A stretch of DNA of 64,000 nucleotides, taken from assembly GCA_041485905.1 (NCBI GenBank), contig JBGPKK010000003.1, positions 2,042 to 66,041 of the forward strand, read 5' to 3'. Below, piece by piece: positions 1 to 64,000 of the stretch; positions within the stretch are counted from its first letter, which is position 1, and every line of letters starts with the position of its first letter. Source of the DNA: Vicinamibacteria bacterium. GTDB lineage: Bacteria > Acidobacteriota > Vicinamibacteria > Vicinamibacterales > CAVVIG01. The translations under genes and the position numbers were made by a program. The notes beneath the pieces were generated by a model. The model made no database searches. It was not told the origin of the DNA and worked only from the letters and a program-made list of their open reading frames with translations.

Positions 1-438
1 GTCACGCAGCCGCTGCAGGGCCTGATCGACCGCGCCCTCTTCGATGCTGTTGGACGGCCGCCGAAGCGACAGCGTCGCGTACTCGCCCGGCTCGAACGGC
101 GGCACCGTGTCGAACGACGCGGTGAAGGTGAGCGGCTGGCCCTCCTCGACGGTGACGTCGCGGATATCCGGCACGTCCACCGGCTCGACTCCTCGGGCGC
201 GCAGCGCCTCGTCCACCGCCGGCGGAATGAGATCGTGTGCGACATCGTGCAGGATCTGATCCTTGAAGCGCTGCTTGATGACGCGCGCCGGCGCCTTGCC
301 GGGACGGAAGCCGGGGATGCGCGCTTTGCGCGAATAGTCGCGCGCGTGGCGCTCGATCTCGGCGTCGACCACGTCGCTCGGGATTTCGACCGTGACATTC
401 TTGCGCGTCTCGCTGACGTCGACGAACTCGGTCTTCAT
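1..438 (-). CDS. tig: trigger factor, N-terminal 146 codons (rest lies beyond the left window edge)
   Basis: Absent from the ORF track because it runs off the edge. Reverse translation from ATG 438-436 gives MKTEFVDVSETRKNVTVEIPSDVVDAEIERHARDYSRKARIPGFRPGKAPARVIKQRFKDQILHDV... and stays open to base 1. The GFRPGKxP ribosome-binding signature of trigger factor is present. Confidence 0.9.
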   Translation of the reverse strand, partial: MKTEFVDVSETRKNVTVEIPSDVVDAEIERHARDYSRKARIPGFRPGKAPARVIKQRFKDQILHDVAHDLIPPAVDEALRARGVEPVDVPDIRDVTVEEGQPLTFTASFDTVPPFEPGEYATLSLRRPSNSIEEGAVDQALQRLRD

Positions 439-571
439 AAGGATGAGGGATGACGCCTTCCGCTTCGCGCTTCGGCGGACAGGTCGGCCAACGTGCGGCT
501 TGCCAGCCGAAGCTCGGTGGATCGATGTGCGGCTTGCCAGCCCAAGCTCGGTGGTGCGGGTGAGCGAAGGC

Positions 572-658
572 TGGTGCGAAAGGGGGGAGTTGAACCCCCA
601 AAGCCTTTCGGCTACCGGATCCTAAGTCCGGCGCGTCTGCCAGTTCCGCCACTTTCGC
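572..658 (-). tRNA. tRNA-Leu (anticodon UAG), type II with long variable arm, CCA encoded
   Basis: Reverse complement reads GCGAAAGTGGCGGAACTGGCAGACGCGCCGGACTTAGGATCCGGTAGCCGAAAGGCTTTGGGGGTTCAACTCCCCCCTTTCGCACCA. Acceptor stem GCGAAAG/CTTTCGC, anticodon stem CCGGA/TCCGG with loop CTTAGGA, T-arm GGGGG-TTCAACT-CCCCC, long variable arm. Confidence 0.9.
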
Positions 659-841
659 GTCTGACTGTGGTCCGCAGATTCAGCCTAGCACGCCAGCTCG
701 AGGCGTGCCAGCCGGGGCCCGCGCGTCGATTCTCTCGCGAGCCGAGCGTACAGTGATGGCCCTTTAAGTTCTCAGTTCTAAGTTTTGAGTTTGTCTATTC
801 GTAATCAGATATTCCTCCACCCGGGTGATCAACGACCCGAC

Positions 842-1321
842 TCACAGTGCCGTATCCCGCTCGGCCCACCACCAGATGCCGAGCGCGGTCAGCACGAGGG
901 CTGTGGCCGCGCCGTAGATTGGAAGCGACGGCGCCACGCGGCGCGCGAACTCCGTCGCGCCGCTCTCGGCCAGGCCGACCACGTCCGTGCTGACCGCCGT
1001 CAACCCGCTGCGGTTGAAGACCATCCAGACCGCCACGATGACGCCGACGACGATGAGCGCGATCGCGAGGTTGAAGCCGGCGTCGAGAAACTGATCGCTT
1101 CGCCAGCGCGCGCGCCGGATGCGCGCCATCGTGCGCACGGTGAACTGCTGCGGCGGCCTGGGCACCGGACGCGCCTTCAGCATGCGCTCGATCCGTCGCG
1201 CGGAATCGAGCGCCGCCGCACAATTGCGGCACGAGGCCAGATGCGCCGCGATGCGGCCGTCTGGCGTCAGCTCACCGGCCGCAATCGCTTCGATGGCGTC
1301 CAGCGTTTCGTCGCAAAACAT
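842..1321 (-). CDS. anti-sigma factor (zf-HC2 type, membrane-spanning)
   Basis: 159 aa. N-terminal HLASCRNC zinc-finger-like motif and a central hydrophobic helix (LAIALIVVGVIVAVWMVF). Its start codon directly abuts the stop of the upstream ECF sigma gene (TAGATG). Confidence 0.75.
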   Translation of the reverse strand: MFCDETLDAIEAIAAGELTPDGRIAAHLASCRNCAAALDSARRIERMLKARPVPRPPQQFTVRTMARIRRARWRSDQFLDAGFNLAIALIVVGVIVAVWMVFNRSGLTAVSTDVVGLAESGATEFARRVAPSLPIYGAATALVLTALGIWWWAERDTAL

Positions 1322-1870
1322 CTATTTCAGTTCCGACTCGAGCAGCCGCCGCAGCTGCTGTTTGGCGCGATACAGGTGCGTCTTGACCGTGCCGAGCGGT
1401 ATCTTGAGCGCCTCCGCCAGATCCTCGTACTGCACGCCGTCGAGATAGTGGCCGGCGACGAGCAGACGATAATGCGGCGGGAGGCGCGCGATCGCTTTCT
1501 CCAACCGATCGCGCAGCTCCAGATCCTCCGGGTGCCGATCGAAGGCCGCCGGTGTCGCCGACCGGTCATCGTCGAGGGAGACGGCGAGGGACATGGCGAG
1601 CGCGGCTGCCGGCTGCGCCTGCGCGCAGGCATTGGCCACGATCCGGTAGATCCACGTCGACAGCCGCGCTTCGCCGCGAAAGTAGGGCAGGCCGCGATGG
1701 ATCTTGAGGAACACGTCCTGCGCCAGATCCTCCGCGCGCGACCGATCCTGAACCGTGCGGGCAATCAGTGCGAAGACCAACGTCTTGTACCGGTCGACCA
1801 GCTCCTGAAACGCACTCTCATCGCCTCGACGGCAGCGCTCGACGAGCTCGCGCTCGTTGATGGCGGTCAT
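1322..1870 (-). CDS. RNA polymerase ECF-type sigma-70 factor
   Basis: Region 2 (DLAQDVFLKIHRGLPYFRGEARLSTWIYRIVANA) and region 4 (EDLAEALKIPLGTVKTHLYRAKQQLR) motifs. Start placed at MTAINEREL; the ORF extends to 1894. Confidence 0.9.
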   Translation of the reverse strand: MTAINERELVERCRRGDESAFQELVDRYKTLVFALIARTVQDRSRAEDLAQDVFLKIHRGLPYFRGEARLSTWIYRIVANACAQAQPAAALAMSLAVSLDDDRSATPAAFDRHPEDLELRDRLEKAIARLPPHYRLLVAGHYLDGVQYEDLAEALKIPLGTVKTHLYRAKQQLRRLLESELK

Positions 1871-2057
1871 TTCTGTATCGCGTCGGGGCCCCACCCCCGA
1901 CGCGGTTGCTCGGCGGCTGGGCGCCTCGCAATCGGCTCAGGGCTGCTCGTCAACGTATTAGAGCACGTGGGGTTGCAAATTGTTTCGCAGCCCGACTGAA
2001 ACATTTGCCGGATGGGGCCAGTCTAATCACTTCGAGCCGTATCTTCCGAGGAGACGC

Positions 2058-2534
2058 ATGTTACAGATTTCCCCGTTCCTGATTCCGATTGTCGCGATCC
2101 TCGCAGGGTGCGCCGTAGCAATCATCACGACGATCTCCAGAAACTACACCCGCTCGCTGGAAATTCGTGAGCGCATCGCCATGATCGAGAAAGGCCTGGT
2201 CCCCCCGCCGGAGGTCGATCCCCGCGGATTCGACCGCGCGATGGCTCGACAGGAGCTGTACGGCTATCACGCGCGTTATCGATCGCCTGGACGGCATCGG
2301 CGCGTGGGCATCATTCTCATGGGCGTCGGCTTCGGTCTGATGCTGCTGATCGGCTCCGTCGATCATCCACGCGATGGCTTTGGTGTCGGCGGTTTCCTCG
2401 TCGTCATCGGGCTGGCCTTTTTGATTAATGGGCTGTTCGAATCCCGGCAGGAACCCTGGGTGCCCCCCGCATCGTCGCAGGGTCAGCCAGGGCCGTCGAA
2501 CAGTCCGACCTCCTCTTCCGACCCGCATCCATAA
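2058..2534 (+). CDS. hypothetical membrane protein (two hydrophobic segments, Pro/Ser-rich tail)
   Basis: ATG at 2058 is preceded by GAGGAG. Predicted TM segments are ISPFLIPIVAILAGCAVAIITTI and GIILMGVGFGLMLLIG / GGFLVVIGLAFLINGLF. No family recognised. Confidence 0.55.
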   Translation: MLQISPFLIPIVAILAGCAVAIITTISRNYTRSLEIRERIAMIEKGLVPPPEVDPRGFDRAMARQELYGYHARYRSPGRHRRVGIILMGVGFGLMLLIGSVDHPRDGFGVGGFLVVIGLAFLINGLFESRQEPWVPPASSQGQPGPSNSPTSSSDPHP

Positions 2535-2565
2535 GCACGCGCGCGGCCCTCTGTCCAAACGAGCC

Positions 2566-3399
2566 TTACCACGCCAATGCGTCCGGGGCGTCGTGCTTGG
2601 CACGGACGAGGTCGGCGTTGTTCAACACCGCCGACACCGATCCCGGATGGGCCCCGCGGATCGCCTCGAGCGCCCGTTCCGCGAGCCGCCGCCTGGTCCG
2701 CCCGGCGCCGATCACCCACACGACGCCGGCGGCGACCGACGATGTGAGAATGGCGGCGTCGGGGACCGTCAGCATCGCCGGCGCGTCTATCAGAATCCAG
2801 TCGAACGCGCCGTGTCCGAGGTTGGTGAGCAGCGTCTTCATCCGCTCCGAGGCCAGCAGCTCCGACGGATTGGGCGGAGTCTGGCCCGCCGTAATCGCGA
2901 GCAGGTTAGGATTCACCGTGCGCTGCATCACGTCGCGCACGCGCGCCTGACCCGTCAGCACCTGCGAGAGCCCGCGGTCGTTGGTCAGGCGCAACGGCCG
3001 GTGCAGCCCCGGCTGGCGCATGTCCGCGTCGATCAACAGCACGCGCGCGCCGCCGTACGCGAGTGCCATCCCCAGGTTGGAGGCGGTCATGGTCTTGCCT
3101 TCCAGCGACTGCGCGCTCGTGATCACGAGGCGTTTCGCCCCTGGGTCCGGGTAGGTCGAGATCAGCGCTGTCCGGAGCTCGCGGAACGACTCGCCGAAGT
3201 CGTGCGGGACGTTGAACGACGCCAGCAGGGGGTGCTGATCGCCGCGCACCGGCGGCACCTGACCGAGACAGGTCACCTTGAGACGACGCGTCACGTCGTC
3301 CGGCGTCTTGATCGTGTCGATGACGACATAGCGCCAGACTGCGACGGCGATGGCCGCCGCGAGTCCGACGACACTAGCGATGACCCAGGTATCGATCAC
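2566..3399 (-). CDS. CpsD/CapB-like P-loop ATPase (BY-kinase family, polysaccharide chain-length regulator type)
   Basis: N-terminal TM helix, Walker A SAQSLEGKTMTASNLG, VLLIDADMRQP and WILIDAPAM motifs. No C-terminal tyrosine cluster is visible. Confidence 0.75.
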   Translation of the reverse strand: MIDTWVIASVVGLAAAIAVAVWRYVVIDTIKTPDDVTRRLKVTCLGQVPPVRGDQHPLLASFNVPHDFGESFRELRTALISTYPDPGAKRLVITSAQSLEGKTMTASNLGMALAYGGARVLLIDADMRQPGLHRPLRLTNDRGLSQVLTGQARVRDVMQRTVNPNLLAITAGQTPPNPSELLASERMKTLLTNLGHGAFDWILIDAPAMLTVPDAAILTSSVAAGVVWVIGAGRTRRRLAERALEAIRGAHPGSVSAVLNNADLVRAKHDAPDALAW

Positions 3400-3513
3400 C
3401 GTGCGCCAGCTTGCAAACGCTCACTCACTTGAGGGAGAACTCGAGAGTATTATCGGCCGAACGTCTTTTCTTGTTCGTGTTTTCGTGGCCTACGTTAAGA
3501 AAGGTGTTGCCAG

Positions 3514-4194
3514 ATGGGAGAGCGATTGTCATTCAAAGCGAACGGTCACACGACGCCCGCCTATCTGGCGCGGCCCAGCCAGCCGGGTCCGGGCATCGTC
3601 GTCATCCAGGAGTGGTGGGGGCTCGTGCCGCACATCGAGCACGTCGCCGATCGGTTCGCGCAGGCGGGCTTCGTGGCGCTCGCGCCCGACCTGTATCACG
3701 GCGAAAAAGCGACGTCGCCCGATCAGGCCGGCAAATTGATGATGGCTCTGCGAATCGATGAAGCCGCGAAGGACCTGGCGGGCGCCATCGATCACCTCGC
3801 CGGTCGGCGTCGCGAGGTGACCGGCAAGAACGTCGGCACGATTGGCTTCTGCATGGGCGGCGCGCTGTCGCTGTTTGCGGCGTGCACGAACCCTGAGGTG
3901 GGCGCGTGCGCGGTGTTCTACGGCGGACATCCGAACGTGAAGCCCGATCTGGCGTTGCTCGAGGCGCCGGTGCTCGGCATCTACGCGGGCAAGGATGGAT
4001 TCGTCACGCCGGCGAGCGTCAAGGAGCTCGATCGACAACTGACCGCCCTCGGCAAGCGGCACCAGTTCCACACCTATCCCGAAGCCGACCACGCCTTCTT
4101 CAACGACGAGCGGCCGGAAGTCTACGACGCGAGCGCCGCGGCGGACGCGTGGTCGAAAACGCTCGCCTTCTTCCGGCGCGAGCTGCAGGCCTGA
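3514..4194 (+). CDS. dienelactone hydrolase family protein
   Basis: 226 aa. GIVVIQEWWGL, nucleophile elbow GFCMGG, C-terminal ADHAFFND: typical DLH pattern. Confidence 0.85.
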   Translation: MGERLSFKANGHTTPAYLARPSQPGPGIVVIQEWWGLVPHIEHVADRFAQAGFVALAPDLYHGEKATSPDQAGKLMMALRIDEAAKDLAGAIDHLAGRRREVTGKNVGTIGFCMGGALSLFAACTNPEVGACAVFYGGHPNVKPDLALLEAPVLGIYAGKDGFVTPASVKELDRQLTALGKRHQFHTYPEADHAFFNDERPEVYDASAAADAWSKTLAFFRRELQA

Positions 4195-4197
4195 TCG

Positions 4198-5292
4198 ATG
4201 GGGCGGCCGCCTTGGCGCGGCTTCGGACGAGCGGCGCTGGTCCTGCTTGCGGCAGCCGCCGCGATATCGCCGCTGCCGGCTCCGCTCGTCGAGCGCGCGT
4301 ACTCGGCGAGCCTGTTTCCCAGGCTCCAGCGGATCATCACATCGGCCTCGAACCTCACGCCGTTCGCGCTGCTCGATGCGCTGATCGTCGTGACCCTCGG
4401 GGCGTGGCTGATCGCGGCCGGCATGGACGTCGCGCGGCGTCGCCGCGGCTGGGCGGATGTCGTGGCGCGACTCATGCTGCGCACCATCATCTGGGCGGCC
4501 TGCTTCTATTTGGTGTTCCTGGTCGTGTGGGGCCTCAACTACAGACGCGTGCGGCTTGTCGACAAACTGCAATTTGATGCGCGCGCGGTTTCACAAGAGG
4601 CCGCGCTGGCGGTGGCGGACACGACCGTCGGCGAACTGAACGCGCTCCACGAGCGGGCGCACGAGATAGGATGGCCGGCGCGCGACGCCATCGATCCGTC
4701 GTTAGCGGCAGCCTTCGATCGCGTGCAGCGCGAGCTCGGCGTCCGGACGAGGGCGATCCCAGCTCGTCCAAAGTCGACATGGCTCGACCCGTACTTCCGT
4801 CGGGCGGGCGTCGCCGGCATGACCGATCCCTACTTTCTCGAGACGCTCGCCGAGAGCGATCTGCTGCCGTTCGAGCAATCGTTCGTGATCGCCCACGAGT
4901 GGGCGCATCTGGCGGGATTCGCCGACGAGTCCGAGGCGAATTTCGTCGGCTGGCTGACGTGCCTGCACGGGTCGATTCCCAACCGGTACAGCGGATGGCT
5001 CTTCTTGTACGAAGAGCTGTCGCGCGCAGTCGGAAGGAACGATCGCGCCGTGCTGGCCGAACGACTCGCACCCGGTCCGCGCGCGGATCTGCGCGCGATA
5101 GCGGACCGACTGCAACGGCAGGTGAATCCGGCCGTGTCAGCGGCCGGCTGGCGCGTGTACGACAAGTATCTGAAGGCCAATCGCGTGCAGGCCGGCGCTG
5201 CCAGTTATGCCGACGTCGTCCGTCTGGTGCTGGGCGTTCGCTTCGGGCAGGAGTGGACGCCTATGCTCGCCGCCTCGAACGTAAGACGCTGA
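4198..5292 (+). CDS. DUF3810-like membrane zinc-metalloprotease-like protein
   Basis: N-terminal TM helices followed by VIAHEWAHLAGFADESEANFVGWLTC...RYSGW, the HExxH...E-ANF signature I associate with DUF3810. Confidence 0.7.
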   Translation: MGRPPWRGFGRAALVLLAAAAAISPLPAPLVERAYSASLFPRLQRIITSASNLTPFALLDALIVVTLGAWLIAAGMDVARRRRGWADVVARLMLRTIIWAACFYLVFLVVWGLNYRRVRLVDKLQFDARAVSQEAALAVADTTVGELNALHERAHEIGWPARDAIDPSLAAAFDRVQRELGVRTRAIPARPKSTWLDPYFRRAGVAGMTDPYFLETLAESDLLPFEQSFVIAHEWAHLAGFADESEANFVGWLTCLHGSIPNRYSGWLFLYEELSRAVGRNDRAVLAERLAPGPRADLRAIADRLQRQVNPAVSAAGWRVYDKYLKANRVQAGAASYADVVRLVLGVRFGQEWTPMLAASNVRR

Positions 5293-5325
5293 ACGCTAAA
5301 CGGAAAGCGCCAGACAGCAGGAACT

Positions 5326-6141
5326 CTACGGTTCGCGTTTTGCGTTTTGCGTTGCCCGGGTGAACGGGGTGATCGCGCGCATCTCGATGTTGCGCGGGTC
5401 GCCTTCGTAGAACACACGGTCCAGAAACAGTCCTGACGCCGGGGCGGTGAGACGCGCTGGCGCGTCGGACGACTCGCGCAGGTACGCGGCAGCTGCGGCA
5501 GGCTCCAGGGTCCCTCGTCCAGTTTCCACGAGGACACCCACGATGCGCCGCACCATCTTCCACAGGAAGTGCGACCCTTCAATCCCGACGAGCACGAGGT
5601 CGGCCTCTTCGATGATCTCCAGGCGATCGATCAGCACGAGCGTCGAGCGCTCGGTGTCCTCATCGTCGCTGGCGGAGAACGATTGAAAATCGCGCATCCC
5701 GACGAAGGCGCGCGCGGCCTCGCGCATCCGGCCGAGATCGATCGGATCTTTCACCCACCACACGTACGCCTTCGCGAACGCGGTGCGTCGACGGGCGATT
5801 TGGTACACGTACCGTCGCGCCACCGCATCGTGTCGCGCGTGAAAACGGTGCGGTACTCCTTCGGCGCGAACGAGGTTGATGTCGGCCGGCAGTTCGTCGT
5901 TCAGCCGCCGCCGCAACGACTCCGATGGCAGGGAGGTGACGACGTCGAGGTGCGCGATCTGGCCGGCGGCGTGGACGCCGGCGTCGGTCCGTCCGGCGCC
6001 GTAGAGCTCAAAGTCCTTGCGCCCGGTCACCGTCCGCACAGCGCGATCGATCTCGCCCTGCACGGTCCGCGCATTCTTCTGGATTTGCCAGCCGCTGTAC
6101 CGCGTGCCGGCGTATTCGATGGTCAGCTTGAAGCGAGGCAC
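5326..6141 (-). CDS. truA: tRNA pseudouridine(38-40) synthase
   Basis: MPRFKLTIEYAGTRYSGWQIQ and GAGRTDAGVHAAGQIAHLD (catalytic Asp motif). 271 aa, a typical length. Confidence 0.92.
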   Translation of the reverse strand: MPRFKLTIEYAGTRYSGWQIQKNARTVQGEIDRAVRTVTGRKDFELYGAGRTDAGVHAAGQIAHLDVVTSLPSESLRRRLNDELPADINLVRAEGVPHRFHARHDAVARRYVYQIARRRTAFAKAYVWWVKDPIDLGRMREAARAFVGMRDFQSFSASDDEDTERSTLVLIDRLEIIEEADLVLVGIEGSHFLWKMVRRIVGVLVETGRGTLEPAAAAAYLRESSDAPARLTAPASGLFLDRVFYEGDPRNIEMRAITPFTRATQNAKREP

Positions 6142-6161
6142 GATTCCGTTATTATTGCCGC

Positions 6162-6911
6162 ATGGCTACCACGCAGACGACTGCAGCGTCTCCGACAATC
6201 CGCCTCCGCCGCAGCGCGGATCGCGGCTTCGAGGACTTCGGCTGGACCGACAACTGGATGACGTTCTCGTTTGGCGAGTACCGCGATCCCCAGTGGATGA
6301 GCTTCGGACCGCTGCGCGTCATCGTCGAAAATCACATTCAGCCGCGCAAAGGTTTCCCAACCCATCCGCATCGTGATGTCGAAATCGTCACCTACGTCTC
6401 GGCAGGCACGTTGACGCACGAAGACAGCTTCGGCCACAAAGCGGGCGTCACCGCGGGGGAGATGCAGGCCATCAGCGCCGGCCCGGGCATGGTGCACTCG
6501 GAGCGGAACGTCCACGACGAGGTCGAGCACAACCTGCAGATCTGGCTCGTCCCGAATCGGCGCGGCGCCGATTTCGCGTATCACCAGCTCAAGTTCACCC
6601 CCGAGGAGCGGCAGGGCCGTTTCCGGCTGTACGTCTCTCCAGACGGACGCGACGGCAGCATGCCGATCAACGCCGACGCGCGCATCGCCGCGGGACTGTT
6701 TCGTGACGGCGACCGCGTCGAGCACCACCTCGAAGCCGGTCGCGGCGCATGGGTTCAGGTCGTCCACGGGCAGGTGGCTGTCGCCGGCGTGTCACTCGAA
6801 GAAGGCGACGGCGTCGGCGTCACCAACGCCACGCGGCTGGAGCTCGAGTTCACCGCGGACAGCGAAGTGGTGCTGTTCGACGTGCGGATGGACTCGCCGA
6901 CCATCTGGTAG
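6162..6911 (+). CDS. pirin family protein
   Basis: Cupin metal motif PTHPHRDVEIVTYV and later HSERN. 249 aa. Confidence 0.9.
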   Translation: MATTQTTAASPTIRLRRSADRGFEDFGWTDNWMTFSFGEYRDPQWMSFGPLRVIVENHIQPRKGFPTHPHRDVEIVTYVSAGTLTHEDSFGHKAGVTAGEMQAISAGPGMVHSERNVHDEVEHNLQIWLVPNRRGADFAYHQLKFTPEERQGRFRLYVSPDGRDGSMPINADARIAAGLFRDGDRVEHHLEAGRGAWVQVVHGQVAVAGVSLEEGDGVGVTNATRLELEFTADSEVVLFDVRMDSPTIW

Positions 6912-7490
6912 ATGGCCGTCGGACAGGTTCTTTGTGTCCTTTGTGTTCATTGAACAGGAAGCGATCACTTCAGCGCATCTGAGATGTCGTAAGCGGCGAT
7001 CTTGTTCTCGGACATATGGGGCACGATCGCGATCTTCGCTACTGGGTCAGTTTGAGTTTTGGCGTCGCGTCCGTGACCGCCGCAATGAGACGCTCCGGCC
7101 GCGCTGTCATGCGATCATGCGCGGCACGCCTCCACGTCGGCGATCACCGAGGCCACGGCCGGGCTCGCGAGCACAGCCGGTCGAGGGACCTCTGGCGGCG
7201 ACGCGTCGAACTCGCGCGCTGCAGCGATGCGCGCCGCTGCACGACCTCACCGAACCTTCCCGCCCGATCGTGTATAGTGGATCTCAGTCGTCCAGAACTG
7301 AGCCCGCCAGCGTTCGAGTAGTGCCCCCTCTCTGGAATCACTGAAGGGGTGCGCGCCGACCGGCCCAACTTTGGTCCCGTGTCGCGCGCGTGTCACGCGC
7401 CCCACAATCGAAGTCACGTCTGCCGTGCCGATCGCCGCTGGCGTCGATCGACCAGGCCGATCTCACACGCGTCAGCAACGAAAGAGAGTA

Positions 7491-7721
7491 GTGCCTGTGT
7501 TCAGAGCAATAAATCGCGGGACCCTCGTCGGCGTGTGGTTCGCGGCCCTCGTCGCCGTGGCAGCCGCCGGAGCGCTCTCGGGCGTCGCGATCACGATGGG
7601 CGTCAGCGCGGTGTGGCTCGCCGCGTGTGTGGTGCCGCCAGCAGTGATGCTGATGGTCTGGCGCGGTGCGCCGCCGCCGACCGTGGCTGAGATCCTTCAC
7701 ACCGCCGATCGACGCGATTAA
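7491..7721 (+). CDS. small hypothetical membrane protein (two TM helices)
   Basis: GTG starts at 7491/7497 follow an AAAGAGAG purine tract. Hydrophobic segments are LVGVWFAALVAVAAAGALSGVAI and VSAVWLAACVVPPAVMLMVW. No homology recognised. Confidence 0.35.
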   Translation: MPVFRAINRGTLVGVWFAALVAVAAAGALSGVAITMGVSAVWLAACVVPPAVMLMVWRGAPPPTVAEILHTADRRD

Positions 7722-7747
7722 GAGTCACGAACCCGACGCAAAAGAAA

Positions 7748-7948
7748 ATGAACAGGCAACTTGCCCGTAACGACGCAGATGCGGGTCCGGTAATGCCGGC
7801 CGCCTGCCCGTTTTGTCGGTCGTCAAATGTGGCGACGGCCAGCAAGAAGGTCGATTCGTCCGCCTATTGGCGGTGCGACAGGTGCGGTCAGGTGTGGAAT
7901 GTCGGACGGCTCCGGGCGCCGGATCGCTATGGCTCCGGAGGCCGTTGA
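7748..7948 (+). CDS. small zinc-ribbon-like hypothetical protein
   Basis: 66 aa with paired CxxC motifs (CPFC ... CDRC). Weak RBS; support is only the Cys pattern and the free-standing position. Confidence 0.4.
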   Translation: MNRQLARNDADAGPVMPAACPFCRSSNVATASKKVDSSAYWRCDRCGQVWNVGRLRAPDRYGSGGR

Positions 7949-7966
7949 TGTGAAACGATCGGTCGC

Positions 7967-9703
7967 TCAGGCACCACTCACCACTTTCAGATCGAGCGCC
8001 TGGATGCCGCCCTCCGTCATGGAAAAGGGGGTTGCCCGATCGCGAATCTTTTCGAGAAATTCCGGATCGGTTCCGGCGCCCGGCTCCACGTAGTCCAGCG
8101 CGATCGCGTAGTAGTCGCCGGGCGGCAGATTGCGGACCTTGAATCGCCCGTCCTGATCCGCGCGGCCGGTGCCGAAATAGCGCGAGCCGAACGTCCAGCG
8201 TGCGGAATCCCTGGCGAACACGACGACGGAGTAATCCTTGACGGTCTGGCCGCGCGCGTCCGCGACCATGCCCGACAACTCGGTCACTTGAGTCGTCAGC
8301 TCGATTTCCAGGCCTCTGAGGTCTTCGTTTGGCCTGATCTCGATCCCGGTGTCGGTGACATCCGTGCCGTTCTGTCGCACTGCCTTCAGCGTCGCGCCCT
8401 GGACCTGCGGCGCGAGACGAATGCCCCACTGTCCCGGCTGCACCTTCATTTCGAAAGTGAAGTCGTCTTTCACCGAGGCGCCTCCTGATCCGCCGACGAG
8501 CGGTATGGGAGTGGGCCGCGCCGCTGTCGTGGTCAACTGAATCGACGATGGGCGGATTGTCCCGGGAGCGGCCTGCGGCAGGATCACGCGACCGGTGACG
8601 GTTGATGGCTTCATGCCGATCAGCTGCAAGCCGTTGATGTCTTCGCCGGCGATTGTGAAGGACGCCGAAACGGAATCAGGCGTGACTCCTCCTCCCGGCA
8701 GCGGCACTGACACCCCAATCACGCGGATGCCGTAGTCCCCCGGCGTGAGGTTCGTGATCGTAAAGCTGCCGTCCGGTCGGAACACGCCGCTTCCGACGGA
8801 CGTGTCTGTCAACCCACCTGTTTGAGACGACAGCAGGATTTGCCCGCTCGAGATCGGCTTGCCATCCGAGTCGACCGCCGTTCCCGTGATTCGCGCGAGC
8901 CGCGTCGGCGTCAGCACCGCGTCAATGTTCGTTCTCGTTTGTCCCAACTCGACGGTCAGCCGCTGCGCTTCCGACACCGTGGGAGTTCCCGGATAGTAGG
9001 TGGGCGCGTACCCCGTTCGGTCCGCCGCGGCGCGGTCGAAATTACTTCCGGTGCGCACTGTCGCCGAGAGGTAGTACTGCCCCGGCGGCAGTCCGAAGAT
9101 CCGATACTCGCCGATGTCGTTGGTCGTCGCGATTCGGCCGGTCGGCACCAGCTGCCGTCGGCCTTGAACGTAACCGTACCGGAACACCGACACCTGCACG
9201 TCCATCGTCGGCTCGCCGACTTCGTCGAGCACGCGGCCCGTGAGGATCCCGCCGCGCGGCAGATTGAAATCGACTTTGTCGATCGATTGTCCATCCGCCA
9301 CTTCGAGCGGCTTCCCGGGCTCAAAGGGACGGGCCTGTCCGTACTGCAGTTGCAAGAAGCTGCCCTTGGTCGCCATCAACTGGTAGCGCCCGGCCGGCAG
9401 CTCGTTGATTTCGTACGCACCGTTGTCATCCGTCGTGGCCAGGCGGTTCTCGCGGAGCTCCGCCGAGGTGGCGCGGACCTGCGCCTTCCGCAGCGGCTGA
9501 CCGGTGTCGGCAGCGACGACGCGGCCCCGAATGCGCGCGGTGCCGGTCTTGGGTGCTGTGGCATCGCGCGGCGGCGCTTGCGGAGCGACTCCGGGCACGC
9601 GGGGAGGTGCGCTGGGCGGCGGAGTGGGCGCTTGCGCGGAAGCGGCCGACGATGTCAGCAAGAGGGCCACCAGAAAGGCGTGAAATCTCAGCATGGCAGC
9701 CAC
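7967..9703 (-). CDS. secreted carboxypeptidase-regulatory-like domain repeat protein
   Basis: Signal peptide MAAMLRFHAFLVALLLTSSAASAQA, then repeated beta-sandwich modules of the form G(R/T)V(V/L)D..G.P...A.V (GRVVAADTGQPLRKAQV, GRVLDEVGEPTMDVQV, GTAVDSDGKPISSGQI, GMVADARGQTVKDYSV). Confidence 0.8.
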   Translation of the reverse strand: MAAMLRFHAFLVALLLTSSAASAQAPTPPPSAPPRVPGVAPQAPPRDATAPKTGTARIRGRVVAADTGQPLRKAQVRATSAELRENRLATTDDNGAYEINELPAGRYQLMATKGSFLQLQYGQARPFEPGKPLEVADGQSIDKVDFNLPRGGILTGRVLDEVGEPTMDVQVSVFRYGYVQGRRQLVPTGRIATTNDIGEYRIFGLPPGQYYLSATVRTGSNFDRAAADRTGYAPTYYPGTPTVSEAQRLTVELGQTRTNIDAVLTPTRLARITGTAVDSDGKPISSGQILLSSQTGGLTDTSVGSGVFRPDGSFTITNLTPGDYGIRVIGVSVPLPGGGVTPDSVSASFTIAGEDINGLQLIGMKPSTVTGRVILPQAAPGTIRPSSIQLTTTAARPTPIPLVGGSGGASVKDDFTFEMKVQPGQWGIRLAPQVQGATLKAVRQNGTDVTDTGIEIRPNEDLRGLEIELTTQVTELSGMVADARGQTVKDYSVVVFARDSARWTFGSRYFGTGRADQDGRFKVRNLPPGDYYAIALDYVEPGAGTDPEFLEKIRDRATPFSMTEGGIQALDLKVVSGA

Positions 9704-10521
9704 CTCGCGCGTATCCTACACCCTGCTACACTCCCCGCCATGTCGAGCACCTCTCTCGTTCGATCGTCGGTTGCCGTCTTGAAGGTCCCGACGGCTACCT
9801 GCTCTTCAGCGACAACGCGGCGAACGTGATTTACAAGTGGGCGCGGAACCGTCCGCTCTCCGTCTTCCTGGAAAAGAGCGGTTATACGGGGACGGACACG
9901 TCGAACGTCGGCTCCCAGACGATCGCCGGCCGCGTGGCGATCCTGCTGATCGGATCGAACGGCCTCGCGCTGGACCCGCAGGGCCGGCTCGTGGTCACCG
10001 CCATGACCGACCGGACGGTCTACCGCCTGGAGAAAGACGGTACGCGCACGCTTCTGGCCGATCGCTACGACGGCAAACGCTTCAACGGACCCAACGACAT
10101 CGTCGTCAAGTCGAACGGCGCCTTTCCGAACGGCATCACGCTGTCGCCCGACGAAAAGTTTCTCTACGTGACGGCCGGGGGCCGGCGCACCATGCGGTAC
10201 GAGATTCAGCCGGACGACACCGTCGCCAACGGCCGGCTCTTCGTCGAACACGGCAGCGACGGGATGCGAGTCGATCGAAACGGGAACGTATACACGACCA
10301 GCGGCGGAACGCCCGGGGTCATTCAGATCACGTCGTCGGAGGGGACACCGCTTGGCAGGCTGCACCTTCCCCAGTTGAGCGGTGAACCCAGGCCGCGCGT
10401 CTGCGCCACGAACATGGCATTTGGCGACGCCGACAACCAGGGGCTGTACATCACGGCGTGCACGCATCTGTTCAAGATCAGGGTGAAGACTCCGGGAATC
10501 CGCCCCGGCCAGAAGGACTGA
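9652..10521 (+). CDS. SMP-30/gluconolactonase/LRE family protein, apparently degenerate (short N-terminus, internal gap)
   Basis: Family motifs LEGPDGYLLFSD, GSNGLALDPQGRLV, RFNGPNDIVVKSNGA, PNGITLSPDEKFLYV, DGMRVDRNGNVY, NMAFGDADNQGLYITA. Recognisable similarity begins only near 9763. No in-frame start lies downstream of the divergent gene start at 9703. The first ATG (9652) overlaps the opposite-strand gene. Confidence 0.55.
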   Translation: MSARGPPERREISAWQPPRAYPTPCYTPRHVEHLSRSIVGCRLEGPDGYLLFSDNAANVIYKWARNRPLSVFLEKSGYTGTDTSNVGSQTIAGRVAILLIGSNGLALDPQGRLVVTAMTDRTVYRLEKDGTRTLLADRYDGKRFNGPNDIVVKSNGAFPNGITLSPDEKFLYVTAGGRRTMRYEIQPDDTVANGRLFVEHGSDGMRVDRNGNVYTTSGGTPGVIQITSSEGTPLGRLHLPQLSGEPRPRVCATNMAFGDADNQGLYITACTHLFKIRVKTPGIRPGQKD

Positions 10522-10571
10522 CCCAGGTGAACCGAACCGCACCAGGGAGGACCAGCAAGGGTCGCGGGAGC

Positions 10572-11321
10572 ATGCATCATAATGACAGCGTGGGGAGAAT
10601 CCTCGCGCCGGGAGAAGTTCACGTGTGGTACCAAATGACGGGGACCTTGGGCCAGGCTGAGGTCGAGGCCACCGTCGCAGTCCTGTCGGCAGACGAGCGT
10701 GTGCGTCTCAACCGGTTCATGTTCGCGCGAGACCGCCGCGATTACGCCGCGGCACACGCTCTCCTCCGGCGGTCCCTTTCGCGCTACGCGGATGTCGCGC
10801 CGCACTCGTGGCAGTTCCGAAACGAACCCGGCGGCAAACCGTCCCTCGTCTCCGACGAAGGCGCGCCGCCACTCTCGTTCAACCTTTCGCATACGCACGG
10901 TCTCGTGGCCTGCGCGATCGCGGGCGGATCAGAGGTGGGGGTCGATGTGGAATCGGTCAACCCGGCTCTCGAGGACAGAGTCGCAAAGCGGTTCTTTTCC
11001 AAGAGCGAAAACGCCGAACTGCGGAGCCACGTGTCGCCACTTCGCAGGGCGAGGCGTTTCTGTGACCTGTGGGCGCTCAAGGAAGCGTACATTAAAGCGA
11101 TCGGCGAAGGGCTTTCACATCCCTTGGACACCATTGTGTTCGCCGTCGGAGAGGGTGGTTCGATCGTCTTTAGGCCGCCTGCCGATGTTGACGCCACGGC
11201 GTGGGCGTTCGCGCTGTTCGCCCCGACTGACCGACATCGTCTGGCCGTTGCGGCGCGCTGCGAACACGAAACGGTCCCATCAATCCACCTGATGACAGGC
11301 GATGGCATTCAGCAGCCGTGA
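10572..11321 (+). CDS. 4'-phosphopantetheinyl transferase (Sfp type)
   Basis: EVHVWY opening, FNLSHTHGLVACAI, VGVDVE and WALKEAYIKAIGEG motifs, matching the Sfp/EntD family pattern. Confidence 0.85.
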   Translation: MHHNDSVGRILAPGEVHVWYQMTGTLGQAEVEATVAVLSADERVRLNRFMFARDRRDYAAAHALLRRSLSRYADVAPHSWQFRNEPGGKPSLVSDEGAPPLSFNLSHTHGLVACAIAGGSEVGVDVESVNPALEDRVAKRFFSKSENAELRSHVSPLRRARRFCDLWALKEAYIKAIGEGLSHPLDTIVFAVGEGGSIVFRPPADVDATAWAFALFAPTDRHRLAVAARCEHETVPSIHLMTGDGIQQP

Positions 11322-11460
11322 ACGGGACGCCAGTTGATAAACTGGCATTGAGGCATGGTCCGTGCCCTGCAATCACCATGCAATGTCCATGGGCGCACGA
11401 AAACCGCGCTAAACTACCGTGTCGGGACGACCGGCAAATCCCTCCTCAAGGAACGCCAAT

Positions 11461-13095
11461 ATGCCTCCATTACGCCGAAAAAAAATCCTCCTCATCTATC
11501 CGAAGTTCCCGATGTCCTTCTGGAGCTTCGGCTTTATCCAGGACATCGGCGGTTTCAAGGCCATCATGCCGCCTCTCGGATTGGCCATCCTCGCCGCCCT
11601 CACACCATCGGAACTCGACGTCGAGATCGTCGACGAGAACGTCGAAGACATTGACTTCAGTGCGGACTGCGACCTGGTCGCGCTGTCCGCGATGGCGATC
11701 CAGGAGACGCGGCTGTTCGACATCGCCGATGCATTCAGGCGGCGCGGCACGCTTGTGTGCATGGGCGGCCCGATCTGCAACGTCTCGCCGGAGCGCTGCC
11801 GGTCGCACTGCGATGTCTTGTTCGAGGGCGAGGGCGAGTACACCTGGCCGCGGTTCCTGGCCGAGTGGCAAAACGACGCGCACCAGGATCACTACGTGCA
11901 AACAGACATGATCGACATGAGGGATAGTCCCCCGCCACGGATCGAGTTGCTGAAGGTGGACCGCTACCGCGTGGGATGCGTACAGACCACACGAGGCTGC
12001 CCGTTCACATGCGAGTTTTGCGACATCATCGTCACGTACGGCCGGAAGGTGCGGGCGAAGCCGGTCGAAGCCGTCGTGTTCGAACTGGCACAATGGGCCA
12101 GGCACGGTGTGGATTTCGTGACGGTGGCTGACGACAACCTGGTCGGCGATCGCGCGTATTGCCGGAAGATGCTGCGGGCGGTCGGCGACTGGAACCGGGC
12201 ACGCGCGGTGCCCCTCGCCCTCTACGCGGAGATGTCCGTCGATGCCGTGCGTGATCCGGAGTTGCTCGAGCTGTGCCGGCACGCGAACATTACCGAGATG
12301 TTCCTCGGCGTCGAAACGCCACGAAAAGCTGGCCTGCGGGAAACGCGAAAGATGCAGAACGTCGCGACCGATCTCGTGGCGGCCGTGAAGACGATTCAAA
12401 GCTACGGCATGGTCATCGTCGCCGGCATGATCGTCGGCTTCGACACCGACGACCTGCAGATCTTCGACGATCAGTACGCGTTCCTGCAGGAGGCGGGCAT
12501 CCCGATTGTCATGCTCGGTCTGCTCCAAGCGATTCCCCGCACGCCCCTCTATGAACGACTCGAAAAGGCCGGCCGCCTGCGTGCGCCTTTCGGCGGGAAC
12601 AACACGCTGTCCTTCACGAACATCGAGCCGATCTGCATGCGGTACGAGGATCTCGTCAACGGCTACCGCTCGCTCTTTACCCGGCTATACACGCTGCGGG
12701 CCCTCGGCGATCGCTGGCTCGCCAACGTTGAGCAGTGGCGGACCGTCCCGACTCGGCCGTGGATCCAGAAGCCGCTCGGCCGAGTCCGGCCGTTCATGAT
12801 CGTGCAGGTCCTCCTCATCCTCAGGTGGTATGTCGCCCGGCCGTCCCGGTTCGCCTTCTTCTGCCGGATGATCGCGGGAACGTTGGTGCGGCTGCCACGG
12901 GCTGTTTTCGAAACGTTCAATTACCTCGGGTACTTCATCCATCTCCTCGAGTACGCAGACAAAGTCGTGTCCAAGGAATGGACGTTCAGCTATTGTTTCG
13001 AGCACGTCGACACGTCCCGCAACCAGTTCGGCGAAGCAGCCGTGAACATGATCAAGAAGGAAGCCGACGGTCGCGAACCGGTCGCGGTCCGATGA
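11461..13095 (+). CDS. B12-binding domain radical SAM protein (class B, DUF4070-like C-terminus)
   Basis: N-terminal cobalamin-binding-like Rossmann segment (KILLIYPKF...PPLGLAILAA...DLVALSAM). Radical SAM cluster motif RGCPFTCEFCD (CxxxCxxC). About 545 aa. Confidence 0.88.
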   Translation: MPPLRRKKILLIYPKFPMSFWSFGFIQDIGGFKAIMPPLGLAILAALTPSELDVEIVDENVEDIDFSADCDLVALSAMAIQETRLFDIADAFRRRGTLVCMGGPICNVSPERCRSHCDVLFEGEGEYTWPRFLAEWQNDAHQDHYVQTDMIDMRDSPPPRIELLKVDRYRVGCVQTTRGCPFTCEFCDIIVTYGRKVRAKPVEAVVFELAQWARHGVDFVTVADDNLVGDRAYCRKMLRAVGDWNRARAVPLALYAEMSVDAVRDPELLELCRHANITEMFLGVETPRKAGLRETRKMQNVATDLVAAVKTIQSYGMVIVAGMIVGFDTDDLQIFDDQYAFLQEAGIPIVMLGLLQAIPRTPLYERLEKAGRLRAPFGGNNTLSFTNIEPICMRYEDLVNGYRSLFTRLYTLRALGDRWLANVEQWRTVPTRPWIQKPLGRVRPFMIVQVLLILRWYVARPSRFAFFCRMIAGTLVRLPRAVFETFNYLGYFIHLLEYADKVVSKEWTFSYCFEHVDTSRNQFGEAAVNMIKKEADGREPVAVR

Positions 13096-13156
13096 TGTCC
13101 GCTCCGGGCGGAAACGGCACCCCGCCGGCTTCAGTGCAGAGGATAGGGAGGCCATC

Positions 13157-14281
13157 ATGGAGAACCGCGTAGGAGCCATTCGTGGAACCGACAAGCTCGC
13201 GGCTTTCGACGAGCTCCTGGCAATCACCGGTTTCGACGAGGTACTCATTGCGGCACACGCAGCGTCGGGCCGCAGCCCGAGCGACTTCCGCGTCGTCATC
13301 AAAGCCAACATCATGGTCTACATTGGACCCGAGAGCGGCTACTGCCTGGTGACCGACCCGCTGCCGGTGGAGCGGCTCATCGATCACATACGCGCGCTGG
13401 GTTTCACCAACATCGCGGTCTGCGAATCACAGAACGATCTCGGGCGCATGCTCAAGAACCACAACGTGGCGTTCGTCAGCGAGCAGATCGGGTATCGCCC
13501 GGCGGGCCGCTACCAAATCGTGAACCTCACGTTGGAGCGGGTGCCGCACATTTATCCCTACCTCGACACACACGGCGTGCTGCGCGCCTGGGAAGACGTC
13601 GTGGGGCCCACCTGGAGGGACGCCGATTTCCGCGTGAGCTTCGCCAAGTGCAAGACCCACGACTACGATTGGATGACGCTCACGATCAAGAACACCTACG
13701 GCTGCCTGCCCGCGCCGAACAAGATGAGGCGCTATCACATCAAAGAGGAGGTGGATCAGGTGTGCAGCCGCGCGCTGCGCAGTTTCCCGGTACACTTCGC
13801 GTTCGTCGACGCGTGGTTCGCATCCGACGGATTCCAGGGCTACAAGCTGCCCCACCCGCGCGAGCTCAAGATGTACTTCGGCGGTCCCGATTTAATCGCC
13901 GTCGACATGGAGGGCTTCCGTCGGGCGGGGCTCGATCCGCTGCGCTCGCGCATGCTCAAACAGGCCGTCTATCAGTCCCGTGGCGGCGCGTTCCCCGACT
14001 ACACCGTCGCCGGCGACGCCACACGCTTCGACGAAATCGGTCCCTGGCAGAACGTCGACGATCGCGTGATCGAGGCACTCGACATGGCCGAAGAGGTCTA
14101 TCTCGCGTGGGGACTGATGAACGTGGAGATGGCCGACAACGCCGTGGATCTGCGAATGTTCCCGCCGCGCAACTGGTTCTTGCGCCTCCTGCAGCAGTTG
14201 GCCCATCAGTTCGCAAAAATCTACAAGTTGTCGAAAATCTACGACTGGCTCGCAGCCCACAATTCAAAGAAGCACGCCTGA
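13157..14281 (+). CDS. DUF362 domain-containing protein
   Basis: VVIKANIM..., SFAKCKTHDYDWMTLTIKNTYGCLP and FVDAWFASDG resemble the DUF362 pattern (V-IKPN, KTH, NxxG). 374 aa. Confidence 0.7.
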   Translation: MENRVGAIRGTDKLAAFDELLAITGFDEVLIAAHAASGRSPSDFRVVIKANIMVYIGPESGYCLVTDPLPVERLIDHIRALGFTNIAVCESQNDLGRMLKNHNVAFVSEQIGYRPAGRYQIVNLTLERVPHIYPYLDTHGVLRAWEDVVGPTWRDADFRVSFAKCKTHDYDWMTLTIKNTYGCLPAPNKMRRYHIKEEVDQVCSRALRSFPVHFAFVDAWFASDGFQGYKLPHPRELKMYFGGPDLIAVDMEGFRRAGLDPLRSRMLKQAVYQSRGGAFPDYTVAGDATRFDEIGPWQNVDDRVIEALDMAEEVYLAWGLMNVEMADNAVDLRMFPPRNWFLRLLQQLAHQFAKIYKLSKIYDWLAAHNSKKHA

Positions 14282-14339
14282 GAACCGGACGTGCGGCGCC
14301 CCGAACCGGGGGTGTCCACAGCACGACGACGCGAAACGA

Positions 14340-14355
14340 AGAGTGCGTTTCAAAA
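14340..14355. repeat. left terminal inverted repeat of the IS remnant
   Basis: AGAGTGCGTTTCAAAA; exact reverse complement of 14605-14620. Confidence 0.85.
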
Positions 14356-14604
14356 GTAACGAACGTGCCTCTTGTACTTCGCTCGGTAGATTGGTACGGT
14401 CGCGTGACCGAGGGCGAGGCGGTCACGCATGTCCCAACGTCTCATCGACGATGCGCGGTGGGGTCGGGTCGAGCCGCTCGTGTTGCGCGCCGGCCGGCGC
14501 TCATTCAAGGCGATCGCGGCTACGACTCCCAGTCGCATCGGGACGAGCTGCACCGACGCCGAATCAAGCTGGCCTGCTGGAACTTTCTCAAGCACATCGT
14601 GTAG

Positions 14605-14620
14605 TTTTGAAACGCACTCT
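14605..14620. repeat. right terminal inverted repeat of the IS remnant
   Basis: TTTTGAAACGCACTCT; exact reverse complement of 14340-14355. Confidence 0.85.
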
Positions 14621-14787
14621 AAGAACAAGCCTGGGATCCGTTCAGGTGGAGCGCGCCAGGAAAGATTAGCGTAGAGAAGCTAATCGCCTTCGACTCAACC
14701 AAGACTTCTATCAGACGTTGTTGGTGGAGCCACATGAGGTGTAACTGATCGGACATCGGTAATTACTTCAAAGGAAGAAGGCCTTCT

Positions 14788-15807
14788 ATGTTCCTCACTA
14801 TTCTTCTTGTTGTTCTGGCGGTTCTTTTCTTAATCCACCTTGCCTGGTACTTCCTCAGCTACGTAGCAAGGCATAAGCGTTTGCCTAACGAGACGGTGGT
14901 GTGGAATTTCCTGCAGCAAACCGTTCGAGATCTGAACATTCATGTCGATTTGAATCGTCTTGAGCAGAGCTGGATCGGTTCTTATGACAACACCCCGCTG
15001 CGCCTGGCGGTACTTCCCTACAAGGTTGGGGCGCCCACCTTTGTCTTCATCCCGGGCACAGCGGTCCACGTCGAAATTTACATCGAGTTTCTCTTTGCGC
15101 TTAACGATCGCGGTTTCAATGTGGTGTGCTATGATCCGCGCGGCCATGGGCGAAGCGGGGGGCCGCGCGGGGATTTCACATTTGAAGAACTCGTGAAGGA
15201 CGCTCTCGTTGTGGGTCAGTACGCCAGAGATCGATTCGGCGGAAAGGTTGCCGTCTCCGGCTCGAGCCAGGGAGGCATAACGGCCTTCTATGCGGTGGCT
15301 CAAAGCGACATCTTTGACGTCGCGGCCTGTAACAACATTGCCGACTTGACTGATCCGGAGAGTTTAATGCTCTCTAAATTCCATCCTCCCCGCTGGATGG
15401 TTCCCTTTCTCGTTCGCTTGTTCCTTGGCCCGTACAAGCATTATGTAATCCCGCTTTCGCTCTACCTCAACTTCAAGGCCCTGAAAGTAAAGACCGGGGA
15501 GGACGCTACCCACTTTGTTCGGCGAGATCCCCTGGGCGTCATTTTGTACACTCTTGGCGTGTTGGGCTCGCTGGGTAGCGCGCCTATGGCAAAACCTGTG
15601 GAAGAGATCACCGTTCCCATGCTGGTGTTTCAGGGGAGTAAGGACCTCGTTTTCCCCGTGAAATATACTGAACACATGTGCAGGCGTCTTACCTGCCCCA
15701 AGAAGTTGATTATTTTCGATGGCATGGAGCACCTGGTGCTGACAAACCGCGTGTCCGAAGTGATCGGCCCGATTTCTGACTGGCTGCACGAGAACATGGA
15801 CGCCTGA
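14788..15807 (+). CDS. alpha/beta hydrolase (lysophospholipase/monoacylglycerol-lipase-like), lower-GC gene
   Basis: N-terminal TM helix, oxyanion region FVFIPGTAVH, nucleophile elbow VSGSSQGG, C-terminal MEHLV. RBS AGGAAGAAGG. Codon usage is visibly more A/T-rich than the flanks. Confidence 0.8.
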   Translation: MFLTILLVVLAVLFLIHLAWYFLSYVARHKRLPNETVVWNFLQQTVRDLNIHVDLNRLEQSWIGSYDNTPLRLAVLPYKVGAPTFVFIPGTAVHVEIYIEFLFALNDRGFNVVCYDPRGHGRSGGPRGDFTFEELVKDALVVGQYARDRFGGKVAVSGSSQGGITAFYAVAQSDIFDVAACNNIADLTDPESLMLSKFHPPRWMVPFLVRLFLGPYKHYVIPLSLYLNFKALKVKTGEDATHFVRRDPLGVILYTLGVLGSLGSAPMAKPVEEITVPMLVFQGSKDLVFPVKYTEHMCRRLTCPKKLIIFDGMEHLVLTNRVSEVIGPISDWLHENMDA

Positions 15808-15832
15808 TCGAGGTATTGAGCGCTGATCTTGC

Positions 15833-16240
15833 CGGCCGGGTGTCGGTCGCAACCTGCAGGAGCATGTCGATGTCCCCGTCCTCACCACGAGCCACTTTCA
15901 CGGCGGCATCCAGCTCTCTTTGCGGGGCGTCTTGCAGATGGTCGGCGAAGGCATCGAATATTACGGCGCCCACCTGGGCAAGCTGCGCTCGTCGACCGTG
16001 GAAGTCGGCGGCTTCCTGAAGACAGACCCGTCGCTGGCCCTTCCGGACGTGCAGTTGCACTGTGCGCCCATGCTGCTCGACGATTCGGGTCGCGATCTGC
16101 GCCTGGCGACGCACGACGGCTATACGTGCCATGTCTGCGTGTTGCGGCCGAAGAGCTCGGGCACGATCACTCTAGCCAGTTCGAACCCGGCCCACGCGCC
16201 GATCATCGACGACATGGTTCGCGCCGGTCCAGGCGCCTGA
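15833..16240 (+). pseudogene. internal fragment of a GMC (choline-dehydrogenase-type) oxidoreductase
   Basis: Frame opens after TGA 15824-15826 with no start codon and reads RPGVGRNLQEHVDVPV...FLKTDPSLALPDVQLHCAPML...HGYTCHVCVLRPKSSGTITLASSNPAHAPIID, then stops. The N-terminal FAD-binding half and the C-terminal catalytic tail are missing. Confidence 0.7.
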
Positions 16241-16243
16241 GCC

Positions 16244-16798
16244 TCAAAATGCTACGGGGGTGCGCGGGAGCCGCTGGTCTTTCAGGTCACGCAATTCATG
16301 GCCTCGTCTGAGCAGATTTATCAGCACCAGAACGTGAGACACGAGCAGCAGAGGCACGTAGAACACGGCCACATACCAGGCCGCATGGAAATTATCCGCG
16401 AGGGCAGCACTCTCAAGGATCGCAACCCAGTCTGCAATGAAGTTGTAGACAAAACCTGTAACGGTAAAGACCCATAGGAAGAGAGGCGCACGCACGGAAC
16501 CGTTCCGGAGAGCGCCCATGCACAGCATCACAAGAGACAGCATGACGATTTCACCAACGGCGATGATCCAGGCCCAGTCCTGAGGGAAGCCAATTCCGAC
16601 AACCCCCGGAACGAGCACGGCAAGTCCCGCGTGATGGCAAATGTGCGGCGTCAATAGCAAGAGCATTATCTTGCGAACGGGCTGCGTGGCCAGATAGGGA
16701 GCGATAAACCAACGGACCAGCAGAACAAGCACGGCATACGACAAGCCGGACATGACCACGAACACGATCCTTGGATCGAGATGCACAAAGCCTCGCAT
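16244..16798 (-). CDS. hypothetical polytopic membrane protein, lower-GC gene
   Basis: 184 aa with about 5-6 hydrophobic helices. No family recognised. Composition resembles the 14788-15807 gene rather than the flanks. Confidence 0.55.
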   Translation of the reverse strand: MRGFVHLDPRIVFVVMSGLSYAVLVLLVRWFIAPYLATQPVRKIMLLLLTPHICHHAGLAVLVPGVVGIGFPQDWAWIIAVGEIVMLSLVMLCMGALRNGSVRAPLFLWVFTVTGFVYNFIADWVAILESAALADNFHAAWYVAVFYVPLLLVSHVLVLINLLRRGHELRDLKDQRLPRTPVAF

Positions 16799-16851
16799 TC
16801 ACAAAATTTCAAAAAGATATCGTCGTCAGGAAGAGTGTCCGGCGATCCAGC

Positions 16852-19800
16852 TCAGAGCGCCGGAACGGCCGGGCCGGCGTCCACCGAAGCGGCCGTCCAC
16901 TTCACGATCTTCAGGTCCAGAACGAACATGGCGTACAGGACCGGCACCAGCAACAGCGTCACGAATGTGGCGACCACGAGTCCGCCGATTTGGGCATAGC
17001 AGAGCGGCTGCCACAGTGGCCCGCCGTGGAGGGCCAGCGGCACGAGACCGAACACAGTTGCGCCGACCGTGATGAGAACAGGTCTCAGCCTGACGATCCC
17101 GGCATCGAGCAGGGCCTCCCGGAGCGGTTCCCCCTTCGCGTGCGCCTCCTCGATGAAATCGAAGAGTACGATCACGTGGCTCACGATCACACCGATCAGG
17201 CTCGCGACGCCGAGAAACGCCATGAACCCGAAGGGGGTACCCAGTGCGGCGAGCGTCACCAGGCTGCCGGCGACCCCGTACGGGATCGCGGAGAAAACGA
17301 TGAAGGGCTTCACGGCGTGCCGGAACTGGAACACGAGCGCCATGAAGATCGCGAGGATTGAGATCGCGATGACCACGGAAAGCTCAGAGAAGCCCTTCGT
17401 GGCTTCTTCCTCTTCGCCCCCGATCTCGACGCGATACCCGGGCGGCAGCCGTTGCTCGAACGACGCGATCTGGCGCCGGGTGGCATTCATGATTTGCGAA
17501 GGCAGGATGCCCGGTTCAGGAAAGGACGAGACTGTCACCGTCCGGAACTGGTTGCGGCGACGGAGTTTCTCGCTCTTCATCCCATATTCGATCGTGGACA
17601 CCTGCCCCAGGGGGACCTTCTGTGGTCCGATCGCGGAGTAGACGTACAGGTTGCGAATGTCGGACAGTCGCGCGCGTTCCTCCGGGCGCAGGCGCGCGAC
17701 AACCGGAATTTGTTTGTCTCCCTCTCGCAGGGTGGTCACGGGGAACCCGTTCATGCCGACCGCCGACGACAGCGCCACATCCTGGTTCGACACCCCGGCA
17801 AGGTTCGCGCGGTCGGGATCAACCTGCAACGTGACGACGAAACTCTCGGCGCCCCAATCGTCCCGCACCCGCGCGACATGGGGGACCGTTCGTAGCTCCT
17901 GCTTCAGCGACTCGGCCAGCGTCCGGAGCGTCGCGATCTCGGTTCCGGAAATTCGAAACGCGACGGGAACGCCCACCGGCTTGCCTGTTTCGAGTTGGCG
18001 CACGTCCACCCGGGCGCCAGCGACCGAGCCGCTCAGGGCCTGCTGCAGCGTTGGTGCGAGTGCGGCCGTGTCATGCTTATCGGCGAACTTGATGATGATC
18101 TGGGCATAGTTTGCCTGAAAGAGCTCCGGGAAGACGGAGATCCAGAAGCGGGGACCCCCTCCGCCGACGAACGTGCTGAGGGATTCAAGAACCGGGCGCA
18201 CCTTGCCGTCGGGTCCTGGATGCTCGCGACCGTAGCGTGCCGCCACGTCCTGGATCACTTTCTCGGCCGCTTCTGCCGCCTGGTTCGACGCCGCGAACGT
18301 CGCGTCCTCGGGCAGCCAGACGTCGACGTACGAGAGATACTGGAGGTCGATTGGGAAGAACTGCGTTTGCAACCGGGTCGCGCTCGTGAATCCGATGCCG
18401 AGCAGGACCACCGAGGCACCGAACACCCGCCACCGGTGGTCCAGTGCCCATCCGGCCAGACGGTAATACGATCCGGTGAACCCCTGCGTACGCCGTGCCT
18501 CCGGCGTGGGCTCCTGCCGTCGGCTCGGTCGGAGCAGGTAGTAGCCGAGCATCGGGATGAACGACATCGACACGATCCGGGACATCACGAGTGCGACGGT
18601 CAGGACAATGGGTAAGCTGTAGAGAAACCTGCCCGTATCTCCGCTGACGAGCAGCAGCGGGAGGTACGCCACGATATTGGTGATCGTGGCGAACAGGATC
18701 GCCGTCGCCAGCTTGGTCGGTCCGAGCCAGGCCGCGGTTTCGGGCGGATGGCCTGCGTCCATGTTGCGTTTGATGGCGTCGCCGGCAACCACCGGATCGT
18801 CGACGAGCAGCCCGAGCGCGATGATGAGCGACGCCAGCGACACCTGTTGAATATCCAGCCCCAGCAGGTGCATCGCCCCGAAGGTCAGGGCCAGGGTCAC
18901 TGGGATCGACAATGCAATCAGCGCCGCGGATCGCCATTCCCAGAAACCCACGAGCGCGACGAGAACAACCAGGACGACCGCCTCGAACAGACTCACTGTG
19001 AACAGGTCGACGCTTTCCTCGACCTGGACCGGCTGATCGGAGACGCGCGACAGGATCAGATCGTCGGGCAGTCGCCCCTTGAGCCCATTCAGCGCCTGGT
19101 CGACCGCCGCACCAAATGCCGCGATTTGCTCTCCGGGTCTCATCTGGATGGCCAGCGTGATCGCGCGGCTGCGATGCCACACGCCCTGCGCGTCCTGCCA
19201 GCGGAGAAAATTGAGATACCGGGCGGGGCTTTCGTAGCCGCGGGAAATCTCGACGCTGTCCCGCAGGTACAGCGGTCGGCCGGAGGCGGATGCGCCGACG
19301 ATCACGTTGCCGATCTCTCTTTCGGATTTGAACTCACCCGAAGGATCGATCGCCAGGTTCTTGCCCTCCACTTCGAGGACGCCGCCCGGCAGCGTGATGT
19401 TGCGGGCGCCAAGGATGAGGGACAATTGATTCTGCATTCCGGCAACGAGCTCCTGCGAGTACTCGAGCTGGATCTGCTCCTTGAGCAACCCCGCGACGGA
19501 GATCTTGGACACCTGCGGCACATTCTGCAGCGTCCGCTTGATGAGGTCGCTGACGTCGTCGAGCTCTCGATAGCTGTACTTGTCGCCGGCAACGGCCTGC
19601 AGCTTCGCGGCCGTCTCCGCGGGATCTCTGATGACGACCGGCGGCCAGGTGTCGGGGTGGAACTCAGACGCGTGCAGCCGTTCGGTCAGCGCCTGCTCAA
19701 CCGATCCGAGGAGCGTGCGATCGTCCGCGCCCGTTTCGAGATCGATGCCGACGAATCCCGCGCCGTCGATCCGGCGGAGATCGCGTCCGACCCCCTGGTC

Positions 19801-20457
19801 GCGGATCAAATCGGCGACCAGATCGCGCTGCCGCCTGGGAATGGCGGGGCTGATCGATGCAGCAAAGCTCACGACGAGCGCGGCACGCGACACGGTCGGT
19901 TTCGCCGTCGTCCGCGCCGAGCGAATGGCCTCGGCAATGGCGCGGGCCCGCAGGCCGATGTTGAGTTCACCAACTTTTGGACTCGCGACCGTCAGCGTGA
20001 GCGCCGCGGTATCACCGAAGTCCTTCTCGAAAATGATGGGACCGGCGCCCGGCGGAAGATCGCGAAGGCCGTCGAGCTTCAGTCGAACGTCGTCGAGGTC
20101 CGTGCCGGGGTTGGCGAGGCCTTCGTTGAGGGTGATGTAGACAATGGAGACATTGCTACGCGAGATCGATTCGATTTTGGACACCTTGGCGTTCTCGGCG
20201 GCGCGCTCCTCGATTTGCCGGGTGACCAGCTGTTCGATCCGCTCCGCGCTTGCGCCGGGCCAGGGACACACCGCCACGGCGATATGCGCCGCAATCTCGG
20301 GATCCTTGCGTTTGGGCATCTCGATGTAGCCGTAAATGCCCCAGAGGACGCTCATCGCGAGCAGGACCCAGGCGACCTGACGGTTCTCGACGAAGAACCG
20401 CGCGGTGTTGTGCGTGGTTCTGACGATTTCCTCGTCGCCGCGGGCGTGATGCGTCAT
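16852..20457 (-). CDS. efflux RND transporter permease subunit (AcrB/CzcA superfamily), 1201 aa
   Basis: Typical N-terminus FFVENRQVAWVLLAMSVLWGIYGY, two 6-TM bundles, and the conserved LIIALGLLVDDPVV and GVASLIGVIVSHVIVLFDFIEE segments. Confidence 0.92.
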   Translation of the reverse strand: MTHHARGDEEIVRTTHNTARFFVENRQVAWVLLAMSVLWGIYGYIEMPKRKDPEIAAHIAVAVCPWPGASAERIEQLVTRQIEERAAENAKVSKIESISRSNVSIVYITLNEGLANPGTDLDDVRLKLDGLRDLPPGAGPIIFEKDFGDTAALTLTVASPKVGELNIGLRARAIAEAIRSARTTAKPTVSRAALVVSFAASISPAIPRRQRDLVADLIRDQGVGRDLRRIDGAGFVGIDLETGADDRTLLGSVEQALTERLHASEFHPDTWPPVVIRDPAETAAKLQAVAGDKYSYRELDDVSDLIKRTLQNVPQVSKISVAGLLKEQIQLEYSQELVAGMQNQLSLILGARNITLPGGVLEVEGKNLAIDPSGEFKSEREIGNVIVGASASGRPLYLRDSVEISRGYESPARYLNFLRWQDAQGVWHRSRAITLAIQMRPGEQIAAFGAAVDQALNGLKGRLPDDLILSRVSDQPVQVEESVDLFTVSLFEAVVLVVLVALVGFWEWRSAALIALSIPVTLALTFGAMHLLGLDIQQVSLASLIIALGLLVDDPVVAGDAIKRNMDAGHPPETAAWLGPTKLATAILFATITNIVAYLPLLLVSGDTGRFLYSLPIVLTVALVMSRIVSMSFIPMLGYYLLRPSRRQEPTPEARRTQGFTGSYYRLAGWALDHRWRVFGASVVLLGIGFTSATRLQTQFFPIDLQYLSYVDVWLPEDATFAASNQAAEAAEKVIQDVAARYGREHPGPDGKVRPVLESLSTFVGGGGPRFWISVFPELFQANYAQIIIKFADKHDTAALAPTLQQALSGSVAGARVDVRQLETGKPVGVPVAFRISGTEIATLRTLAESLKQELRTVPHVARVRDDWGAESFVVTLQVDPDRANLAGVSNQDVALSSAVGMNGFPVTTLREGDKQIPVVARLRPEERARLSDIRNLYVYSAIGPQKVPLGQVSTIEYGMKSEKLRRRNQFRTVTVSSFPEPGILPSQIMNATRRQIASFEQRLPPGYRVEIGGEEEEATKGFSELSVVIAISILAIFMALVFQFRHAVKPFIVFSAIPYGVAGSLVTLAALGTPFGFMAFLGVASLIGVIVSHVIVLFDFIEEAHAKGEPLREALLDAGIVRLRPVLITVGATVFGLVPLALHGGPLWQPLCYAQIGGLVVATFVTLLLVPVLYAMFVLDLKIVKWTAASVDAGPAVPAL

Positions 20458-20477
20458 GGCGCGTCCGATCGGTTGCC

Positions 20478-21602
20478 CTACGACTGCGTGACGCTCACCT
20501 GTTCACCGTCGGTGAGCAGCGTCACGCCGGTGACGATGACGCGCTCTCCGGTCCGCAGCCCTGCCGTGACGGCGATGGAATTCCCGAATGCCTGGCCCAG
20601 CTGGACGTTCCGCAGTCGAGCGATCTGCTGGCCCCCGCGCTCTTCGACAATCATCACCGCATATTCGTTGGGCTTGTCATGAGCCCGAATGATGGCCGTC
20701 AGGGGAACGACGACCGGTGCTGACACGGGCGCACCCTGGGCGACCTGCAGGGCGACGACCATTCCCACTTTGAGGCGACCGTCGAAGTTCGGGATCGTCA
20801 CCTCAACGTCGAAGACGCGACTTCGTGGATCCGCGAGAGGCGAAACGCGGGTGATCGTCCCGCGAAGCTCCCCGTCGGGAAGCGCGGCAGTCGTGACCGT
20901 TTGAGGCGTCCCGATCTTGAGTTTGTTGACCACGACGTCCGGTGCGCCGAAGAGCACTTTCACGAGCCGGGTATCGGCGAGCACAAAGCCGGGTGTTCCC
21001 GGTCCCACAAGCGAGCCGACCTCGACCAACCGTTTCATCACGACGCCGTCGATCGGGGCCTTCAAGGCAATGTCCGCCAGAGCATGGTCGGCTTCCTGTA
21101 CGAGCGCCCGTGCGCCGTCGACCTGGGCGCGCGCGACGTCCAGTTTTGTTTTCGCCCCATCACGATCAACCTTCGTCACGCTGGTTGCCGCAAACAAGCG
21201 ATCCGCGCGTTCGGATTCCTCCGTGGCGTAATCCCGCGAGACTTCGGCCTGTCGCAGCTGGGACAGCGCCTGATTGCGCTTGTCCGCGTAGTCGGTGTCG
21301 CGAATGGTCGCGAGCACCGCGCCCCGGGTGACTTGATCCCCTTCTTGCACGCTGCGTGAGGGCCCGCCTGCGCCCACCTGCAGCAAACCCTCCACGTAGC
21401 CGCCCACTTTGAACGCGACATCGACGCGAAGATTCGGTTCGACGGTGCCCGAGTAGCGGATGCCGGCAGCCTCGGCGTATGAGGTCGCAGCCTGCACGTG
21501 TACGGGCGTCAGCGGCTTCTGATACGGCGCCTCCTGCCGGCAGGCGACGACGCTGGCCACCATCAGGGCGAACGCTCCCAGCGAGGTGGGTGTGCGCATC
21601 AT
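20478..21602 (-). CDS. efflux RND periplasmic adaptor (membrane fusion protein)
   Basis: Lipoprotein-like N-terminus, coiled-coil hairpin (QLRQAEVSRDYATEESERADRL...AKTKLDVARAQVDGARA), barrel-sandwich motifs. ATGA overlap with the upstream TolC gene. Confidence 0.88.
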   Translation of the reverse strand: MMRTPTSLGAFALMVASVVACRQEAPYQKPLTPVHVQAATSYAEAAGIRYSGTVEPNLRVDVAFKVGGYVEGLLQVGAGGPSRSVQEGDQVTRGAVLATIRDTDYADKRNQALSQLRQAEVSRDYATEESERADRLFAATSVTKVDRDGAKTKLDVARAQVDGARALVQEADHALADIALKAPIDGVVMKRLVEVGSLVGPGTPGFVLADTRLVKVLFGAPDVVVNKLKIGTPQTVTTAALPDGELRGTITRVSPLADPRSRVFDVEVTIPNFDGRLKVGMVVALQVAQGAPVSAPVVVPLTAIIRAHDKPNEYAVMIVEERGGQQIARLRNVQLGQAFGNSIAVTAGLRTGERVIVTGVTLLTDGEQVSVTQS

Positions 21603-22972
21603 TTGCCTCCGACGGCTTTCTCGAGATCCGCCCGCGCCGTTGCGAGCTGCAGCAAGGCGTCGTCGTGTAGTTGGTCCGCCGACGCCAGGGTCATTTCCGC
21701 CTGGAGCACGTCGCGCAGCAACGTCTTCTGCTCCCGGTAGAGATTCGTCACGACCCGCAGCCGCTCGCGCGCCGCCTGCACGCCGAGCTCGGAGACGCGG
21801 ATGCCTTCGCGTGCCTGCCGAAGCTTGCGGAAGCTGCTCCTGACCTCGGCACGCACGAGCGCGTCGGCGTCGCGTGTGGCGGAGCTTGCCTGCTCGACCA
21901 CTTTCTCGCTCTGGGCAATCTCGCGGCGCTTCCGCCCCCAGTCAAACGGCTCCCAGGTCGCCGTCACACCTGCGAGCGCGACATTGGGCGGCAGCACTTG
22001 ATACCGGTAGAAGCCGATGTAATTGAACGTTGCCGACACATCCGGAATGAGCGCGGCCCGCTTGAGGCGAACACCGTCTCGAGCCTGACCCAGCGCCAGC
22101 GTGGCTTCCTTGATTTCCGGGCGCGCCGAAAGCGCCCGCGACTCGAGCGCCGGCAGATCGTCGTCGCCCGAGGGATCAGGTGGCACCGGAGCGACCGTAA
22201 ACGGCGTGGCGATGTCGCGACCGATCACCGCGTTGAGCTGCTCGCCGAGCGACGCGAGCGAGTCACGCAGAGCCTGAAGCTCCAGCTGTTCCTTGGCGAT
22301 CAACGTCTGGACCTCGAGCTGTTCGACGGCCAGCGCCGCCCCTTCCTTGACGTATCCGCTGACAAGGCGCTCGACTTCCTGATAGAGAGTCTGCGACTGC
22401 GTCCGCGCCTGCATGCCGTCGCCGACCTGTAGCATGCCGAAGTACAACCGTCTGATGTTGTTGGTCACGTTCTGCTGCTCGCCGCGCATCCGTTCGAGCG
22501 CCAAATCGCGCCCGAGCTCGAGTTGATGCTCGCCGAGGGCAATCTGGTGGAGCTGTGAGAGCGGCTGCGTCACTCGCACCCAGGTCGTGGACGTCCACTG
22601 GCTTGGGGTGGTGATCGTCGTATCGGCGGCCGGTACAGGGCCGATGCCGGGAAACACACCGAACGCCCCGCCGGGGAAGTACAGATTGAAGTCCGCCAGC
22701 AGCCGCCCTTCGAGGAACGTGACCTCAAAGGCCGGTCGCCGCCTGGTGCGGAGGACGGCGAGGGAGTCCTCGACTTTCTGGACCTCCAGCTCTCCTCTCC
22801 GGATCGATCGGTTCTGCTGCAGGCCCAGCGAAACTGCCTGGTCGATGGTCAGGACGTCGCCGGGCGGTGCGCCCTGCGCAAGCATTGAAGCGCCGTACGC
22901 GAGTATCGCGATGGCGCCGAGGGACAGAGAACAACGCGCTTTCGCGTCGCGCGCTCTCAGACCAATGGCCAC
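21599..22972 (-). CDS. TolC-family outer membrane efflux protein
   Basis: 457 aa, signal peptide, two TolC repeats (LTIDQAVSLGLQQNRSIRRGELEV; PDVSATFNYIGFY...). Confidence 0.85.
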   Translation of the reverse strand: MAIGLRARDAKARCSLSLGAIAILAYGASMLAQGAPPGDVLTIDQAVSLGLQQNRSIRRGELEVQKVEDSLAVLRTRRRPAFEVTFLEGRLLADFNLYFPGGAFGVFPGIGPVPAADTTITTPSQWTSTTWVRVTQPLSQLHQIALGEHQLELGRDLALERMRGEQQNVTNNIRRLYFGMLQVGDGMQARTQSQTLYQEVERLVSGYVKEGAALAVEQLEVQTLIAKEQLELQALRDSLASLGEQLNAVIGRDIATPFTVAPVPPDPSGDDDLPALESRALSARPEIKEATLALGQARDGVRLKRAALIPDVSATFNYIGFYRYQVLPPNVALAGVTATWEPFDWGRKRREIAQSEKVVEQASSATRDADALVRAEVRSSFRKLRQAREGIRVSELGVQAARERLRVVTNLYREQKTLLRDVLQAEMTLASADQLHDDALLQLATARADLEKAVGGK

Positions 22973-23208
22973 AATAGCGAACGGTCTTTCCGTCTCTCTC
23001 GGACCACAACGACCACCGGCTGCGCCGAAGCCGAGATCGATCCGGCCGTTCGCAGCTCCGCCAGGAGGCCATTGACCTCATCCAGAAGCTTGCCGCGACC
23101 CTCACGCAGCTGTTTGATCTGCTTTCTCGGCTTCTTCCCGATGTCGACGACGACCGGTGCGTGTGAAGAAACGTGCTCCGAGGGCTTACTGGATTCTGGG
23201 ACTGCCAT
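22957..23208 (-). CDS. small hypothetical protein heading the efflux operon
   Basis: Start at MAVPESSKP. Basic K/R stretch VVVDIGKKPRKQIKQLREGRGKLLDEV. Overlaps the TolC start by 16 nt. No function recognised. Confidence 0.4.
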   Translation of the reverse strand: MAVPESSKPSEHVSSHAPVVVDIGKKPRKQIKQLREGRGKLLDEVNGLLAELRTAGSISASAQPVVVVVRERRKDRSLLWPLV

Positions 23209-23297
23209 TGTGACCTCCCGCCGGCGAATGAGTCGATTGATCGGAATTGCCGGCCGATAATAGCAGCGATGCCATGAAGGGGTCAACGCGGCTTTCC

Positions 23298-23340
23298 CCG
23301 CGCAAGCGCTCCGTGGTATAAGAGGTGGCCGCTTGCGCGG
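23298..23340. promoter_or_regulatory. perfect 11-bp inverted repeat with 21-nt spacer in a divergent intergenic region (candidate operator/promoter)
   Basis: CCGCGCAAGCG (23298-23308) and CGCTTGCGCGG (23330-23340). The spacer contains GGTATAAGA, a -10-like element. It sits about 50 nt upstream of the 23391 start. Confidence 0.3.
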
Positions 23341-23390
23341 CGACCCCGTTTCGGTTCGTGCGACAGGGGGTGTTGCAGGAGGTAACGTTT

Positions 23391-23711
23391 ATGGATATTC
23401 CGAGAGTGAGCTCTTCGGTTCGCCGGATCACGGTCCTCCAGAAGGACGACTCAGGCCACCTGAGACCTGTGACGGTGTACCGGCGCGGCGCATCGAAGAA
23501 GAAGGGAACACAGCCGTATCGCTACTTCGAGCGGATCGCTCGACGCGTGGCGGATGCGCAGGCCAAGGGGGCACAGCGTTATCTGTTGCGGCACGACCGA
23601 TCCAACCAGAAAGAGAAAGACGGATGGGTCCGCGACTTCAACGTGAACGTCCTTCGAGCCTCGCAAAAGGGCACAAAGGCGCTGAAGCTCGATCGCCTGT
23701 TCTCATTCTGA
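23391..23711 (+). CDS. hypothetical basic protein (106 aa)
   Basis: ATG preceded by GGAGG. Sequence MDIPRVSSSVRRITVLQKDDSGHLRPVTVYRRGASKKKGTQPYRYFERIARR... No family recognised. Confidence 0.45.
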   Translation: MDIPRVSSSVRRITVLQKDDSGHLRPVTVYRRGASKKKGTQPYRYFERIARRVADAQAKGAQRYLLRHDRSNQKEKDGWVRDFNVNVLRASQKGTKALKLDRLFSF

Positions 23712-23797
23712 ACTGACGGCCCGACCGACGGCGGCGCGACTCTACGAGGCTCGGGCCGCCGACGCGTCGCGGCGAGGTCGGGCTTCTTCGTCGGCGT

Positions 23798-25627
23798 TCA
23801 AAGCGCTGCCGCTCGTTCGTGCGAGCGGACGTCCTTTTGACGCAGCCGCCGTTTCAGCCGCAAGAACGTCGCGAAGACGTACACGTCGGCCACCAACAAT
23901 CCCAGGAATATACGTCCATCGAGTCGCGGCACCGTGTCGATGAGGCCGGTCAGCTGAGCGCCGAAGAGCGCTCGTGTCAGCCCTGGAAATCGCTGTCCGA
24001 GCAAGACACCAAAGAGCAGCACGCCAGGAAACAGGATCGCGACGGCCAGCACACCGACAAACGCCGCCAGCGCGTCGGCCACTTTGTTGGTCGCCGCCTG
24101 AAACACCCGTGCATTGCGGCGGATGATCGACCCTTGGAACATGGTGTACTCGCTGATTCGTTCCTGGATGTCCATCGCGGACCGCACACCCCCGACGATG
24201 CGCGAGTAGAGGTCCCGGCCGACGAGCCCCTCGGCCGAACGTTCGTTGGCCCTCCGGAAGTATCGCAGCGCCCGCTTCGTGTGGTTGAGATTCGGGCTCA
24301 AGACGGCGAGTGAGTCGTCGAGGGTCGACATCGCGCGATGGATCCTCAGCCAGAACCATCCCATCGTGCACTTGTACCCGTACAAGACGCGGACCACTTC
24401 GGCGGTCGCATGATCGATCGAGCGTTCGTGATAAGGCAGTTCCTTGACGAGCGTTCGGGTCGCCCAGGCTCTGAGTGCGCGAATGACCTGGTCCTTCGCC
24501 AGCTCGACGTCAACGTGCGGCAGGATCGCGCAAAGCATGAGGGCCAGGTCCGCCGCCTTGGCGTAGTCTCGCGTCGCCAGAGCGCGGATGAAGAGCCGGT
24601 ACTTCTGCAGATACTCGCGCTCGGTGAAGTTGACCGTCCGGAAGTCGATCACCGCCAGCCGGCTGTTGCGCAGCAGGACGATGTTCCCCGGGCGCATGTC
24701 GCCATGGTACAGATTGTCTTCGAAGATCTGTCGGAACATCGAGTCGAACAGGTTCTGCGCCACCGACTGCGGATCGATCGTGTTTTCCACGAGCCACGAT
24801 TGCAGGCGCCCCGGATCCGTTCGACGGACGTGCAGGTAGTCCGACATCAGCACGGCGTGGATGAATTCCGACACCAGCACCCGAGGGGTGCAGTAATCGG
24901 AGAAGACGTCCGGCACGGCGATCCCCTGGTCAGCCAGTGTCTTCTGCATCCGCCGCATCGATGAGGCCTCGAAGCGGAAGTCGAGGTCTTCGCTCATGAT
25001 CTCCTGGAGCTCAGCGACGCCTTCCTCCCAGCGCAGGTGAAGGCGAACGCGCAACCGCACGAGGGTCCGAGCGAACAACTGGATAAGCTGCAGATCGCGC
25101 GCGAACAGCTCGGCGGAATAGGGCTGCTGCACCTTCACCGCCACCCACACGCCCTCGCGACGCAGTCGCGCCCGATGGACCTGGCCCATCGGCACGGTCG
25201 CGAACGGCGAATCCTCGAACTCGTCGAAGTACTGTTCGACCGGCGCCCCGAGCTCGGCTTCGAGAATGGCGCGTGCAATGTGGGGGGGAAAGCCGACCGT
25301 CCGTTCCTGCATCCGCGCCAGCTCGCGGCACAACTCGGTTGGGAACACGTCGATTCGCAACGACAGCAGCTGGCCGAACTTGATCCACAGGCCGCCAATT
25401 TCCTCGAACGTGCCCCGGACGCGCCGTGCGTATTCCTTGATCGTGAACTGCCGCCGGATCGCCAATCCCGCCACGCCCAGGAACAGCGCGGCGAACTTGC
25501 CCACGACATACAGCGATCGATAGCGCGACGGACCGTTGGGTTCGGCGATCACGACTGCCGGTCGCTCGCGTGGATCGAGAAGTCTGGTGGGAGTATCCGA
25601 AGGCTTTAGCATGGGGCCGCCAGTCAA
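23798..25627 (-). CDS. ABC1/UbiB (AarF) atypical kinase family protein
   Basis: GGLWIKFGQLLSLRIDVFP, ATVPMGQVHRARLR.GVWVAVKVQQP, NLYHGDMRPGNIVL, VIDFRTV. C-terminal TM helices. Confidence 0.88.
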   Translation of the reverse strand: MTGGPMLKPSDTPTRLLDPRERPAVVIAEPNGPSRYRSLYVVGKFAALFLGVAGLAIRRQFTIKEYARRVRGTFEEIGGLWIKFGQLLSLRIDVFPTELCRELARMQERTVGFPPHIARAILEAELGAPVEQYFDEFEDSPFATVPMGQVHRARLRREGVWVAVKVQQPYSAELFARDLQLIQLFARTLVRLRVRLHLRWEEGVAELQEIMSEDLDFRFEASSMRRMQKTLADQGIAVPDVFSDYCTPRVLVSEFIHAVLMSDYLHVRRTDPGRLQSWLVENTIDPQSVAQNLFDSMFRQIFEDNLYHGDMRPGNIVLLRNSRLAVIDFRTVNFTEREYLQKYRLFIRALATRDYAKAADLALMLCAILPHVDVELAKDQVIRALRAWATRTLVKELPYHERSIDHATAEVVRVLYGYKCTMGWFWLRIHRAMSTLDDSLAVLSPNLNHTKRALRYFRRANERSAEGLVGRDLYSRIVGGVRSAMDIQERISEYTMFQGSIIRRNARVFQAATNKVADALAAFVGVLAVAILFPGVLLFGVLLGQRFPGLTRALFGAQLTGLIDTVPRLDGRIFLGLLVADVYVFATFLRLKRRLRQKDVRSHERAAAL

Positions 25628-25658
25628 CGACCGGGCGCGTAGTATACACGCGCGCCGA

Positions 25659-27458
25659 TCAGAATAGAGCCACCTGCTCCTCGGACCGCAGGTCGTGCCG
25701 TCGCATCCGGCTGCGCAGCCGCATCAGCGCGTGGCACCCCAACGCGCTCGCGACCAGCACGATGCTCCACACGTGCCCATCGAGAATTGGTACGACGCGC
25801 AACCATCGCATGATCGCTTCGCCTAGAACAGCCGCCGCCCCCAGAGGATGGCGCTGGGCAAGAAACGCCGCAAACACGAACACCGTGACCGGGCAGCTGA
25901 TGAGGGCGAGTCGGCTGACGCCGGCCGCGAACAGGTCGACGGCCCTGGTCGCGGCCTGGAACCGCTGGACGTGGCGTCTGATGACAGCGGCCCGAAAGAG
26001 CGTGAACTCTTCCAGGCGCTCGGCCATCTCCAGCGCGGCGCCGAGAGCAGAGAGCTCCTTTGCGCGTGACCTGTCGGCTGCGGTGGTGGCCAATGCCCGG
26101 CGATCCGCCGCTCGAAAGTACTGGGCGGCGATCTTCGAGTAATCGACCTCTGGAGCCAGGTACAACAGCGACGCGTCCAGAGTCTCCTGCGCCCGGCGGA
26201 TACGCAGCAGCGCCCATTCCATCGTGCAATCGTGCTCGTAGAGAATCCGGATCACGTCGTTGTAGATGACCGCGACCGACTTCTCATGGTACGGCACCTC
26301 GGGCACGGCGGTCTTGGCCGCCCACTCGTGCATGGCCCGGATGAACCCCTCGCGGATGGCGTCGAGGTCTACGCGCGGCAGCGGTCCACACATGAGCACG
26401 CACACATCCGCGGCCTTGGAGTAGTCGCGCGCCGCGAGCGCCAGAATCGTTTGACGAAAGTACTCGAGATACTCCCGCTCGGTGAAGCTGCATCCGCCGA
26501 AGTCGATGAGCGCCACCTGGCTGTCGCGCAGCAGCATGACGTTTCCCGGGTGCAGATCCCCATGGAAGAGGTTGTCTTCCAGTATCTGTCGCAGCAGCGA
26601 CAGGATGAGCCGCCGCCCGACCACCTTCGGGTCGACGCGGTTCTCCGCGAGCCACGATTCCACGCGGTCGGGATCGGTGTTGAGTACGTGAATGTAGTCC
26701 GCCATGAGCACCCCCTCGATGAACTCCGTGACCAGCACGCGTCTGGTTGCGTAGAACACCTTGGGAGCGACAATGTTGTGCGCCTCGAGCGTGCGCCGCA
26801 TGCGCCGCGTCGTCGAGCCTTCGTATCGGCAGTCCATTTCCTCCTGCATGATTTGATTGAGTTCCCAGATCAACTCGTCCCAGCGCAGGTTGGGCCGGTA
26901 CCCGACGCGCCGCACCATGCGCACAATCCACTGGATGATGCGAAGCTGGTGCTCGAAGGTCAGCGGGAGGTGCGGGCGTTGCACCTTGACGGCGACGCGA
27001 ACCCCCGATTGACCGAGACGCGCCAGATGGACCTGGCCCATTGACGCGGCGGCGATCGGTGTCTCGTCGAACTCACAAAAGAGTGACTGGAGAGGGCTTT
27101 CCAGATCGGCCTCGAGAATCCGGATGGCCTCGGCTGCCGGGAATCCCACGGCCTTGATCTGGAGCTGCGCGAGTTCGCGACAGAACTCGAGGGGAAACAG
27201 GTCGACTCGCAGCGAGAGCAGCTGTCCCAGTTTGATCCAGAGGCCGCCAAGGTCTTCGAGGAGCAACCGAAACCTGCGACCGTACTCGGAGGGGCCCCCA
27301 CGACGCGTGACCCGAAGCCACAGAGTGGCCACGCACCACCAAAGCAGCCGTGCCGCGATCGCGAGGAATGGGAAGCGCGCGGGCCGCGGCGACGCAACAA
27401 TGGTCACGGCGTCGTGATGCGCGACGAGCGGCGTGGGAATCGAGGCGGCTTTCAGCAT
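25659..27458 (-). CDS. ABC1/UbiB (AarF) atypical kinase family protein, tandem paralogue
   Basis: GGLWIKLGQLLSLRVDLFP, AAASMGQVHLARL..GVRVAVKVQRP, NLFHGDLHPGNVML, LIDFGGC. Start set at MLKAASIP; the ORF extends to 27578. Confidence 0.85.
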   Translation of the reverse strand: MLKAASIPTPLVAHHDAVTIVASPRPARFPFLAIAARLLWWCVATLWLRVTRRGGPSEYGRRFRLLLEDLGGLWIKLGQLLSLRVDLFPLEFCRELAQLQIKAVGFPAAEAIRILEADLESPLQSLFCEFDETPIAAASMGQVHLARLGQSGVRVAVKVQRPHLPLTFEHQLRIIQWIVRMVRRVGYRPNLRWDELIWELNQIMQEEMDCRYEGSTTRRMRRTLEAHNIVAPKVFYATRRVLVTEFIEGVLMADYIHVLNTDPDRVESWLAENRVDPKVVGRRLILSLLRQILEDNLFHGDLHPGNVMLLRDSQVALIDFGGCSFTEREYLEYFRQTILALAARDYSKAADVCVLMCGPLPRVDLDAIREGFIRAMHEWAAKTAVPEVPYHEKSVAVIYNDVIRILYEHDCTMEWALLRIRRAQETLDASLLYLAPEVDYSKIAAQYFRAADRRALATTAADRSRAKELSALGAALEMAERLEEFTLFRAAVIRRHVQRFQAATRAVDLFAAGVSRLALISCPVTVFVFAAFLAQRHPLGAAAVLGEAIMRWLRVVPILDGHVWSIVLVASALGCHALMRLRSRMRRHDLRSEEQVALF

Positions 27459-27652
27459 AGGACACGGGCGTGTGCGGCCCTCATGTTTCGATAAGGCGTC
27501 CCTCGTGGCACGCCCGCACACATCAACTCGGCGCCGACCTCGGGGGACAGCTTGGAAAGCGCGCAGAGTATACTGCACCGTGGCTCCGGGCGGTCGGTCA
27601 CCCGTGCTCAGCCGGGGCCCAAGAAATCTGCGACGCTCGGCGGCTCTGGCTT

Positions 27653-28720
27653 ATGCTGCCGGCCGAGGCTGAAGGAAGAGTCACTGTGGCGAGCAACTAC
27701 CAAGAACTCCGAAAACTGTTGGCGCGGGCCGGGTTTTTTGACAAGCAGCCTTTGTACTACGGCCTCGCCATGGCGGGCACCCTCCTAGGTTTCACGTTCT
27801 GTCTGTGGATCTTTACGTGGGCCACCCGGCCGGCGGCGATCTTCCTCAATACGTGCCTGTTCGGATTCATAAGCGTTCAACTGGGATTCCTGATGCACGA
27901 TGCCGGGCACGGAGCGATTTTTCGAGAGACCTGGAAGAATGACGCGGTCGGCCTGATCGCGGCAGACCTGTTAATCGGCCTCGCCTACGGCTGGTATACG
28001 CCTCATCACAGCCGGCACCATGCACATCCGAATCACAACGAACTGGATCCCGACCTGCCAGTGCTGAGGGTTGCCCTCGCGCTATCCGAGGAGGAGGCGC
28101 GGAATGTTCGCGGTTGGAAGCGGTTGGTCGTGAAACATCAGGCCTATCTCCTTCCGCTGCTGTTTCCGATGGAGACGTTGACCCTCAAGTTCCTCGGCTT
28201 CAAATTCCTGCTCCTCGAACGGCCGCGACGCCGGTGGCTCGAGCTGGGGTTGGTGACGCTGCACCATGCCGCGTATATCGGATTCCTTGTCTATTGGCTG
28301 GGTCCGTGGCCCGCACTAGGGGTCGCTCTCATGCACCATATGGTGGCAGGCACCTACCTCTCGACGGTCCTCATGACAAATCACCTGGGCCGTCCTTTCG
28401 CGTCGAAGGACGCGTCGGATCCCTTTGTCGATCAGGTCGAGCCTTCACGGAATGTGAGGACGCATCCGTTGTTCGAGTGTCTCTGGGGGTCGCTGAACCA
28501 CCAGATCGAACACCACCTCTTCCCGGCTATGAGCCGCAATAAGATCCGGCGCGCCTTGCCGATCGTCAGAAAGTTCTGCGTGGAGCGCGGGGTGGCGTAC
28601 GAAGAGGTGTCCCTCTTCGAGTGCTACCGCCAGATTTTGAGAGAGCTGAATCACATCGGCGCGTCGACCCGCGGGTCCGAGGCGCCAACCTCCCACGGGT
28701 CCAGGGCGTCAACTTCCTGA
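27653..28720 (+). CDS. membrane fatty acid desaturase family protein
   Basis: Three His boxes (HDAGH, HSRHHAHPN, HQIEHHLFP) and four TM segments. An alternative GTG start at 27686 follows GAAGGAAGAG. Confidence 0.88.
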   Translation: MLPAEAEGRVTVASNYQELRKLLARAGFFDKQPLYYGLAMAGTLLGFTFCLWIFTWATRPAAIFLNTCLFGFISVQLGFLMHDAGHGAIFRETWKNDAVGLIAADLLIGLAYGWYTPHHSRHHAHPNHNELDPDLPVLRVALALSEEEARNVRGWKRLVVKHQAYLLPLLFPMETLTLKFLGFKFLLLERPRRRWLELGLVTLHHAAYIGFLVYWLGPWPALGVALMHHMVAGTYLSTVLMTNHLGRPFASKDASDPFVDQVEPSRNVRTHPLFECLWGSLNHQIEHHLFPAMSRNKIRRALPIVRKFCVERGVAYEEVSLFECYRQILRELNHIGASTRGSEAPTSHGSRASTS

Positions 28721-28945
28721 GCGTCGCGCCGTTCGAGGAGCACTGCGCCCCTCTCTCGCACACCGCCCGTGTTGTCTCCTCGGATCACCCACACGTGGCC
28801 GGTCGGAGACCGCCCCCCGCATCACACGGCATTGTCGGGACATCGACGGCATGTTAAGTCTAGATGACGTCAGGCACGGACGCGCCACCGGTACACCAAA
28901 GGGCAAGTGCCTGTACCGCGAAGGTGACTTTTCGTAACCGGCACG

Positions 28946-30316
28946 TTGGGGGCGGTCGTGAAGATTGTTGTTACCGGCGGTTCCGGCCAACTGGGCACGC
29001 TGTTGCTGCGGCGCCTGTTTGGAGACCGCGGAGTGGAATCGGTCATCTCAATCGACCTCCGGCCGCCGCTGCTGCGCAGCCGCAAACTGCAGTGGATTCG
29101 AGCCGACGTTCGAGACCCCGACATCGGTCAGTATTTCCAGAGCGGCGACGCGATCGTGCATCTCGCGTACCTGGTGTCTGGCTATTACGCCGGCAACTTG
29201 GCGGAAGAGGTCAACGTCCAAGGCAGCCGCAATGTGTTCACGCAGGCCATGGCCTCGGGCGTGCCGCATCTTGTGTTCTGCTCGTCGGTCGCCGCGTACG
29301 GTGCCGTGCCGGGTCACCCGATGCCGCTCGTCGAAAACAGCCCGCGCCGTTTTCAGCCGGAATTCGGATACGCCGCCACGAAGTTCAAGGTCGAAGAGTG
29401 GCTCGACGCCATCGAACGAGACCGCCCCGATGTGATCGTCAGCCGGATTCGGCCGGCGATCCTTGTCGGACCGCAGATGCCCAATCTCATGGGAACCATG
29501 CTTCGGCACCGGCTCCTTCCCGACATGGGGGCGCCGTTGCCTGTTGTCTGGGACGAAGACGTGGTCGAAGCGCTCGTGCTGATTTTGCGCATGCGCGCGC
29601 CCGGCGCCTTCAACCTTGCCGCCGACTCGCCGATGCCGACGAGGGAACTGGCCGCATCGGTCCGCATGCGGCCGGTCAGGGTTCCGCCCCGATTTCTCGC
29701 CCGCCCTCTGGCCGAGCTCTCGCGGGTGGGGGAATGGCTCCGGCTCGGGTACTCCTTCGATCCCGCGTGGCTCACGTGCGGCGGTGTGCCGATGACCATG
29801 AGCAGCCAGCGGGCGCGCGAGGTCCTCGGCTGGAAACCGCGCTGCCCGACCACGCTGGACGTGCTGACGACCTACGTGACGATAGCCAGGCGGCGGAGCG
29901 GAGCGCGAATCCGCTGGTTTTTTCGAGCCGTGAGAATGGCCTCGTGGCATCAGCCGAAAAGCCTGGAACTGGCAGGAATGCACTTGCTGATTCACCTGAT
30001 GCTCACGGGTCCCGAAGGCGCCGACTACAGCATTCTCGTCGAGGACGGGCGTTTGCGTATGCGGCCGGGTCTCCGCCGCCCGGCCGACGCGGTCATCACG
30101 ATGAAGTCAACGCTGTTTCTCAAGCTCTTGTGCGGCCGGTCGAGCTGGAGCCAGGAGTTGTTGGCCGGACGAATTCTCGCGGAGGGCCAACCCCATGCGT
30201 GGATGGTCGTCGCGGGGATCATTTCGAATTTCCGCGGTCAAGTGCATACCCAGGGGCCGCAGGGATGGGGACCTCGGCTGCTCGGACGCTGGCTCGCGTC
30301 GACAGGTGATGTGTGA
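28946..30316 (+). CDS. NAD-dependent epimerase/dehydratase (extended SDR) fused to a C-terminal SCP2 sterol/lipid-carrier domain
   Basis: VVTGGSGQLGTLLLRRL glycine-rich loop and YAATKFKVE (YxxxK). C-terminal about 110 aa (ADYSILVEDGRLRMRPG...AVITMKSTLFLKLLCGRSSWSQELLAGRILAEGQ) has the SCP2 pattern. TTG 28946 or GTG 28958 start. Confidence 0.8.
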   Translation: MGAVVKIVVTGGSGQLGTLLLRRLFGDRGVESVISIDLRPPLLRSRKLQWIRADVRDPDIGQYFQSGDAIVHLAYLVSGYYAGNLAEEVNVQGSRNVFTQAMASGVPHLVFCSSVAAYGAVPGHPMPLVENSPRRFQPEFGYAATKFKVEEWLDAIERDRPDVIVSRIRPAILVGPQMPNLMGTMLRHRLLPDMGAPLPVVWDEDVVEALVLILRMRAPGAFNLAADSPMPTRELAASVRMRPVRVPPRFLARPLAELSRVGEWLRLGYSFDPAWLTCGGVPMTMSSQRAREVLGWKPRCPTTLDVLTTYVTIARRRSGARIRWFFRAVRMASWHQPKSLELAGMHLLIHLMLTGPEGADYSILVEDGRLRMRPGLRRPADAVITMKSTLFLKLLCGRSSWSQELLAGRILAEGQPHAWMVVAGIISNFRGQVHTQGPQGWGPRLLGRWLASTGDV

Positions 30317-31383
30317 AGTTCTCGCTCTTCTTTGAAATGCAGATCTCGCAACCGAGCCCGCAGAAGGAGGCACGAGCCTTTCACGATGCGCTCGAAGCCG
30401 CGGTCCTGGCCGACGCCCTTGGTTATCATTGTGCGTGGGCCGTGGAGCATCATGGCCTCTTCGAGTACTCGCACAGCTCCGCTCCTGAGGTGTTCCTCTC
30501 GTTTGTCGCCGCGAAGACCCGACGGATCCGTGTCGGTCACGGGGTGACGCTCCTGCCGTCCCGATACAACCATCCGATCCGCGTCGCCGAGCGCATCGCC
30601 ACTCTCGACATTCTCTCGGAGGGCCGCGTCAACTGGGGTTCGGGCAAGTCCGCGTCGCTCGTCGAGCAAGCCGCGTTCGAAATCGACCGCGCCACATTAC
30701 ACGAACAGTGGCTTGAGGCGCTCGAGATCATCCCAAGGATGTGGAAGGAACCGGTGTTCGAGTACAAAGGGCGATTCTTCGACATTCCGCCAACGCAGGT
30801 GATTCCCAAGCCTGTGCAGTCGCCTCACCCGCCGATATTCGCCGCCTGCTCGAAACCCGACAGTGCGGCGCTCGTGGGCCGTCTGGGGATCGGCGCCTTG
30901 AATTTCGCCATTGGCTCCGACGACTATCTGGCCGAGAAGGTCGAGCAGTATCGGCAGGCGGTCTCTGAGGCAAAGCCCGACGGAAGGGCGATCAATAACT
31001 CGTTCGCGTGCACGCCCGTGACCCTGGTCCTCAACGACGATCGCAAGGCCTGCGCCTACGGGTATCGAGGCGCCCGGTTCTTCGCCGACACGCTCGCCCT
31101 CTACTACTGGAGCGGGACACGCCCCGTGGGACCGCTCGAGGTGGAGCGTGGCTTTTTCCCGGACGCGGAGCTCGACGAGGCGATGCGGTTGCGCAACGCC
31201 CCGGGATCCCAGGTGGCAGTGATCGCCGGCGATCCCGTGTCGGCGCGGGAGACAGTCCAGCGATTCGTCGATAGCGGTGTCGACGAGCTCCTCCTGGTGA
31301 TGCACGCGGGGACCATTCCGCATGACCTCATCATGGAATCGATACGGACGTTTGCCGAGCAGGTGATGCCGCATTTCGTGTAA
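30313..31383 (+). CDS. LLM-class (luciferase-like) flavin-dependent oxidoreductase
   Basis: MKFSLFFEMQ..., LGYHCAWAVEHHG, IRVGHGVTLLP motifs. GTG start overlaps the upstream stop (GTGA). Confidence 0.88.
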   Translation: MKFSLFFEMQISQPSPQKEARAFHDALEAAVLADALGYHCAWAVEHHGLFEYSHSSAPEVFLSFVAAKTRRIRVGHGVTLLPSRYNHPIRVAERIATLDILSEGRVNWGSGKSASLVEQAAFEIDRATLHEQWLEALEIIPRMWKEPVFEYKGRFFDIPPTQVIPKPVQSPHPPIFAACSKPDSAALVGRLGIGALNFAIGSDDYLAEKVEQYRQAVSEAKPDGRAINNSFACTPVTLVLNDDRKACAYGYRGARFFADTLALYYWSGTRPVGPLEVERGFFPDAELDEAMRLRNAPGSQVAVIAGDPVSARETVQRFVDSGVDELLLVMHAGTIPHDLIMESIRTFAEQVMPHFV

Positions 31384-31466
31384 CTCGAGCTCGGAGAGCC
31401 CGTGCGGCACCGGTCGATCGCGCCGAGTCGGGCCGGCCGGCGCAGCCGAATCTGAGCGTCGGTGGG

Positions 31467-32387
31467 TCAGTCGCGCCCCGAGGTCCATGCCGAGGGGTTC
31501 TCACACAACGCCGCCACCACGTCTGCCACGTGCGCATCGCGCTGCATCGTGAGGTGCGCGATGCCTGTGAATCTGTAGGAGAACGCCAGATTCCCGTCGG
31601 GATCCGCGAGCAAACACAGCTGCGGCGGCGTGACGATTTGGTCGCATTCGGACCACAGCGTCGCATAGGGAGGCGAGGGAGGCGCCGCCGCCAGGGACAT
31701 CACGAAGCGACTACCGACCTCCATTTCGCGCCGCGGTCCACCGAACGCCAAAAGTGCCATCCAGGTGCCCTGAAGCGGCGTGCTGATCATGATCAGCTGT
31801 CTGACGCGGGCGCCTTGTCCGAGTCTTTCGATGTACCAGCGGGACAGAAAGCCGCCCCAGCTGTGAGCGATGATATCGACCTGGCTCGCGCCCTGCTCGG
31901 CAAGCGCCCGCTCGATCAATCGGGCCAGGTCCTGGCTCGATTCCTCCACCGGTGCCAACCAGTTGTATTCCAGCGCGTACATCGGGCGGCCGACGCCCCG
32001 GCGCGCCAGCATTCGCATGAACCAGTACCAGCTCATGGTCGAGACCCCGTAACCATGCACGAAAATGACCGGTGGCACACCCTGTCCCGGACTCATGTTG
32101 AAGCCCCTGGCCATCGGCCTGCACATGTACAAGCCGACAAAGAGCATGAGGCTCCAGACCTCCCTGACCATCGCGTTGAGCGCGCGTGGCGGGATTCTGC
32201 GGTGCGCATAGCGTTCGGTCTGGGGCTTTCGCGCGAACAGGAACCGCGGAGCGACAAGAAACGAATAGACGAACCCCCCAATGGACGCAAGGATGCTGGC
32301 CACGGCGAGCGCGGCGACCACAGCCGCCGGCGCCGACAGGATCCACAACCAGCCCGGAATGGAACGCCAGGTGAGCACGGAGGTCAC
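31467..32387 (-). CDS. membrane-anchored lipase-family alpha/beta hydrolase
   Basis: VIFVHGYGVS and nucleophile elbow IIAHSWGG. N-terminal TM helices. GTG start at 32387 overlaps the P450 stop (GTGA). The ORF upstream of that overlaps the P450 coding sequence. Confidence 0.75.
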   Translation of the reverse strand: MTSVLTWRSIPGWLWILSAPAAVVAALAVASILASIGGFVYSFLVAPRFLFARKPQTERYAHRRIPPRALNAMVREVWSLMLFVGLYMCRPMARGFNMSPGQGVPPVIFVHGYGVSTMSWYWFMRMLARRGVGRPMYALEYNWLAPVEESSQDLARLIERALAEQGASQVDIIAHSWGGFLSRWYIERLGQGARVRQLIMISTPLQGTWMALLAFGGPRREMEVGSRFVMSLAAAPPSPPYATLWSECDQIVTPPQLCLLADPDGNLAFSYRFTGIAHLTMQRDAHVADVVAALCENPSAWTSGRD

Positions 32388-33817
32388 TGAGGCCGGCCAG
32401 CACCCGGGGGCGTATTTCCAGAGTGGCGCTCGAGAATGTCCTGCCCGTCGGCCTCGGGCGCGAAGTCCCGGTCTGGCCCGACTGCTTGTTCCAGCGCGAG
32501 AACCACACCATCGTGCGGACCGAGCAGCACACCCCTCCGCGTCGGCCGGACGGAGCCCTTGGTCACCAGGCGGAACCGGCAGCATCGAAGGATCGTGGCC
32601 AACACGATTTTCATTTCGTACATGGCCAGCGACGCGCCAAGACATCGATGAGTGCCGCCGCCAAACGGGATGAACTCGAACGCCGAGTACTTGCGGTCGA
32701 GAAACCGTTCGGGCCGGAATTCCAGCGGCCGGGGGTAGATGGCTTCATTCATGTGGACGAGCGCAATCGATGGCGCCACGGTCACGCCGGCAGGCAGCTG
32801 ATACCCGAGCAACGTCATCGGCCGACGCAGAAGGCGCGTGACCTCCGGCACGATCGGTCCGAGGCGGAGGCTTTCGTTGCAGACCGCGTCGAGGTACGCC
32901 AGTGACGCGAGTCGCCCAGTACCCCCTGCGGAGCCGGTTGTCGCCAGTTCCTCCCGGAGTCGGTCGAGCGTCGCCGGGTGACGATGAAGCCAATACAACG
33001 TCCACGCGAGCGACCCCGCAAGCGTTTCGTGGCCGGCATAGACCAACGAGACCAACTGGTCGCGGACTTCGACGTCGCTATATCCGTGCCCCTCCTCGTC
33101 GCGGACGCCGACAAGCACGCTGAGCAGATCGTCCCCCGCCTCACGGCGTCGGGCCTCGTCGATCATCTGCTGGGCGATTCCGTTGAGGTGCCGCATCGCG
33201 CGCTGAAAACGCGCCCATGGACCGACCCCGCCGAATTCCCGGCGAATGAACGGCAGAAACGCAATCGCCGGACTCATCGTCCGCTGGACCGCCAGGAGGG
33301 CGTTCCGAAGTGCCTCCTTCCGTTCGTCCTTTGCCGCAAAGAACACGGTCAGAATGATCTCCAAGGTGATCGCGTGCATGGCGTCCTGGGCGACGATCGG
33401 TGTGCCGACCGGCCACCGACTCGCTTCCTGCCGGGTCAGCTCAGCCATGGCGGCGGCGTGATGGCTCACCGAACGTGTGTGAAACCGAGGCGTCAGCAAA
33501 CGCCGGTTCCGCAGGTGCTCATGTCCGCTGGTCACCATCAACGATGTCGGGCCCAGGAACGGTTCGACAACGGTTCGGGCAAAAATTCCGAAGCTTTCCG
33601 GCGGGGCAGAAAAGATGGTTTCGATCCCTTCGGGCCGGCCCGTCACGACCAGCGGCCCCCACGGCGTCACGAGGCTGAACGGATCGCCGTACCGCTTCAC
33701 GCAGCGCGCGTAGAAGCCGTACGAATCCCTGAGATAGTGCGCCGCGATGAGCGGGAACGAGCGCGGTCCGGGCGGAAGATCTGCTAGACGAGGTGGCGGG
33801 AGCTCTGTGGGAGGCAC
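32384..33817 (-). CDS. cytochrome P450
   Basis: Heme-thiolate loop FIPFGGGTHRCLGASLA, I-helix YAGHETLAGS, ExxR (NESLRL), N-terminal PPGP. Start provisionally at GTG 33817 (VPPTELPPPRLADLPPGP). The ORF extends to 34135, but that extension is Arg-rich and not P450-like. Confidence 0.85.
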   Translation of the reverse strand: MPPTELPPPRLADLPPGPRSFPLIAAHYLRDSYGFYARCVKRYGDPFSLVTPWGPLVVTGRPEGIETIFSAPPESFGIFARTVVEPFLGPTSLMVTSGHEHLRNRRLLTPRFHTRSVSHHAAAMAELTRQEASRWPVGTPIVAQDAMHAITLEIILTVFFAAKDERKEALRNALLAVQRTMSPAIAFLPFIRREFGGVGPWARFQRAMRHLNGIAQQMIDEARRREAGDDLLSVLVGVRDEEGHGYSDVEVRDQLVSLVYAGHETLAGSLAWTLYWLHRHPATLDRLREELATTGSAGGTGRLASLAYLDAVCNESLRLGPIVPEVTRLLRRPMTLLGYQLPAGVTVAPSIALVHMNEAIYPRPLEFRPERFLDRKYSAFEFIPFGGGTHRCLGASLAMYEMKIVLATILRCCRFRLVTKGSVRPTRRGVLLGPHDGVVLALEQAVGPDRDFAPEADGQDILERHSGNTPPGAGRPQ

Positions 33818-34143
33818 ACCGGCTCTCGGAGGCTGTGATCGTATCGGGGTTCGACTGACGAATGTGACACGAGCTGAACTCCGATGAAGCTTACCACCGA
33901 TCAAGTGCCTGAGCGACCGATCGAGCCTCAGCTGCGTTGTGAAACGAAAGACGCGACCCCTTCGTCGCCTCTCGAACCGCCCGATTGCGTCGGACGTCGT
34001 CGGCGCAGAAGGGCGACACGCAGAAAGGCGGGCGTTTGACGCACCAGTGGGAAGGGGATAGGCTTCCTTGCTGTTCTCGGAGCGGTCCTCCGGACCGGCC
34101 ACCAGAACAAGGACAGCCATCCGCGACCAGAACAAAGGAACGT

Positions 34144-35394
34144 GTGGGACATTTCCTCAATTTAGACGGCTTGGCTTTGAACAAGAGCCAAGGGAAGTGG
34201 AAGCGGACTGCCGAAGCAGTGGTTCGCGAGGTGCTTCGGCCGAACGCGGACCGCGTCGATCGGTCGGCGGTTTTTCCGCAGGAGAATATCAAAGCGCTGT
34301 CAGATGCGGGGTTGCTCGGGCTGCTCGTCGACAAAGAATACGGGGGCCCCGGTGAGAGTATTCTCACGGCAGTGGTGGTGACCGAGGCGATCTCGAAGGG
34401 GTGCGCCGCCACCGGCATGGCCTACCACATGCACCAGACGACCATCCCCGTCATGTGCGCCATGGCCACGCCGGAGCAGGCCGAGGCGTACGTTGCCCCG
34501 ATTGCCCGGGATCAATTGTTCGGGGCCTTTGCGATGAGCGAGCCGGGCTCGGGCAACAAGATCTGGCACATGGACAGCTTTGCCGAGCCGAACGGCGACG
34601 GGTTCGTCATCGACTCATTCAAGTCTTTCTGCACCAGTTCTGGCTACGTCGACTACTACCTGGTGCCTGTGCGGTCCGCTCGCGGGGTCGCCGCCCATGA
34701 CATGAGCCTGTTCTTCATCAGGGGCGACGACCCGAACATCAAGTGCATCGGCGACTGGGACGGCATGGGACTGCGGGGCAATTCCAGCCGGCCTGTCCAT
34801 TTCGATCACTGTCAGGTGCCCGGCGCGCAGCGGCTGGGAAACCCGAACGAAGGCTTCGGGTACATGATGGCCTTTGCGCTGCCCATCTATCTCTGCGGGA
34901 TGGCCGCGGTCTACATCGGGGTCGCTCAGGCCGCCTACGAAGCGGCGGTGGAACACGTCAAGACACGCATTCACTCCGATACCAATCGCTCGCTGGCCCA
35001 CCTGGAGACGGTGCAGCGGCTCGTGGCCGAAATGCGCATCGCCATCGATACGGTCCGCTTCACGACCATTCGCATCGCCCAGCACGCCGACAACGCGATG
35101 GTGCTCTTCAGTGAGTTCAAGCAGGCTGGTCTGCTGGACGAGGTCATCCGTGACAATCCAGACGATCCGTTCTTTATCGAGGTGGCCTCGTTGAAGCCGG
35201 CGGCATGCGAGATGGCCATCATGGTGACCAACAAGGCGCTCCAGGTCTGCGGGGGCGCGGGTTATAAACGCGGCCACGTGGTCGAGCGCTGCTATCGCGA
35301 CGGGCGCGCCGGATCGGTCATGGGCCCGTCGGACGATACGGTCAAGCTCGTCATCGGGACGCAAATCCTCGGCCTCGACCAACCCTGGACGTAA
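34144..35394 (+). CDS. acyl-CoA (or acyl-ACP) dehydrogenase family protein
   Basis: FPQENIKALSDAGLLGLLV, FAMSEPGSGN, C-terminal QVCGGAGYKRGHVVERCYRDGRAG. GTG start at 34144 follows AAGGAA. Confidence 0.85.
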   Translation: MGHFLNLDGLALNKSQGKWKRTAEAVVREVLRPNADRVDRSAVFPQENIKALSDAGLLGLLVDKEYGGPGESILTAVVVTEAISKGCAATGMAYHMHQTTIPVMCAMATPEQAEAYVAPIARDQLFGAFAMSEPGSGNKIWHMDSFAEPNGDGFVIDSFKSFCTSSGYVDYYLVPVRSARGVAAHDMSLFFIRGDDPNIKCIGDWDGMGLRGNSSRPVHFDHCQVPGAQRLGNPNEGFGYMMAFALPIYLCGMAAVYIGVAQAAYEAAVEHVKTRIHSDTNRSLAHLETVQRLVAEMRIAIDTVRFTTIRIAQHADNAMVLFSEFKQAGLLDEVIRDNPDDPFFIEVASLKPAACEMAIMVTNKALQVCGGAGYKRGHVVERCYRDGRAGSVMGPSDDTVKLVIGTQILGLDQPWT

Positions 35395-35446
35395 GCGCTG
35401 GCGTTCATCGGTGTGTCTTTCACGTGCTGAGCAGGCAGGATCCAAG

Positions 35447-35824
35447 ATGTGGACTTCAGAAAAGCGAACATACGAGAACGTTCTGCAGGATTTCAAAGAC
35501 CGCTTCAACGGCAATCCCCGGGCCCAGAAGCTGGTCAAGGACTGGAATCGAATCGTTCTCCTGGATTCCACGGATACGGGCTCGAAATTCGGCCTGGTCG
35601 TGAAAGATCAGGTGATGGTCGAAGTTCGGCCGATGTGCGATTTCGACGAAGAGGCCGACGGAGTGGTTCATCTGCAGGCGGAAGAGGATGTCTTGCAGGA
35701 GATCTTCGCCGGAAGGTACAACCCGGCCACTGCGCTCGTGGACGGGGCGCTCGCCGTCTATTCCCCGGACCGGGACAAGGTCAAGCTCGAGGCATTGGCC
35801 ATGGTCATCTGGCGCCTTGGATAA
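35447..35824 (+). CDS. stand-alone SCP2 sterol/lipid-carrier domain protein
   Basis: 125 aa. FGLVVKDQVMVEVRP...VVHLQAEEDVLQEIFAGRYNPATALVDGALAVYS matches the SCP2 pattern. Confidence 0.72.
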   Translation: MWTSEKRTYENVLQDFKDRFNGNPRAQKLVKDWNRIVLLDSTDTGSKFGLVVKDQVMVEVRPMCDFDEEADGVVHLQAEEDVLQEIFAGRYNPATALVDGALAVYSPDRDKVKLEALAMVIWRLG

Positions 35825-35878
35825 CGGCCGAAACGACGGCCGACCGCTGGGTCCAGCTCAGGATTCACGGCGCAACCG

Positions 35879-37228
35879 ATGAAAGGCGCGAAAGAACTCT
35901 TCTTCTACGTCACGGTCAGTTGTGGCATGACGCTGGCGACCAGCGTGTTCACGATGATCTCCGGCTTATTCGAGATCACGACCGGACCCGGGGCGCTGGT
36001 GGGAATCGCTCTCGCGGGTTTCTTCTGCCTGATCATCGCGCTGTCGATCGGTGAGCTGGCCAGCATGTACCCGTCGGCGCCGGCGGTCAGAACGTATCTG
36101 AAGACGGCATTTGGCGATCGGGCCTCGCTGCTTCTTGTGTACCTGTACTTGATCTCCGTCGTGCTCGTCGCGGGCCTCGAGAGCTTCATTTTCTCGCAAG
36201 TCTTCCACGCCGCCTTTCCCGCTGCCACCGCCCTACCCACGATCGTCATCCTGTTGTGCGCCATTACGGCCGTCAATCTGGTGGGTCTGGAGTTGCCGCG
36301 CAGCGTGCAGATGATCGCAACCGTCGGTGTGGTGTTGTTCATCGCGATCTCGGGCTCTCTGGGGTTTCTGTCTCCACGAATCCCTCTCACCGGTCAGATC
36401 GGGCCGGTCACTCCTGAACTGCTGCGATCGCTGCCAGCGGCGGCTGGCCTGGCCGTGTTCCTCTATATGGGCTTCGAGTGGGTGACTCCGGTCGGCCTGC
36501 GGCCGAGCTCTTACCATTGGAAAGTGCCTATATCGATGGCCATTTCGGTGGGTGTGCTCATCATCACGTTCGGGGTCTTCGTCCTGGGCGCCGCCTCCCA
36601 GTTGCCTCGGCACATCATCAGTTCCACTCCGGTGCCGCAGGTGGGCTACTTGACGGCGATCTATGGCCCGACTGGCGTGTATCTCGCGCTGGCTCTGGCC
36701 CTGGCGGCGACCGTGTCGACGTTCAACGCGGGCATCATGGGTGGGTCTCGCCTCATCTACCTGCTGGCGCGGGAAGGCCACTTTCCGGAGTGGTGCGCCT
36801 CGCTGTCACTTCGCACCGGGGCTCCCGTAGCGGCGGTGCTCTTGCTGAGCAGCCTGGCCTTGGTTTCCGCAATCGCGGTGATGGCGTGGGGAGCCGCACT
36901 GCTGGTCGCCGTCATCGGCGCCGCGATCATCTGTGTGCTGTACGCGGCCTTCCTGCTCTCGGCGCTGGTGTTGCGCAAACGTCGACCGGATGCGCCGCGG
37001 CCGTATCGCAACCGCCTCTGGAGCCCTCTGCAGTGGTTCGGGGTCATCGCGCTGCCTCTCCTGGGCCTGCAGACCCTGATTTCAGAGCCCAGCCTTGGCA
37101 CTCGTCCGGTGTACGGCGGCGCGCTCGCGCTGATCCTGGCGGCGTTGTTGACCCGGGTGTACGGCGTCCCACGACCTGCAGGACCGGGCGACAAGGCGCC
37201 GGTGCCGGCCACGCAGAGCTTCTCGTGA
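35879..37228 (+). CDS. APC-superfamily amino acid/polyamine permease
   Basis: 449 aa, 12 hydrophobic helices, GELASMYPSAPAVRTY and FLYMGFEWV motifs. Confidence 0.85.
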   Translation: MKGAKELFFYVTVSCGMTLATSVFTMISGLFEITTGPGALVGIALAGFFCLIIALSIGELASMYPSAPAVRTYLKTAFGDRASLLLVYLYLISVVLVAGLESFIFSQVFHAAFPAATALPTIVILLCAITAVNLVGLELPRSVQMIATVGVVLFIAISGSLGFLSPRIPLTGQIGPVTPELLRSLPAAAGLAVFLYMGFEWVTPVGLRPSSYHWKVPISMAISVGVLIITFGVFVLGAASQLPRHIISSTPVPQVGYLTAIYGPTGVYLALALALAATVSTFNAGIMGGSRLIYLLAREGHFPEWCASLSLRTGAPVAAVLLLSSLALVSAIAVMAWGAALLVAVIGAAIICVLYAAFLLSALVLRKRRPDAPRPYRNRLWSPLQWFGVIALPLLGLQTLISEPSLGTRPVYGGALALILAALLTRVYGVPRPAGPGDKAPVPATQSFS

Positions 37229-37332
37229 GCAACCGTGCCGTTGATCGTTAGAGGGAGCAACCCTGTCGTGCGCTCGGCGAGGACAGCCGACCGTGTCCGG
37301 TCGGCAAACCGGGAAGTCAGGAGTCACTGGCC

Positions 37333-39063
37333 GTGAGGACTCAGTTCGATACCGTGGTCGAGGCCCTTGCGGCGGCGAAGGCCGATTCACGTAACGGCTT
37401 CACGTTTCAGAATCTGCACGGCGATGAAACGAAGTACACGTTCGCCGAGCTAGAAGCGGAAACGGCCCGCCGCGCCGCAGCCATGCAGCAGCTTGGGCTG
37501 CACAAGGGTGACCGGCTCGGGTTGGTCATCGCCGAACCCGAGGATTTCGTGCTCGCGTTCCTTGCGGCGCTGCGGACGGGCGTGGTGCCGGTGCCGCTGT
37601 ATCCCCCGCACTATCTCGGCGGCCTGGAAAACTACTGCAAGCAGACCGGCGCGATCCTCCGGTCCTCGGGAGCCCGGGTCTTGGTCGCGTCTCCGCAAGT
37701 GATCGGTATTGTGCGGGCGCTTCCGGCGTGGGTCGAGGGGCTGAAGACTGTTGTGTCAACGAGGGAGTTGACGGGAAGCTCGCGCGAGACGCACTACCCC
37801 GACATCTTACCGGACGACCTCGCGTTTCTGCAGTACACGTCAGGTTCCACAATGGCCCCGCGCGGTGTGATGGTGACGCATCGCTCGCTGGTCAGCAATA
37901 TCCGGGCGTTCATGGGCACCGGCCTGAAGATGGATCCTGACCGCGATAGCGGTGTCTGCTGGCTGCCGCTCTATCACGACATGGGCCTGGTCGGATTCGT
38001 GCTCGGTCCGCTGTTCTGGGGCGTTTCGGTGGTGTTCATACCGACGTTGCGGTTCATCAAGAACGCGTCGGCCTGGCTGGACGCGGTGGATCTCCACCGC
38101 GCAACGGTGACGTTCGCGCCGAATTTCGCCTTTTCACTGGCGGCGCGTCGTGTGCGGGCGGCCGAGCTCGGTCGCTGGGATCTTTCCTGCCTGAAGGCGA
38201 TAGGATGTGGCGCCGAACCCATCCATCCGCCCACTGTGCGGGAGTTTGTGAGGGTCTTCAGCGAGTCCTGCCGGCTTAACCCGGCTGCGGTGGTGCCGGC
38301 GTACGGGTTGGCTGAGTGCACCTTGGCCGTCGCCATGAAGACGCTCGGGCAGCCATTGCGCACGCGGCTCGTCGATGCTGAGGCGTTCCAACAGGACGGA
38401 ATCGCCCGCCCGGTGGGTGATGGTGACGCGGTCAGTGCCATCGAACACGTCTCGTGCGGCCGGATCCTATCCGGAGCGGAAGTCGCGATCCTCGACGTCA
38501 ATGGAGAACGAGCGCCCGACGATGTTGAGGGCGAGGTGTGCGTCCGCGGTCCGTCCGTTGCGGCCGGCTACTTCGGCGAGCCCGAAGCCTGGGCCCGAGT
38601 GTGGCGGGATGGGTGGCTCTCGACGGGCGACCTGGGCTATCTGTCAACGGGGGAGCTGTTTATCACCGGGCGCTCCAAGGATCTCATCATCCTCAATGGC
38701 CGGAATCACCATCCGCAAACGATCGAGTGGACGGTGGCGGAAGTCGATGGCGTTCGCGAGGGTAGCGTCGTGGCCTTCTCGCGGCCTGGAGCATCCGGCG
38801 AAGAGTTGGTCGTCATCGTTGAAGCCCGGGCCAAGGATTTCAACCGGCTCGTCGCCGATGTCGAAGACGCCGTGCACAACGCCGTGTTCACCAAGCCCGC
38901 CGATGTCGTCTGGTTGCGTCCCGGCAGCCTGCCCAAGACGTCTTCGGGCAAGCTCAAGCGGCATGAGATCAAGCAGCAGTACTTGCGAACGCGTTTCGAA
39001 GCGGAGCGCCTGCGCCCGGAGCAGCACTCAGCAGACCAGACCACGGTCGACGCGTCGACATAA
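37333..39063 (+). CDS. fatty acyl-AMP ligase (FAAL-type adenylating enzyme)
   Basis: GDRLGLVIAEPEDFVLAFLAALRTGVVPVPLYPP, LAFLQYTSGSTMAPRGVMVTHRSL, GYLSTGELFITGRSKDLII, SSGKLKR. No carrier domain is attached. Confidence 0.88.
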   Translation: MRTQFDTVVEALAAAKADSRNGFTFQNLHGDETKYTFAELEAETARRAAAMQQLGLHKGDRLGLVIAEPEDFVLAFLAALRTGVVPVPLYPPHYLGGLENYCKQTGAILRSSGARVLVASPQVIGIVRALPAWVEGLKTVVSTRELTGSSRETHYPDILPDDLAFLQYTSGSTMAPRGVMVTHRSLVSNIRAFMGTGLKMDPDRDSGVCWLPLYHDMGLVGFVLGPLFWGVSVVFIPTLRFIKNASAWLDAVDLHRATVTFAPNFAFSLAARRVRAAELGRWDLSCLKAIGCGAEPIHPPTVREFVRVFSESCRLNPAAVVPAYGLAECTLAVAMKTLGQPLRTRLVDAEAFQQDGIARPVGDGDAVSAIEHVSCGRILSGAEVAILDVNGERAPDDVEGEVCVRGPSVAAGYFGEPEAWARVWRDGWLSTGDLGYLSTGELFITGRSKDLIILNGRNHHPQTIEWTVAEVDGVREGSVVAFSRPGASGEELVVIVEARAKDFNRLVADVEDAVHNAVFTKPADVVWLRPGSLPKTSSGKLKRHEIKQQYLRTRFEAERLRPEQHSADQTTVDAST

Positions 39064-39100
39064 CAGCCGGACCTCTCCAGCACTCCCGGTCACGGCGACC

Positions 39101-41233
39101 TCACGGGCTCGACACCGCGCCGACCCAGACCGGCGTCGCGCTGAGCGTCGCTGTGCCCGTGGGGGCGTCCACGTTCGCCCCGTCGGTCAGATCATTCAGG
39201 CTCGCCCCGGGATGGGCGTTTGCGACCGTTTGTGCGGTTCCCGGCCGTCCATGACCGAATCCGTGCGGCAGGCTGACGACACCGGGCATGATGGCGTCGC
39301 TCAGTTCAAGGGGTGCCGTCACCGCGCCGACCGCCGATCGGATTTCCACGCGCTGCCCGTTCGGTAACCCTCGTGCTGCGGCATCGGCAGGGTGCATCAG
39401 GAGCGTACAGCGATCAGGCCCGGTCATGAGCCGCGGCGCGTTGTGCATCCACGAATTGTTGTTCCGGATCTGCCGTCGCCCGATGAGCGCGAGCGATCCG
39501 GGCGCAGGCCTGCGCGAAAGTCGAGCCGCCAGTCGCTCCAGGTCGGCCAGCAGGATCTCCGGCGCAAGATGAATCTGCTTGTCGCGCGTATACAATCGTC
39601 CCGGCAAGCAGGGAGTGAGCGGTCCCAGGTCGATCGTGTGCGCCTCCTTCCGAAGGCGATTGAGTGAGAGCCGGTGGGGTCCGATTCGCAGAAGCCCGTC
39701 GAGCAGACGCCGCGGACCGAGACGCTGCAATCCCTTCAGGTACAGTCCCGCTATCGAACCCTTCATGCCGCCTCGTCGGGCCTCCAGCCGTTGGGCCAGT
39801 CCGAAGTAGATGTCCCAATCTGTTTTGCTCGTGGGCGGAGGAGTCAACACCGCAGGCGCGTACTTCGCGGTGTTCCGCACCCCGAACGCGCGGAAGGCGA
39901 TGTCGTAATGATCTCGCTCGAGCGCGAATACGGGCGGCAGGATCAACGCGGCATGGCGCGTGGTCTCGTTCAGATAGAAGTCGATGGAGACCATGTACTC
40001 CAGTGACGCGAGGGCGCGGTCCAGTCTCCCGGCATCGGGGGTCGACAGCACGGGATTGCCCGCCGACGTGACGAGCCCGCGGATGCCCCCATGACCCGGC
40101 GTGTCGATTTCCTCGGCGAGCGCGGCCACCGGCAGTTCCCCACCGAACTCCGGCAGCCCGCGGACGCGGCTGTGCCACGTCTTGTGCGAGCCTTTTTGAC
40201 CCAGGAGCGCGCCGATCCGGACGATATCCACGGCGGGTAAGGAAAACATGGCGCCGCCGGAGCGGTCCAGGTTGCCGGTCAGGATGTTGAGTGCCAGAGC
40301 CAGCCAACAGGTGAGCGCGCCGAATTCCTGAGTGCAGGCCCCGATCCGGGGATAACACACGGCCGAGGGCGCAGCGGCAAATTCCCGCGTGAGCTTCCGA
40401 ATCTCATCCGCGGCGATGCCGATGCTGCCGGCGACGCGTTCCGGCGTATAGGGCGCCATCGCGCGCGTGACCTCGTCGATGCCGCGAGTGAAGGATTCCA
40501 GACGCCCGGGCGTGACAAGCCCTTCCGCTGCCAGGGTCTGAAGCATGGCGGCCAGCAGCAGCGCGTCTGTGCCCGGAACAATGGGGTAGTGCGTATCCGC
40601 CAATTCTGCCGTTCGGGTCCGCCGGGGATCGATGACCACGAGACGGCCCCCACGGGCCCGGAGTTCGCGGAACCGACGGGGAATGCCGGGCGCCGCCATC
40701 AAGCTCCCGTTGGACTCCGCGGGATTGGCCCCGATGACCAGCAAAAAATCTGTGCGGTCGAGATCGGGAACGGGCAGCAGCAATTGATGGCCGAACAGGT
40801 GATAGGAAGCAAAGAGATGCGGCAGGTGATCCATCGAGGCTGTGGAGAAAAGGGCCCTCGTGCCCAAGCTCGCCTTGAACCCGAGCTCAGCAAGCTGCGC
40901 GGTGTAGGAGTGGAGATTGGGATTGCCGGTGTAAAAAGCGACGCTGTCTTTGCCGTGCTTCGTCTGGATTTCATGCAGGCGCCCGGCCGCTTCGGCGAGC
41001 GCTGCTTCCCAGCTGACGGTCACCCATCGGCCGTTGTGTCGCTTCAAGGGCTCGCGAATGCGCTCCGGATCCTGGTACACCTCAGTCAGGGCCATCGCCT
41101 TCGCGCACAGGAACCCGCGGCTCAGCGAGTCGTCAGGATCGCCCCGGATCTGTGATATTGCGCCGCGCTCGACCTCGAGCGTGAGGCCACACATCGCTTC
41201 GCAGAAAGGACAGGTGGTGACGTGGATGCCCAT
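39101..41233 (-). CDS. molybdopterin (bis-MGD) oxidoreductase family protein with N-terminal 4Fe-4S motif
   Basis: Start at MGIHVTTCPFCEAMCGL...GFLCAKA (Cys-cluster motif), then MopB domains and a C-terminal molybdopterin dinucleotide-binding beta-barrel (RCTLLMHPADAAARGLPNGQRVEI). The upstream 143 codons of the ORF overlap the preceding gene and are not counted. Confidence 0.85.
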   Translation of the reverse strand: MGIHVTTCPFCEAMCGLTLEVERGAISQIRGDPDDSLSRGFLCAKAMALTEVYQDPERIREPLKRHNGRWVTVSWEAALAEAAGRLHEIQTKHGKDSVAFYTGNPNLHSYTAQLAELGFKASLGTRALFSTASMDHLPHLFASYHLFGHQLLLPVPDLDRTDFLLVIGANPAESNGSLMAAPGIPRRFRELRARGGRLVVIDPRRTRTAELADTHYPIVPGTDALLLAAMLQTLAAEGLVTPGRLESFTRGIDEVTRAMAPYTPERVAGSIGIAADEIRKLTREFAAAPSAVCYPRIGACTQEFGALTCWLALALNILTGNLDRSGGAMFSLPAVDIVRIGALLGQKGSHKTWHSRVRGLPEFGGELPVAALAEEIDTPGHGGIRGLVTSAGNPVLSTPDAGRLDRALASLEYMVSIDFYLNETTRHAALILPPVFALERDHYDIAFRAFGVRNTAKYAPAVLTPPPTSKTDWDIYFGLAQRLEARRGGMKGSIAGLYLKGLQRLGPRRLLDGLLRIGPHRLSLNRLRKEAHTIDLGPLTPCLPGRLYTRDKQIHLAPEILLADLERLAARLSRRPAPGSLALIGRRQIRNNNSWMHNAPRLMTGPDRCTLLMHPADAAARGLPNGQRVEIRSAVGAVTAPLELSDAIMPGVVSLPHGFGHGRPGTAQTVANAHPGASLNDLTDGANVDAPTGTATLSATPVWVGAVSSP

Positions 41234-41256
41234 ACAAGCCGAGGACCGATGGACGC

Positions 41257-44163
41257 TCACCCGACCACGGGATCGCCCGGCGGCGATGGCCACAGGCATT
41301 TTTCTTCGATGGAAAAGCCATGGGCCGCCGCGAGCTCCCGAATGCGGCGTACTCGGAACGGCGAGAGTTTCCCGTACGAACTCGGGCACTCCGAACCCGC
41401 GAAACCCAGCAGGATGGTTTCCGCGAGGCAGCCGTACAGCTCCGAACTGGTCATGCGCATGGCAGGAACGTTGAGCGTCTGTCCCAGAGGCGCCCACACC
41501 CGGCCGCCACGAATAACGACCGCATCCGGCCGTTCGACCGCGACGCGCGGGTGAACATCCTGTGGGACCGCCACGTCGCAGACGACGAGCGGACCGCGGC
41601 CGAGATGTTCCGGAAAAACGATCGGGCGGGGTGAGCTCGTGCACGACGCAATCAGGGTGCACTCGCGCAGCACGTCGAGCGAGGTCGCGATGCGCAACGG
41701 GGCCTTGTCCCCGAGCTCTGCTGACAAACCCTCATACAGGGCTACGCCGAGAGCGCCCGGTTCACGCAGATCGTCGATCGCCAGGCGCTTGACCGTCTTG
41801 GTGTCGGCGATACTTCCGGCGATTCCTGCAAGCCGGCCGCGCCTCATGCGTCTGAACGCTCGCGCGTAGATGGCATGCGCCACCGGCAGAAGAAACCGTT
41901 CGGCCCTGGCTTGGCCAACCAGAACGATGTGGCCGGCCTCATCGGCCGCGATTTCAGCGAACACGGCGCCGACATTTCCTCCGGCGCCGATGACCGCCAT
42001 CCTGCCGGCTTGCAGGTCGATCCCGAGGCGGTTGGCGGCCAACCGACAGCCTTCGATGGCGGCTGCCACGGTCAGACTGTTGCCGCTCGTCACCGTCAGG
42101 TCGAGCTCGACGACTTCACGGCAGTTGTCGGTGACGATCGACGTGTGTCCGCCCAGCCCCACGACGGTACACCCATGGTCGCGAGCCAGCTGGACGCCGT
42201 GTTTGACGAGATCGAGCGCCCAGTCGTCTCCGGCGCGCATGCTCAGCACGGCCTGCTGGGCCGTAAACGGGATACCGACGAACGTGACGTGCACGTGCGC
42301 GTTTCGCAATGATCGCATCTCCGCGTGGTCGAGAACGAACGGCTGAAGCGATCCTCGCGTGCGATCCAGAAAGCGCGCGCAGTCCGAATCGGTGAAGGCG
42401 GACAACCCCGATTCCCAGACTCGGAGATCGCACGGTTCCGAGAAATGGACAAGGAAGCCGACACGAGCGGCGTCGGTGGGTACCGGGCTCGGCCGCGGCT
42501 TTGCGGGTGGTGTCGGGAGATCGGCCTCCGACTCTCGCGGGGCCGGGCGATCGCTCAAATAGGCGACCAGCTGGCCGACTCTATCCCGCTGAAGCAGCGA
42601 GCAGAGGCGTTCCAATGCGACGCCGAGGCGTTCAATCGCCTCGTCGCTCACGAATGCGGAGGGTTCCACGCGCAGGACGGTGCTCTTCGACAACGTGGGA
42701 GCGACACGAATGCGATGCTCCCGCAAGAGATAGCCGCAAGCCACGTAACCGAGCAGGTTCTGCTCCGACAGCACCTGCAGCAAAGGTGAGGAAGAACCGG
42801 TCTGCGGCATGAGCTCCACGCCGATCATCAATCCACGGCCGCGCACCTCACGGACTTGATTGGGGAAACGCTCCCGAACTCGCTCGAGTCGTTCGAGCAG
42901 TTGCTCTCCCTTCTCTCGACACCGGGCGATCAGGCGGCCGTCCTGCCTGTCCAGGATGTCCAGCGTGCGTAGCGCAATCATGCTCGAGAAGTCGTCGTCG
43001 GCGAATGTGGACGTGTGCAGGTACGCGAATTCGGGCACATGTCGCTCGCGATCGACCAAGAGAGCCGAGACTTTCGCAAGGCCGCCGCCCAGCGCTTTTG
43101 AGAACAGGTAGTAATCGCCGGCAATTCCGAGGCGCTTCGAGGCGAGGAAATCACCGGCCCGCCCCAGGCCGCTCTGAATCTCGTCGATCACGAGCGGACA
43201 GCCGGCGCTGTCCGCTGCCTGCCGGAGCGTGTGGGCGAACTCGGGGCTGAGTTCGTGGATTCCGCCTTCGCCCTGAATGGGCTCGACGAAGATGGCGGCG
43301 ACATTGGTGAAGATCTGTTCCTGCAGCTCCGGCGTACCGTCCTTCGAGACGGCCAGCGTGTAATACGGCTCGCGCCTGCGCTGCAGTTCCGCGCGTACCG
43401 CCTGCGCGTCTCCAAACGGTACGAACACGGTCGCGTCGCCCAGGCGACGCCATGGGCTCCGGAATTCGAGTCGATGCGTCAGCTTCAGGGCGCCGGTCGA
43501 TTTCCCATGGAAGCTGCCAGTCACCGCGAAGAAGGTGGGTGGGCGGCCGAGGAGTCGCTCGATGTTTCGACTGAGCGCTGCGAGGAGCTCGTCGAGCGAG
43601 TCGATGCGCTCGGCCAGACGCTGCGACGCGTCCTCAAAGAGATCGGAACCAGTACCGACCCGACCCGAGCGAATCCGCAAGCGAAGGCGCTTGCCAGTGT
43701 CGACGAAACGCGCCAGCAGGGAATCATTGCGCCTGGACGCTTCCAGCTCAGCGTGTTTGATCGCGGCCTCGACCGCTTCGGCTCCGGTGCTGCACAACGT
43801 CACGATGTAGGAGCGGCCGGTGGTGCGCTCCACGAACGAGGAGAGTCGCTCGGCGAGCAGCCCGGCGTGGCCGCGAATGCTGGCCTGTGCATGAAAGGGC
43901 CGCTGCTCGGCGAGCACCTGCCCCGCCAATTCGACCAGCTCGGGATGATTGTGGCCGAGAAGGGAGGCGCCAAAACCACCGACGAAATCGACGACCTCCA
44001 CCTCACCGCCCGGTCCCTCGTAATAGAGACGATCGCCGACGGCACGATGGTAGTGCACATCGAGACCGAAGGCTTCCAGCAGGTGCGCGAGGTGCGGCTT
44101 CAGCGATCCGGCGTACGCACGCCTGAATGGATCGTCATGGCGCTGAACGTCCTGCTCGCTCAT
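41257..44163 (-). CDS. bifunctional fusion: class III PLP aminotransferase (N-terminal) + cyanobacterial-type acyl-ACP reductase (AAR)-like domain (C-terminal)
   Basis: N-terminal half: GGFGASLLGHNHP, VEPIQGEGG, LVIDEIQSGLGRAGDF, LFSKALGGG (PLP-Lys). After a Pro-rich linker (aa about 540-566), the C-terminal half reads VGFLVHFSE, GLGGHTSIV, VTSGNSLTVAAAIEGCRLAANRLGIDLQAGRMAVIGAGGNVGAV and ELYGCLAETILLGF. These parallel FGLIGHLTS, LGGFTSII, TTGNTHTA...VAVVGATGDIGSAV and FACFAEAMLLEF (catalytic Cys) of Synechococcus AAR as I recall it. Confidence 0.85.
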   Translation of the reverse strand: MSEQDVQRHDDPFRRAYAGSLKPHLAHLLEAFGLDVHYHRAVGDRLYYEGPGGEVEVVDFVGGFGASLLGHNHPELVELAGQVLAEQRPFHAQASIRGHAGLLAERLSSFVERTTGRSYIVTLCSTGAEAVEAAIKHAELEASRRNDSLLARFVDTGKRLRLRIRSGRVGTGSDLFEDASQRLAERIDSLDELLAALSRNIERLLGRPPTFFAVTGSFHGKSTGALKLTHRLEFRSPWRRLGDATVFVPFGDAQAVRAELQRRREPYYTLAVSKDGTPELQEQIFTNVAAIFVEPIQGEGGIHELSPEFAHTLRQAADSAGCPLVIDEIQSGLGRAGDFLASKRLGIAGDYYLFSKALGGGLAKVSALLVDRERHVPEFAYLHTSTFADDDFSSMIALRTLDILDRQDGRLIARCREKGEQLLERLERVRERFPNQVREVRGRGLMIGVELMPQTGSSSPLLQVLSEQNLLGYVACGYLLREHRIRVAPTLSKSTVLRVEPSAFVSDEAIERLGVALERLCSLLQRDRVGQLVAYLSDRPAPRESEADLPTPPAKPRPSPVPTDAARVGFLVHFSEPCDLRVWESGLSAFTDSDCARFLDRTRGSLQPFVLDHAEMRSLRNAHVHVTFVGIPFTAQQAVLSMRAGDDWALDLVKHGVQLARDHGCTVVGLGGHTSIVTDNCREVVELDLTVTSGNSLTVAAAIEGCRLAANRLGIDLQAGRMAVIGAGGNVGAVFAEIAADEAGHIVLVGQARAERFLLPVAHAIYARAFRRMRRGRLAGIAGSIADTKTVKRLAIDDLREPGALGVALYEGLSAELGDKAPLRIATSLDVLRECTLIASCTSSPRPIVFPEHLGRGPLVVCDVAVPQDVHPRVAVERPDAVVIRGGRVWAPLGQTLNVPAMRMTSSELYGCLAETILLGFAGSECPSSYGKLSPFRVRRIRELAAAHGFSIEEKCLWPSPPGDPVVG

Positions 44164-44453
44164 CAGTCTCGCGGGGCCCTCTGAGGCGCGTCCTTCTCAT
44201 CACGGGTCTGTCGCCGAAGCCGCTCGACGTACGCGGCCAATTCTCCAACCGTACGCACGCCATCCAGCTCCTCGAGGTTGAATCGGACGGCGAACTGCTC
44301 CTCGATTGTCAGCATCAGGTCCATGATGCGAACCGAATCGATGCCGTAGCCGCGCAGCCGTGCTTGGGGGACGACGAGCTCGGGCAAAACGGCGCAAGAC
44401 TCCGCTATCAGGTGTCGAAGCCGCTCGATCGTTTCAATGCCGTTCTCGCTCAT
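44163..44453 (-). CDS. acyl carrier protein
   Basis: 96 aa from MSENGIETIER. Phosphopantetheine site motif YGIDSVRIMDLM. ATGA overlap with the upstream SDR and TGATG overlap with the downstream fusion gene. Confidence 0.8.
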   Translation of the reverse strand: MSENGIETIERLRHLIAESCAVLPELVVPQARLRGYGIDSVRIMDLMLTIEEQFAVRFNLEELDGVRTVGELAAYVERLRRQTRDEKDAPQRAPRD

Positions 44454-45331
44454 CGGTTCGTACTCGAAGCTCGATCCGATCGCTGGGTATCCTGCGGGGA
44501 GCCGTCCGACGCGGTCGTCGCGCCGTAGAACGACAGGAGAAGGCGCTCGCAGATTGACCATGGTAGCGTGCGTTTGAGCAACGCCGAAACCCGCTGGCTC
44601 GGATGACCCACGGTGTAGCGAAGGCGAGTCCGCCGGGCCCGCACAATCCTGGCGACGAGGGTGGCAACCTCCGTGGGTGGAACGCCTTTGGATTCCTCCT
44701 TCTGGACCACGGCAAACGCACGGCTGAACGTGTTGCTGTACGGCGAGCCGTCGCGTGACGCCAGCGCAAACACGCGGTTGCTGGTGATCGCCGTCCGAAC
44801 GTCACCCGGCTCGATCAAGACGACTCGGATTCCGAACGGCCGCGTCTCGAGGCGCAGGCTCTCGCTGAGCCCTTCGAGCGCAAACTTGCTTGCGCAATAC
44901 AGCCCCTGAAAAGGCAGCCCGAAGAGGCCCGCAAGCGAGCTGATATTGACGATGAGACCCGAGCGCTGCCGGCGCATCGACGGCAGGACCGCCCGGCACA
45001 CCCGCAGGACGCCGAACAGATTCGCTTCGAACTGATGCCGAGCCTCTTCGACTGAGGTGTCTTCGACGGAGCCACCGAGGCCGTAGCCCGCGCTGTTGAT
45101 CACACAATCGATGCGCCCATGCTGTCGCAACAGACCTGCCACCCCGCGACCGACTGAGTTGTCGTCGGTCACGTCCATCACGAGAGGTTCGAAAGAGTGT
45201 GGGCGGAAACTCGCCTGTCGGCTGGTCCCGTACACGCGGAATCCCAAAACGGCAAGTTGTTCGGCGCACGCCTGCCCTATCCCGGATGAAGCGCCCGTGA
45301 CCAGCGCGATGGAGGGTTCAGCCGCCATCAT
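44450..45331 (-). CDS. short-chain dehydrogenase/reductase (classical SDR)
   Basis: ALVTGASSGIGQA (TGxxxGxG), NSAG, SSLAG...YCASKFALEG (YxxxK). Confidence 0.88.
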   Translation of the reverse strand: MMAAEPSIALVTGASSGIGQACAEQLAVLGFRVYGTSRQASFRPHSFEPLVMDVTDDNSVGRGVAGLLRQHGRIDCVINSAGYGLGGSVEDTSVEEARHQFEANLFGVLRVCRAVLPSMRRQRSGLIVNISSLAGLFGLPFQGLYCASKFALEGLSESLRLETRPFGIRVVLIEPGDVRTAITSNRVFALASRDGSPYSNTFSRAFAVVQKEESKGVPPTEVATLVARIVRARRTRLRYTVGHPSQRVSALLKRTLPWSICERLLLSFYGATTASDGSPQDTQRSDRASSTNR

Positions 45332-46592
45332 GCACCAGATCGGAGCCCATCTCGCGAAGGACCTCGATTGCGCGGTCCGCGATGAAATGGATGTCCTGTT
45401 CAGTGAGATCGGCGTATACCGAAAACCGCGCAAGGGTGATGCCCTTGGGGATGGCTGGAAACACGAACACGGAGGTGAGTATCCGATGCTCCCTCATGGC
45501 TTCGTAGAAGCGGCACGCCTGCTCATCCCGAAAGAAGATGGAGATGATCTGGCTCGCGCTGCCGGCAGTTCCGATGCCCTGCTGATGCAAACGAGACCTG
45601 AGCAGTTCAGCCATCGCGAGGCAATGCCGCGCTCGCTCCGGCTCGCGGATGACGATCTCCAGCGCCTTCATGTGCCCCGCCGCGAGCACGGCGGAAGTGG
45701 CTGAGCTGAAGAGGACCGGTCGCATACAGGTGCAGAGACTGCGAATCATCTCTTTGCTGCTTGCGACGAACCCTCCGTGTCCCCCCAAGGCCTTGCTCAG
45801 GCTGACGGTTCGAAAATGCACTCGGTCGGCCAGGCCAAGCTCGACGGCAAGTCCTCCTCCCTTCTCGCCGAACATCCCAAAGGAATGTGCCTCGTCGAGG
45901 ATCAGCGTGCAGTCGTATTGCTCGCAGATTTCCACGTAGCGGAGGAGGTCGGGGAGCACGCCGTCGGTGCTGTACAGCGCGTCGATGCACACCAGGCCTG
46001 GTCCATGGATACCGACGCGTTTTTCGAGATGGTCCGGGTCGTTGTGCTTGACGACCACCCGGCGACCTCGCGAGAGGCGAATCCCGTCACTCATGGACGC
46101 GTGGGCGTCCACGTCGATGTAGATCGGCAGGTCCGGCGGAGCGACAGCTTCGATCAGGCCGACATTGGCGGTCCAGCCGGCCGTCGTCAGCACGACGTCG
46201 CCGGCCTGCGTCGACTCACGAAGAAGCGCAACGAAACGCTGGTGCTCCTCGGAGGCGCCGCCAAAGACCGACGAAGAAAACGACTCGATGCGGGGGCGGC
46301 TGTTCGCCTCGCGACGCGCGCGCACGACGTCGGGGTGATTGGCCAGGCGAAGGTAGTCGTTCTGATGCAGCGACAGGAACGCCGTAATGTCAGAGGGCTG
46401 GTCAAAAGGAAACGGCCGGAGACTGTCGATGAACTGCCGGTGTTCCTCGAGGTGGCCCGAAAGCCACGCCGGATACCGCGGGGACCCGGTCTGAGCCCCC
46501 GGGACCTCATCCGGCTGACAGGTGACGTTCAACGGGCCTTCGGAGGGCGGTGACGAGGGCGGTCGCGAGCTCATGGCCTCGGATCTGGACAA
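45318..46592 (-). CDS. alpha-oxoamine synthase family PLP enzyme (BioF/Spt/CqsA-like acyl-thioester : amino acid C-acyltransferase)
   Basis: HQNDYLRLANHP, TTAGWTANVG, DAHASM, ILDEAHSFG, TVSLSKALG (PLP-Lys). HGPGLVCIDALYSTDG resembles the CqsA/LqsA branch as I remember it, but this is not decisive. Confidence 0.88.
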   Translation of the reverse strand: MSRSEAMSSRPPSSPPSEGPLNVTCQPDEVPGAQTGSPRYPAWLSGHLEEHRQFIDSLRPFPFDQPSDITAFLSLHQNDYLRLANHPDVVRARREANSRPRIESFSSSVFGGASEEHQRFVALLRESTQAGDVVLTTAGWTANVGLIEAVAPPDLPIYIDVDAHASMSDGIRLSRGRRVVVKHNDPDHLEKRVGIHGPGLVCIDALYSTDGVLPDLLRYVEICEQYDCTLILDEAHSFGMFGEKGGGLAVELGLADRVHFRTVSLSKALGGHGGFVASSKEMIRSLCTCMRPVLFSSATSAVLAAGHMKALEIVIREPERARHCLAMAELLRSRLHQQGIGTAGSASQIISIFFRDEQACRFYEAMREHRILTSVFVFPAIPKGITLARFSVYADLTEQDIHFIADRAIEVLREMGSDLVHDGG

Positions 46593-46649
46593 CGGCGGGA
46601 GTCGCCGATCGCCGAGCTGATAATACAGGGCGCCCCCCCTTTTGCGAAA

Positions 46650-46913
46650 TCAGCGCACCGGGCTGCGGTTCGATGTGGTCTGAATGAGGGTGATCACGTG
46701 GCCGACCGTTCTTGCGGTGGCCAGCGCATCTTCTGCGAACGTGCGGCCGAGCCTGTCTTCGATATTTCCGAGCATTTCCATGATGCGGATGGAGTCGACC
46801 CCGAGGTCTTTGATTTCCGTGTCGGGATTGAGCCGCGCGAAGCGAGCGGCCTTGTCCGGAGCCACTTCACAGAGCGCATCCCGAATCAGATTCAGGGCGT
46901 CGTCGTCGTCCAT
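46650..46913 (-). CDS. acyl carrier protein
   Basis: 87 aa. DLGVDSIRIMEMLGNIE with the DS phosphopantetheinylation motif. Confidence 0.85.
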   Translation of the reverse strand: MDDDDALNLIRDALCEVAPDKAARFARLNPDTEIKDLGVDSIRIMEMLGNIEDRLGRTFAEDALATARTVGHVITLIQTTSNRSPVR

Positions 46914-46932
46914 AGGTGCTCCTGGCCTTCAT

Positions 46933-49074
46933 TCAGGCAGCGGCGGCGATGCGTTGTGCTGCGTACCGCGCCAGCGCCATGACGGTCAGGGCAATGTTCA
47001 CCGTGATCGGAGACGGAATGACGCTGGCGTCGCAGATCCACAGGTTCTGGACGCCAAACACCTTCATATTGTGATCGACGACGCCGTCGTGCGGCTTCAG
47101 GGCCATCGCGTTTCCGCCCTGCATGTGCGCCGACATCACGCTGATGAAGTCGCTCTGGTCGATGCCGGCAAAGTAGTCGTCGATATCCTCCACGCGCCTC
47201 ACGACCCCGGCATTGAACCTGCTGATGAAGACTTCCTCGGCACCCATCTTGAACATCGCGTGTGCGGTGATCTTCATGCCTTTTGCGAGGCGTCGCCAGT
47301 CTTCATCAATCAGTTTGAAGTCAATCACGAAGCCGCTGTCACCAAGGACACCGCGCCTGATCTCTCCATAAGCCAGCGACGCGAAGACCGGTGTGGCGGT
47401 GATCATGTTGGAGATCCGGCGCAGCCTGCGTTGGAACTCCGGTCCCCAGGCCGGCAGACCGAGGGCGACGAGCCCGGGAGGCGCAAACGCGGTCTCGATG
47501 ATCATCCGCTCCTCGGGCACTTCCACGGCATAGGCGACCTGCTGGGCAAGGAAGGCATCCTGCCGTTCCGGGAACACCCCGATCACCGGCGAACCCACAT
47601 TGACACTGAACCGCCTGCCGACCGTGCGGACACCGGGCACGGCGCCCAGAAATCCGCTGCGCCAGAGCAACTTGGTGGACGCATACGCTCCCGCCGCGAG
47701 AATAAAGCGGTCGGCCTCGATCCGGACCGAACCGCTGCCCTCACCGACATGAATCGCCCGGACCTCGAGGTCCGAGTTCGCGGGTCCCCCAGGCGCGAAC
47801 TCGATCTTGGTCACCCTCGCGTCAGGAACCAGCAGACCGCCATTCCGCACAAATTCGGGGATAAATGTGACCAGCACCGACTGTTTCGCATCGTACTGGC
47901 AGCCCAGGTTGCAACGGCCGCATCCGATGCAATTCAGGGAGTTGGTTGACACTGTGATCGGCTCGAGCACCCGAGCGTACGCGGTGGCGGGGCCCACTCC
48001 CCCCGCGACCAGCTTCGCAAAGCCGTCCCGTACCGTGCGTGCCCCCTTCGAGATGACCCGTTCCTCCATGGGAGTCACGTGCAGGAGCTCGGTGAGCACG
48101 TCGAACTGCCTGTTGAAATCGGCGTAGTCGAGTCTGATGCCAAGATTCTCCCAGCGGCGTTTCAGATCGTCCCACCAGAAACCCGCCGGCCTCAACGCGA
48201 CCGCGTTGTTGACGACGGTGGAGCCGCCCACGCATCGGCCCTGCTGAAACATGAACTGCTGGTCCTTCGACAACGTGATGCCCGCATTCATGTACAGCTG
48301 CGAGAGGGATTCCAACGCCGAGGTCTTGAACTCGTCGTTCGTCACCAGCGGGCCGACTTCGAGCAGGATCACTCGAGCCTTGGGGTTCTCTTCCTGGATC
48401 GTCCGCGCCGCCACCGCGCCTCCGGCTCCTGAGCCGATGACGCAGTAGGTAAGCGACCCGGAGGGCCTGACGGCAACCTCTTGAGGCGACTTCCGGCGCT
48501 CGTGCAGCAGCTTCGACGATTCGGTGCGAGGCGGGTTGCTTAATTCCGGTCCGGAGGGCGGATTCCACGCGCGCTGCACGACAGGCACATATTCCATCGC
48601 GCGCCACAGCCGATCGTCGTCGAGGTAAGCGCTCACCAGCGTGAACTTGAACACGTCAAGAGTGGCGATGGTCTTGACCGTATCGTCTTCTTGTTCGGGA
48701 GCATCTCGGATGAGCATCTGATACATCTGCTCGATCCATGCCGCACGTTTCTCCCGACTCGACGCGAGAAAATGTCCGTGCCCGAGGAAGCTCTTGAATC
48801 CGTACCAGACTTTCACCGCGGCGTGCGCCACACTCGACTTGGGCCACCTCGGAGGCTCATAAAGGGGGAGCAGGGCCAGGGTGCCGATAAACTGCAGGAA
48901 GACCGGGGTGTTCACGCCAGCCAGAAAGCCATCGAGCTTGTTGACGATGGCGCTGCCATCGACTTTAAAGGGGCCGTCTCCATAGCCGAGTATCGATTCG
49001 GCGAAAGCGGCGACGAACGGCTTGTTCGCTTTCCAATAGGCCCATGCCAACAGCCTCGTCAGTTTCTTCAGCAC
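46933..49074 (-). CDS. GMC-family FAD oxidoreductase with about 210-aa N-terminal extension (long-chain alcohol oxidase-like size)
   Basis: FAD motif YCVIGSGAGGAVAARTI about 215 aa into the protein. GGSTVVNNAV. C-terminal MGGNAM...VFGVQNLWICDASVIPS. 713 aa against about 530-560 for ordinary bacterial GMC enzymes. Confidence 0.85.
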   Translation of the reverse strand: MLKKLTRLLAWAYWKANKPFVAAFAESILGYGDGPFKVDGSAIVNKLDGFLAGVNTPVFLQFIGTLALLPLYEPPRWPKSSVAHAAVKVWYGFKSFLGHGHFLASSREKRAAWIEQMYQMLIRDAPEQEDDTVKTIATLDVFKFTLVSAYLDDDRLWRAMEYVPVVQRAWNPPSGPELSNPPRTESSKLLHERRKSPQEVAVRPSGSLTYCVIGSGAGGAVAARTIQEENPKARVILLEVGPLVTNDEFKTSALESLSQLYMNAGITLSKDQQFMFQQGRCVGGSTVVNNAVALRPAGFWWDDLKRRWENLGIRLDYADFNRQFDVLTELLHVTPMEERVISKGARTVRDGFAKLVAGGVGPATAYARVLEPITVSTNSLNCIGCGRCNLGCQYDAKQSVLVTFIPEFVRNGGLLVPDARVTKIEFAPGGPANSDLEVRAIHVGEGSGSVRIEADRFILAAGAYASTKLLWRSGFLGAVPGVRTVGRRFSVNVGSPVIGVFPERQDAFLAQQVAYAVEVPEERMIIETAFAPPGLVALGLPAWGPEFQRRLRRISNMITATPVFASLAYGEIRRGVLGDSGFVIDFKLIDEDWRRLAKGMKITAHAMFKMGAEEVFISRFNAGVVRRVEDIDDYFAGIDQSDFISVMSAHMQGGNAMALKPHDGVVDHNMKVFGVQNLWICDASVIPSPITVNIALTVMALARYAAQRIAAAA

Positions 49075-49313
49075 GGGACACTCTCCGACAGGTCAGATTG
49101 GTTGGGCACGATGTCACCGGCTCACAGTGGCGGCTGAGTCGATTGCAGAGGCGCCGGCAGGCGCGTCGGGGGACCGCGCGACGTCGGCCAGGATAATAGC
49201 ACACGGTTGGACGGCTTCCGCAGCTCGTGGCGAACGATTCCGTGACGCGTCCGATCCGCGACGTCCTCGTCCACCGAGCCTACCTATGGATTAGCGGCCG
49301 GCGGCCGTTCGTT

Positions 49314-50390
49314 TCAGAACGTTCGACGAAACTCTATTCTGATGATGTTGTTGTACCAGTCCGCGGTCGTGAGCGCGTGTCCGTACCCGACGTACACAGA
49401 GCTGCCACCACCGAATGTCGCGCGGCCACCAACTTTCAGGTTGACGATGTTGATGCCGCTTGCGTTGCTCACGGCTGCCGTCTGAAATCCTCCGAGGACG
49501 TGCCAGCCGACCAGCTCAACGATCGGGCCAAACTGGAGACCATCGCCTTGGTACACCTGGAAGCTCGGGCCGACGCCGTAGTACAGAACATCTCCGGCGA
49601 ACTTGTCCGGGCTTGACGTCGGCACTCCCGCCGACCCATTTGTCGGGTGGACATCGCCGATTTCTGATTCGAGCGCGAGGCGATCTGAAAGCGCTTGGTA
49701 GTAGAGCAGCGAGGGTTCGACGCTCCAGTGGTTCGTCCCCAAACCGTTCAAGGCCTTGCCAGATGGCATCCACGCTTGGAACTGCGCCGTGAGGTGGCTG
49801 TCTTCCGACGCCAGCAGGGCCACCTTCACCCCGGCCCGCGCGTCCCCCAATCCGCTCTGATCGGAAAAGCTCCCGCTCCCCGGCGCAAACGCCTGCGGCT
49901 GAAGCCAGCGCAGCGGAACGTCTACGAATCCGGACACGCGGTTGTGCACCGCGTATTCGCCGCGCAGGCGGAGCTCCTGAAAGTTCAAATCGGTCAGGAC
50001 CGCCGGGCCAGGGCCGGCCGCGTTGGGATCGAACGCGGCGTTGGCCTGGGGCAGGCCGCGGTAGCAGCCGCACTTCGCGTAGAAGAACTCCGCGCGATCT
50101 GGAGTGTCAATGTGGAACCCGGAGTCGAATCGAACCCGCACTTGCGACTCGACCGTGCTGTCGTCGACGTACCCGACCATGCTGGGGCGTCGTCGTCCCG
50201 GGTCGGTCGGGGGCGGTGAGGGCGGCCTCCCCTGAGCGAGCGCATTCGACGCCTGCTGGGACGAAGAGGCGGAGCGGAGGGCATCGAGCCAGACGAGGGC
50301 CCCGGTCGCCGGCGCTCCGTCGGCGCTCGTTTCTTGCGCGACTGCGGTCAGGGGCCATAGAAGCACGATCACTGCGACGAGACGTTGCAT
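49314..50390 (-). CDS. outer-membrane beta-barrel protein (MetA-pathway/phenol-degradation-type hydrophobic compound channel-like)
   Basis: Signal peptide MQRLVAVIVLLWPLTAVAQE, alternating beta-strand pattern, C-terminal IRIEFRRTF ending in Phe. GGAGG RBS. Confidence 0.6.
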   Translation of the reverse strand: MQRLVAVIVLLWPLTAVAQETSADGAPATGALVWLDALRSASSSQQASNALAQGRPPSPPPTDPGRRRPSMVGYVDDSTVESQVRVRFDSGFHIDTPDRAEFFYAKCGCYRGLPQANAAFDPNAAGPGPAVLTDLNFQELRLRGEYAVHNRVSGFVDVPLRWLQPQAFAPGSGSFSDQSGLGDARAGVKVALLASEDSHLTAQFQAWMPSGKALNGLGTNHWSVEPSLLYYQALSDRLALESEIGDVHPTNGSAGVPTSSPDKFAGDVLYYGVGPSFQVYQGDGLQFGPIVELVGWHVLGGFQTAAVSNASGINIVNLKVGGRATFGGGSSVYVGYGHALTTADWYNNIIRIEFRRTF

Positions 50391-50423
50391 CGGTTCCTCC
50401 GATTCCCGGTACGGACCGGGCCG

Positions 50424-53318
50424 CTACTGGCGTTGGCTGGTTCCCGGACGCGCCTTTTGCCGAACTTTATCGGATAGCGCCGTCACCGCAGCGCGATCGC
50501 GGGGCGATAGTTCCGGGACCAGGTGTGACAGGCTATCAAGGGCGTCCTGCGCCTCGGCCGGCGATCCCGGAAGAACCCGGTTGACAAGCGCCAGGTAAAC
50601 GCCGAGGGCCCGGGACAAGAGCTGGCGAGGACCTTCGGCGTCTCCAGTCTCCCTGCTCAGAGCCGCCAAGTTTACCAAAAGATCCCCGAAACGGAGTTGG
50701 AATTGCTGAAGGCGCGGCACCGTCGGATCGTTTGCGAGCTTCTCGAACAACGCGAGCGACTCCCGGTATTCGTCTTCCGCACCGCGCGACCCCGCTGACT
50801 GCAGGATCCGGCCCAGGAGGCCGTGCGCATCCGCCTGCTCGATGCCCAGCGACGGCGCGGGGCGAGCCAGATCCTCGAGCAGGTCGATCGCCTGCGCGCT
50901 CCGCTGTCGTGCGGCATCGAAGGCTTTCCTGGTGCGGAGCAGTTCCGCGAGGTTGTTGCAGTACTGGGCGAGCTCCATCTTCGACTCTCGGTTCGTCGGG
51001 TCTGCGGCGACAATACGTTCATCGATCTCGATCGCGCGCGTGAAGAGCGGCTCGACCTCAGCGGCGCGACGATCGTCCTGCGCGAGCAGGCTCGCGAGAT
51101 TGTTGTAGGCCCGCGCCAGTTCCTGGAAGGGCAGCGAATCGGTGGTCTTGCCGGCCAGCGAATCCAGAAGCCGAATCGATTCGCGGAAGTCCGACTCGGC
51201 GCGCTGGAAGTCCGCATCGCCTGGAGTGGCGCTGGAAGCGCGAAGGATGCCCCGGTTGTACAGGGTGCGCGCCAGCTCTTCCTGGTATTTCGCGTTCCGT
51301 GGGCTGTCTCGAACCAGCTGTTGCTGCCGAAGCAAGGCGCTGTCGTAGGCCCTTCCCGCGTCGGCCGCACGGCCGCTCATCGGCCTGAGCGTCTCGCCCA
51401 GCCAGTTCTGGACGTCCGCCAGGGCTTCGCGGTACTCGGCCGTGCGAGGAGAGAGGGCGACGAGGCTTTCGAACGCGGCGATCGCCTGCCGGTATTCCTC
51501 CGCCGCGTTGTCGACCTTCGCGAGCATGCGGCTGATGTGGCCCAGCCGGAGGTGGGCGAAAGCCAGGTCCCTGCGAATGTCCTCGCCGCTCGGCTTCTGC
51601 TGCATCAACGCGACGTAGAAGCGTTCCGCCCTGTTCAGCAACTCCCGGCGGAACTCCTCCATCTGGGGCACGTCCGCGCCGATGCGCGCCGGATCGCGAT
51701 CCGAGGCCGCCAACGTCTGGTCGACCGCGTTTCGGGCCAGCTGGAAGTTGATTTCAGCTCGCGAACTCTCTCTGGACGCCACGTAAGCGAGAGAGGCCGT
51801 GGCGATGAGCAGCGTTCCGAGAACGCCGGCCGCCCACTGCGCGCGCCGGAGCTTGGTCTTTCGCTCCTTCTCGACAGCTGCCTCGACGCGCTGGCGCTCT
51901 CGCTCGCTTCGGAGCAGGAAGTCCATCGCGCGATCCAACGACTCGCCGTACCGCTTCGCCCACGCGGGCGTCGGGTGATTCTCGTCTCTCCAGCGCAATG
52001 CGAGTTCGAGCTCGGGATCGCGCCACAGCCCTGCCGTGCCTTCCTCGCACCACCGGGCGGCCTCCGACAGGCGCACGTAGAAGGCCGCGGCCGTTTGTTC
52101 CTCCTCCGCCCACGCCATCAGACGCGACCAGCACCGCATCAAGCTTTCGTGCGACAGATCGATGATCGCTCGCGAGCTGAGCGGCTTGCCTGGGGGGGGC
52201 ATCAGGAAGCTGCGGCCCCGGGCCCGGAAGATCTCGACGACGCGGATGACCTCGGTTTGATCGATGTCGCAGATCGCGGCAAGCTCGGCGATCGACGTGG
52301 GCCGCCTGACACCGCGCTGATCCGAGAAGCTGTCGGTCAGCGCCTTGAAGATCTGCTCGGCGATCCCTTGCTTGGCTTCGGCGGCGGACTCGGCGTACGC
52401 CTCTTCGGCGTGCATCGAGAGGCAGTTGCGCAACGTGCCGACTTCTTCGTAGTCGACGACGTCGATCGGCTCGCCGGGCTGTGCCCGCCGTTCCCAGTGC
52501 TCCCAGGTTCGCATCAACGCGTGCTGCAGGACCGGAAGCTGGTCCTGATCGGCACCAAGATCGTTGAGCATGCGGACCACAAGGCGCGGTGCAATCGTGG
52601 CGCCGCCGACCGCCACCGGTCCGGTCATGGCCGATCGCAGCTCGTCGCGCGTCATGCGGGGCACGAGGTACTGGCCGGCGTTGACCGCTTCGGGGAGCCC
52701 GATGAACTCCGTGCAGTCGCCGATGAAATCGGACCGCATGGTCAAGACGGCGTAAATTGGAATCTCGTTCTGTCTGGTGGCCTCGAGCAGCAGCTTGACG
52801 AAGGCCGCCGCCTCGTCTCTCGAATTTTCGAACTGCCGACTCCGGTGGAAGCGAAACAGCTCCTCGAACTGATCGACGACGACCAGGAGGTTGTCGTCGC
52901 GCGGAATTTGTGCCTGCCGGACGAGGTCGACAAGCCCGAGCGTGCTGCGGCGGAGCGTGGCGTCGAACAGCACCGCGTTCGTGCTGGCCAGGTCATCGTC
53001 GACTGCGAGGACACCGGGGGCGTCGAGCGCGGCGGCCAGATGGGAGATCGGATCCTCGCCTGGTCGAAACATCGCCACGCGCCAGCTGGTGCCCGCCCGG
53101 GCCATGAAGCCGCTGTGCAGGGATGGAATCAGCCCCGAGCGGACGAGAGACGACTTGCCGCTGCCCGAGGTGCCGACGACCGAGACGAACCGCGTCATCC
53201 GCAGGCGCCGAACCAGATCGTCGGTTTCCTTCTCGCGTCCGAAGAAGAGATGGTCTTCGTCCGGCTCGAACGGGCGCAGTCCGGGAAAAGGATTGAAGAG
53301 CGCGCCGGTCGGACTCAC
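50424..53318 (-). CDS. nSTAND1-type STAND NTPase with central TM helix and C-terminal TPR array
   Basis: N-terminus NPFPGLRPFEPDEDHLFFGRE, Walker A VVGTSGSGKSSLV, Walker B LLVVVDQFEELF, then the helical/wHTH region. A hydrophobic helix WAAGVLGTLLIATASLAYVA follows KERKTKLRRAQ. The last about 430 aa are TPR-like repeats. GTG start overlaps the upstream stop (GTGA). Confidence 0.85.
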   Translation of the reverse strand: MSPTGALFNPFPGLRPFEPDEDHLFFGREKETDDLVRRLRMTRFVSVVGTSGSGKSSLVRSGLIPSLHSGFMARAGTSWRVAMFRPGEDPISHLAAALDAPGVLAVDDDLASTNAVLFDATLRRSTLGLVDLVRQAQIPRDDNLLVVVDQFEELFRFHRSRQFENSRDEAAAFVKLLLEATRQNEIPIYAVLTMRSDFIGDCTEFIGLPEAVNAGQYLVPRMTRDELRSAMTGPVAVGGATIAPRLVVRMLNDLGADQDQLPVLQHALMRTWEHWERRAQPGEPIDVVDYEEVGTLRNCLSMHAEEAYAESAAEAKQGIAEQIFKALTDSFSDQRGVRRPTSIAELAAICDIDQTEVIRVVEIFRARGRSFLMPPPGKPLSSRAIIDLSHESLMRCWSRLMAWAEEEQTAAAFYVRLSEAARWCEEGTAGLWRDPELELALRWRDENHPTPAWAKRYGESLDRAMDFLLRSERERQRVEAAVEKERKTKLRRAQWAAGVLGTLLIATASLAYVASRESSRAEINFQLARNAVDQTLAASDRDPARIGADVPQMEEFRRELLNRAERFYVALMQQKPSGEDIRRDLAFAHLRLGHISRMLAKVDNAAEEYRQAIAAFESLVALSPRTAEYREALADVQNWLGETLRPMSGRAADAGRAYDSALLRQQQLVRDSPRNAKYQEELARTLYNRGILRASSATPGDADFQRAESDFRESIRLLDSLAGKTTDSLPFQELARAYNNLASLLAQDDRRAAEVEPLFTRAIEIDERIVAADPTNRESKMELAQYCNNLAELLRTRKAFDAARQRSAQAIDLLEDLARPAPSLGIEQADAHGLLGRILQSAGSRGAEDEYRESLALFEKLANDPTVPRLQQFQLRFGDLLVNLAALSRETGDAEGPRQLLSRALGVYLALVNRVLPGSPAEAQDALDSLSHLVPELSPRDRAAVTALSDKVRQKARPGTSQRQ

Positions 53319-54811
53319 CCCTGGCCTCCCAGGAGGGTCCCTTTCAGGCGGGAGACCAGCGGCCGCAGGGGATCGAGCGAAAACCCTTCGAACTGGGGAA
53401 TGACCAGAGCTTCATGAGTGCGAAACCGTTCCTTCTCCGCGGTCCGCGGGGCGATGACGGCGATGCCGACAACCGGTCGCGGCTTGGTCCGGCCGAGGCC
53501 GGCCGCCTTCTGGATCTCGCGCAGCTTGCGCCGCAGCCAGATCTCGCTCGCGGTTCCGTAAAACAGCAGCACGCCGTCGCAGGTCGACAGGTTTTCGTCG
53601 TGGAACTCCCGGATCTCGGCTTCGTCGCCCTCGAAGGCCGGTCGAATGGTCTCCAGATGCTCCTCAAACAGCGCGTCCGCCCACGCGGAGACTTGCTGTT
53701 CGTCGCGCTGGTCGTAGACCAAATACAGCCGAGGCAAATCGCCGGACACCGCAGCAACGCTGGTCTCGACGGTCGGTTCCAGCGGCCGCTTCAGCTGATC
53801 GTGAATGACCGTCGTCAGGTCTTCCAGAAACGTCTCGAGCAGGTCCGCGCCCTGGTGAGCCCGCGGATCGAGGCGGAGTCGATCGATGACCTGTCGCTGC
53901 CGCGGATCGGTCACGTCGAGCCCGGGAGGGATCCACAGGATTCGCGAGAACTTCCCCGCCTCGCCCCGTTCGATGGCGAGTTCGTTCTGAATCTCGATGA
54001 GCGACTCCAGGGCGCCTTCCGGGACCAAGCTGTAGTGTTTGCCGATGAGGTGGACTGACATCCGACAGCGCGCCAGATTTTCACGAACCGTCGCCTTCAG
54101 GTCGGAGTCGACCGGCGGCAGCGCCGCCTCCGGGAAAACCGTGTAGCCGTGCTGCAGCAGGTCGCGCCTGATCGCTTCGCGCTGCTCTCTCAAATCACTC
54201 GTGGTCTCCGCAAGAAATACCCCGCCTTTTCCGACTTCGGTTGGCGCCGTCGTCCCTGGCGGGCTTTCCAGCTTCTCGAGCAGCGCGCAGATGTCATGGG
54301 CCAGGTCGTCGAGCTTGATCCAGAAGTCGCGTTGCGCGGACGGTCCGAACACCTCGTCGAGCTCTCGGATTTTTCCGGTCTCGGGATCGATCTTGTAGAA
54401 CTCGTATCCGAGCAACGGTCGCAGTTGGGCGGGCGTGCTGTCGAGCGGGATCGGCGTCTTCAGGACCTTGAAGATTCGTGCCTTGCCGGCCACGGTGAGG
54501 CCGCCCTGTCGCTCGGCAGCCGTCCAAAACTCTGAGAGCTCGCGCAGCGTCCACTCCGACTTGATGTAACGCGGCGAGACAACCGACACGAGGACGGCCA
54601 CGCGCGCCAGTCGTGCGACCAGGGTCTCGGCAAAGAAATCGTTACCCTGCAGTTTGGGATCGCGCCAGATGTGCGGCGACTTGCCCAGCAGCTGCGCAAC
54701 CCGGACTTCCAGGGCGCGATGCAGGTTTGAAACCCATCCTTTCTGTCCCTCGACCAGCTCGACGTTGTCCAGGTGGGCGTAGCTGATGAAGGCATCACCC
54801 TCAAAGTCCAT
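53315..54811 (-). CDS. TIR domain protein with additional DUF4062-like and third TIR-like/flavodoxin-like modules
   Basis: Start MDFEGDAFISYAHLDN (GAGGGGA RBS). SPRYIKSEWTLRELSEF (SxWxxxEL with Glu). Second module VFLAETTSDLREQREAIRRDLLQHGYTV...IGKHYSLVPEGALESLIEIQNELA. Third module LYLVYDQRDEQQVSAWADALF...DGVLLFYGTASEIWLRRKL. Confidence 0.8.
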   Translation of the reverse strand: MDFEGDAFISYAHLDNVELVEGQKGWVSNLHRALEVRVAQLLGKSPHIWRDPKLQGNDFFAETLVARLARVAVLVSVVSPRYIKSEWTLRELSEFWTAAERQGGLTVAGKARIFKVLKTPIPLDSTPAQLRPLLGYEFYKIDPETGKIRELDEVFGPSAQRDFWIKLDDLAHDICALLEKLESPPGTTAPTEVGKGGVFLAETTSDLREQREAIRRDLLQHGYTVFPEAALPPVDSDLKATVRENLARCRMSVHLIGKHYSLVPEGALESLIEIQNELAIERGEAGKFSRILWIPPGLDVTDPRQRQVIDRLRLDPRAHQGADLLETFLEDLTTVIHDQLKRPLEPTVETSVAAVSGDLPRLYLVYDQRDEQQVSAWADALFEEHLETIRPAFEGDEAEIREFHDENLSTCDGVLLFYGTASEIWLRRKLREIQKAAGLGRTKPRPVVGIAVIAPRTAEKERFRTHEALVIPQFEGFSLDPLRPLVSRLKGTLLGGQG

Positions 54812-54960
54812 GCGCGGTTCCCCTCTGGGGTGCTGATTGGAGCGAGCCTCAAAAACCAAGTTTAGGCTAGGCCAAAAGCAGGGACCTGTCCAGCGCGCGG
54901 CCGTGGGCCGCGGCTCGGGTTGACCGGCGGTCGGCCGACGCGCCAAGATCAGGGCCTCCT

Positions 54961-56877
54961 GTGGACGAGCCCACTCAACTCACCGCAACCGCGTTCCAAC
55001 GGGCCGGCCAGGAGCTGCTCCAGCGAAGCGAGCCGCTCGCGGCCTACGACGCGCTCGCCGACGGTCTCCGACAGTTTCCCGGCGATGTCCGCTTGCGACA
55101 GTTAACGGCGCTCGCGCTGGCGCGATCCGGAGCGAGCCAACTCGCGAGCCCGATCCTGCATGAGCTGCTGCGCGAGGGGCACGAGGACGAAGAAACGCTC
55201 GGTCTTCTCGCGCGGACCCACAAGGATCTCTGGGCGGCCAGTATTGACGCCTCGGAGCGACGCCGGCATCTCGAGCAGGCGTCTCACTTCTACCTGGTGG
55301 CCCACCGCGCGTTCGGCGGGATCTGGAGCGGGATCAATGCGGCGACGATGGCGCTGCTGCTCGGTGATGCGCAGACCGCCACGGCGCTCGCCCTGAGCGT
55401 CCGCGAGCAGTGCCGGTTGAATCTACGCGCCGATCCGAGTGCGGGCGACGACTACTGGACGGTCGCGACGCTGGGTGAGGCGGCCCTCATTCTGCAGGAT
55501 TGGCCCCAGGCGGAAGACTGGTACGCGCGCGCGTCCGCGCTTGGCGCCACCCATCTGGGCGACCTGGCGTCCACCCGCCGCAACGCCCGTCTGATCCTCT
55601 GCCACCTCCAGGCCGGCGGCGCCCGCATCGAAGCCTGTCTGCGAATTCCGAACGTCGTTCTGTGCGCGGGTCACCTCATCGACCGTCCTGATCGGACCGA
55701 GCCCCGGTTCCCGCCCGAGCTCGAGCCGGCCGTGCGCTCGGCGATTGGTGACCGGCTTCGAGAGGTGGGCGTCGGGTTCGGATACGCGTCGGCGGCCTGT
55801 GGCGCCGACATCCTGTTCCTCGAGAGCGTGCTCGAGTTGGGCGGCGAAGCCCACGTCATTCTCCCCTATGATCGCGAACGGTTTGTCGAGGACAGCGTCG
55901 ATCTCGGTCCCGGGACCGACTGGATCGGACGATTCGAGCGTGTCCTTGCCGGGGCGCATGACGTGCACACCGCGTCGCATCATCGCATGGGCACCGGTGG
56001 CGTCTCTTACGAATACGGATTTCTGCTGATGGATGGGGCCGCCGCTCTTCGGGCGGATGAGCTGGACACGGAGCTCGTGTGTCTCGCTGTGTGGGACGGC
56101 AAACCTGGCGACGCGGTGGGCGGAACGGCAACTGCGGTCGCGCGGTGGCGGCGGGCGCGCCGCCGCGTCGAGGTCATCGACCTTGCCGAGATCATGCGGC
56201 GCCAGACGCCGTTGATCATCGCGCCCCAGAGCGCTACCCCCGCGCCGGACGCGGACACCGACGCGGGTGTGGCGCCGGGACCGCGCGCGACTGCTTCAAA
56301 CGACGCTGGGCCCGTTTGCGAGCCCGAGATCGTCGGTCTGCTGTTCGCCGACGCTCGGGGCTTCAGCAAGCTGACCGACGCGGACATCCCGATCTTCGTC
56401 GAGCATTACCTCAGCATCGTGGTACGTAAGCTGGAGGCAGTCGAGCAAGAGCCCCTCTTGAGGAACACGTGGGGCGATGGTCTGTATCTCGCGTTCCGGA
56501 ACGTGCGCGATGCCGGAATCTTCGCGCTCGACTTGTGTGAAGCCGTTCGAGACACTGACTGGCAGGCAAAGGGGCTCTCGACCGATCTGAGCCTGCGGAT
56601 CGGTCTTCACGCCGGGCCTGCGTATTCATGCATCGATCCGGTCACCGGCCGTCCCAATATCTTCGGCGCTCACGTGAGCCAGGCCGCCCGCATTGAACCG
56701 ATCACACCGCCCGGTCACGTGTACGCAAGCGGCGCGTTCGCTGCGCTCGCGCGCGCGGACGAAGTGCGGGAGTTCGTGTGTGCCTACGTCGGTCGGACGC
56801 CGCTCGCCAAGAGCTATGGTGCATTCCCGACCTACGTCCTTCATCGTCGGAGGGAGCCGGCCCGTGAGCGCCCGTGA
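54961..56877 (+). CDS. three-module protein: DUF4071 (TRAF-binding/TPR-like) + SLOG-like Rossmann module + class III nucleotidyl cyclase domain
   Basis: aa 1-225: ETLGLLARTHKDLW and GINAATMALLLG (DUF4071-like). aa 230-410: VVLCAGHLIDRPDRTEPRFPPE...ASAACGADILFLESVLELGGEAHVILP...LAVWDGKPGDAVGGTA. aa 456-628: LLFADARGFSKL, WGDGLYLAF, RIGLHAGP, FGAHVSQAARIE (cyclase homology domain). GTG start, no clear RBS. Confidence 0.78.
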   Translation: MDEPTQLTATAFQRAGQELLQRSEPLAAYDALADGLRQFPGDVRLRQLTALALARSGASQLASPILHELLREGHEDEETLGLLARTHKDLWAASIDASERRRHLEQASHFYLVAHRAFGGIWSGINAATMALLLGDAQTATALALSVREQCRLNLRADPSAGDDYWTVATLGEAALILQDWPQAEDWYARASALGATHLGDLASTRRNARLILCHLQAGGARIEACLRIPNVVLCAGHLIDRPDRTEPRFPPELEPAVRSAIGDRLREVGVGFGYASAACGADILFLESVLELGGEAHVILPYDRERFVEDSVDLGPGTDWIGRFERVLAGAHDVHTASHHRMGTGGVSYEYGFLLMDGAAALRADELDTELVCLAVWDGKPGDAVGGTATAVARWRRARRRVEVIDLAEIMRRQTPLIIAPQSATPAPDADTDAGVAPGPRATASNDAGPVCEPEIVGLLFADARGFSKLTDADIPIFVEHYLSIVVRKLEAVEQEPLLRNTWGDGLYLAFRNVRDAGIFALDLCEAVRDTDWQAKGLSTDLSLRIGLHAGPAYSCIDPVTGRPNIFGAHVSQAARIEPITPPGHVYASGAFAALARADEVREFVCAYVGRTPLAKSYGAFPTYVLHRRREPARERP

Positions 56878-56992
56878 GGCTGCGATCTGAACGTCGCGGG
56901 CCGTGCACTGTTCGCCCGACGTTTGACGCCGGCCGTGGATCGCCGCCGCGGTGCCAGCTCGGTGCCGCAAGGTGCTGGAAGGAAAACAACGT

Positions 56993-57796
56993 ATGCGCGT
57001 CACGTTCTGGGGAGTTCGCGGATCCGTGCCCTGGGCAACCCCGTCGTCGATTGGCCACGGTTGCAATACGCCCTGCATCGAGCTGCAGGCCGATTCAGGG
57101 GATCACCTGGTGCTGGACGCCGGATCAGGCATCATGGGTCTGGGCAAGAGGCTGGAGGAGGTCACCCGGCCGATTCCGGTGTTGCTGACCCATTACCACT
57201 GGGACCACCTGCAGGGTCTGCCGTTTTTCGAACCGCTGCATCAGCCGCGCTCAGCCGTAACGTTGTGGACGCCTTGTCTGGAAGGGTACAGCGCCGCGTG
57301 GATCACGACGATCTTCCAGTCACAGTTTTTTCCCGTCCCGTTCGATCAGTTACCGGCGCGGCCGAAATTTGAGGCGGTTCAGCCAGGCCGGCTGAACGTG
57401 GAGTGCTTCGAGGTGCGCGCGATCTCCCTCAACCATCCAGGCGGCGCGTTCGCGTACCGCATTCGCGGCACGGACGGCGATCTTGTATACGCGACCGACC
57501 ACGAGTTGGGCGTCGACGCCTTCGACGACCCACTGCGCGAGTTCATCGCAGGAGCGCGCGCCGTGATCTTCGATGCGCACTTCAGGCCGGACGAAATAGC
57601 CGCTCACCGAGGTTGGGGCCACAGCACGTGGGAGGATGCCGCCAGGTTCAGCGCCGCTGCGAAGGTCGGACGGCTCTGGCTGTTTCATCACAAACCTGGA
57701 CGCACCGACGCGGAGCTGACCGAGATCGAAAGCGACGCCCGGACAATCTTTGCGGCCACCGATGCGGCGTCCGAGGGCGACAGCTTCGACATCTGA
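56993..57796 (+). CDS. MBL-fold metallo-hydrolase (Lactamase_B_2 type)
   Basis: MRVTFWGVRGS, LVLDAGSG, LLTHYHWDHLQGLPFF (HxHxDH), GHST, LFHHKP. GGAAGGA RBS. Confidence 0.85.
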   Translation: MRVTFWGVRGSVPWATPSSIGHGCNTPCIELQADSGDHLVLDAGSGIMGLGKRLEEVTRPIPVLLTHYHWDHLQGLPFFEPLHQPRSAVTLWTPCLEGYSAAWITTIFQSQFFPVPFDQLPARPKFEAVQPGRLNVECFEVRAISLNHPGGAFAYRIRGTDGDLVYATDHELGVDAFDDPLREFIAGARAVIFDAHFRPDEIAAHRGWGHSTWEDAARFSAAAKVGRLWLFHHKPGRTDAELTEIESDARTIFAATDAASEGDSFDI

Positions 57797-58048
57797 CCTT
57801 CGAGCACCAACGCCTCCAGCTCGGGGGCGGGTACCGAACTCCTGCGTCACCTGATGAGTTCGTCGGCGTGACTCCTCCGAGAGGCGCGATCGGATCATGG
57901 ACGCCTCCGCGAAGCCGATCGTCCTTGACAACCGCTCAGAGGCAAGGATAATCGGCGCTGAGTGTCGTGCACGCTGTTGGTCACGGCGCTATCGTCCGAC
58001 ATCCGCAGACGGCGGATGCGGCCGCTGCCGCAACAGAAGGAGACTGGT

Positions 58049-58453
58049 GTGAGCACGCTCACCGGCTTGATCGATCGACCACCTCTCCTGCTGCGCCGCG
58101 CGCTCCTCGCCGACGCTGTGGCCAGTGGCGGCGTCGGCCTCTTGATGATCGCCGGTGCCGTTCCGCTCGAAGGGCTGCTGGGGATACCGGCGGCGCTGCT
58201 GCGCGGGGCTGGCCTCTTTCTGGTGGTCTACGTGGCCTTCGTCGTCTATGTGGGCACGCGCACCACCATTTCGGCGCCGGGCGTGTGGACGGTCGTCGCC
58301 GCCAACGCACTATGGGCGGCCGGCAGCGTTCTGCTGCTGATCTCTGGATGGATCCAGGCGACTGCGCTCGGCTTCGCTTTCGTTCTCGCCCAGGCACTGG
58401 TCGTCGCGCTGTTGGGCGGGTTGGAGTACAGTGGCCTGAGGGCGACGGCTTAG
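58049..58453 (+). CDS. hypothetical membrane protein (four hydrophobic helices)
   Basis: GTG 58049 lies 5 nt after AAGGAG. Helices include GVGLLMIAGAVPL, GLFLVVYVAFVVYVG, VWTVVAANALWAAGSVLLLI, LGFAFVLAQALVVALLGG. Confidence 0.5.
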   Translation: MSTLTGLIDRPPLLLRRALLADAVASGGVGLLMIAGAVPLEGLLGIPAALLRGAGLFLVVYVAFVVYVGTRTTISAPGVWTVVAANALWAAGSVLLLISGWIQATALGFAFVLAQALVVALLGGLEYSGLRATA

Positions 58454-58583
58454 AATCGGAGAACGCGGGTCAGCTTCATCACGAACCGGCGATTCAGCGC
58501 GTCCCGAAACCTGCGACTCCCAGGTCGCGCCCCTTCGCGTACACGACAGAGATCGCTGCCGGAGCTCACAGCGTACCGCTATC

Positions 58584-61500
58584 ATGCGCGCGTTTCACTC
58601 CCGTCCGATGCGGTCTCGCTTTGCGCCCCCCAGGTCGCGTGCCTTCCTCGTCTCGCTCGCGCTGATGGTGTTCGCGGCGCGGCTCGCCGCCGGTGAGCCG
58701 CAGCAGCCGGCACGCTCGAAACCGATCGCGGCCGGTGCGCAGGGGAAGATCGTGCTCATTCAGGGGCATGTCGACTCGGCGCTGGCGAGCGATCAGGAAA
58801 AGTGGGATACGGCGAAGCTGTTTCAGCCACTCTTCGTCAGCGACCGCGTGCGGACACTGACCGCGAGCCGCAGCGCGATTCTTTTCGTTGACGAAACCCA
58901 GGTGAAGCTCAACGGCGGCGCGGTTCTCACCGTGCAGCAGATCAAAACCGCCGGCGGCACGTCGACGACCCTCGGTCTGCTCGAAGGCGAAGGGTGGTTC
59001 CGCACGAAGAACCCGGCGAGCGGGCTGACGATCAGGACGCCGACGGCCGCTGCCGCCATCCGCGGCACCGAAATTAACCTGGCGATTCGCGGTCAGAACA
59101 CGGTGCTCACCGTCACTGAAGGGGCTGCGGAATTCTCCAACGACGCCGGGTCGCTGCTCGTCACTGCCGGCGAGGAAGCGACGGCGACTCCGGGACAGCC
59201 GCCCACCAAGCGCGTGCTGCTCAATCCGGAAGACGCCGTGCAGTGGGTCCTGTATTATCCGACGCGCGCGGCCTGGCACGATCTGCCCATGGCCGCACAG
59301 GCCGGTCCGGCGCGCGCAGGATTCGATCGCATGAAGGCCGGCGATGCCGCGGGCGCGCTCGCCGCGTTTCAGCCGGTGGTGACCGCCGACATCTGGGCGC
59401 GCATCGGCGCCGCGATGGCGCACGAGCAGCTCGGCGACGCGGCGCTAGCGCGCTCGCTGCTGATGGCCGGGACCGCAACCGGAGAGGCCGAGGTGGAGCG
59501 CCGGACCGAGCTGGCGGCGGCAGCGCTGGCGATGGGCGATGCGGGCGCGGCGCGCACGGAGATCGAGGCGGCCCGCGCGCTCGATTCGACGGCGGCGCGT
59601 CCGCTCGCGCTCCTCTCCGCGCTCGAGCTCACGCAGAACCACAAAGAGGAAGCGGCTGCGGCCGCGCGGTCCGCCGTCGCCGCGGATCAAGACTCTGTGG
59701 CGGCGCACGTCGCGGCAGCCGAAGCCGCGCAGGCGGCTTTTGATCTGGAGGCGGCGCGGCGCGAGCTGGACACGGCGCTGGCGATCGATCCGGCCGACAC
59801 CCGCGCACTGGTCGATCGCGCGCGCATCCGCTTCGGCGTCGCTGATACGGCCGGCGCGCGACAGGATGCCGACCGGGCGGTGGCGATCGCGCCGGCCGAT
59901 GCCCAGGCTCGATCGCTGCTCGGCTTCATCGAGCTCGCGGACGGGGCGGGGGATGCGGCGCGAGTGGATTTCGAAGCCTCTGTCGCGGCCGACGCGGCGC
60001 TTGGCGAGCCGCATCTCGGTCTAGGCCTCCTCGACTTCCGCCACGACCAGATCGACGATGGGCTGCTCGAAATGCTCACCGCGACGCTGCTCGAGCCAAA
60101 GGTGTCGCTCTATCAGAGCTATCTCGGCAAGGCGTACTACCAGCTTCGACGTTTTCCTGAAGGGCTCGCGGCGCTCACGACGGCCAAGCGGCTCGATTCG
60201 CGCGACCCGACGCCGTGGCTGTACACCAGCCTGTTCCTGCGCGATCTGAACCGCCACATCGCAGCACTCGACGAGCTCCGACATGCCATTGCCCTCAACG
60301 ACAACCGCGCGGTGTATCGAAGCCGGCTGCTGCTCGATCGGGATCTGGCCACGAAGAACGTCAGTCTCGCCCAGCTGTACAACCAGCTTGGGTTCGAGGC
60401 GTGGGGCGCGTCCGAAGCGCTCAACTCCCTGAACGCGGACCTCACCAACGCCAGCGCCCATCTGTTCCTCTCGCAAACGTACGGCAACTTGCCCGATCGC
60501 ACGCAGGCGCTCGGCAGCGAGCTGCTGCAGTACTTTCTGTACGCACCAGTGAATCTCAACTCGTTCAATAATTTCAGCGAATACACGGCGCTCCTCGAAC
60601 AGCCGCTCAAGCAGGCGCTCGTCACCTCCGGCGGGGGCAACGACGGATACGCGACCACAGACGTCACCACCCGCTCGGGTAACCAGCGGTTTGCGCACGT
60701 CGCGTTCCTCGACTACAGCCGTCGCGACGGCCCGCGGATCGACGGCTCCGATCACCGCGTGCAGGGGTTCGCGCAGGGGAAGGTGGCGCTTGGCGCGGCG
60801 AGCGACCTGTTCTTCAGTGTCACGGGCGTCAAGAATACTCGCGGGCAGAGCAACGATGTGACGCGCACGATCGGCACGTTCCCGAATGTGGTGCTGGTCA
60901 ACGAAATCCGGGAGAGCCGCGACGCCACCTTCACGCACCGCGACGACACGGCCGAGGCGACGCTGGGATTCAAGCACCTATGGCGGCCAGGCTCGGCGTT
61001 CACCGCGGCGACGGCCTTCAGTTACCTGGGAAGCTCGGACGAAGATCCGGAGGCGATCACGTCGGCATGTCAGGGTTTCGATCTCAGCCAGTTCTTCTCG
61101 CATTCATCCTCGCGGCTCACCTATCCGTATCACTCGTATACCCTTCAGGCGCAGCAAGCCACGCGGATTGGGCGACATCAGATACTCTTCGGGACCGAGT
61201 TCTCTCACCGTAACAAGACGTTCAGCTGCCACGAAGATATCCTGTTCGACCCCACTGGCGAGCTCGTGGCGCACTTGGACAACGAGTCGAGCGCGACCGA
61301 GCACGTGGCCTCAGGCTACGTGCGCGACGACATCGAGCTCGGGCGTCGCGTACATGCGACCGTCGGCGCCCGGTACGAAAATGGCCTGTACGGAGACGTG
61401 CAGCAGACGTTCGACGATTTCACCTTCGGGCGCTGGAATCCGTACGCCGGGCTGTCAGTTCGACTCTCGTCGGCCACTGTGATTCACCTGGCGGGATTCC

Positions 61501-62153
61501 GGAACACAAATTCCGACTTCCTCAGTGCCAAGATCTCGCCGCCGACGGTCGCGGGGTTCGTCTTCGAGCGCAACGAGCTGCCAACCGCGCAGCGTGATGA
61601 AGCCGACCTCGCGGTACAGAACGCGTGGGGGCGATCGTTTGTGGAGGCCCGTGTGTTTCGACACAAAACGGTGGCGCCCGCCTTCCTGCGAGTCCCCCAG
61701 GGCCTGCCGGCGTCTTTCGCCAGCCTGACGCCGGATGCGGACTTCCGCGCCACCGGCTTCAGCTCGTTTTTCAATCAGATTCTCGGGTCGCGAGCCGGTC
61801 TGTTCGCCGATGAGCAATTCATTCGCAGGCGGGCGGTGCTGTTCGATCGGGACGACAATCAGATCGGCGTCGGCGTCAACTACATCCACCCGCGCGGTCT
61901 GTTCGTGCGGATCAGCGCCCGGTCCCTGACGCAGCGCTTCTCGAGAACGACGGTCACGGATCTGCCGGAAAGCTCCTTCGTTCTCGCTGACACCGAGCTC
62001 AAGTACGAGTTCGCGGGCAAACGCGGGCTTCTCACCTGCAGTGTCACGAACCTGTTCAACCGCGGCTTCCACGCGGTGATCGAAAACCTCGCCGTCGAGC
62101 AGCCGCTGCCGCAACGACGGATGTCGATCACGCTGCGCTGGAGAATCGGATGA
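58584..62153 (+). CDS. FecR-domain / TPR / C-terminal beta-barrel outer-membrane-type protein (1189 aa)
   Basis: Signal peptide. FecR-like segment (GKIVLIQGHVDS...VKLNGGAVLTVQQ...TPTAAAAIRGTEINL...VTEGAAEFSN). Ala-rich TPR region. C-terminal half has a beta-strand-rich pattern ending ITLRWRIG. Confidence 0.72.
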   Translation: MRAFHSRPMRSRFAPPRSRAFLVSLALMVFAARLAAGEPQQPARSKPIAAGAQGKIVLIQGHVDSALASDQEKWDTAKLFQPLFVSDRVRTLTASRSAILFVDETQVKLNGGAVLTVQQIKTAGGTSTTLGLLEGEGWFRTKNPASGLTIRTPTAAAAIRGTEINLAIRGQNTVLTVTEGAAEFSNDAGSLLVTAGEEATATPGQPPTKRVLLNPEDAVQWVLYYPTRAAWHDLPMAAQAGPARAGFDRMKAGDAAGALAAFQPVVTADIWARIGAAMAHEQLGDAALARSLLMAGTATGEAEVERRTELAAAALAMGDAGAARTEIEAARALDSTAARPLALLSALELTQNHKEEAAAAARSAVAADQDSVAAHVAAAEAAQAAFDLEAARRELDTALAIDPADTRALVDRARIRFGVADTAGARQDADRAVAIAPADAQARSLLGFIELADGAGDAARVDFEASVAADAALGEPHLGLGLLDFRHDQIDDGLLEMLTATLLEPKVSLYQSYLGKAYYQLRRFPEGLAALTTAKRLDSRDPTPWLYTSLFLRDLNRHIAALDELRHAIALNDNRAVYRSRLLLDRDLATKNVSLAQLYNQLGFEAWGASEALNSLNADLTNASAHLFLSQTYGNLPDRTQALGSELLQYFLYAPVNLNSFNNFSEYTALLEQPLKQALVTSGGGNDGYATTDVTTRSGNQRFAHVAFLDYSRRDGPRIDGSDHRVQGFAQGKVALGAASDLFFSVTGVKNTRGQSNDVTRTIGTFPNVVLVNEIRESRDATFTHRDDTAEATLGFKHLWRPGSAFTAATAFSYLGSSDEDPEAITSACQGFDLSQFFSHSSSRLTYPYHSYTLQAQQATRIGRHQILFGTEFSHRNKTFSCHEDILFDPTGELVAHLDNESSATEHVASGYVRDDIELGRRVHATVGARYENGLYGDVQQTFDDFTFGRWNPYAGLSVRLSSATVIHLAGFRNTNSDFLSAKISPPTVAGFVFERNELPTAQRDEADLAVQNAWGRSFVEARVFRHKTVAPAFLRVPQGLPASFASLTPDADFRATGFSSFFNQILGSRAGLFADEQFIRRRAVLFDRDDNQIGVGVNYIHPRGLFVRISARSLTQRFSRTTVTDLPESSFVLADTELKYEFAGKRGLLTCSVTNLFNRGFHAVIENLAVEQPLPQRRMSITLRWRIG

Positions 62154-62346
62154 CCAGCGAACGTCGGTCGGAACCTGCCAGGTGACCGGCCGGAGCGGCG
62201 TTGAACAGCTGCGACAGTTCTTCTTTCCGGCCAAGGCCGTCGTTCATCCACTGCCTTACGTGCTGATCGCGGCGCTCGGCGTCGCATTCGGTCTCGGGCT
62301 TGGCGCGCTCTCACTTTCGCAGCGCCTCGAGTGGGCTCTCTACGAC

Positions 62347-64000
62347 CGCATGATGCAAACGGCCACGCGCGTTGCGCGTCCGCCCTCCGATATCGTCGTG
62401 GTCGCGATCGACGAGCTGTCATTCAGCGAGATCGGGCTGCAATGGCCGTGGCCGCGCCGCCTGCACGCCCAGTTGATCGATGTGCTCGTGCGCGGTGGTG
62501 CGCGCACGATCGCGTTCGACCTGCTGTTCGACGTGCCGAGTACGACGGCCGATGATGAAGCGCTGGCACGCGCGGTGCGGAGCGCGGGAAACGTCGTGCT
62601 CGCGAGCGATCGCGCGGAGGTGAGCGATCGGGCGTACACCGTGCAGCAGTGGAGAGAGCCGATTCCAGTGCTCGGCGAAGCAGCCGCTGCCGTCGGGGCG
62701 GTCGGCATCGACATCGATCCGGACGGCGTGCTGCGCCGCACGGCCGCTACGATCGACGGGCGACCGGCGCTGGCGCTCGCTGTCGCTCGGCGACAGCCGC
62801 ACGCCGCGGCGCCGTGGGATGGCGATCGTCCTCGCTTGATCCACTTCTGCGGCGCGTCGCGACAGGGCATCGTCACGGTCTCGTACTACCAGGCGATTGA
62901 GCCGGGGCTGTTGCCCGCCGGCCTGTTTCGCGATAAGGCCGTCCTGGTGGGCCGGTCGCTCTCCGCTGCGGCTGCGCTGGACGCGCCGGATCATTTCCGC
63001 ACGCCGGTGGCCCTTCGAATGGCCGGCGCCGAAGTGCAGGCGAACCTGCTCGATACGCTGCTTCGCCGCCGCGCAATTGCCGACCCGTTCGGCGAGTATG
63101 GCGCCTTGGTCCTCTGGTCCATCGCGATCGCGACCGTCGCGGCGTTGACCTTCTATCGCCTCGGGCCGCCGGCCGGCGTGGCGACGCTCATCGCGAGCGC
63201 GCTCGTCTTCACCGCCGCCGTCTACGTCGCGCTCTCTGCCTACAATGTGCGAGTGCCGGTTGTCGGCCCCCTGCTGGCCGTTGCCGGCGTGTACGTCTCC
63301 ACCACCACCTACAGGTTCGCGCTCGGACAGCGTGAGCGGCGACTGATCCGACGCGCGTTTCAACACTATGTCGCGCCGGCCATCGTCCAGCAGATGCTCG
63401 ACGACCCGTCGCGACTCAAGCTTGGCGGCGAGGAATGCGAAGTGTCGGTGTTGTTCACCGACCTCGAGGGGTTCACGAGCGTCGCCGAGCGTCTGAAGCC
63501 GGAGGAGCTCCAACGCCGACTGTCGACATACTTCAAAGCGATGATGGACGTCCTGCTCGCCGAGCGAGCCACGCTCGACAAGTTCATCGGTGATGCGATC
63601 ATGGTGTACTTCGGTTGCCCGATTCGCGACGCTGCGCACCCGGTGCAGGCGTGCCGCGCCGCGCTCGCGATGCAGCGCCGTCTCGCCGAGCTCAACGATG
63701 AATGGCGTGGTACCCAGGCGCCCGAGCTCCGCATGCGCATCGGCGTCAACACGGGCGTGGCCGTCGCCGGCAACATGGGCACCGACACGATCTTCAACTA
63801 CACGATCATCGGCGACTGCGTGAACCTCGCCTCGCGGCTCGAGGGCGTGAACAAAGAGTACGGCACGTGGACCATTGTCGGCGCCGAGACCTGGGCGCGC
63901 GTCAATGCACAGTTCGAGGCGAGGGAGCTCGACTGGATTCGGGTCAAAGGCAAGGCACAGCCGATTGCCATTTACGAGCTCATGGCTGCGGCCGGCGAGT
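62347..64000 (+). CDS. CHASE2 sensor domain adenylate/guanylate cyclase (3' end beyond window; N-terminus probably frameshifted)
   Basis: My own translation (the ORF has no stop in the window, so it is absent from the track). CHASE2 motifs: DIVVVAIDELSFSEIGLQWPWPRRLHAQLIDVL..GGARTIAFDLLF. TM cluster follows. Canonical cyclase motifs: VLFTDLEGFTS, FIGDAIMVYFG, RIGVNTGVAVAGNMG, IIGDCVNLASRLEG. The first in-frame ATG is 62347. The expected N-terminal TM helix lies in another frame from about 62259. Confidence 0.82.

Follow-up and report, generated by a model that had tools for sequence, protein, structure and literature searches.

A TamH-like transaminase–thioester reductase fusion and the lipid gene cluster around it in a Vicinamibacteria bacterium

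We describe a gene from a Vicinamibacteria bacterium (GCA_041485905.1, contig JBGPKK010000003.1, positions 2,042 to 66,041; this whole stretch of 64,000 nucleotides is the window below) that is very likely to encode a bifunctional enzyme of the TamH type, one that by analogy would convert a carrier-protein-bound acyl thioester to a primary amine. Its product carries the motifs of a class III transaminase, and the AAR (acyl-ACP reductase) family's fold and motifs; it is collinear with TamH, and its gene keeps a conserved partnership with genes for a fatty acyl-AMP ligase (FAAL) and an acyl carrier protein (ACP). The chemistry that we propose for it is carried over from the TamH of Pseudoalteromonas tunicata (PtTamH). 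By its sequence the protein is best classed as a distant relative of TamH, and hence as a known type of enzyme; what is new is confined to the lipid gene cluster in which it lies, which is uncharacterised.

Architecture of the fusion protein

The gene begins with an ATG and continues in one uninterrupted frame of 968 aa, in which we delineated the following features:

41257..44163, minus strand: whole gene, predicted TamH-type omega-transaminase/AAR-family thioester reductase, 968 aa (ORF; BLASTP against PtTamH)
42559..44163, minus strand: class III (omega) transaminase domain, aa 1-535 (Pfam Aminotran_3)
43096..43098, minus strand: Lys356, predicted PLP Schiff-base lysine, in FSKALGGG (alignment with PtTamH)
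42466..42558, minus strand: Pro-rich interdomain linker, aa ~536-566 (flanked by the two domain matches)
41260..42465, minus strand: predicted AAR-fold thioester reductase domain, aa ~567-968 (phmmer, NCBIfam, AlphaFold2, Foldseek)
42079..42090, minus strand: TSGN motif, aa 692-695, at the subdomain junction (aligned to AAR TTGN and PigE TSGN)
41968..41988, minus strand: GAGGNVG, the GxxGxxG dinucleotide-binding motif, aa 726-732 (aligned to AAR GATGDIG)
41428..41430, minus strand: Cys912, predicted acyl-enzyme nucleophile (alignment, conservation)

The Pro-rich stretch of the linker itself extends from about aa 539 to aa 565 (RPAPRESEADLPTPPAKPRPSPVPTD). That an error in sequencing or assembly might have welded two genes into so long an ORF is exceedingly improbable, and we reject such an artefact because full-length homologues are found in hundreds of clusters and because the same two domains, in the same order and in one frame, recur in 83 of the 84 independent loci fetched from other genomes. 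These loci span many phyla, and carriers of the fusion are known among Myxococcota, Planctomycetota, Acidobacteriota, Nocardia, Streptomyces, Pseudomonas and cyanobacteria. Moreover, 119 database homologues measure 893-1062 aa and nearly all cover at least 95% of the query, PtTamH stays collinear with the protein across the linker, and a second contig (JGI) encodes a 968-aa protein that is 100% identical.

The N-terminal half matches the Pfam model Aminotran_3 over aa 55-491 (E 1.7e-55) and displays the motifs VEPIQGEGG, DEIQSGLGRAG and SKALGGG at aa 293, 327 and 355, respectively. Its putative PLP-binding residue, Lys356, pairs with the Lys of the PtTamH motif LAKSLGGG, which is the sole Lys in that segment (the PLP lysine of PtTamH is K340; PMC9594044), and the column is at least 90% conserved across 41 homologues. 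The top PDB sequence match of this domain (7e-99 across aa 29-530) is the caerulomycin aminotransferase CrmG (5DDS), its nearest solved relative, and the match takes in an insertion of ~70 aa. Like the transaminase in the role proposed here, CrmG converts an aldehyde to a primary amine; unlike the fusion protein, it is a stand-alone enzyme that lacks a reductase domain and acts on a bipyridine aldehyde.

The C-terminal half bears a series of motifs, namely VGFLVHFSE (aa 568), GLGGHTSIV (aa 669), TSGNSLT (aa 692), MAVIGAGGNVGAV (aa 722) and ELYGCLAETILLGF (aa 908). A phmmer search against PDB sequences recovered the N-terminal region of PigE (4PPM; 2.5e-16) as the best match, together with cyanobacterial AAR (6JZU/6JZQ; 5.6e-12), and NCBIfam matches to this domain include the models for PigE (1.9e-31), AAR (TIGR04058; 7e-15) and hemA (8e-6). 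When aa 562-968 were modelled with AlphaFold2 (pLDDT 93.6, pTM 0.91), AAR structures made up all of the top seven Foldseek matches (E 1.5e-18 to 1e-14; target TM 0.71-0.76). On the strength of both sequence and predicted structure, the AAR fold of this half is thus confirmed. Among 42 sequences, T692, G694 and N695 of the TSGN motif, G726, G729 and N730 of the dinucleotide-binding motif, and Cys912 are invariant; the latter pairs with AAR Cys294 and a conserved Cys of PigE in the phmmer alignments, and, in PtTamH, with the Cys that comes first in YACCGET. Shikimate dehydrogenase and other Rossmann-fold families were rejected: such structures are matched with E values of at least 4e-6 and TM ~0.3 (shikimate dehydrogenase, E at least 2.5e-3), and the Pfam Shikimate_DH match (24.3 bits) is at threshold and confined to the Rossmann core at aa 823-875. 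Likewise, the invariant Cys912 speaks against identity with a shikimate dehydrogenase or glutamyl-tRNA reductase devoid of a conserved Cys.

A further relative of the AAR fold is the terminal amidation domain (TAD), and we considered whether the C-terminal domain might be of this type, so that the thioester would leave as an amide instead of being reduced. Foldseek does match it to the carmabin TAD (9E4S/9E4U; E 9e-14), and the two share an invariant Cys and a T-x-G motif; in the carmabin TAD structure the equivalent TTG motif touches the catalytic Cys (bioRxiv 10.1101/2024.10.28.620694). However, AAR structures score better (E 1.5e-18, with 21% versus 14% identity), and TADs lie at the C-termini of NRPSs without a transaminase, whereas the domain in the window follows a transaminase and not a PCP. 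Amidation would also leave the fused aldehyde-type transaminase without a role, and the homologous TamH makes an aldehyde and an amine (PMC9594044). Hence, we regard a TAD-like activity as most improbable.

Much of this architecture had been proposed in an initial annotation made from the sequence: the single 968-aa ORF, the class III transaminase with its motifs, the Pro-rich linker followed by an AAR-like half, and the placement of Cys912 at the acyl-enzyme position of AAR all stand. The comparisons suggested there, of the C-terminal half with AAR structures, of the transaminase half with known transaminases, and of domain architectures across genomes, came out in favour of its reading, with the fusion proving to be widespread.

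Probable carrier and loading partners and the predicted reaction

The genes that are predicted to supply the substrate are:

44163..44456, minus strand: ACPb, translationally coupled to the fusion gene (PP-binding 2.5e-12; TGATG overlap)
44334..44336, minus strand: Ser of the ACPb GIDSV motif, predicted phosphopantetheine attachment site (sequence, inside the PP-binding match)
46650..46913, minus strand: ACPa, a second ACP, upstream of the oxoamine synthase (PP-binding 7e-11)
37333..39063, plus strand: FAAL, predicted loader of the ACP(s) (AMP-binding 2.8e-66)
10458..11321, plus strand: Sfp-type phosphopantetheinyl transferase (PPTase; Pfam ACPS 1.8e-17, AASDHPPT_N)

The ACPb gene probably starts at the Met at 44456 (the listed ORF extends to 44561), and its TGA shares one base with the ATG of the fusion gene (CTGATGAGC). 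In loci L001, L002 and L004 the fusion gene is immediately preceded by an ACP gene, which in L003 lies two genes upstream, and in Corallococcus the homologue of ACPa comes after the FAAL gene. The FAAL, whose best NCBIfam model is the fatty acyl-AMP ligase PRK09192 (483 bits, under the cut-off of 600), is encoded 2.2 kb downstream of the fusion gene in convergent orientation, and 45 of the 84 loci have a homologue scoring at least 200 bits no more than 10 kb away from the fusion gene. The PPTase, encoded 30 kb from the fusion gene, is a possible activator of the ACPs with a putative link to the cluster. The stop–start overlap and the presence of a FAAL and a PPTase had likewise been noted in the initial annotation, and the sequence and the AMP-binding and ACPS matches bear them out.

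Gene content and the precedent of TamA suggest that the FAAL would adenylate a fatty acid and place it on the phosphopantetheine arm of the ACP whose gene immediately precedes that of the fusion protein. From there the acyl group would move to Cys912 of the AAR-fold domain, a step suggested by the match of Cys912 to Cys294 of AAR and to the conserved Cys of TamH, and NAD(P)H bound at GAGGNVG would reduce the thioester to an aldehyde. The transaminase, with PLP on Lys356, would then aminate this aldehyde to an alkylamine using an amino-acid donor (L-Glu in TamH). The dehydrogenase-family flavoprotein encoded nearby (ACAD) may first desaturate the ACP-bound chain, as the literature proposes for TamT. 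This passage from acyl-ACP through an aldehyde to an alkylamine on one polypeptide, and not in the service of alkane synthesis, was the central proposal of the initial annotation, and the biochemistry of the homologue PtTamH lends it good support by analogy; as it had also stated, a partner with an aldehyde-deformylating oxygenase (ADO) domain was found in none of the called genes of the 64-kb window. Retention of the reactive aldehyde on the way (channelling), which that annotation envisaged too, is a putative property in every member of the family; in the TamH assay the aldehyde could be detected once the amine donor was omitted.

The surrounding cluster and its potential products

The fusion gene sits in a cluster of ~23 kb (about 27470-50390), which includes:

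33985..35394, plus strand: acyl-CoA/ACP dehydrogenase-family flavoprotein (ACAD), start uncertain (Pfam Acyl-CoA_dh N, M and C)
39101..41233, minus strand: DMSO-reductase-family molybdopterin/Fe4S4 oxidoreductase (Pfam Molybdop_Fe4S4, Molybdopterin, Molydop_binding)
44450..45334, minus strand: SDR closest to bacterial 3-ketodihydrosphingosine reductase (KDSR), same operon (adh_short 7e-45)
45318..46574, minus strand: CqsA-like alpha-oxoamine synthase, start at 46574 or 46592 (Aminotran_1_2 9e-34)
46933..49074, minus strand: GMC-family flavin oxidoreductase, opening the operon (GMC_oxred_N, GMC_oxred_C)

Further members code for a P450, a luciferase-like oxidoreductase, a desaturase, an SCP2-like protein, an APC-family permease and an outer-membrane channel. 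The cluster shares synteny with Corallococcus sp. M34 and with a contig from forest soil; part of it recurs in Acidobacteriota and Planctomycetota. The genes for the oxoamine synthase, the SDR, ACPb and the fusion protein overlap or abut in a single operon and are co-conserved in L001 and L002 and, more loosely, in Acidobacteriota. The molybdopterin oxidoreductase gene, 23 nt downstream of the fusion gene, is kept in L001 and L002, and a copy of the GMC oxidoreductase with 77% identity takes the same position in L002. In Myxococcota, Planctomycetota and Acidobacteriota, 12 loci in all have an ACAD copy with 57-81% identity next to the fusion gene. The oxoamine synthase has CqsA as its best PDB match (8e-54) and scores 290 bits against the NCBIfam alpha-hydroxyketone autoinducer synthase model, under the cut-off of 428; the SDR similarly scores 286 bits against the KdsR model, under the cut-off of 400.

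The cluster is neither of the tambjamine/prodiginine type nor of the alkane type: MBC bipyrrole genes and a TamQ/PigC-type (PPDK_N plus PEP-utilizers) condensing enzyme were absent from the called genes of the 64-kb window. Instead, it may couple a fatty-amine module (FAAL, ACP, ACAD and the fusion protein) with the oxoamine synthase, the KDSR-like SDR and the second ACP, and its product might bear an alkylamine along with a vicinal amino-alcohol or hydroxyketone head. That this is an undescribed amino-lipid, alkaloid or signal is a tentative suggestion, with the odds somewhat against it.

A second ACP, the CqsA-like synthase and the KDSR-like SDR are encoded in the operon as well, and the actual substrate may therefore be a thioester more complex than a plain fatty acyl chain. 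One could envisage the same reactions acting, in the manner of PigE, on a keto-, hydroxy- or amino-acyl-ACP issuing from the oxoamine synthase, SDR and dehydrogenase branch, yielding a diamine, an amino alcohol or a cyclising imine. The sharing and co-conservation of the operon is consistent with this, as are the two ACPs that face one FAAL; PigE, which takes a 3-acetyloctanoyl thioester and whose product cyclises to a cyclic imine (PMC8341465), also provides the top NCBIfam model for the whole fusion protein. Nevertheless, oxoamine synthases yield free aminoketones and not thioesters, such that to return to an ACP they would need an additional carboxylate and to be activated once more, a route to which nothing points, and some minimal loci hold only the genes for an ACP, the fusion protein and a FAAL. 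We accordingly deem a functionalised substrate unlikely, if worth keeping in mind.

Still less probable is a division of labour in which the two domains serve different molecules, with the aldehyde from the AAR-like domain being used elsewhere and the transaminase aminating a ketone or aldehyde made by a GMC oxidase, a P450 or the oxoamine synthase branch. The GMC oxidoreductases and P450s of the cluster could supply such carbonyls, and channelling is putative throughout the family. Against this, the fusion and its domain order persist in the same 83 loci whatever their neighbours, and the domains of TamH act in sequence on one chain (PMC9594044). The sequential conversion of an ACP-bound acyl chain to an alkylamine remains our preferred reading.

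Taken as an enzyme, the fusion protein adds little, given that a one-polypeptide transaminase–AAR fusion converting thioester to amine was reconstituted in 2022 and that PigE, with the reverse order, was described in 2021. However, the di-domain is far commoner than one would gather from publications on tambjamines and prodiginines (333 clusters at 50% identity match the reductase domain by itself with E <= 1e-30), and on account of this wide spread it may serve generally as a module for installing amines and offer biocatalysts for turning fatty acids into amines. In some instances it is joined to PigC-like or NRPS modules. In the window, the fusion gene marks a conserved orphan lipid cluster.

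Relationship to known thioester-to-amine systems

The initial annotation erred on two points, in ascribing an SDR-type thioester reductase to TamH and in knowing of no characterised fusion of this kind: TamH has an AAR-family domain, and the novelty of the fusion as such fails because PtTamH has the same architecture with reconstituted activity (PMC9594044), with PigE showing the reverse order (PMC8341465). PtTamH (UniProt A4C5V8), from the tambjamine YP1 pathway, was characterised in 2022; its C-terminal domain (K547-S941) is an AAR-family reductase with a GxxGxxG motif and the catalytic Cys887, and superimposes on the AAR of S. elongatus (6JZY). With NADH and L-Glu, TamA and TamH convert the C12 acid to the C12 amine; without Glu the aldehyde is detected, and acyl-CoA is not accepted as a substrate (PMC9594044). 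BLASTP aligns the fusion protein end to end with PtTamH (32% identity across 933 of the 968 aa, E 4e-141), with a PtTamH sequence that was machine-read from the supplementary information of PMC9594044 with a few reading errors possible; a TamH-like protein of Chitinimonas is 36% identical over 940 aa. Both proteins combine an N-terminal class III omega-transaminase, a linker of ~50 aa in PtTamH, and a C-terminal AAR-family reductase, with the PLP Lys, GxxGxxG and catalytic Cys in corresponding positions, and both are partnered by an adenylating enzyme, an ACP and a nearby acyl-CoA-dehydrogenase-family gene (the TamT analogue). They differ in that identity is only 32%, in that TamA is a fused ANL-ACP whereas the FAAL and ACP of the window are separate proteins, and in the CqsA-like synthase, KDSR-like SDR, and GMC and molybdopterin oxidoreductases of the operon in the window.

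PigE, from the MAP branch of prodigiosin synthesis, comprises the same two domain families, but its reductase is N-terminal where that of the window is C-terminal. The fusion protein scores 314 bits against the PigE equivalog (NF053554; cut-off 850) and 55 bits against that of cyanobacterial AAR (TIGR04058; cut-off 449.7), and since both scores fall far below the cut-offs, substrate and cofactor cannot be transferred from either. The S. elongatus AAR (6JZU/6JZQ/6JZY) aligns in fold, with a target TM of 0.72-0.76, in catalytic Cys and in GxxGxxG, and a common conversion of acyl-ACP to aldehyde is to be expected; yet at ~21% identity it is a stand-alone protein of ~340 aa that hands its aldehyde to ADO for alkanes, unlike the transaminase-fused domain in the window. 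The CarI TAD (9E4S) parallels the reductase domain in its AAR-related two-subdomain fold, an invariant Cys near the nicotinamide and carrier-protein thioester substrates, differing in its proposed amide release (bioRxiv 10.1101/2024.10.28.620694). Finally, the net route from carrier-bound thioester through aldehyde to primary amine is also taken by TabE and TabA of the Streptomyces tambjamine BE-18591 pathway, which are separate proteins with an ALDH/LuxC-like reductase of unrelated fold (bioRxiv 10.1101/2025.08.11.669332), and the same net transformation is performed by the thioester reductase and transaminase pairs of actinobacterial polyketide alkaloids, again separate proteins, with SDR-type reductase domains, likewise of unrelated fold, in the PKS (PMC5365063).

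Domain architecture of the fusion protein

One ATG-initiated ORF on the minus strand (41257..44163 in the ORF listing of the window) codes for the 968-aa fusion protein (TA-AAR), just as the initial annotation had described; the eight motifs named there are all present (at aa 293, 327, 355, 568, 669, 692, 722 and 908), as is the Pro-rich linker (aa ~539-565) between the two halves. The N-terminal half is identified by its sequence as a class III transaminase: aa 55-491 match the Pfam Aminotran_3 model (1.7e-55), and Lys356, in the motif FSKALGGG, is by alignment the predicted PLP lysine. Among solved structures, CrmG (5DDS; 7e-99 over aa 29-530, including an insertion of ~70 residues) is by far the closest to it, followed by putrescine aminotransferase and PigE. 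CrmG turns an aldehyde into a primary amine, an activity consistent with the role proposed for the transaminase domain of the window protein.

The only Pfam match of the C-terminal half is a threshold-level one to the Rossmann core of Shikimate_DH (24.3 bits). The identity that Pfam alone would suggest is ruled out by sequence and structure searches, and the prior assignment of this half to the cyanobacterial acyl-ACP reductases (AAR) is upheld by PDB sequence, NCBIfam and predicted-structure searches alike. Against PDB chain sequences, aa 568-968 best match the N-terminal region of PigE (4PPM; 2.5e-16) and also AAR (6JZU/6JZQ; 5.6e-12); the AAR alignment places GAGGNVG over GATGDIG and Cys912 (codon 41428-41430, as first located) over the catalytic Cys294, and the equivalent Cys is also kept in PigE. 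Searched alone against NCBIfam, the domain recovers the PigE model (1.9e-31) and the AAR equivalog TIGR04058 (7e-15, 55 bits vs a cut-off of 450), with a much weaker match to hemA (8e-6). A confident AlphaFold2 model of the domain, built from 41 homologues (pLDDT 93.6, pTM 0.91), retrieves AAR chains as its top seven Foldseek matches in the PDB (E 1.5e-18 to 1e-14, target TM 0.71-0.76); proteins such as shikimate dehydrogenase and malic enzyme appear at E of at least 4e-6 and TM ~0.3. The match next after the AAR chains is the terminal amidation domain (TAD) of carmabin (9e-14), which might point to a TAD-like amidation; with seven AAR chains ranked ahead of it, we regard such an activity as highly improbable. 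An alignment of 42 family members shows no variation in Cys912, G726, G729, N730 or the T-x-G-N motif (aa 692-695). The top AAR matches, together with these invariant residues, argue against the domain belonging to an unrelated Rossmann family devoid of the conserved Cys, an alternative raised in the initial annotation. Cys595 and Cys835 of the domain are also invariant in all 42.

Relationship to TamH and PigE and the predicted reaction

The fusion had been put forward as novel, with the tambjamine enzyme TamH described as using an SDR-type reductase and no characterised transaminase-AAR fusion on record. Both statements are mistaken. The reductase of TamH from Pseudoalteromonas tunicata (PtTamH), a characterised enzyme, has been "confidently classified as an AAR", with a GxxGxxG motif, a catalytic Cys887 and superimposition on SeAAR 6JZY (Richardson et al., ACS Catal 2022; PMC9594044). 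The claim of novelty, resting on a mistaken view of TamH, falls. PtTamH comprises an omega-transaminase (M1-K500), a linker of ~50 aa and a thioester reductase (K547-S941); C7-C14 aldehydes are substrates of its transaminase domain, which uses L-Glu as the donor, and together with TamA (adenylation-ACP) it converts a C12 acid to the C12 amine using NADH and not NADPH, with the aldehyde being seen when Glu is omitted and acyl-CoA not serving as a substrate (PMC9594044). PigE has both of these domains but in the opposite order, and evidence has been given that it performs thioester reduction followed by transamination of the resulting aldehyde (Couturier et al.; PMC8341465).

The window protein is collinear with PtTamH across both domains and the linker (32% identity, 933 residues, E 4e-141; the PtTamH sequence was machine-read from the SI of PMC9594044 and might contain a few errors), with Lys356 aligned to the Lys of LAKSLGGG and Cys912 to the first Cys of YACCGET. 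A clean sequence from the TamH clade, that of Chitinimonas viridis (L084), shares 50% identity with PtTamH and, over 940 aa, 36% with the window protein. The window protein is a divergent new member of a known, biochemically characterised kind of enzyme.

By analogy with TamH and AAR, from which the chemistry is carried over, a fatty acid would be adenylated by the fatty acyl-AMP ligase (FAAL) and loaded on an ACP, where the chain could possibly be desaturated by the neighboring acyl-CoA-dehydrogenase-family protein (ACAD), as proposed for TamT. The acyl group would then pass to Cys912, the thioester would be reduced by NAD(P)H to the aldehyde, and the latter would be aminated on the PLP domain. 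In TamH, which is NADH-specific, no obvious acidic residue follows beta-2; hence, we do not read a preference for NADH or NADPH from the sequence. We judge the original guess of an acyl-ACP to aldehyde to amine route to be sound, its observed basis being the fold, motifs, invariant residues, TamH collinearity and the gene partnership with its conservation. That the substrate is a functionalised, PigE-like one strikes us as unlikely. That the two domains act independently of each other is more improbable still.

The conserved gene cluster

The fusion gene is part of an operon that is convergent with a second group of genes.

Genes around the fusion (coordinates, strand, product)
46933-49074, -, GMC oxidoreductase, first gene of the operon
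46650-46913, -, ACPa, the first of two ACPs
45318-46574, -, alpha-oxoamine synthase
44450-45334, -, SDR
44163-44456, -, ACPb, the second ACP
41257-44163, -, TA-AAR
39101-41233, -, DMSO-reductase-family molybdopterin/Fe4S4 oxidoreductase, cytoplasmic-looking, 23 nt downstream of the fusion gene
33985-35394, +, ACAD, convergent with the operon
35411-35824, +, SCP2-like protein, convergent
35879-37228, +, APC-family permease, convergent
37333-39063, +, FAAL, convergent

The ORF upstream of the fusion gene, ACPb, codes for a PP-binding domain (Pfam, 2.5e-12); its TGA shares one base with the fusion ATG (CTGATGAGC), which agrees with the overlap noted earlier, and, with its likely start at the Met at 44456, it is 97 aa long. 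A longer molybdoenzyme ORF (39101..41662), which alone would overlap the fusion gene, is an artefact of an in-frame upstream GTG. The FAAL (37333-39063) and the PPTase (Sfp-type, within 10458-11321) named in the initial annotation were both recovered. Just downstream of the latter comes a gene for a B12-binding radical SAM protein (with DUF4070), then one for a DUF362 protein (both within 11419-14281, +).

Farther out are genes for a P450, an alpha/beta hydrolase, a luciferase-like monooxygenase, an NAD-epimerase/SCP2 protein, a fatty-acid desaturase, two ABC1 kinases and an RND efflux system, with a MetA-type outer-membrane channel on the opposite side. A ~23-kb lipid-type cluster (27470-50390) shows synteny with both a contig from a forest-soil metagenome (L002) and a locus of Corallococcus sp. 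M34 (L001; contig JAHNZT010000011.1), and runs as follows: desaturase, NAD-epimerase/SCP2, luciferase-like monooxygenase, alpha/beta hydrolase, P450, ACAD, SCP2-like, APC permease, FAAL, Mo-oxidoreductase, TA-AAR, ACP, SDR, oxoamine synthase, ACP, GMC oxidoreductase and MetA-type channel. The metagenome contig has the identical gene order with 70-90% protein identity, and in Corallococcus the cluster recurs in rearranged form; the molybdopterin oxidoreductase holds the same position in the former and is present in the latter. Beside TA-AAR, the ACAD-SCP2-permease trio occurs in 12 loci, among them ones from Phycisphaeraceae and nine from Acidobacteriota, and an oxoamine synthase with the SDR in 8; the core kept in Acidobacteriota MAGs comprises ACAD, SCP2, permease, TA-AAR, FAAL, SDR and oxoamine synthase. 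Two ABC1 atypical-kinase genes lie in tandem beside the cluster both in the window (23798-27578, -) and in Corallococcus (L001 20455-22883), hinting that they are part of the same conserved neighborhood.

The oxoamine synthase is nearest in PDB sequences to CqsA (8e-54, 186 bits; SPT ~125-133 bits, KBL/BioF 134-140 bits), and the SDR to the NCBIfam model of bacterial 3-ketodihydrosphingosine reductase (KDSR), both scoring under the curated NCBIfam cut-offs. CqsA is the CAI-1 quorum-sensing autoinducer synthase. These affinities suggest formation of an alpha-aminoketone, followed by its reduction to either an amino alcohol or a hydroxyketone. A sphingolipid (SPT/KDSR) cluster was set aside, as the oxoamine synthase is nearer CqsA than SPT and no gene for a ceramide synthase was found. 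When the window was annotated with Pfam and NCBIfam, no gene appeared for an aldehyde-deformylating oxygenase (as previously noted), PigC/TamQ, a ketosynthase or bipyrrole formation; in the absence of the oxygenase, PigC/TamQ and bipyrrole genes, this is neither an alkane nor a tambjamine/prodiginine cluster. Tentatively, its product might be an undescribed amino-lipid or signal. In the literature searched, we found no description of this cluster type, and part of its remaining interest lies in being a conserved orphan cluster that joins an amine module to a CqsA-like/KDSR-like one.

Elsewhere in the window (50424-54946, -), genes for an nSTAND1 NTPase (964 aa, TPR repeats) and, following it, a TIR/DUF4062 protein (543 aa) resemble an NTPase-TIR signalling or defence pair, and are adjoined by a gene for a TPR-S/adenylate-cyclase protein (54961-56877).

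Spread of the family and its variants

The other remaining point of interest is the breadth of the TA-AAR family. A full-length search returned 2320 proteins at E <= 1e-5, the best 120 of which are all ~890-1060 aa long, nearly all aligning over at least 95% of the query with identities of 43-78%, and have Planctomycetes, Corallococcus, Deltaproteobacteria and Kofleriaceae among their named sources; the closest named relatives (Planctomycetota, Corallococcus, Kofleriaceae) are 46-52% identical. Searching with only the reductase domain (HMMER, filters off) gave 1988 representative clusters at E <= 1e-3 (333 at E <= 1e-30), the top matches being mostly 900-1000 aa with the domain C-terminal, and some 1400-3865 aa proteins likewise ending in it. 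One genome per species was scanned with patterns drawn from the transaminase (two) and reductase (one) domains, which yielded 80 loci; 4 obtained earlier were added (L003 and L005 being the same contig). In 83 of these 84, a single frame holds both domains, ordered as in TamH; the figure is biased by scan patterns that favour fusions and is not a fusion frequency among all AAR-like domains. With the architecture recurring in Planctomycetota, Myxococcota, Acidobacteriota, Nocardia, Streptomyces, Pseudomonas, Chitinimonas, cyanobacteria and others, an assembly artefact joining two genes in the window has a negligible likelihood. Some loci display further elaborations:

L045:8345-14254, Nocardia, TA-AAR fused to a following PigC-like part (PPDK_N/PEP-utilizers), 1970 aa
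L024:87-5786, Oscillatoriaceae MAG, fusion with the PigC-like part first, 1900 aa
L027:2213-11215, gammaproteobacterial MAG, TA-AAR di-domain at the end of an NRPS, ~3000 aa
L004:131-9735, PigC-like gene directly upstream of ACP-TA/AAR-FAAL, with a second PigC-like gene further upstream

PigC and TamQ condense an amine or pyrrole with a bipyrrole aldehyde. The PigC-like and NRPS fusions are consistent with the di-domain being an amine-supplying module. For L063, the rotihibin cluster of S. scabiei was considered as the context and rejected, its published gene list having no such fusion. A FAAL homologue (at least 200 bits) lies within 10 kb of the fusion gene in 45 of the 84 loci, and the smallest loci comprise only ACP, TA-AAR and FAAL: these minimal loci are the equivalent of TamA plus TamH, split over three genes.

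Follow-up and report, generated by a model that had tools for sequence, protein, structure and literature searches.

The Caulobacter-type sphingolipid cluster consists of Spt, a dedicated ACP, an acyl-ACP synthetase, CerR and bCerS, a chain that leads from an adenylating enzyme through a dedicated ACP to an alpha-oxoamine synthase (AOS), followed by a reductase acting on the 3-keto product. The mycobactin lipid-tail module MbtM/MbtL/MbtN combines a fatty acyl-AMP ligase (FAAL), a discrete ACP and an ACAD-fold enzyme encoded together, while in biotin synthesis the AOS BioF and then the class-III aminotransferase BioA place two nitrogens on one fatty chain. CqsA and LqsA, the alpha-hydroxyketone autoinducer synthases, are AOS enzymes with acyl thioester and amino-acid substrates. 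Tambjamine YP1 synthesis in Pseudoalteromonas tunicata (TamA/TamT/TamH) runs from acid through acyl-ACP and aldehyde to amine, and TamH and PigE, the latter from prodigiosin synthesis, share a fusion of a class-III transaminase and an AAR-type thioester reductase. PigE and TamH act in the prodiginine and tambjamine pathways, respectively, and TamH requires acyl-ACP, not acyl-CoA (PMC8341465; PMC9594044).

Within a 64,000-nucleotide stretch of DNA from a Vicinamibacteria bacterium (hereafter the window), we found a locus that we regard, with somewhat better than even confidence and on the strength of sequence comparisons, as the heart of a conserved but uncharacterised operon for lipid modification, in which two known enzyme logics are joined. 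The literature consulted contained no description of this gene set.

Gene order and enzymes of the central cassette

On the minus strand the locus reads ACP1 (46650..46913), AOS (45318..46574), an SDR reductase (44450..45331), ACP2 (44163..44453) and a 968-aa aminotransferase/acyl-ACP-reductase (AT/AAR) fusion (41257..44163), and inspection of the sequence found the catalytic motifs of all five intact. Pfam domains and motifs agreed with the enzyme identities given in a preliminary description of this DNA, and its gene coordinates and start/stop overlaps all held when re-read: AOS and SDR overlap by 14 nt, SDR and ACP2 have a common ATGA, and ACP2 and the fusion a common TGATG. Gene calls on two contigs with an identical ACP1 (L001 and L002) have the same gene lengths and overlaps, and overlapping junctions also occur in relatives whose AOS is 61–80% identical, which supports the translational coupling suggested earlier. 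Given the domain E-values and the conservation in relatives, the arrangement is far beyond chance.

The longest AOS reading frame opens at a TTG at 46592; the ATG at 46574 is favoured because the gene calls in L001 and L002 give 418 aa. The protein (Pfam Aminotran_1_2, E 9e-34) contains the motifs SLSKALG, with the PLP-Lys, and HQNDYLRLANHP. Its best NCBIfam match was the CqsA-type model NF005526, at 290 bits against a cutoff of 428, followed by BioF (224), Kbl (204) and Spt (at most 193 bits), and its PDB matches included CqsA (186 bits) and Kbl (140 bits). A neighbour-joining tree (without support values) grouped it with CqsA relatives and left V. cholerae CqsA, at 33.5% identity, outside the AOS family. 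Members of this family, in which the window AOS belongs to the 'type A' clade, are at least 44% identical and come from ~29 species of many phyla, the next sequences being at most 38% identical; a conserved N-terminal extension (YPxWL...PFPFDQPSD) and invariant residues including K261, H158, D227, H230 and R383 characterise them. CqsA/LqsA are thus the nearest characterised AOS by HMM, PDB and tree, and have the same PLP-Lys, His and Asp residues, but the window AOS falls below the equivalog cutoff, forms a separate sister clade with its own N-terminal extension, and lies without a cognate sensor kinase in a FAAL/ACP-fed lipid operon. On these comparisons, the AOS is a discrete sister family of CqsA and is not Spt, BioF or Kbl. 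The earlier reading of it as CqsA-like or sphingoid-base-like was correct in that CqsA is the closest of the listed families, but the protein is an orthologue of neither CqsA nor Spt and scores below every curated cutoff; the phylogenetic check that had been proposed, together with the HMM scores, excluded housekeeping BioF/Kbl roles.

Directly after the AOS in every type-A locus lies the SDR, in the window a classical ketoreductase of 293 aa with TGASSGIG, NISS and YCASK motifs (Pfam adh_short, E 5e-45). Its best NCBIfam match was the 3-ketodihydrosphingosine reductase model KdsR, at 287 bits against a cutoff of 400, with generic SDR subfamily models scoring almost equally, and its predicted role is to reduce the AOS product at the 3-keto position.

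ACP1 (87 aa; Ser in LGVDSIR; Pfam PP-binding, E 7e-11) and ACP2 (96 aa; Ser in YGIDSVR; Pfam PP-binding, E 1e-12) are both discrete proteins, and the GxDS serine is kept in both types. The ACP1 type is marked by a 6-residue insertion, has orthologues of 39–68% identity in L088, L008, L178 and L179, and is only 25–29% identical to ACP2-type carriers; an ACP2 orthologue lies directly upstream of the AT/AAR fusion in all type-A loci. As judged from these alignments, the two are separate conserved carrier types, in support of the two carriers of the preliminary description. ACP2 groups with the ACPs of FAAL-ACP-AT/AAR modules that occur without an AOS in other lineages (30–41% identity, same gap pattern), which makes it, by this measure, the carrier for the AT/AAR module and not for the AOS. 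The earlier picture of an AOS cassette with its own dedicated carriers needs revision for ACP2. Nor was ACP1-AOS-SDR-ACP2 borne out as a conserved unit: ACP1 is located elsewhere, divergent and adjoining an ABC1 kinase, in the distant metagenomic relatives L178 and L179, and is absent within 10 kb in Myxococcaceae. Since Myxococcaceae have a single ACP nearby, 'one carrier per enzyme' is not general.

The fusion (Pfam Aminotran_3, E 2e-55, plus a C-terminal domain) begins with a class-III aminotransferase, with the PLP-Lys in LFSKALGGG, and ends in an acyl-ACP reductase domain with GAGGNVG and the catalytic Cys in YGCLAE. PigE was its best NCBIfam match, although at 314 bits, split over 4 stretches, it misses the PigE equivalog cutoff of 850. 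The C-terminal domain matched the N-domain of PigE (4ppm; E 3e-16) and Synechococcus AAR (6jzu; E 6e-12), in which the Cys aligns to FACFAE, and 15 homologues share K356, G726/G729/G732 and C912 without exception. Domain order and size agree with PtTamH (968 aa compared with 941 aa; PMC9594044), and the nucleotide-binding GxGxxG and catalytic Cys of TamH and PigE are kept. The tambjamine likeness extends to the partners (adenylating enzyme, carrier protein, ACAD-fold protein) and, as predicted from sequence, to the logic from acid to amine. However, the window carrier is a discrete ACP unfused to the adenylating enzyme, which is of the FAAL type, the ACAD-like protein does not have the expected catalytic Glu, none of the annotated genes of the window is a bipyrrole (MBC) gene, and AOS and SDR genes are coupled to that of the fusion. 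AOS and fusion together support the earlier proposal of two carrier-dependent nitrogen-installing enzymes.

Conserved core and accessory genes

The suggested gene-neighbourhood comparison found AOS, SDR and ACP2 kept together, but the real core is larger and does not include ACP1: it consists of AOS-SDR-ACP2-AT/AAR with a Mo oxidoreductase, an ACAD-like protein, an SCP2-like protein, a permease and a FAAL. AOS-SDR-ACP2-AT/AAR with overlapping junctions was found in Thermoanaerobaculia, Myxococcaceae and five metagenomic lineages, and the gene set is conserved across several bacterial phyla. In L178 and L179, AOS-SDR-ACP-AT/AAR-Mo-ACAD-SCP2-permease-FAAL form one colinear operon; outside these loci the core genes are rearranged yet retained, which argues for functional linkage.

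The Mo oxidoreductase (39101..41233, minus strand; Pfam Molybdop_Fe4S4, Molybdopterin and Molydop_binding) is a cytoplasmic bis-MGD, FdhF/Nap-like protein of ~710 aa that carries a 4Fe-4S motif at its N terminus but lacks a Tat signal. Its best PDB matches were FdhF-type enzymes (156 bits), but the alignment placed Asp-His where a Cys/Sec-His Mo ligand is expected, and STAS[MVT]DHLPH is kept in 6 orthologues. The gene was found in L088, L092, L093, L178 and L179, the same loci in which the FAAL is conserved. The latter (37333..39063, plus strand; 576 aa; Pfam AMP-binding, E 3e-66, with a DIP2-like C-domain) scored 483 bits against a cutoff of 600 for fatty acyl-AMP ligase and 273 bits for MbtM, and is predicted to load the carrier protein(s). 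FAAL, discrete ACP and ACAD-fold protein thus recall the mycobactin module, but the window has no acyltransferase onto a siderophore, and the downstream enzymes are AOS and AAR/AT. The ACAD-like flavoprotein (34144..35394, plus strand; ~416 aa, with an open reading frame reaching upstream to 33985; Pfam Acyl-CoA_dh_N/M/1/2) shows the strongest conservation in the set, with 65–91% identity across loci. In place of the canonical catalytic Glu (YEG), and as a further difference from the mycobactin module, it has a conserved replacement motif, SVMGPSDDT; its best matches were the Rv1679/FadE16 family in NCBIfam (255 bits against a cutoff of 600) and SCAD in the PDB (159 bits), where the Glu position aligns to Gly. 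The small lipid-binding SCP2-like protein (35447..35824, plus strand; 125 aa; Pfam SCP2, E 3e-4, just above cutoff) is 65–66% identical to the products of 125-aa genes in L178 and L179, and L088, L092 and L093 each have a gene of equal size in the same place. An APC amino-acid/amine permease (35879..37228, plus strand; 449 aa; Pfam AA_permease_2, E 2e-20), with weak NCBIfam matches to amino-acid, ethanolamine and GABA permeases, is kept in all type-A operons bearing the Mo enzyme.

Recurrent accessories, besides ACP1, are a GMC oxidoreductase of ~710 aa, a desaturase, two ABC1 kinases and a P450. In the window, the GMC flavin oxidoreductase (46933..49074, minus strand; 713 aa with a ~200-aa N-terminal extension; Pfam GMC_oxred_N and GMC_oxred_C) has orthologues of 44–77% identity in L088, L178, L179 and L003. 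The membrane fatty-acid desaturase (27470..28720, plus strand; Pfam FA_desaturase, E 5e-35) is 50% identical to the one directly upstream of AOS in L178 and L179; L094 has a desaturase gene call too, for which no sequence match to the window was found. Two tandem ABC1/UbiB-type atypical kinases (23798..27578, minus strand; Pfam ABC1, E 1e-51 each) are paired likewise in L094, L178 and L179. A tailoring block of four genes (28946..34135) was assigned by Pfam: an NAD-epimerase/3beta-HSD-like protein with a C-terminal SCP2-like (Alkyl_sulf_C) domain (28946–30316) and a luciferase-like monooxygenase (30313–31383) on the plus strand, and an alpha/beta hydrolase (31467–32645) and a cytochrome P450 (32384–34135) on the minus strand. 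L094 has all four types of gene around its AOS core, with the monooxygenase 74% and the 3beta-HSD-like protein 47% identical, and a PPTase adjoins the core there; a P450 is also present at L179. A putative outer-membrane channel for hydrophobic compounds (49314..50390, minus strand; MetA/Phenol_MetA_deg-like, Pfam PF13557, E 4e-7), with no orthologue found in other type-A loci, is weakly tied to the operon.

Proposed pathway and alternative explanations

On grounds of homology and of the FAAL-ACP pairing in every context of both enzyme families, the FAAL would load a long-chain acid onto the discrete carrier proteins. The CqsA-related PLP enzyme, whose carboxylate-binding Arg is conserved, would join the acyl-carrier thioester and an alpha-amino acid to a 2-amino-3-ketone, which the adjacent SDR would turn into a vicinal amino alcohol, as the chemistry of these families suggests. 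From ACP2, the TamH-like fusion would take an acyl thioester, reduce it at the catalytic Cys to the aldehyde and transaminate this to a primary amine, an activity shown for TamH and PigE that we infer here by analogy. The likely outcome of the three steps is a long-chain amino-alcohol/amine lipid of a type not yet described, with an amino-alcohol head and/or a terminal amine. Putative tailoring enzymes are the desaturase, the P450, the GMC oxidase, the ACAD-like flavoprotein and the Mo enzyme, and the SCP2-like proteins and transporters would handle the lipid. Several points count against this scheme: the enzymes score below every curated equivalog cutoff (CqsA 290/428, KdsR 287/400, PigE 314/850), the gene set contains nothing obvious to join the amino alcohol with the fatty amine, the scheme does not account for the Asp ligand of the Mo enzyme or the missing Glu of the ACAD-like protein, and Myxococcaceae have the single nearby ACP noted above.

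There is next to no probability of a housekeeping role for the AOS, as BioF in biotin synthesis or Kbl in threonine catabolism, with its unrelated neighbours there by chance. Its partial scores of 224 and 204 bits, though significant, are far under the cutoffs of 426 and 460, no bioA, bioD, bioB or tdh gene lies nearby, and overlapping junctions and SDR-ACP-AT/AAR synteny persist across phyla; these findings, with the position of the AOS among CqsA relatives, effectively refute such a role. The succession of AOS and class-III aminotransferase does resemble BioF-BioA, but the BioA score is also far below its cutoff (119/405), other bio genes are missing and the aminotransferase comes as a fusion with a thioester reductase. 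A true sphingolipid pathway of the bacterial kind, in which the AOS would be a serine palmitoyltransferase supplied by a dedicated ACP and an acyl-ACP synthetase, the SDR would be the 3-ketosphinganine reductase and the ceramide step would be encoded elsewhere, also seems quite improbable. FAAL, dedicated ACP and AOS resemble the Caulobacter set, KdsR is the best NCBIfam match of the SDR, and membrane desaturases recur alongside the core. However, the AOS clusters with CqsA and reaches only 193/500, 182/640 and 147/670 (score/cutoff) with the three Spt models, the KdsR score barely exceeds those of generic SDR subfamilies, and no acyltransferase or ceramide-synthase candidate was seen among the annotated genes between 23.8 and 50.4 kb, in agreement with the preliminary description. 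Moreover, the reductase is a classical SDR, and the tightly coupled AT/AAR fusion, the Mo enzyme and the second ACP exceed the Caulobacter scheme, which leaves the fusion unexplained.

The closeness to CqsA raises the doubtful prospect of a diffusible hydroxyketone autoinducer (CAI-1/LAI-1-like), for which the AOS would form an amino-ketone, the aminotransferase remove the amine, possibly onto the AAR-derived aldehyde, and the SDR set the hydroxyl. AOS, aminotransferase and SDR are the three activities needed from amino-ketone to hydroxyketone, HMM and PDB comparisons both rank CqsA first, JGI labels members of the AOS family 'CAI-1 autoinducer synthase', and Fibrobacteria members adjoin a response regulator and a nucleotide cyclase. 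Yet the AOS scores under the CqsA equivalog cutoff, with V. cholerae CqsA outside its family, no CqsS/LqsS-type histidine kinase was found within 10 kb in the window or any type-A locus, the aminotransferase is fused to an AAR that in TamH/PigE channels thioester to amine, and 10 to 20 lipid-handling genes are too many for a simple signal. Unlikely, but a shade less so, is an alkaloid- or pigment-type cluster, in which one chain carrying an AOS-derived ketone or amine and an AAR/AT-derived amine would cyclise to a cyclic imine, as in dihydro-MAP formation by PigE or in TR+TA polyketide alkaloids, and ring aromatisation or oxidation would fall to the GMC oxidase. PigE, the best NCBIfam match of the fusion, and TamH belong to prodiginine/tambjamine pathways (PMC8341465; PMC9594044), large PKS genes and a PPTase adjoin the core in L093/L094, and the large flavin oxidase is a conserved accessory (cf. 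PigB). Against this, the annotation lists of the window and type-A loci contain no bipyrrole (MBC) component or PigC/TamQ-type condensing enzyme, and the window and most loci have a FAAL in place of a PKS. The SCP2-like proteins, ABC1 kinases, desaturases and RND/outer-membrane transport genes better suit a membrane lipid.

Gene order and motifs of the core

Five open reading frames follow one another on the minus strand from 46913 to 41257, each carrying a Pfam domain with a strong score. They encode the carrier ACP1 (46913-46650, PP-binding, E 7e-11), the alpha-oxoamine synthase AOS (46574-45318, Aminotran_1_2, E 9e-34), an SDR (45331-44450, adh_short, E 5e-45), the carrier ACP2 (44453-44163, PP-binding, E 1e-12) and an AT/AAR fusion of 968 aa (44163-41257), in which Aminotran_3 (E 2e-55) is joined to a C-terminal Rossmann-type domain. 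The gene order and enzyme types that the preliminary description had read from the sequence were thus confirmed, as were its junctions (a 14-nt AOS/SDR overlap, ATGA and TGATG), and the two AOS motifs that it cited, SLSKALG and HQNDYLRLANHP, are both present. For the AOS we prefer the ATG start at 46574 over the TTG at 46592, since gene calls on the two contigs with an identical ACP1 give a protein of 418 aa. The carrier attachment serine lies in LGVDSIR in ACP1 and in YGIDSVR in ACP2, and the SDR contains TGASSGIG, NISS and YCASK.

Relationships of the AOS, SDR and fusion

The closest curated NCBIfam model for the AOS was the CqsA/LqsA-type autoinducer synthase NF005526, at 290.4 bits against an equivalog cutoff of 428. 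BioF (224 bits, cutoff 426), Kbl (204, cutoff 460) and ALAS (161) scored lower, and the Spt models gave 193, 182 and 147 bits against cutoffs of 500, 640 and 670, so that no Spt equivalog cutoff was reached. Among solved structures, Vibrio cholerae CqsA came clearly first (186 bits), followed by Kbl, BioF, Spt and CapB at 125–140 bits; identity was 33.5% to V. cholerae CqsA and 29% to Escherichia coli Kbl. The phylogeny that the preliminary description had called for, a neighbour-joining (NJ) tree built from few reference sequences and without bootstrap support, grouped the AOS with neither BioF nor Kbl, and placed its family as sister to the group holding V. cholerae CqsA, which itself fell outside the family beside three related loci (L037, L038 and L043). 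Together, model scores, structure matches, identities and tree argue for an AOS that is related to CqsA without being a CqsA orthologue, and that is not an Spt, BioF or Kbl either. A housekeeping role as BioF or Kbl was rejected on the scores and on the neighbourhood, as no bio or tdh genes, for biotin synthesis or threonine catabolism, were found near the AOS. A genome scan retrieved relatives at ≥44% identity in around 29 species representatives from many phyla, the next matches being at ≤38%. The features of the fold are in place (PLP-Lys, stacking His and the Asp for the pyridine N), and the corresponding motifs of CqsA and Kbl align with SLSKALG, AHAS and LDEAHS, which are invariant in 20 homologues.

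In the JGI names of IMG, most members of this AOS family are labelled 'CAI-1 autoinducer synthase'. No histidine-kinase domain, as expected of a cognate CqsS/LqsS sensor, was found in any gene at 23.8-56.9 kb of the window or in the loci with a similar core. Since the AOS of the window scores under the CqsA cutoff, its family branches outside the clade of CqsA, and the loci examined showed no sensor kinase, this naming is likely a systematic over-annotation, and such labels inflate the apparent quorum-sensing capacity of metagenomes.

The top model for the SDR was the 3-ketodihydrosphingosine reductase KdsR (NF049977, 287 bits, cutoff 400), with the generic subfamily PRK06179 nearly equal at 261 bits. 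No ceramide synthase or N-acyltransferase was detected among the annotated genes at 23.8-50.4 kb of the window.

PigE reduces a thioester and then transaminates the resulting aldehyde (PMC8341465), while PtTamH, a protein of 941 aa with a TA-then-AAR order, converts a C12 acyl chain bound to the carrier TamA, and not acyl-CoA, into an amine (PMC9594044). PigE was the top NCBIfam model for the fusion, matching in four stretches at 314 bits, well under its cutoff of 850. The C-terminal 400 residues matched the N-domain of PigE (4ppm, E 3e-16) and the Synechococcus acyl-ACP reductase (6jzu, E 6e-12), with YGCLAE of the fusion aligned to the catalytic-Cys motif FACFAE and also to NGCMAE. Across 15 fusion homologues, the PLP-Lys K356, the GxGxxG glycines G726, G729 and G732, and C912 are invariant. 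These domain matches, the aligned Cys and the TamH-like domain order bear out the preliminary reading of this gene as an AT-AAR fusion. Like TamH, the fusion has a TA-then-AAR order and a similar length (968 versus 941 aa), and here too there are adenylating and carrier partners, with a FAAL in the conserved gene set and ACP2 directly upstream of the fusion. It differs from PigE and TamH in missing the PigE cutoff and in its context, which is not that of prodiginines or tambjamines; annotation of the window and its relatives shows no MBC-pathway gene.

With about 1957 matches at E < 1e-30, the fusion belongs to a large family. Patterns back-translated from the fusion alignment proved to be generic class-III aminotransferase motifs, and a metagenome scan with them listed 80 loci, nearly all of them ordinary aminotransferases. 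Modules of ACP, FAAL and fusion without an AOS, some with ACAD-like genes, were found in Planctomycetes and other lineages (L175 7728-12892, L176 9756-14798 and L177 6110-14614, all related loci). Fatty acid-to-amine modules of the TamH kind seem to occur widely beyond pigment pathways. TamH-like fusions, with their FAAL and ACP partners, are wanted in biocatalysis for turning fatty acids into amines.

Conservation of the gene set across phyla

We surveyed the context of related loci with tblastn and gene calls, sampling around 10 loci of type A, that is, with an AOS-SDR-ACP2-AT/AAR core like that of the window. This core, with overlapping junctions, was present in a Thermoanaerobaculia MAG (L008, the operon's nearest named relative), in Citreicoccus and Myxococcaceae (L009 and L092), and in five metagenomic lineages (L088, L093, L094, L178 and L179), the AOS being 61–80% identical across type-A loci. 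What is conserved is not the proposed four-gene cassette: AOS, SDR and ACP2 are kept together with the AT/AAR fusion, and ACP1 is a recurrent accessory.

Five further genes travel with the core, namely a molybdopterin oxidoreductase (41233-39101, minus strand), an ACAD-fold protein (34144-35394, plus strand), an SCP2-like protein of 125 aa (35447-35824), an APC permease (35879-37228) and a FAAL (37333-39063). L178 and L179 carry the nine genes as a single colinear operon, in which the Mo enzyme is translationally coupled to the fusion; in the window, L088 and L092 the nine are rearranged over two strands. That gene content is kept despite rearrangement argues for a functional linkage. A minimal nine-gene version occurs in Citreicoccus inhibens M34, a cultured strain, which makes the question directly testable.

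The two carriers fall into separate types. ACP1-type carriers, marked by a 6-residue insertion, share 39–68% identity, ACP2-type carriers share 30–74%, and identity between the types is only about 18–29%; G-x-D-S, with its predicted phosphopantetheine-attachment serine, is kept in all orthologues of both. ACP2 clusters with the carriers of the minimal ACP-FAAL-AT/AAR modules that lack an AOS, which places it in the fatty acid-to-amine module. ACP1, judging by these comparisons, is a second carrier, specific to AOS-containing islands. In Myxococcaceae no ACP1-type carrier was found within 10 kb, suggesting that the nine-gene version works with a single nearby carrier. An ACPS-family PPTase adjoins the core in L094.

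The Mo enzyme is FdhF/Nap-like and, having no Tat leader, is predicted to be cytoplasmic. It carries Asp-His at the Cys/Sec-His ligand position, and STAS[MVT]DHLPH is kept in six orthologues; this conserved Asp in place of the Cys/Sec ligand rules out a standard formate dehydrogenase. The ACAD-fold protein is the most conserved of the set (65–91% identity across phyla). It is nearest to the short-chain acyl-CoA dehydrogenases (SCAD), but the positions of the catalytic Glu are not kept, the YEG motif being replaced by a conserved MGP, and the ACAD-fold oxygenases KijD3, DnmZ and DszC reached only around 70–77 bits. The protein may be a plain acyl-ACP dehydrogenase or something other than a conventional dehydrogenase. 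Because AMP-ligase, carrier, ACAD and AOS genes occur together, we considered a proline/pyrrole route of the PigI/PigG/PigA kind. This was ruled out, as the ligase is of the FAAL type (483 bits, versus only 135 bits for an amino-acid adenylation domain) and the ACAD-like protein is nearer to SCAD/FadE16 than to PigA.

Recurrent accessories include a GMC oxidoreductase of around 710 aa, the ACP1-type carrier, a membrane desaturase, two ABC1 kinases and a P450. L094 also shares 3beta-HSD-like, luciferase-like and hydrolase genes with the window at 28.9-32.6 kb. One of these (28946-30316, plus strand) encodes an NAD-epimerase/3beta-HSD-like reductase with a C-terminal Alkyl_sulf_C (SCP2-like) lipid-binding domain, and shares 47% identity with its counterpart next to the L094 AOS core. 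A complete RND tripartite efflux system, with an AcrB-like protein of 1201 aa, a membrane-fusion protein and an outer-membrane factor, lies at 16852-22972 on the minus strand and adjoins the two ABC1 kinase genes, and the cluster in L088 likewise has RND/MacB efflux genes on its flanks.

Most genome representatives of the AOS family lie in a different, equally conserved cluster (type B), in the order FAAL-ACP-desaturase-(aldehyde dehydrogenase)-AOS-sulfotransferase-DUF1254/1214-SDR(-APS kinase). It is exemplified by L090 5518-15326, from a Pseudomonas sp., and also found in L012, L013, L015, L017-L019, L023-L025 and L028-L030, its taxa being Lysobacterales, Methylococcales, Lentimicrobiaceae, Pseudomonas, Nevskia, Kiritimatiellae and Sorangium. 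The gene content of type B suggests a sulfated amino-alcohol lipid as its product; no description of this sulfotransferase-bearing cluster was found. Unlike types A and B, the context of the homologue in a Fibrobacteria MAG (L021 8269-11855) is of a signalling type, with response-regulator and adenylate/guanylate cyclase proteins on its flanks. These three contexts point to an AOS family that is fed by FAAL and ACP and has been recruited into several pathways.

Proposed pathway and flanking regions

By homology to assayed enzymes, the FAAL would load an acyl chain onto the carriers, the AOS would condense an acyl thioester with an alpha-amino acid to give a 2-amino-3-ketone, the SDR would reduce the ketone to an alcohol, and the fusion would convert acyl-ACP to an aldehyde and then to a primary amine. 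The expected product would be a long-chain amino-alcohol and/or amine lipid, possibly tailored by the desaturase, P450, GMC, ACAD-like and Mo enzymes and handled by the SCP2-like proteins and transporters. In L094 (15247-21302) and L093 (1-1255), a large multidomain PKS (KS-AT-KR-DH...) abuts the core, so in some lineages a polyketide may take the place of a FAAL-loaded fatty acid as the acyl substrate.

In its working, the whole system would resemble TamA/TamT/TamH coupled to an AOS of the CqsA/Spt type and a reductase, and the operon falls outside the CqsA, Spt, PigE, BioF and Kbl groups. On the sequence evidence, it is a new combination of known enzyme types, conserved across phyla; literature searches for the AOS-SDR-ACP-AT/AAR gene combination returned nothing relevant. 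It joins two PLP-based strategies for installing nitrogen, one a Claisen-type condensation by the AOS, the other a thioester reduction with subsequent transamination, both fed here by dedicated carriers. The condensation strategy is known from quorum signals and sphingolipids and the reduction-transamination strategy from prodiginines and tambjamines, which are separate pathways. Little is known about the lipids of the phyla in which these genes recur, so the set is probably the signature of a lipid or metabolite class that has gone unrecognised. A bolder reading, which we offer tentatively and consider rather unlikely, is that the operon makes a new class of nitrogen-rich long-chain lipid, for example a diamino-alcohol or an alpha,omega-bifunctional 'sphingoid-like' base formed without a ceramide synthase, common to Acidobacteriota, Myxococcota and other uncultured lineages, with the Asp-ligated Mo enzyme and the Glu-less ACAD-fold flavoprotein catalysing new reactions of the amine lipid, for instance N- or C-oxidation.

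Scans for riboswitches, promoters and terminators gave nothing above chance. The only Rfam match in the window was a tRNA gene (575-658, minus strand), and a B12-binding radical-SAM protein with DUF4070 is encoded at 11419-13095 on the plus strand; we saw no link of either to the operon. Directly upstream of the lipid genes, a three-gene block at 50424-56877 encodes an nSTAND1 NTPase with TPR repeats (964 aa), a TIR_2 and DUF4062 protein (543 aa) and, divergently, a TPR-S sensor and nucleotide cyclase protein (638 aa). From its domain content this block resembles a conflict or signalling island, and a PADLOC search of the STAND/TIR genes gave no match to a known system.

Follow-up and report, generated by a model that had tools for sequence, protein, structure and literature searches.

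The window, the 64,000-nucleotide stretch of Vicinamibacteria DNA analyzed here, carries three consecutive minus-strand genes, A, B, and D, and a gene C that runs divergently from A (Table 1). The sequence-only reading had proposed A and B as a candidate two-gene immune/conflict system in which a TIR effector is coupled to a STAND switch with a repeat sensor. Both open reading frames that it had placed on the minus strand are present in the ORF list. For A, the longest mechanical ORF begins at a TTG at position 54946. However, the ATG at 54811 (MDFEGDAFISYAH...) has GAGGGG ∼8 nt upstream, and all homologues of A begin at the position matching this ATG; the start chosen in that reading is therefore correct. 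We also found the GTGA overlap between the stop codon of A and the GTG of B (53318-53315), with GGGAGG upstream of the GTG and no other start codon in B before the invariant NPFPGLRPF.

Table 1. Features of the A-B-D locus and of its divergent neighbor (positions in the window)
Feature	Position	Strand	Description
Gene A	53315..54811	(-)	498 aa, cytoplasmic, three TIR-fold modules, predicted effector; ORF with RBS and ATG
A module 1	54272..54811	(-)	aa 1-180, TIR domain, FISYAH strand and SxWxxxEL helix
A module 2	53777..54226	(-)	aa 196-345, DUF4062/NIR-like (beta-alpha)5
A module 3	53327..53737	(-)	aa 359-495, TIR/NDT fold without sequence-level family
Gene B	50424..53318	(-)	964 aa, predicted single-pass membrane STAND NTPase, nSTAND1 - TM - TPR
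B nSTAND1 NTPase module	52044..53291	(-)	aa 10-425, PF20703, predicted cytoplasmic
B predicted transmembrane helix	51768..51836	(-)	aa ~495-517, AAGVLGTLLIATASLAYVA
B TPR array	50529..51761	(-)	aa ~520-930, predicted periplasmic sensor/docking domain
Gene D	49314..50390	(-)	358 aa, predicted outer-membrane beta-barrel: signal peptide, low-complexity N-terminal extension, C-terminal ...RRTF
Gene C	54961..56877	(+)	638 aa, facultative partner, TPR-S / alpha-beta middle domain / class III cyclase-like, divergent from A
Divergent intergenic region A/C	54812..54960	(.)	149 bp, presumed shared regulatory

Searches with A yielded 1930 homologues at E ≤ 1e-5, and since the best 120 of these are 63 to 70% identical over the full length, A stands far beyond chance. 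No transmembrane helix was predicted in A (KD maximum 1.72, in the beta-C strand). Module 1, the best-conserved part of the protein (73-75% identity), matched TIR_2 (PF13676) over aa 8-101 with 43.5 bits (cut-off 28, E 5e-11), and S85, W87, and E91 are each kept in 97% or more of the 197 sequences compared. These results upheld the earlier claim of a TIR domain with a Glu at the catalytic position. Judging from its place in the SxWxxxEL alpha-C motif, E91 (ATG numbering; aa 136 in the sequence-only reading) is the candidate catalytic residue. A PDB profile search aligned SPRYVKSEWTRKEL of A to SENYARSRWCLDEL of RUN1, a weak match (E 0.17) in which the partner of E91 is the RUN1 motif WCLDEL. 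AF2 modeled module 1 poorly, with a pLDDT below 50.

The DUF4062-like character of module 2 was supported as well, though the profile match is borderline: DUF4062 (PF13271) scored 24.3 bits, just below its cut-off of 24.7 (aa 198-260), and a precomputed PF13271 match exists for 61 of the best 120 of the 1930 homologues. The AF2 model of this module has a pLDDT of about 90. DUF4062/NIR domains of Avs2, Swarozyc, Vulcan, and TEP1 are experimentally shown NADases (bioRxiv 10.64898/2026.05.01.722283; 10.64898/2026.09.04.749371), and the catalytic Glu of such proteins is E87 in Eva01, E97 in KpSwz, and E108 in PsAvs2. Counting 76 residues from F199 of A leads to Q275, the same spacing as that from F11 to E87 in Eva01. 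By this spacing, the residue of module 2 that takes the place of the NIR catalytic Glu may be an invariant Gln; Q275 is kept at ≥97%, as are S270 and R282, and is flanked by E273 (≥90%) and E277.

When module 3 was modeled alone, AF2 returned a (beta-alpha)5 fold (pLDDT 87, pTM 0.84) whose best PDB matches (TM 0.55-0.65, E about 1e-3) were mostly TIR domains and NDT/DNPH1/BcmB glycosidases; the Foldseek matches include RPS4, TIR-1, BtTir, SPARTA TIR-APAZ, SARM1, DNPH1, and BcmB. Since hhalign gave no significant sequence similarity of module 3 to modules 1 and 2, the term TIR-like is valid for it at the level of the fold only. The third TIR-like repeat proposed from the sequence thus stands as a predicted structure and falls as a sequence repeat. 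Residues E387, E423, W425, K429, and E432 are kept at ≥97%, and an invariant Lys occupies the position of the TIR Glu. The description of A as three tandem TIR-like effector modules has to be narrowed in the same way: only module 1 has the sequence-verified Glu, whereas module 2 may, by spacing, have Gln and module 3 has Lys, so that the catalytic Glu may be missing from both. Modules 2 and 3 probably serve regulation, assembly, or docking onto B. In the one relative in which A is fused to nSTAND1 (P0137/L087), module 3 is immediately N-terminal of nSTAND1, and at another locus (L093) it is encoded as a separate ORF. It is possible that module 3 is an adaptor to the STAND N-terminus.

In B, nSTAND1 (PF20703) matched at 318.5 bits (E 1.2e-94). 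The Walker A (GTSGSGKSS) and Walker B (VVVDQFEE) motifs are kept at ≥95%, as are residues G49, S51, G52, G54, K55, S56, S57, D149, Q150, F151, E152, and E153, and the module has a mean identity of 69% among orthologues. Matches to TPR_12 and other TPR profiles were weak. TPR periodicity is conserved, the TPR Ala/Tyr/Leu positions are kept, and the repeats, at 39 to 47% identity among orthologues, are not hypervariable. The nSTAND1 NTPase and TPR tail called from the sequence are therefore sound, and the domain calls support the general logic of an effector, a STAND switch, and a repeat sensor on split genes. Between the NTPase and the repeats lies a hydrophobic helix. Its KD19 is 1.82 in B of the window, and each of 65 out of 65 orthologues has a value of 1.76 to 3.0 at the equivalent position; of the 150 nearest nSTAND1 cluster representatives (50% identity), 144 share the feature. 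Its flanks bear a net charge of +3.8 on the N side, toward the NTPase, and +1.4 on the C side, in line with the positive-inside rule. Because a single transmembrane helix is conserved together with these charges, the TPR array (∼440 aa) is predicted, from hydropathy and charge bias, to be periplasmic. In this it differs from the sensors of Avs/NLR type, which are cytosolic. Given how well the sensor is conserved, a conserved self or environmental ligand fits as well as a phage cue.

Gene D starts 33 nt past B and scored 30.6 bits (cut-off 22) with the Pfam family Phenol_MetA_deg (clan MBB); its orthologues have signal peptides and, in 63 of 69, a terminal Phe. All 79 species loci have B immediately after A, and D follows B in 69 of 69, with D inverted in six. 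A-B-D is a strictly conserved, three-gene acidobacterial cassette. The tight coupling of A and B noted earlier is borne out by this adjacency and by the fusion in P0137/L087, but the notion of a two-gene system is not, given D and a TPR-S/cyclase gene linked in about half of the loci. WD40-type relatives of B are encoded in operons of overlapping genes, together with a lipoprotein periplasmic-binding protein (PBP) of the sugar type and an A orthologue (46% identity), and longer TPR versions of B have an A-type gene upstream too.

The facultative gene, C, matched TPR-S (E 1.7e-18), MAP3K_TRAF_bd (E 3e-7), and Guanylate_cyc (31.4 bits, cut-off 21.9), with sGC beta as a PDB match (E 3e-5). D464, D506, and R577 are conserved and the cyclase metal ligands retained, with Ser in place of the canonical Asn. 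C in the window has no RyR domain, though most orthologues have one. About 44 of 81 loci have C linked to the cassette, and its position or orientation there takes four forms. Within the 149 bp between A and C, we found no sigma-70-like promoter and no Rfam match. Other genes adjoin the cassette in subsets of loci, namely SLATT/DUF4231 (E 3e-21), a CapV-like patatin (PADLOC CBASS phospholipase, E 8e-46), and a TIR-Sel1 or extra TIR gene; C and SLATT are mutually exclusive among loci. The attachment of SLATT, patatin, and extra TIR genes in some loci favors a conflict-type nucleotide-signaling system.

The cassette is chromosomal and single-copy in almost all genomes. Its A-B-D orthologues are 50 to 70% identical across Acidobacteriota classes, A clusters largely by taxonomy, and inheritance is mostly vertical. 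A search of viral contigs for the cassette gave no match, and plasmids gave two only, both distant and partial. The loci are flanked by housekeeping genes and showed no defense-island enrichment (a handful of PADLOC matches among 149 flanking proteins, accessory genes excluded). This context gives no backing to the immune role that had been suggested. The fused P0137, which has no transmembrane helix, lies beside NACHT-FGE-sulfatase, toxin-antitoxin, and transposase genes, and L093 adjoins HicAB. PADLOC returned no significant match for A, B, or C and, for B, marginal sub-threshold P-loop matches to mad8, mad3, and DpdH, in agreement with the earlier statement that no named defense system was recognized.

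Among known systems, A-B-D resembles Avs, especially PsAvs2 (bioRxiv 10.64898/2026.09.04.749371), in its plan, which runs from an NADase-type effector at the N-terminus through a STAND NTPase to a TPR-like sensor at the C-terminus; Avs2 also has the NIR/DUF4062 module, and the expected mechanism in both is oligomerization-driven NAD+ cleavage. In contrast to Avs, which is a single polypeptide, the effector of A-B-D is a separate protein of three TIR-fold modules, B is in nSTAND1 and not in the Avs clades, the predicted topology puts the TPRs outside the cytoplasm, an outer-membrane protein (OMP) is obligatory, and the defense-island or mobile context is missing. We rejected membership of A-B in Avs because the PADLOC Avs models were unmatched, the effector is on a separate gene, and a transmembrane helix precedes the TPRs. 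Swarozyc, Vulcan, Vesta, and Evangelion share the DUF4062/NIR TIR-like fold with module 2 of A and need their catalytic Glu for NAD+ depletion. In those systems a single protein combines DUF4062 with an auxiliary domain and is often encoded on mobile elements or within defense islands, whereas in A the DUF4062 unit is the middle of three modules, is borderline by HMM, and may carry Gln at the catalytic position. nSTAND1 itself was defined as a conflict-system NTPase (Kaur, Iyer, Burroughs, Aravind, eLife 2021, PMC8195603); the systems described there share the NTPase clade of B, count TIR among their effectors, and may place effector and NTPase on separate polypeptides. The EACC1 membrane-associated system (eLife 2020, PMC7159879) is reported to have some variable regions with transmembrane helices followed by an extracellular PBP domain. 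The sensors described for these nSTAND1/EACC1 systems are of the FGS or lectin type, the adaptors are EADs, and the partners are caspase or EACC1, while A-B-D has no EAD. An nSTAND1-TM-TPR protein with a dedicated outer-membrane barrel and a triple TIR-fold partner was not described in the portions of the literature text searched.

Thoeris also has a TIR protein that stands alone and carries a catalytic Glu (ThsB), and in some A-B-D loci SLATT or patatin may be the downstream, nucleotide-responsive effectors; the invariant partners here are, however, a STAND NTPase and an OMP in place of ThsA. Membership in Thoeris was rejected on the NCBIfam ThcB4 match (E 0.015, 14 bits vs 220) and on the lack of a ThsA-like (SIR2/Macro-SLOG) neighbor. 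The FxSxx-COOH system pairs a TIR-like FxsC with an NB-ARC/TPR FxsT, comparable to A with the STAND-TPR protein B. FxsC_Nterm was the top NCBIfam match of A (E 1.7e-13), but it reached 50.9 bits against a cut-off of 130, and no radical-SAM FxsB or FxsA peptide gene is conserved nearby, so this assignment was rejected too. Neither Pycsar nor CBASS accommodates C, which had no PADLOC match, is class III cyclase-like, and occurs in only about half of the loci. Nor does the cassette show the gene set of synthase-dependent exopolysaccharide export, as no synthase/glycosyltransferase or c-di-GMP receptor gene recurs in the flanks of the 81 loci. Toll-like receptors and PknD/PknB-type Ser/Thr kinases have an external repeat domain, a single transmembrane helix, and a cytoplasmic signaling module. 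A-B would be analogous to these in topology only, with TIR chemistry or assembly as the cytoplasmic output as in Toll-like receptors; neither sensor nor switch is known to be homologous, and in A-B a STAND NTPase intervenes between the transmembrane helix and a TIR that belongs to a separate protein.

Our preferred reading, to which we give about even credence, is that A-B-D is a three-gene operon encoding an envelope-spanning module that signals outside-in, from TPRs and barrel through the STAND NTPase to a TIR NADase. The topology, interaction partners, signaling direction, enzymatic output, and biological role are those that we infer for the cassette. D would reside in the outer membrane and B would be anchored in the inner membrane by its one helix, with the TPRs in the periplasm, nSTAND1 in the cytoplasm, and A soluble in the cytoplasm. 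The TPRs would register a ligand or an envelope perturbation, and D or its disordered N-terminal extension in the periplasm may be their docking site. By analogy with STAND/NLR biology, the signal would cross the membrane and bring about NTP-dependent oligomerization of nSTAND1. The oligomers would then cluster A into composite TIR active sites that cleave NAD+, as TIR/NIR/Avs biochemistry suggests, resulting in NAD+ depletion and/or an NAD-derived messenger. Lineage-specific accessories, such as the TPR-S/cyclase in the window or the SLATT 2TM, CapV-like patatin, and TIR-Sel1 proteins elsewhere, would amplify or execute the response.

A serious alternative, which we regard as possible if rather doubtful, is a non-immune role: the same architecture and outside-in mechanism would serve housekeeping or environmental signal transduction. 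The TPRs and barrel (the PBP in relatives) would sense a nutrient, the envelope state, or a cell-cell cue, and the TIR output would be a regulated NAD-derived second messenger joined to cNMP signaling through the cyclase partner. Much of the genomic evidence agrees with this, namely the taxonomic clustering of orthologues at 50 to 70% identity, the single copy, the housekeeping flanks free of defense-island signal, and the lack of matches in viral contigs and near lack in plasmids. The retained metal ligands of C, TPRs that are not hypervariable, and the sugar-type PBP of the WD40-type relatives, a classic small-molecule sensor, point the same way. Against it, all characterized bacterial STAND + TIR/NIR systems in the cited papers are so far antiviral, SLATT, CapV-like patatin, and extra TIR proteins are typical death effectors, and P0137 and L093 have the neighbors described above.

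The model nearest to the sequence-only reading is improbable in our judgment: A and B would be a two-gene antiphage system of the Avs/NLR kind that works in the cytosol, with soluble TPRs for binding a phage protein and three TIR-like modules serving as its NADase effectors. The TIR, DUF4062, nSTAND1, and TPR calls on which this was built do stand, there are Avs2 proteins that combine a NIR effector with a TPR sensor for terminase (10.64898/2026.09.04.749371), and P0137 combines an A-nSTAND1 fusion lacking the helix with a mobile or defense-like context. It is nevertheless difficult to reconcile with a hydrophobic helix in all 65 orthologues that has its basic cluster on the NTPase side, with an obligatory secreted OMP that relatives replace by a lipoprotein PBP, with PADLOC matches that stop at sub-threshold P-loops, and with a location outside defense islands. 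We think it very unlikely that the cassette is a trans-envelope export or assembly apparatus, with a TPR scaffold and barrel as in PgaA, BcsC, PelB, and AlgK-AlgE, whose STAND NTPase and TIR protein would be cytoplasmic regulators or suppliers of nucleotide-derived cargo. Synthase-dependent exopolysaccharide export is typified by a periplasmic TPR array that works with an outer-membrane beta-barrel. The pairing of B and D may be likened to it, D belongs to a transporter-like barrel family, and a nucleotide cyclase is often adjacent. However, no synthase, glycosyltransferase, or other cargo-making gene is conserved with the cassette, relatives swap the barrel for a PBP, which fits sensing rather than export, and STAND + TIR is elsewhere always a signaling/effector pairing.

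Returning to the envelope-spanning module, the A-B-D cassette looks like an uncharacterized route from an envelope signal to NAD+ cleavage, and its role is most likely a conflict or stress response, by growth arrest or abortive death, with a trigger outside the cytoplasm.

The sequence-only reading had proposed a two-gene immune or conflict system, consisting of a TIR-type protein (gene A) and an nSTAND1 NTPase with a TPR sensor (gene B), and we found both open reading frames on the minus strand where it had placed them. The TGA of A overlaps the GTG of B as described (GTGA, 53318-53315), with GGGAGG upstream. Translation of A starts at the ATG at 54811, which has GAGGGG approximately 8 nt on its 5' side; a longer frame from a TTG at 54946 is an artefact, since homologues begin at the ATG and the ribosome-binding site precedes it. 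The N terminus M-x-F-E-G-D-A-F-I-S-Y-A-H is common to all A homologues, of which we found 1930 at E <= 1e-5, the best 120 being about 490-530 aa long and 63-70% identical over the full length. Relatives of A are encoded in 264 matched stretches, almost all from Acidobacteriota (Terriglobia, including Acidobacteriaceae and Acidoferrales, Bryobacterales, Vicinamibacterales and Thermoanaerobaculia); two Woeseiaceae and one 'Dormibacterota' bin also occur.

When we took 80 species-level loci from GTDB genomes, B lay directly 3' of A in all 79 loci with enough sequence, and the pairing was thereby upheld. The count of two genes was not: in 69 of 69 loci B is followed within 1.5 kb by an orthologue of a third gene, D, which is inverted in six of these loci. 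In the window D is the next gene after B and starts 33 nt past it. Its product falls in Phenol_MetA_deg, a family of outer-membrane barrels (30.6 bits, cut-off 22), and has a signal peptide (MQRLVAVIVLLWPLTAVA/QE), a low-complexity extension of approximately 50 aa ahead of the barrel, and a C terminus ending in RRTF, the final Phe being present in 63 of 69 orthologues. We refer to this A-B-D core as the cassette. One MAG (assembly CAWEPW01, loci L026 and L027) holds two A-B-D copies on different contigs, with A 63% identical to the window protein in both; these are paralogues or a mixed bin, and all other genomes among the 80 loci have one copy.

Genes, protein modules and neighbouring features (nucleotide positions refer to the window; identities are means against the window protein)
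Feature	Position	Strand	Remark
Gene A	53315-54811	-	498-aa TIR-type protein, candidate effector
A, TIR part (module 1)	aa 1-180 (54272-54811)	-	73-75% identity
A, module 2	aa 196-345	-	64% identity
A, module 3	aa 359-495	-	62% identity
A, two inter-module linkers		-	about 20% identity
Gene B	50424-53318	-	964-aa nSTAND1 NTPase, predicted membrane helix, TPRs
Gene D	49314-50390	-	outer-membrane beta-barrel protein
Gene C	54961-56877	+	facultative TPR-S/cyclase gene; divergent, upstream of A
Aminotransferase run	41257-49074	-	968-aa class III aminotransferase fused to shikimate-DH-like domain; SDR; AONS/SPT-like class I/II aminotransferase; acyl carrier protein; GMC oxidoreductase with long N-terminal extension; may be an aminolipid or sphingolipid-like biosynthesis cluster
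FecR-TPR-barrel ORF	58584-62153	+	1189 aa; N-terminal FecR domain, TPRs and TonB-dependent-receptor-like beta-barrel; the joining of a sigma-regulator-type sensor domain to an OM barrel is unusual
tRNA-Leu	572-658	-	sole RNA gene found in the window; distant from the locus and unassociated

The TIR assignment of A was confirmed by Pfam (TIR_2, 43.5 bits, cut-off 28, aa 8-101). The proposed catalytic Glu, numbered 136 in the sequence-only reading, is E91, and E91, S85 and W87 are kept in at least 97% of the 197 aligned sequences from which the conservation of A was calculated. In a PDB profile search, SPRYVKSEWTRKEL of A aligned weakly (E 0.17) with SENYARSRWCLDEL of RUN1, the motif containing the catalytic Glu of plant TIRs; this was the only match of the whole-protein profile, and a PDB sequence search with module 2 gave zero matches. 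NCBIfam models gave only sub-threshold matches, both on A (FxsC_Nterm, 50.9 against 130; Thoeris ThcB4, E 0.015), and we rejected FxsC and Thoeris membership of A because these scores are under the model cut-offs.

The other two modules resemble TIR domains in fold. The DUF4062-like module noted earlier sits at the edge of detection, with aa 198-260 scoring 24.3 bits against a Pfam cut-off of 24.7. In an AF2 model of full-length A, modules 2 and 3 each adopt a (beta-alpha)5 fold at pLDDT of about 90. With a 120-sequence alignment, AF2 left module 1 at pLDDT <50, though it is the most conserved part of A. Since full-length Foldseek matches to TIR domains were not assignable to a module and the N-terminal third was poorly modelled, module 3 was remodelled alone (pLDDT 87, pTM 0.84). 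Its top PDB matches are TIR domains (RPS4, TIR-1, BtTir, SPARTA TIR-APAZ, RUN1, SARM1 and MyD88), joined by the TIR-related NDT/DNPH1/BcmB N-glycosidases, with TM-scores of 0.55-0.65 and E of about 1e-3, values that other flavodoxin-like folds also reach. Comparison of the three modules by hhalign gave no significant similarity, so that a tandem repeat of TIR is not claimable from sequence; the "third TIR-like repeat" of the sequence-only reading stands as a fold.

DUF4062 (NIR/TeTIR) has recently been shown to be a TIR-like NADase that requires a Glu (KpSwz E97, PsAvs2 E108, Vulcan E98, TEP1 E1008 and Eva01 E87); in Eva01 this Glu lies 76 residues after the beta-A Phe. Up to aa 260, module 2 aligns to the Pfam model without net indels, and F199+76 is an invariant Gln275, with E273 and E277 on either side. 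In module 3, the position of the Glu in TIR domains (W425+4) is taken by an invariant Lys429, and E432 is one helical turn beyond. Judged by these residues, module 1 would be the sole clearly catalytic module of A, and the other two probably serve regulation, nucleotide binding or docking. With its three TIR folds, A may be a natural case of one active TIR accompanied by two degenerate, regulatory TIR folds.

For B, Pfam supported the nSTAND1 call strongly (318.5 bits, E 1.2e-94, aa 10-425) and matched the TPR tail weakly. Between the NTPase and the TPRs lies a candidate transmembrane segment, RRAQW-AAGVLGTLLIATASLAYVA-SRE (aa ~495-517). A 19-residue Kyte-Doolittle window above 1.76 occurs at this place in 65 of 65 full-length orthologues; net charge is +3.8 on the N side of the helix against +1.4 on the C side, and the N-side flank is the more positive in 57 of 66 B sequences. 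Since a P-loop NTPase is necessarily cytoplasmic, a single span would place the ~440-aa TPR array of B in the periplasm. Against the window protein, orthologues show 69% identity over the NTPase and 47% and 39% over the halves of the TPR region; the TPRs vary more than the NTPase, yet are far from hypervariable.

The same layout extends well beyond the orthologous group. An exhaustive HMMER search with the NTPase part (B aa 1-530) retrieved 10,028 50%-identity cluster representatives at E <= 1e-30. Among the 150 best (P0122-P0271, from outside the window and 46-65% identical), 144 carry a single hydrophobic segment within aa 440-560 and show the same charge bias, and in the nearest representatives the C-terminal part consists of a WD40 propeller (26 of 43 sampled) or of TPRs. 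The nSTAND1 clade nearest B is almost uniformly made up of predicted single-pass membrane proteins with predicted external domains, a topology of which we found no mention in the searchable literature. One representative, P0123 (1138 aa), has two nSTAND1 modules with about four hydrophobic segments between them and another near the C terminus.

Some relatives outside the orthologous group have a partner of the A type. An A-type gene directly precedes longer TPR versions of B (1043 and 1524 aa) too. At two loci (L091, 6001-12331, and L092) an operon of overlapping genes surrounds a 1279-aa nSTAND1-TM-WD40 protein, whose partners are a 337-aa lipoprotein periplasmic-binding protein (lipobox LISAGC) and a 494-aa A orthologue, 46% identical to the window protein across all three modules. 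The recurrence of an extracytoplasmic partner, be it an OM barrel or a lipoprotein PBP, provides independent support for an extracytoplasmic sensor domain. At L093 (755-6110), downstream of HicAB, the A-type protein appears split into a 353-aa ORF with TIR and DUF4062 and, after it, a 129-aa ORF that corresponds to module 3 and runs into the start of an nSTAND1-TM-WD40 gene. This split could be an assembly frameshift, and we therefore take it only as a hint that module 3 is a STAND-proximal adaptor. At L087 (2780-8919), A is fused in frame to nSTAND1 in a 972-aa protein (P0137) without a TM helix or TPRs. The fusion directly follows a NACHT-FGE-sulfatase protein and has FitA/PIN toxin-antitoxin genes and IS110/rve transposases nearby, a mobile, defence-like context in contrast to that of the window.

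Accessory genes vary among the loci. About 44 of 81 loci have a C-type gene with the cassette. Its placement takes four forms: upstream, either co-directional or divergent, and downstream of D in one orientation or the other. The window C contains TPR-S (E 1.7e-18), a MAP3K_TRAF_bd-type TPR, an alpha-beta middle domain and a class III cyclase-like domain (31.4 bits, cut-off 21.9); the extra N-terminal RyR domain usual in C-type genes is absent from it. A PDB sequence search with C matched the cyclase domain only, most closely to sGC beta (E 3e-5). Both metal-binding Asp residues and the Arg are conserved in this domain, and a conserved Ser replaces the canonical Asn. The middle domain (aa 215-440) had no Pfam, NCBIfam or PDB sequence match. 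Its conserved residues are G237-H238, G281-x-D283..F286-x-E288 and G388-T389, and by eye the GxD...E and GGT pattern looks SLOG/LOG-like. Nine loci without C have instead a SLATT/DUF4231 2TM protein (E 3e-21) just 5' of A or 3' of D. An extra TIR_2-Sel1 protein is found in four to seven loci, and a patatin matching the CBASS phospholipase effector model (E 8e-46) in five.

In the window the cassette is flanked on one side by SPT-like aminotransferase, ACP, GMC oxidoreductase and SDR genes, and on the other by genes for an MBL hydrolase, a small membrane protein and the FecR-TPR-barrel protein. Enrichment in defence islands was not borne out. For 149 flanking proteins taken from about 50 loci, PADLOC gave few matches at E <= 1e-5; the patatin and TIR accessories account for most of them, the remainder being single mad2/3/8, LeoA and candidate-family matches; Pfam assigned diverse housekeeping functions and three integrases to the same flanks. 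On this survey we rejected a defence-island location. Clustering of A proteins mostly tracks taxonomy, with few exceptions, one being the window itself (64% GC), whose A clusters with low-GC Terriglobia. Zero relatives were found in the viral contigs searched, and the plasmids searched yielded distant partial Caballeronia matches only. The GC content of the locus is unremarkable, and a promoter/terminator scan and Rfam returned nothing within it. The genomic context, taxonomy-like clustering, and viral and plasmid results indicate that the cassette behaves as a lineage-typical chromosomal module, unlike mobile defence cargo.

Taken together, outside-in signalling is the best-supported model of the cassette. 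The TPRs of B would sense a ligand or envelope event from the periplasm, where they probably dock on D or its N-terminal extension, and the nSTAND1 module would then oligomerise in an NTP-dependent manner. A would be recruited and clustered, plausibly via module 3 and NPFPGLRPF, an invariant motif at the N terminus of B, so that its TIR domains could cleave NAD+. Lineage-specific accessories (cyclase, SLATT, patatin and TIR-Sel1) may amplify or execute the response. The data directly establish the domains, the conserved residues, the hydrophobic helix with its charge bias, the OMP traits of D, the constant gene order, the fusion and the kinds of partner; the topology, the contacts, the direction in which the signal runs, the enzymatic product and the biological role are inferred. 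That this mechanism has a conflict or stress (abortive) role we consider about an even call. The same mechanism might instead serve non-immune signalling, which is rather unlikely in our view; the lineage-typical, chromosomal behaviour of the cassette counts in favour of it. A cytosolic, Avs-like version of the sequence-only model would use the same STAND, TIR and TPR parts and is improbable, given the hydrophobic segment of B and the constant presence of D. An export apparatus, for which the OM barrel might be enlisted, is the least probable of these; exopolysaccharide export in particular was rejected because the flanks of 81 loci share no recurrent synthase gene.

STAND NTPases combined with a TIR/NIR effector and a repeat sensor are a known kind of system: Avs is one precedent, and others are the nSTAND1 conflict systems of Kaur et al. 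(PMC8195603) and NIR systems published in 2026. The tested criteria excluded the cassette from Avs, Thoeris, FxsC, CBASS and Pycsar, and PADLOC gave zero matches for A or C and marginal P-loop matches only for B, in agreement with the earlier impression that no named defence system fits. What sets the cassette apart is a split triple TIR-fold effector, a predicted membrane-spanning STAND with an external TPR sensor, an obligatory OM barrel, and a phylum-wide, largely vertical distribution. We found no description of the cassette or its architecture in the searchable literature. The nearest published remarks are that TM helices precede extracellular PBP domains in some EACC1 systems (PMC7159879) and that DGR targets have a predicted periplasmic location (PMC10907252); on TPR-S/nSTAND1 the searchable papers gave no more than the naming of nSTAND1 (eLife 2021) and the DGR paper, where the name is used.

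We suggest tentatively, and with somewhat less than even confidence, that the cassette exemplifies a large undescribed class of envelope-spanning bacterial NLR-like receptors. In such a receptor nSTAND1 would be the cytoplasmic switch, linked through one TM helix to a TPR or WD40 ectodomain outside the cytoplasm; a dedicated partner, here an OM barrel and elsewhere a lipoprotein PBP, would also be extracytoplasmic, and a TIR/NIR enzyme would provide the output in the cytoplasm. By analogy, the receptor would build Toll-like "outside-in" logic from STAND parts. NAD+-based responses could then be triggered before, or without, cytoplasmic entry.

Among bacterial STAND/NLR-like immune proteins, those examined by experiment (Avs, bNACHT and related) are, to our knowledge, all cytosolic sensors of phage proteins. 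If the topology proposed here is true, STAND switches double as transmembrane receptors, periplasmic or outer-membrane events can drive TIR/NIR NADase output, and a very large nSTAND1-TM-TPR/WD40 family has so far been read with the wrong topology. A non-immune role would be equally informative, as STAND and TIR would then be used in ordinary signal transduction. For the Acidobacteriota, a dominant and poorly studied soil phylum, the cassette provides a testable, phylum-wide signalling or defence module.
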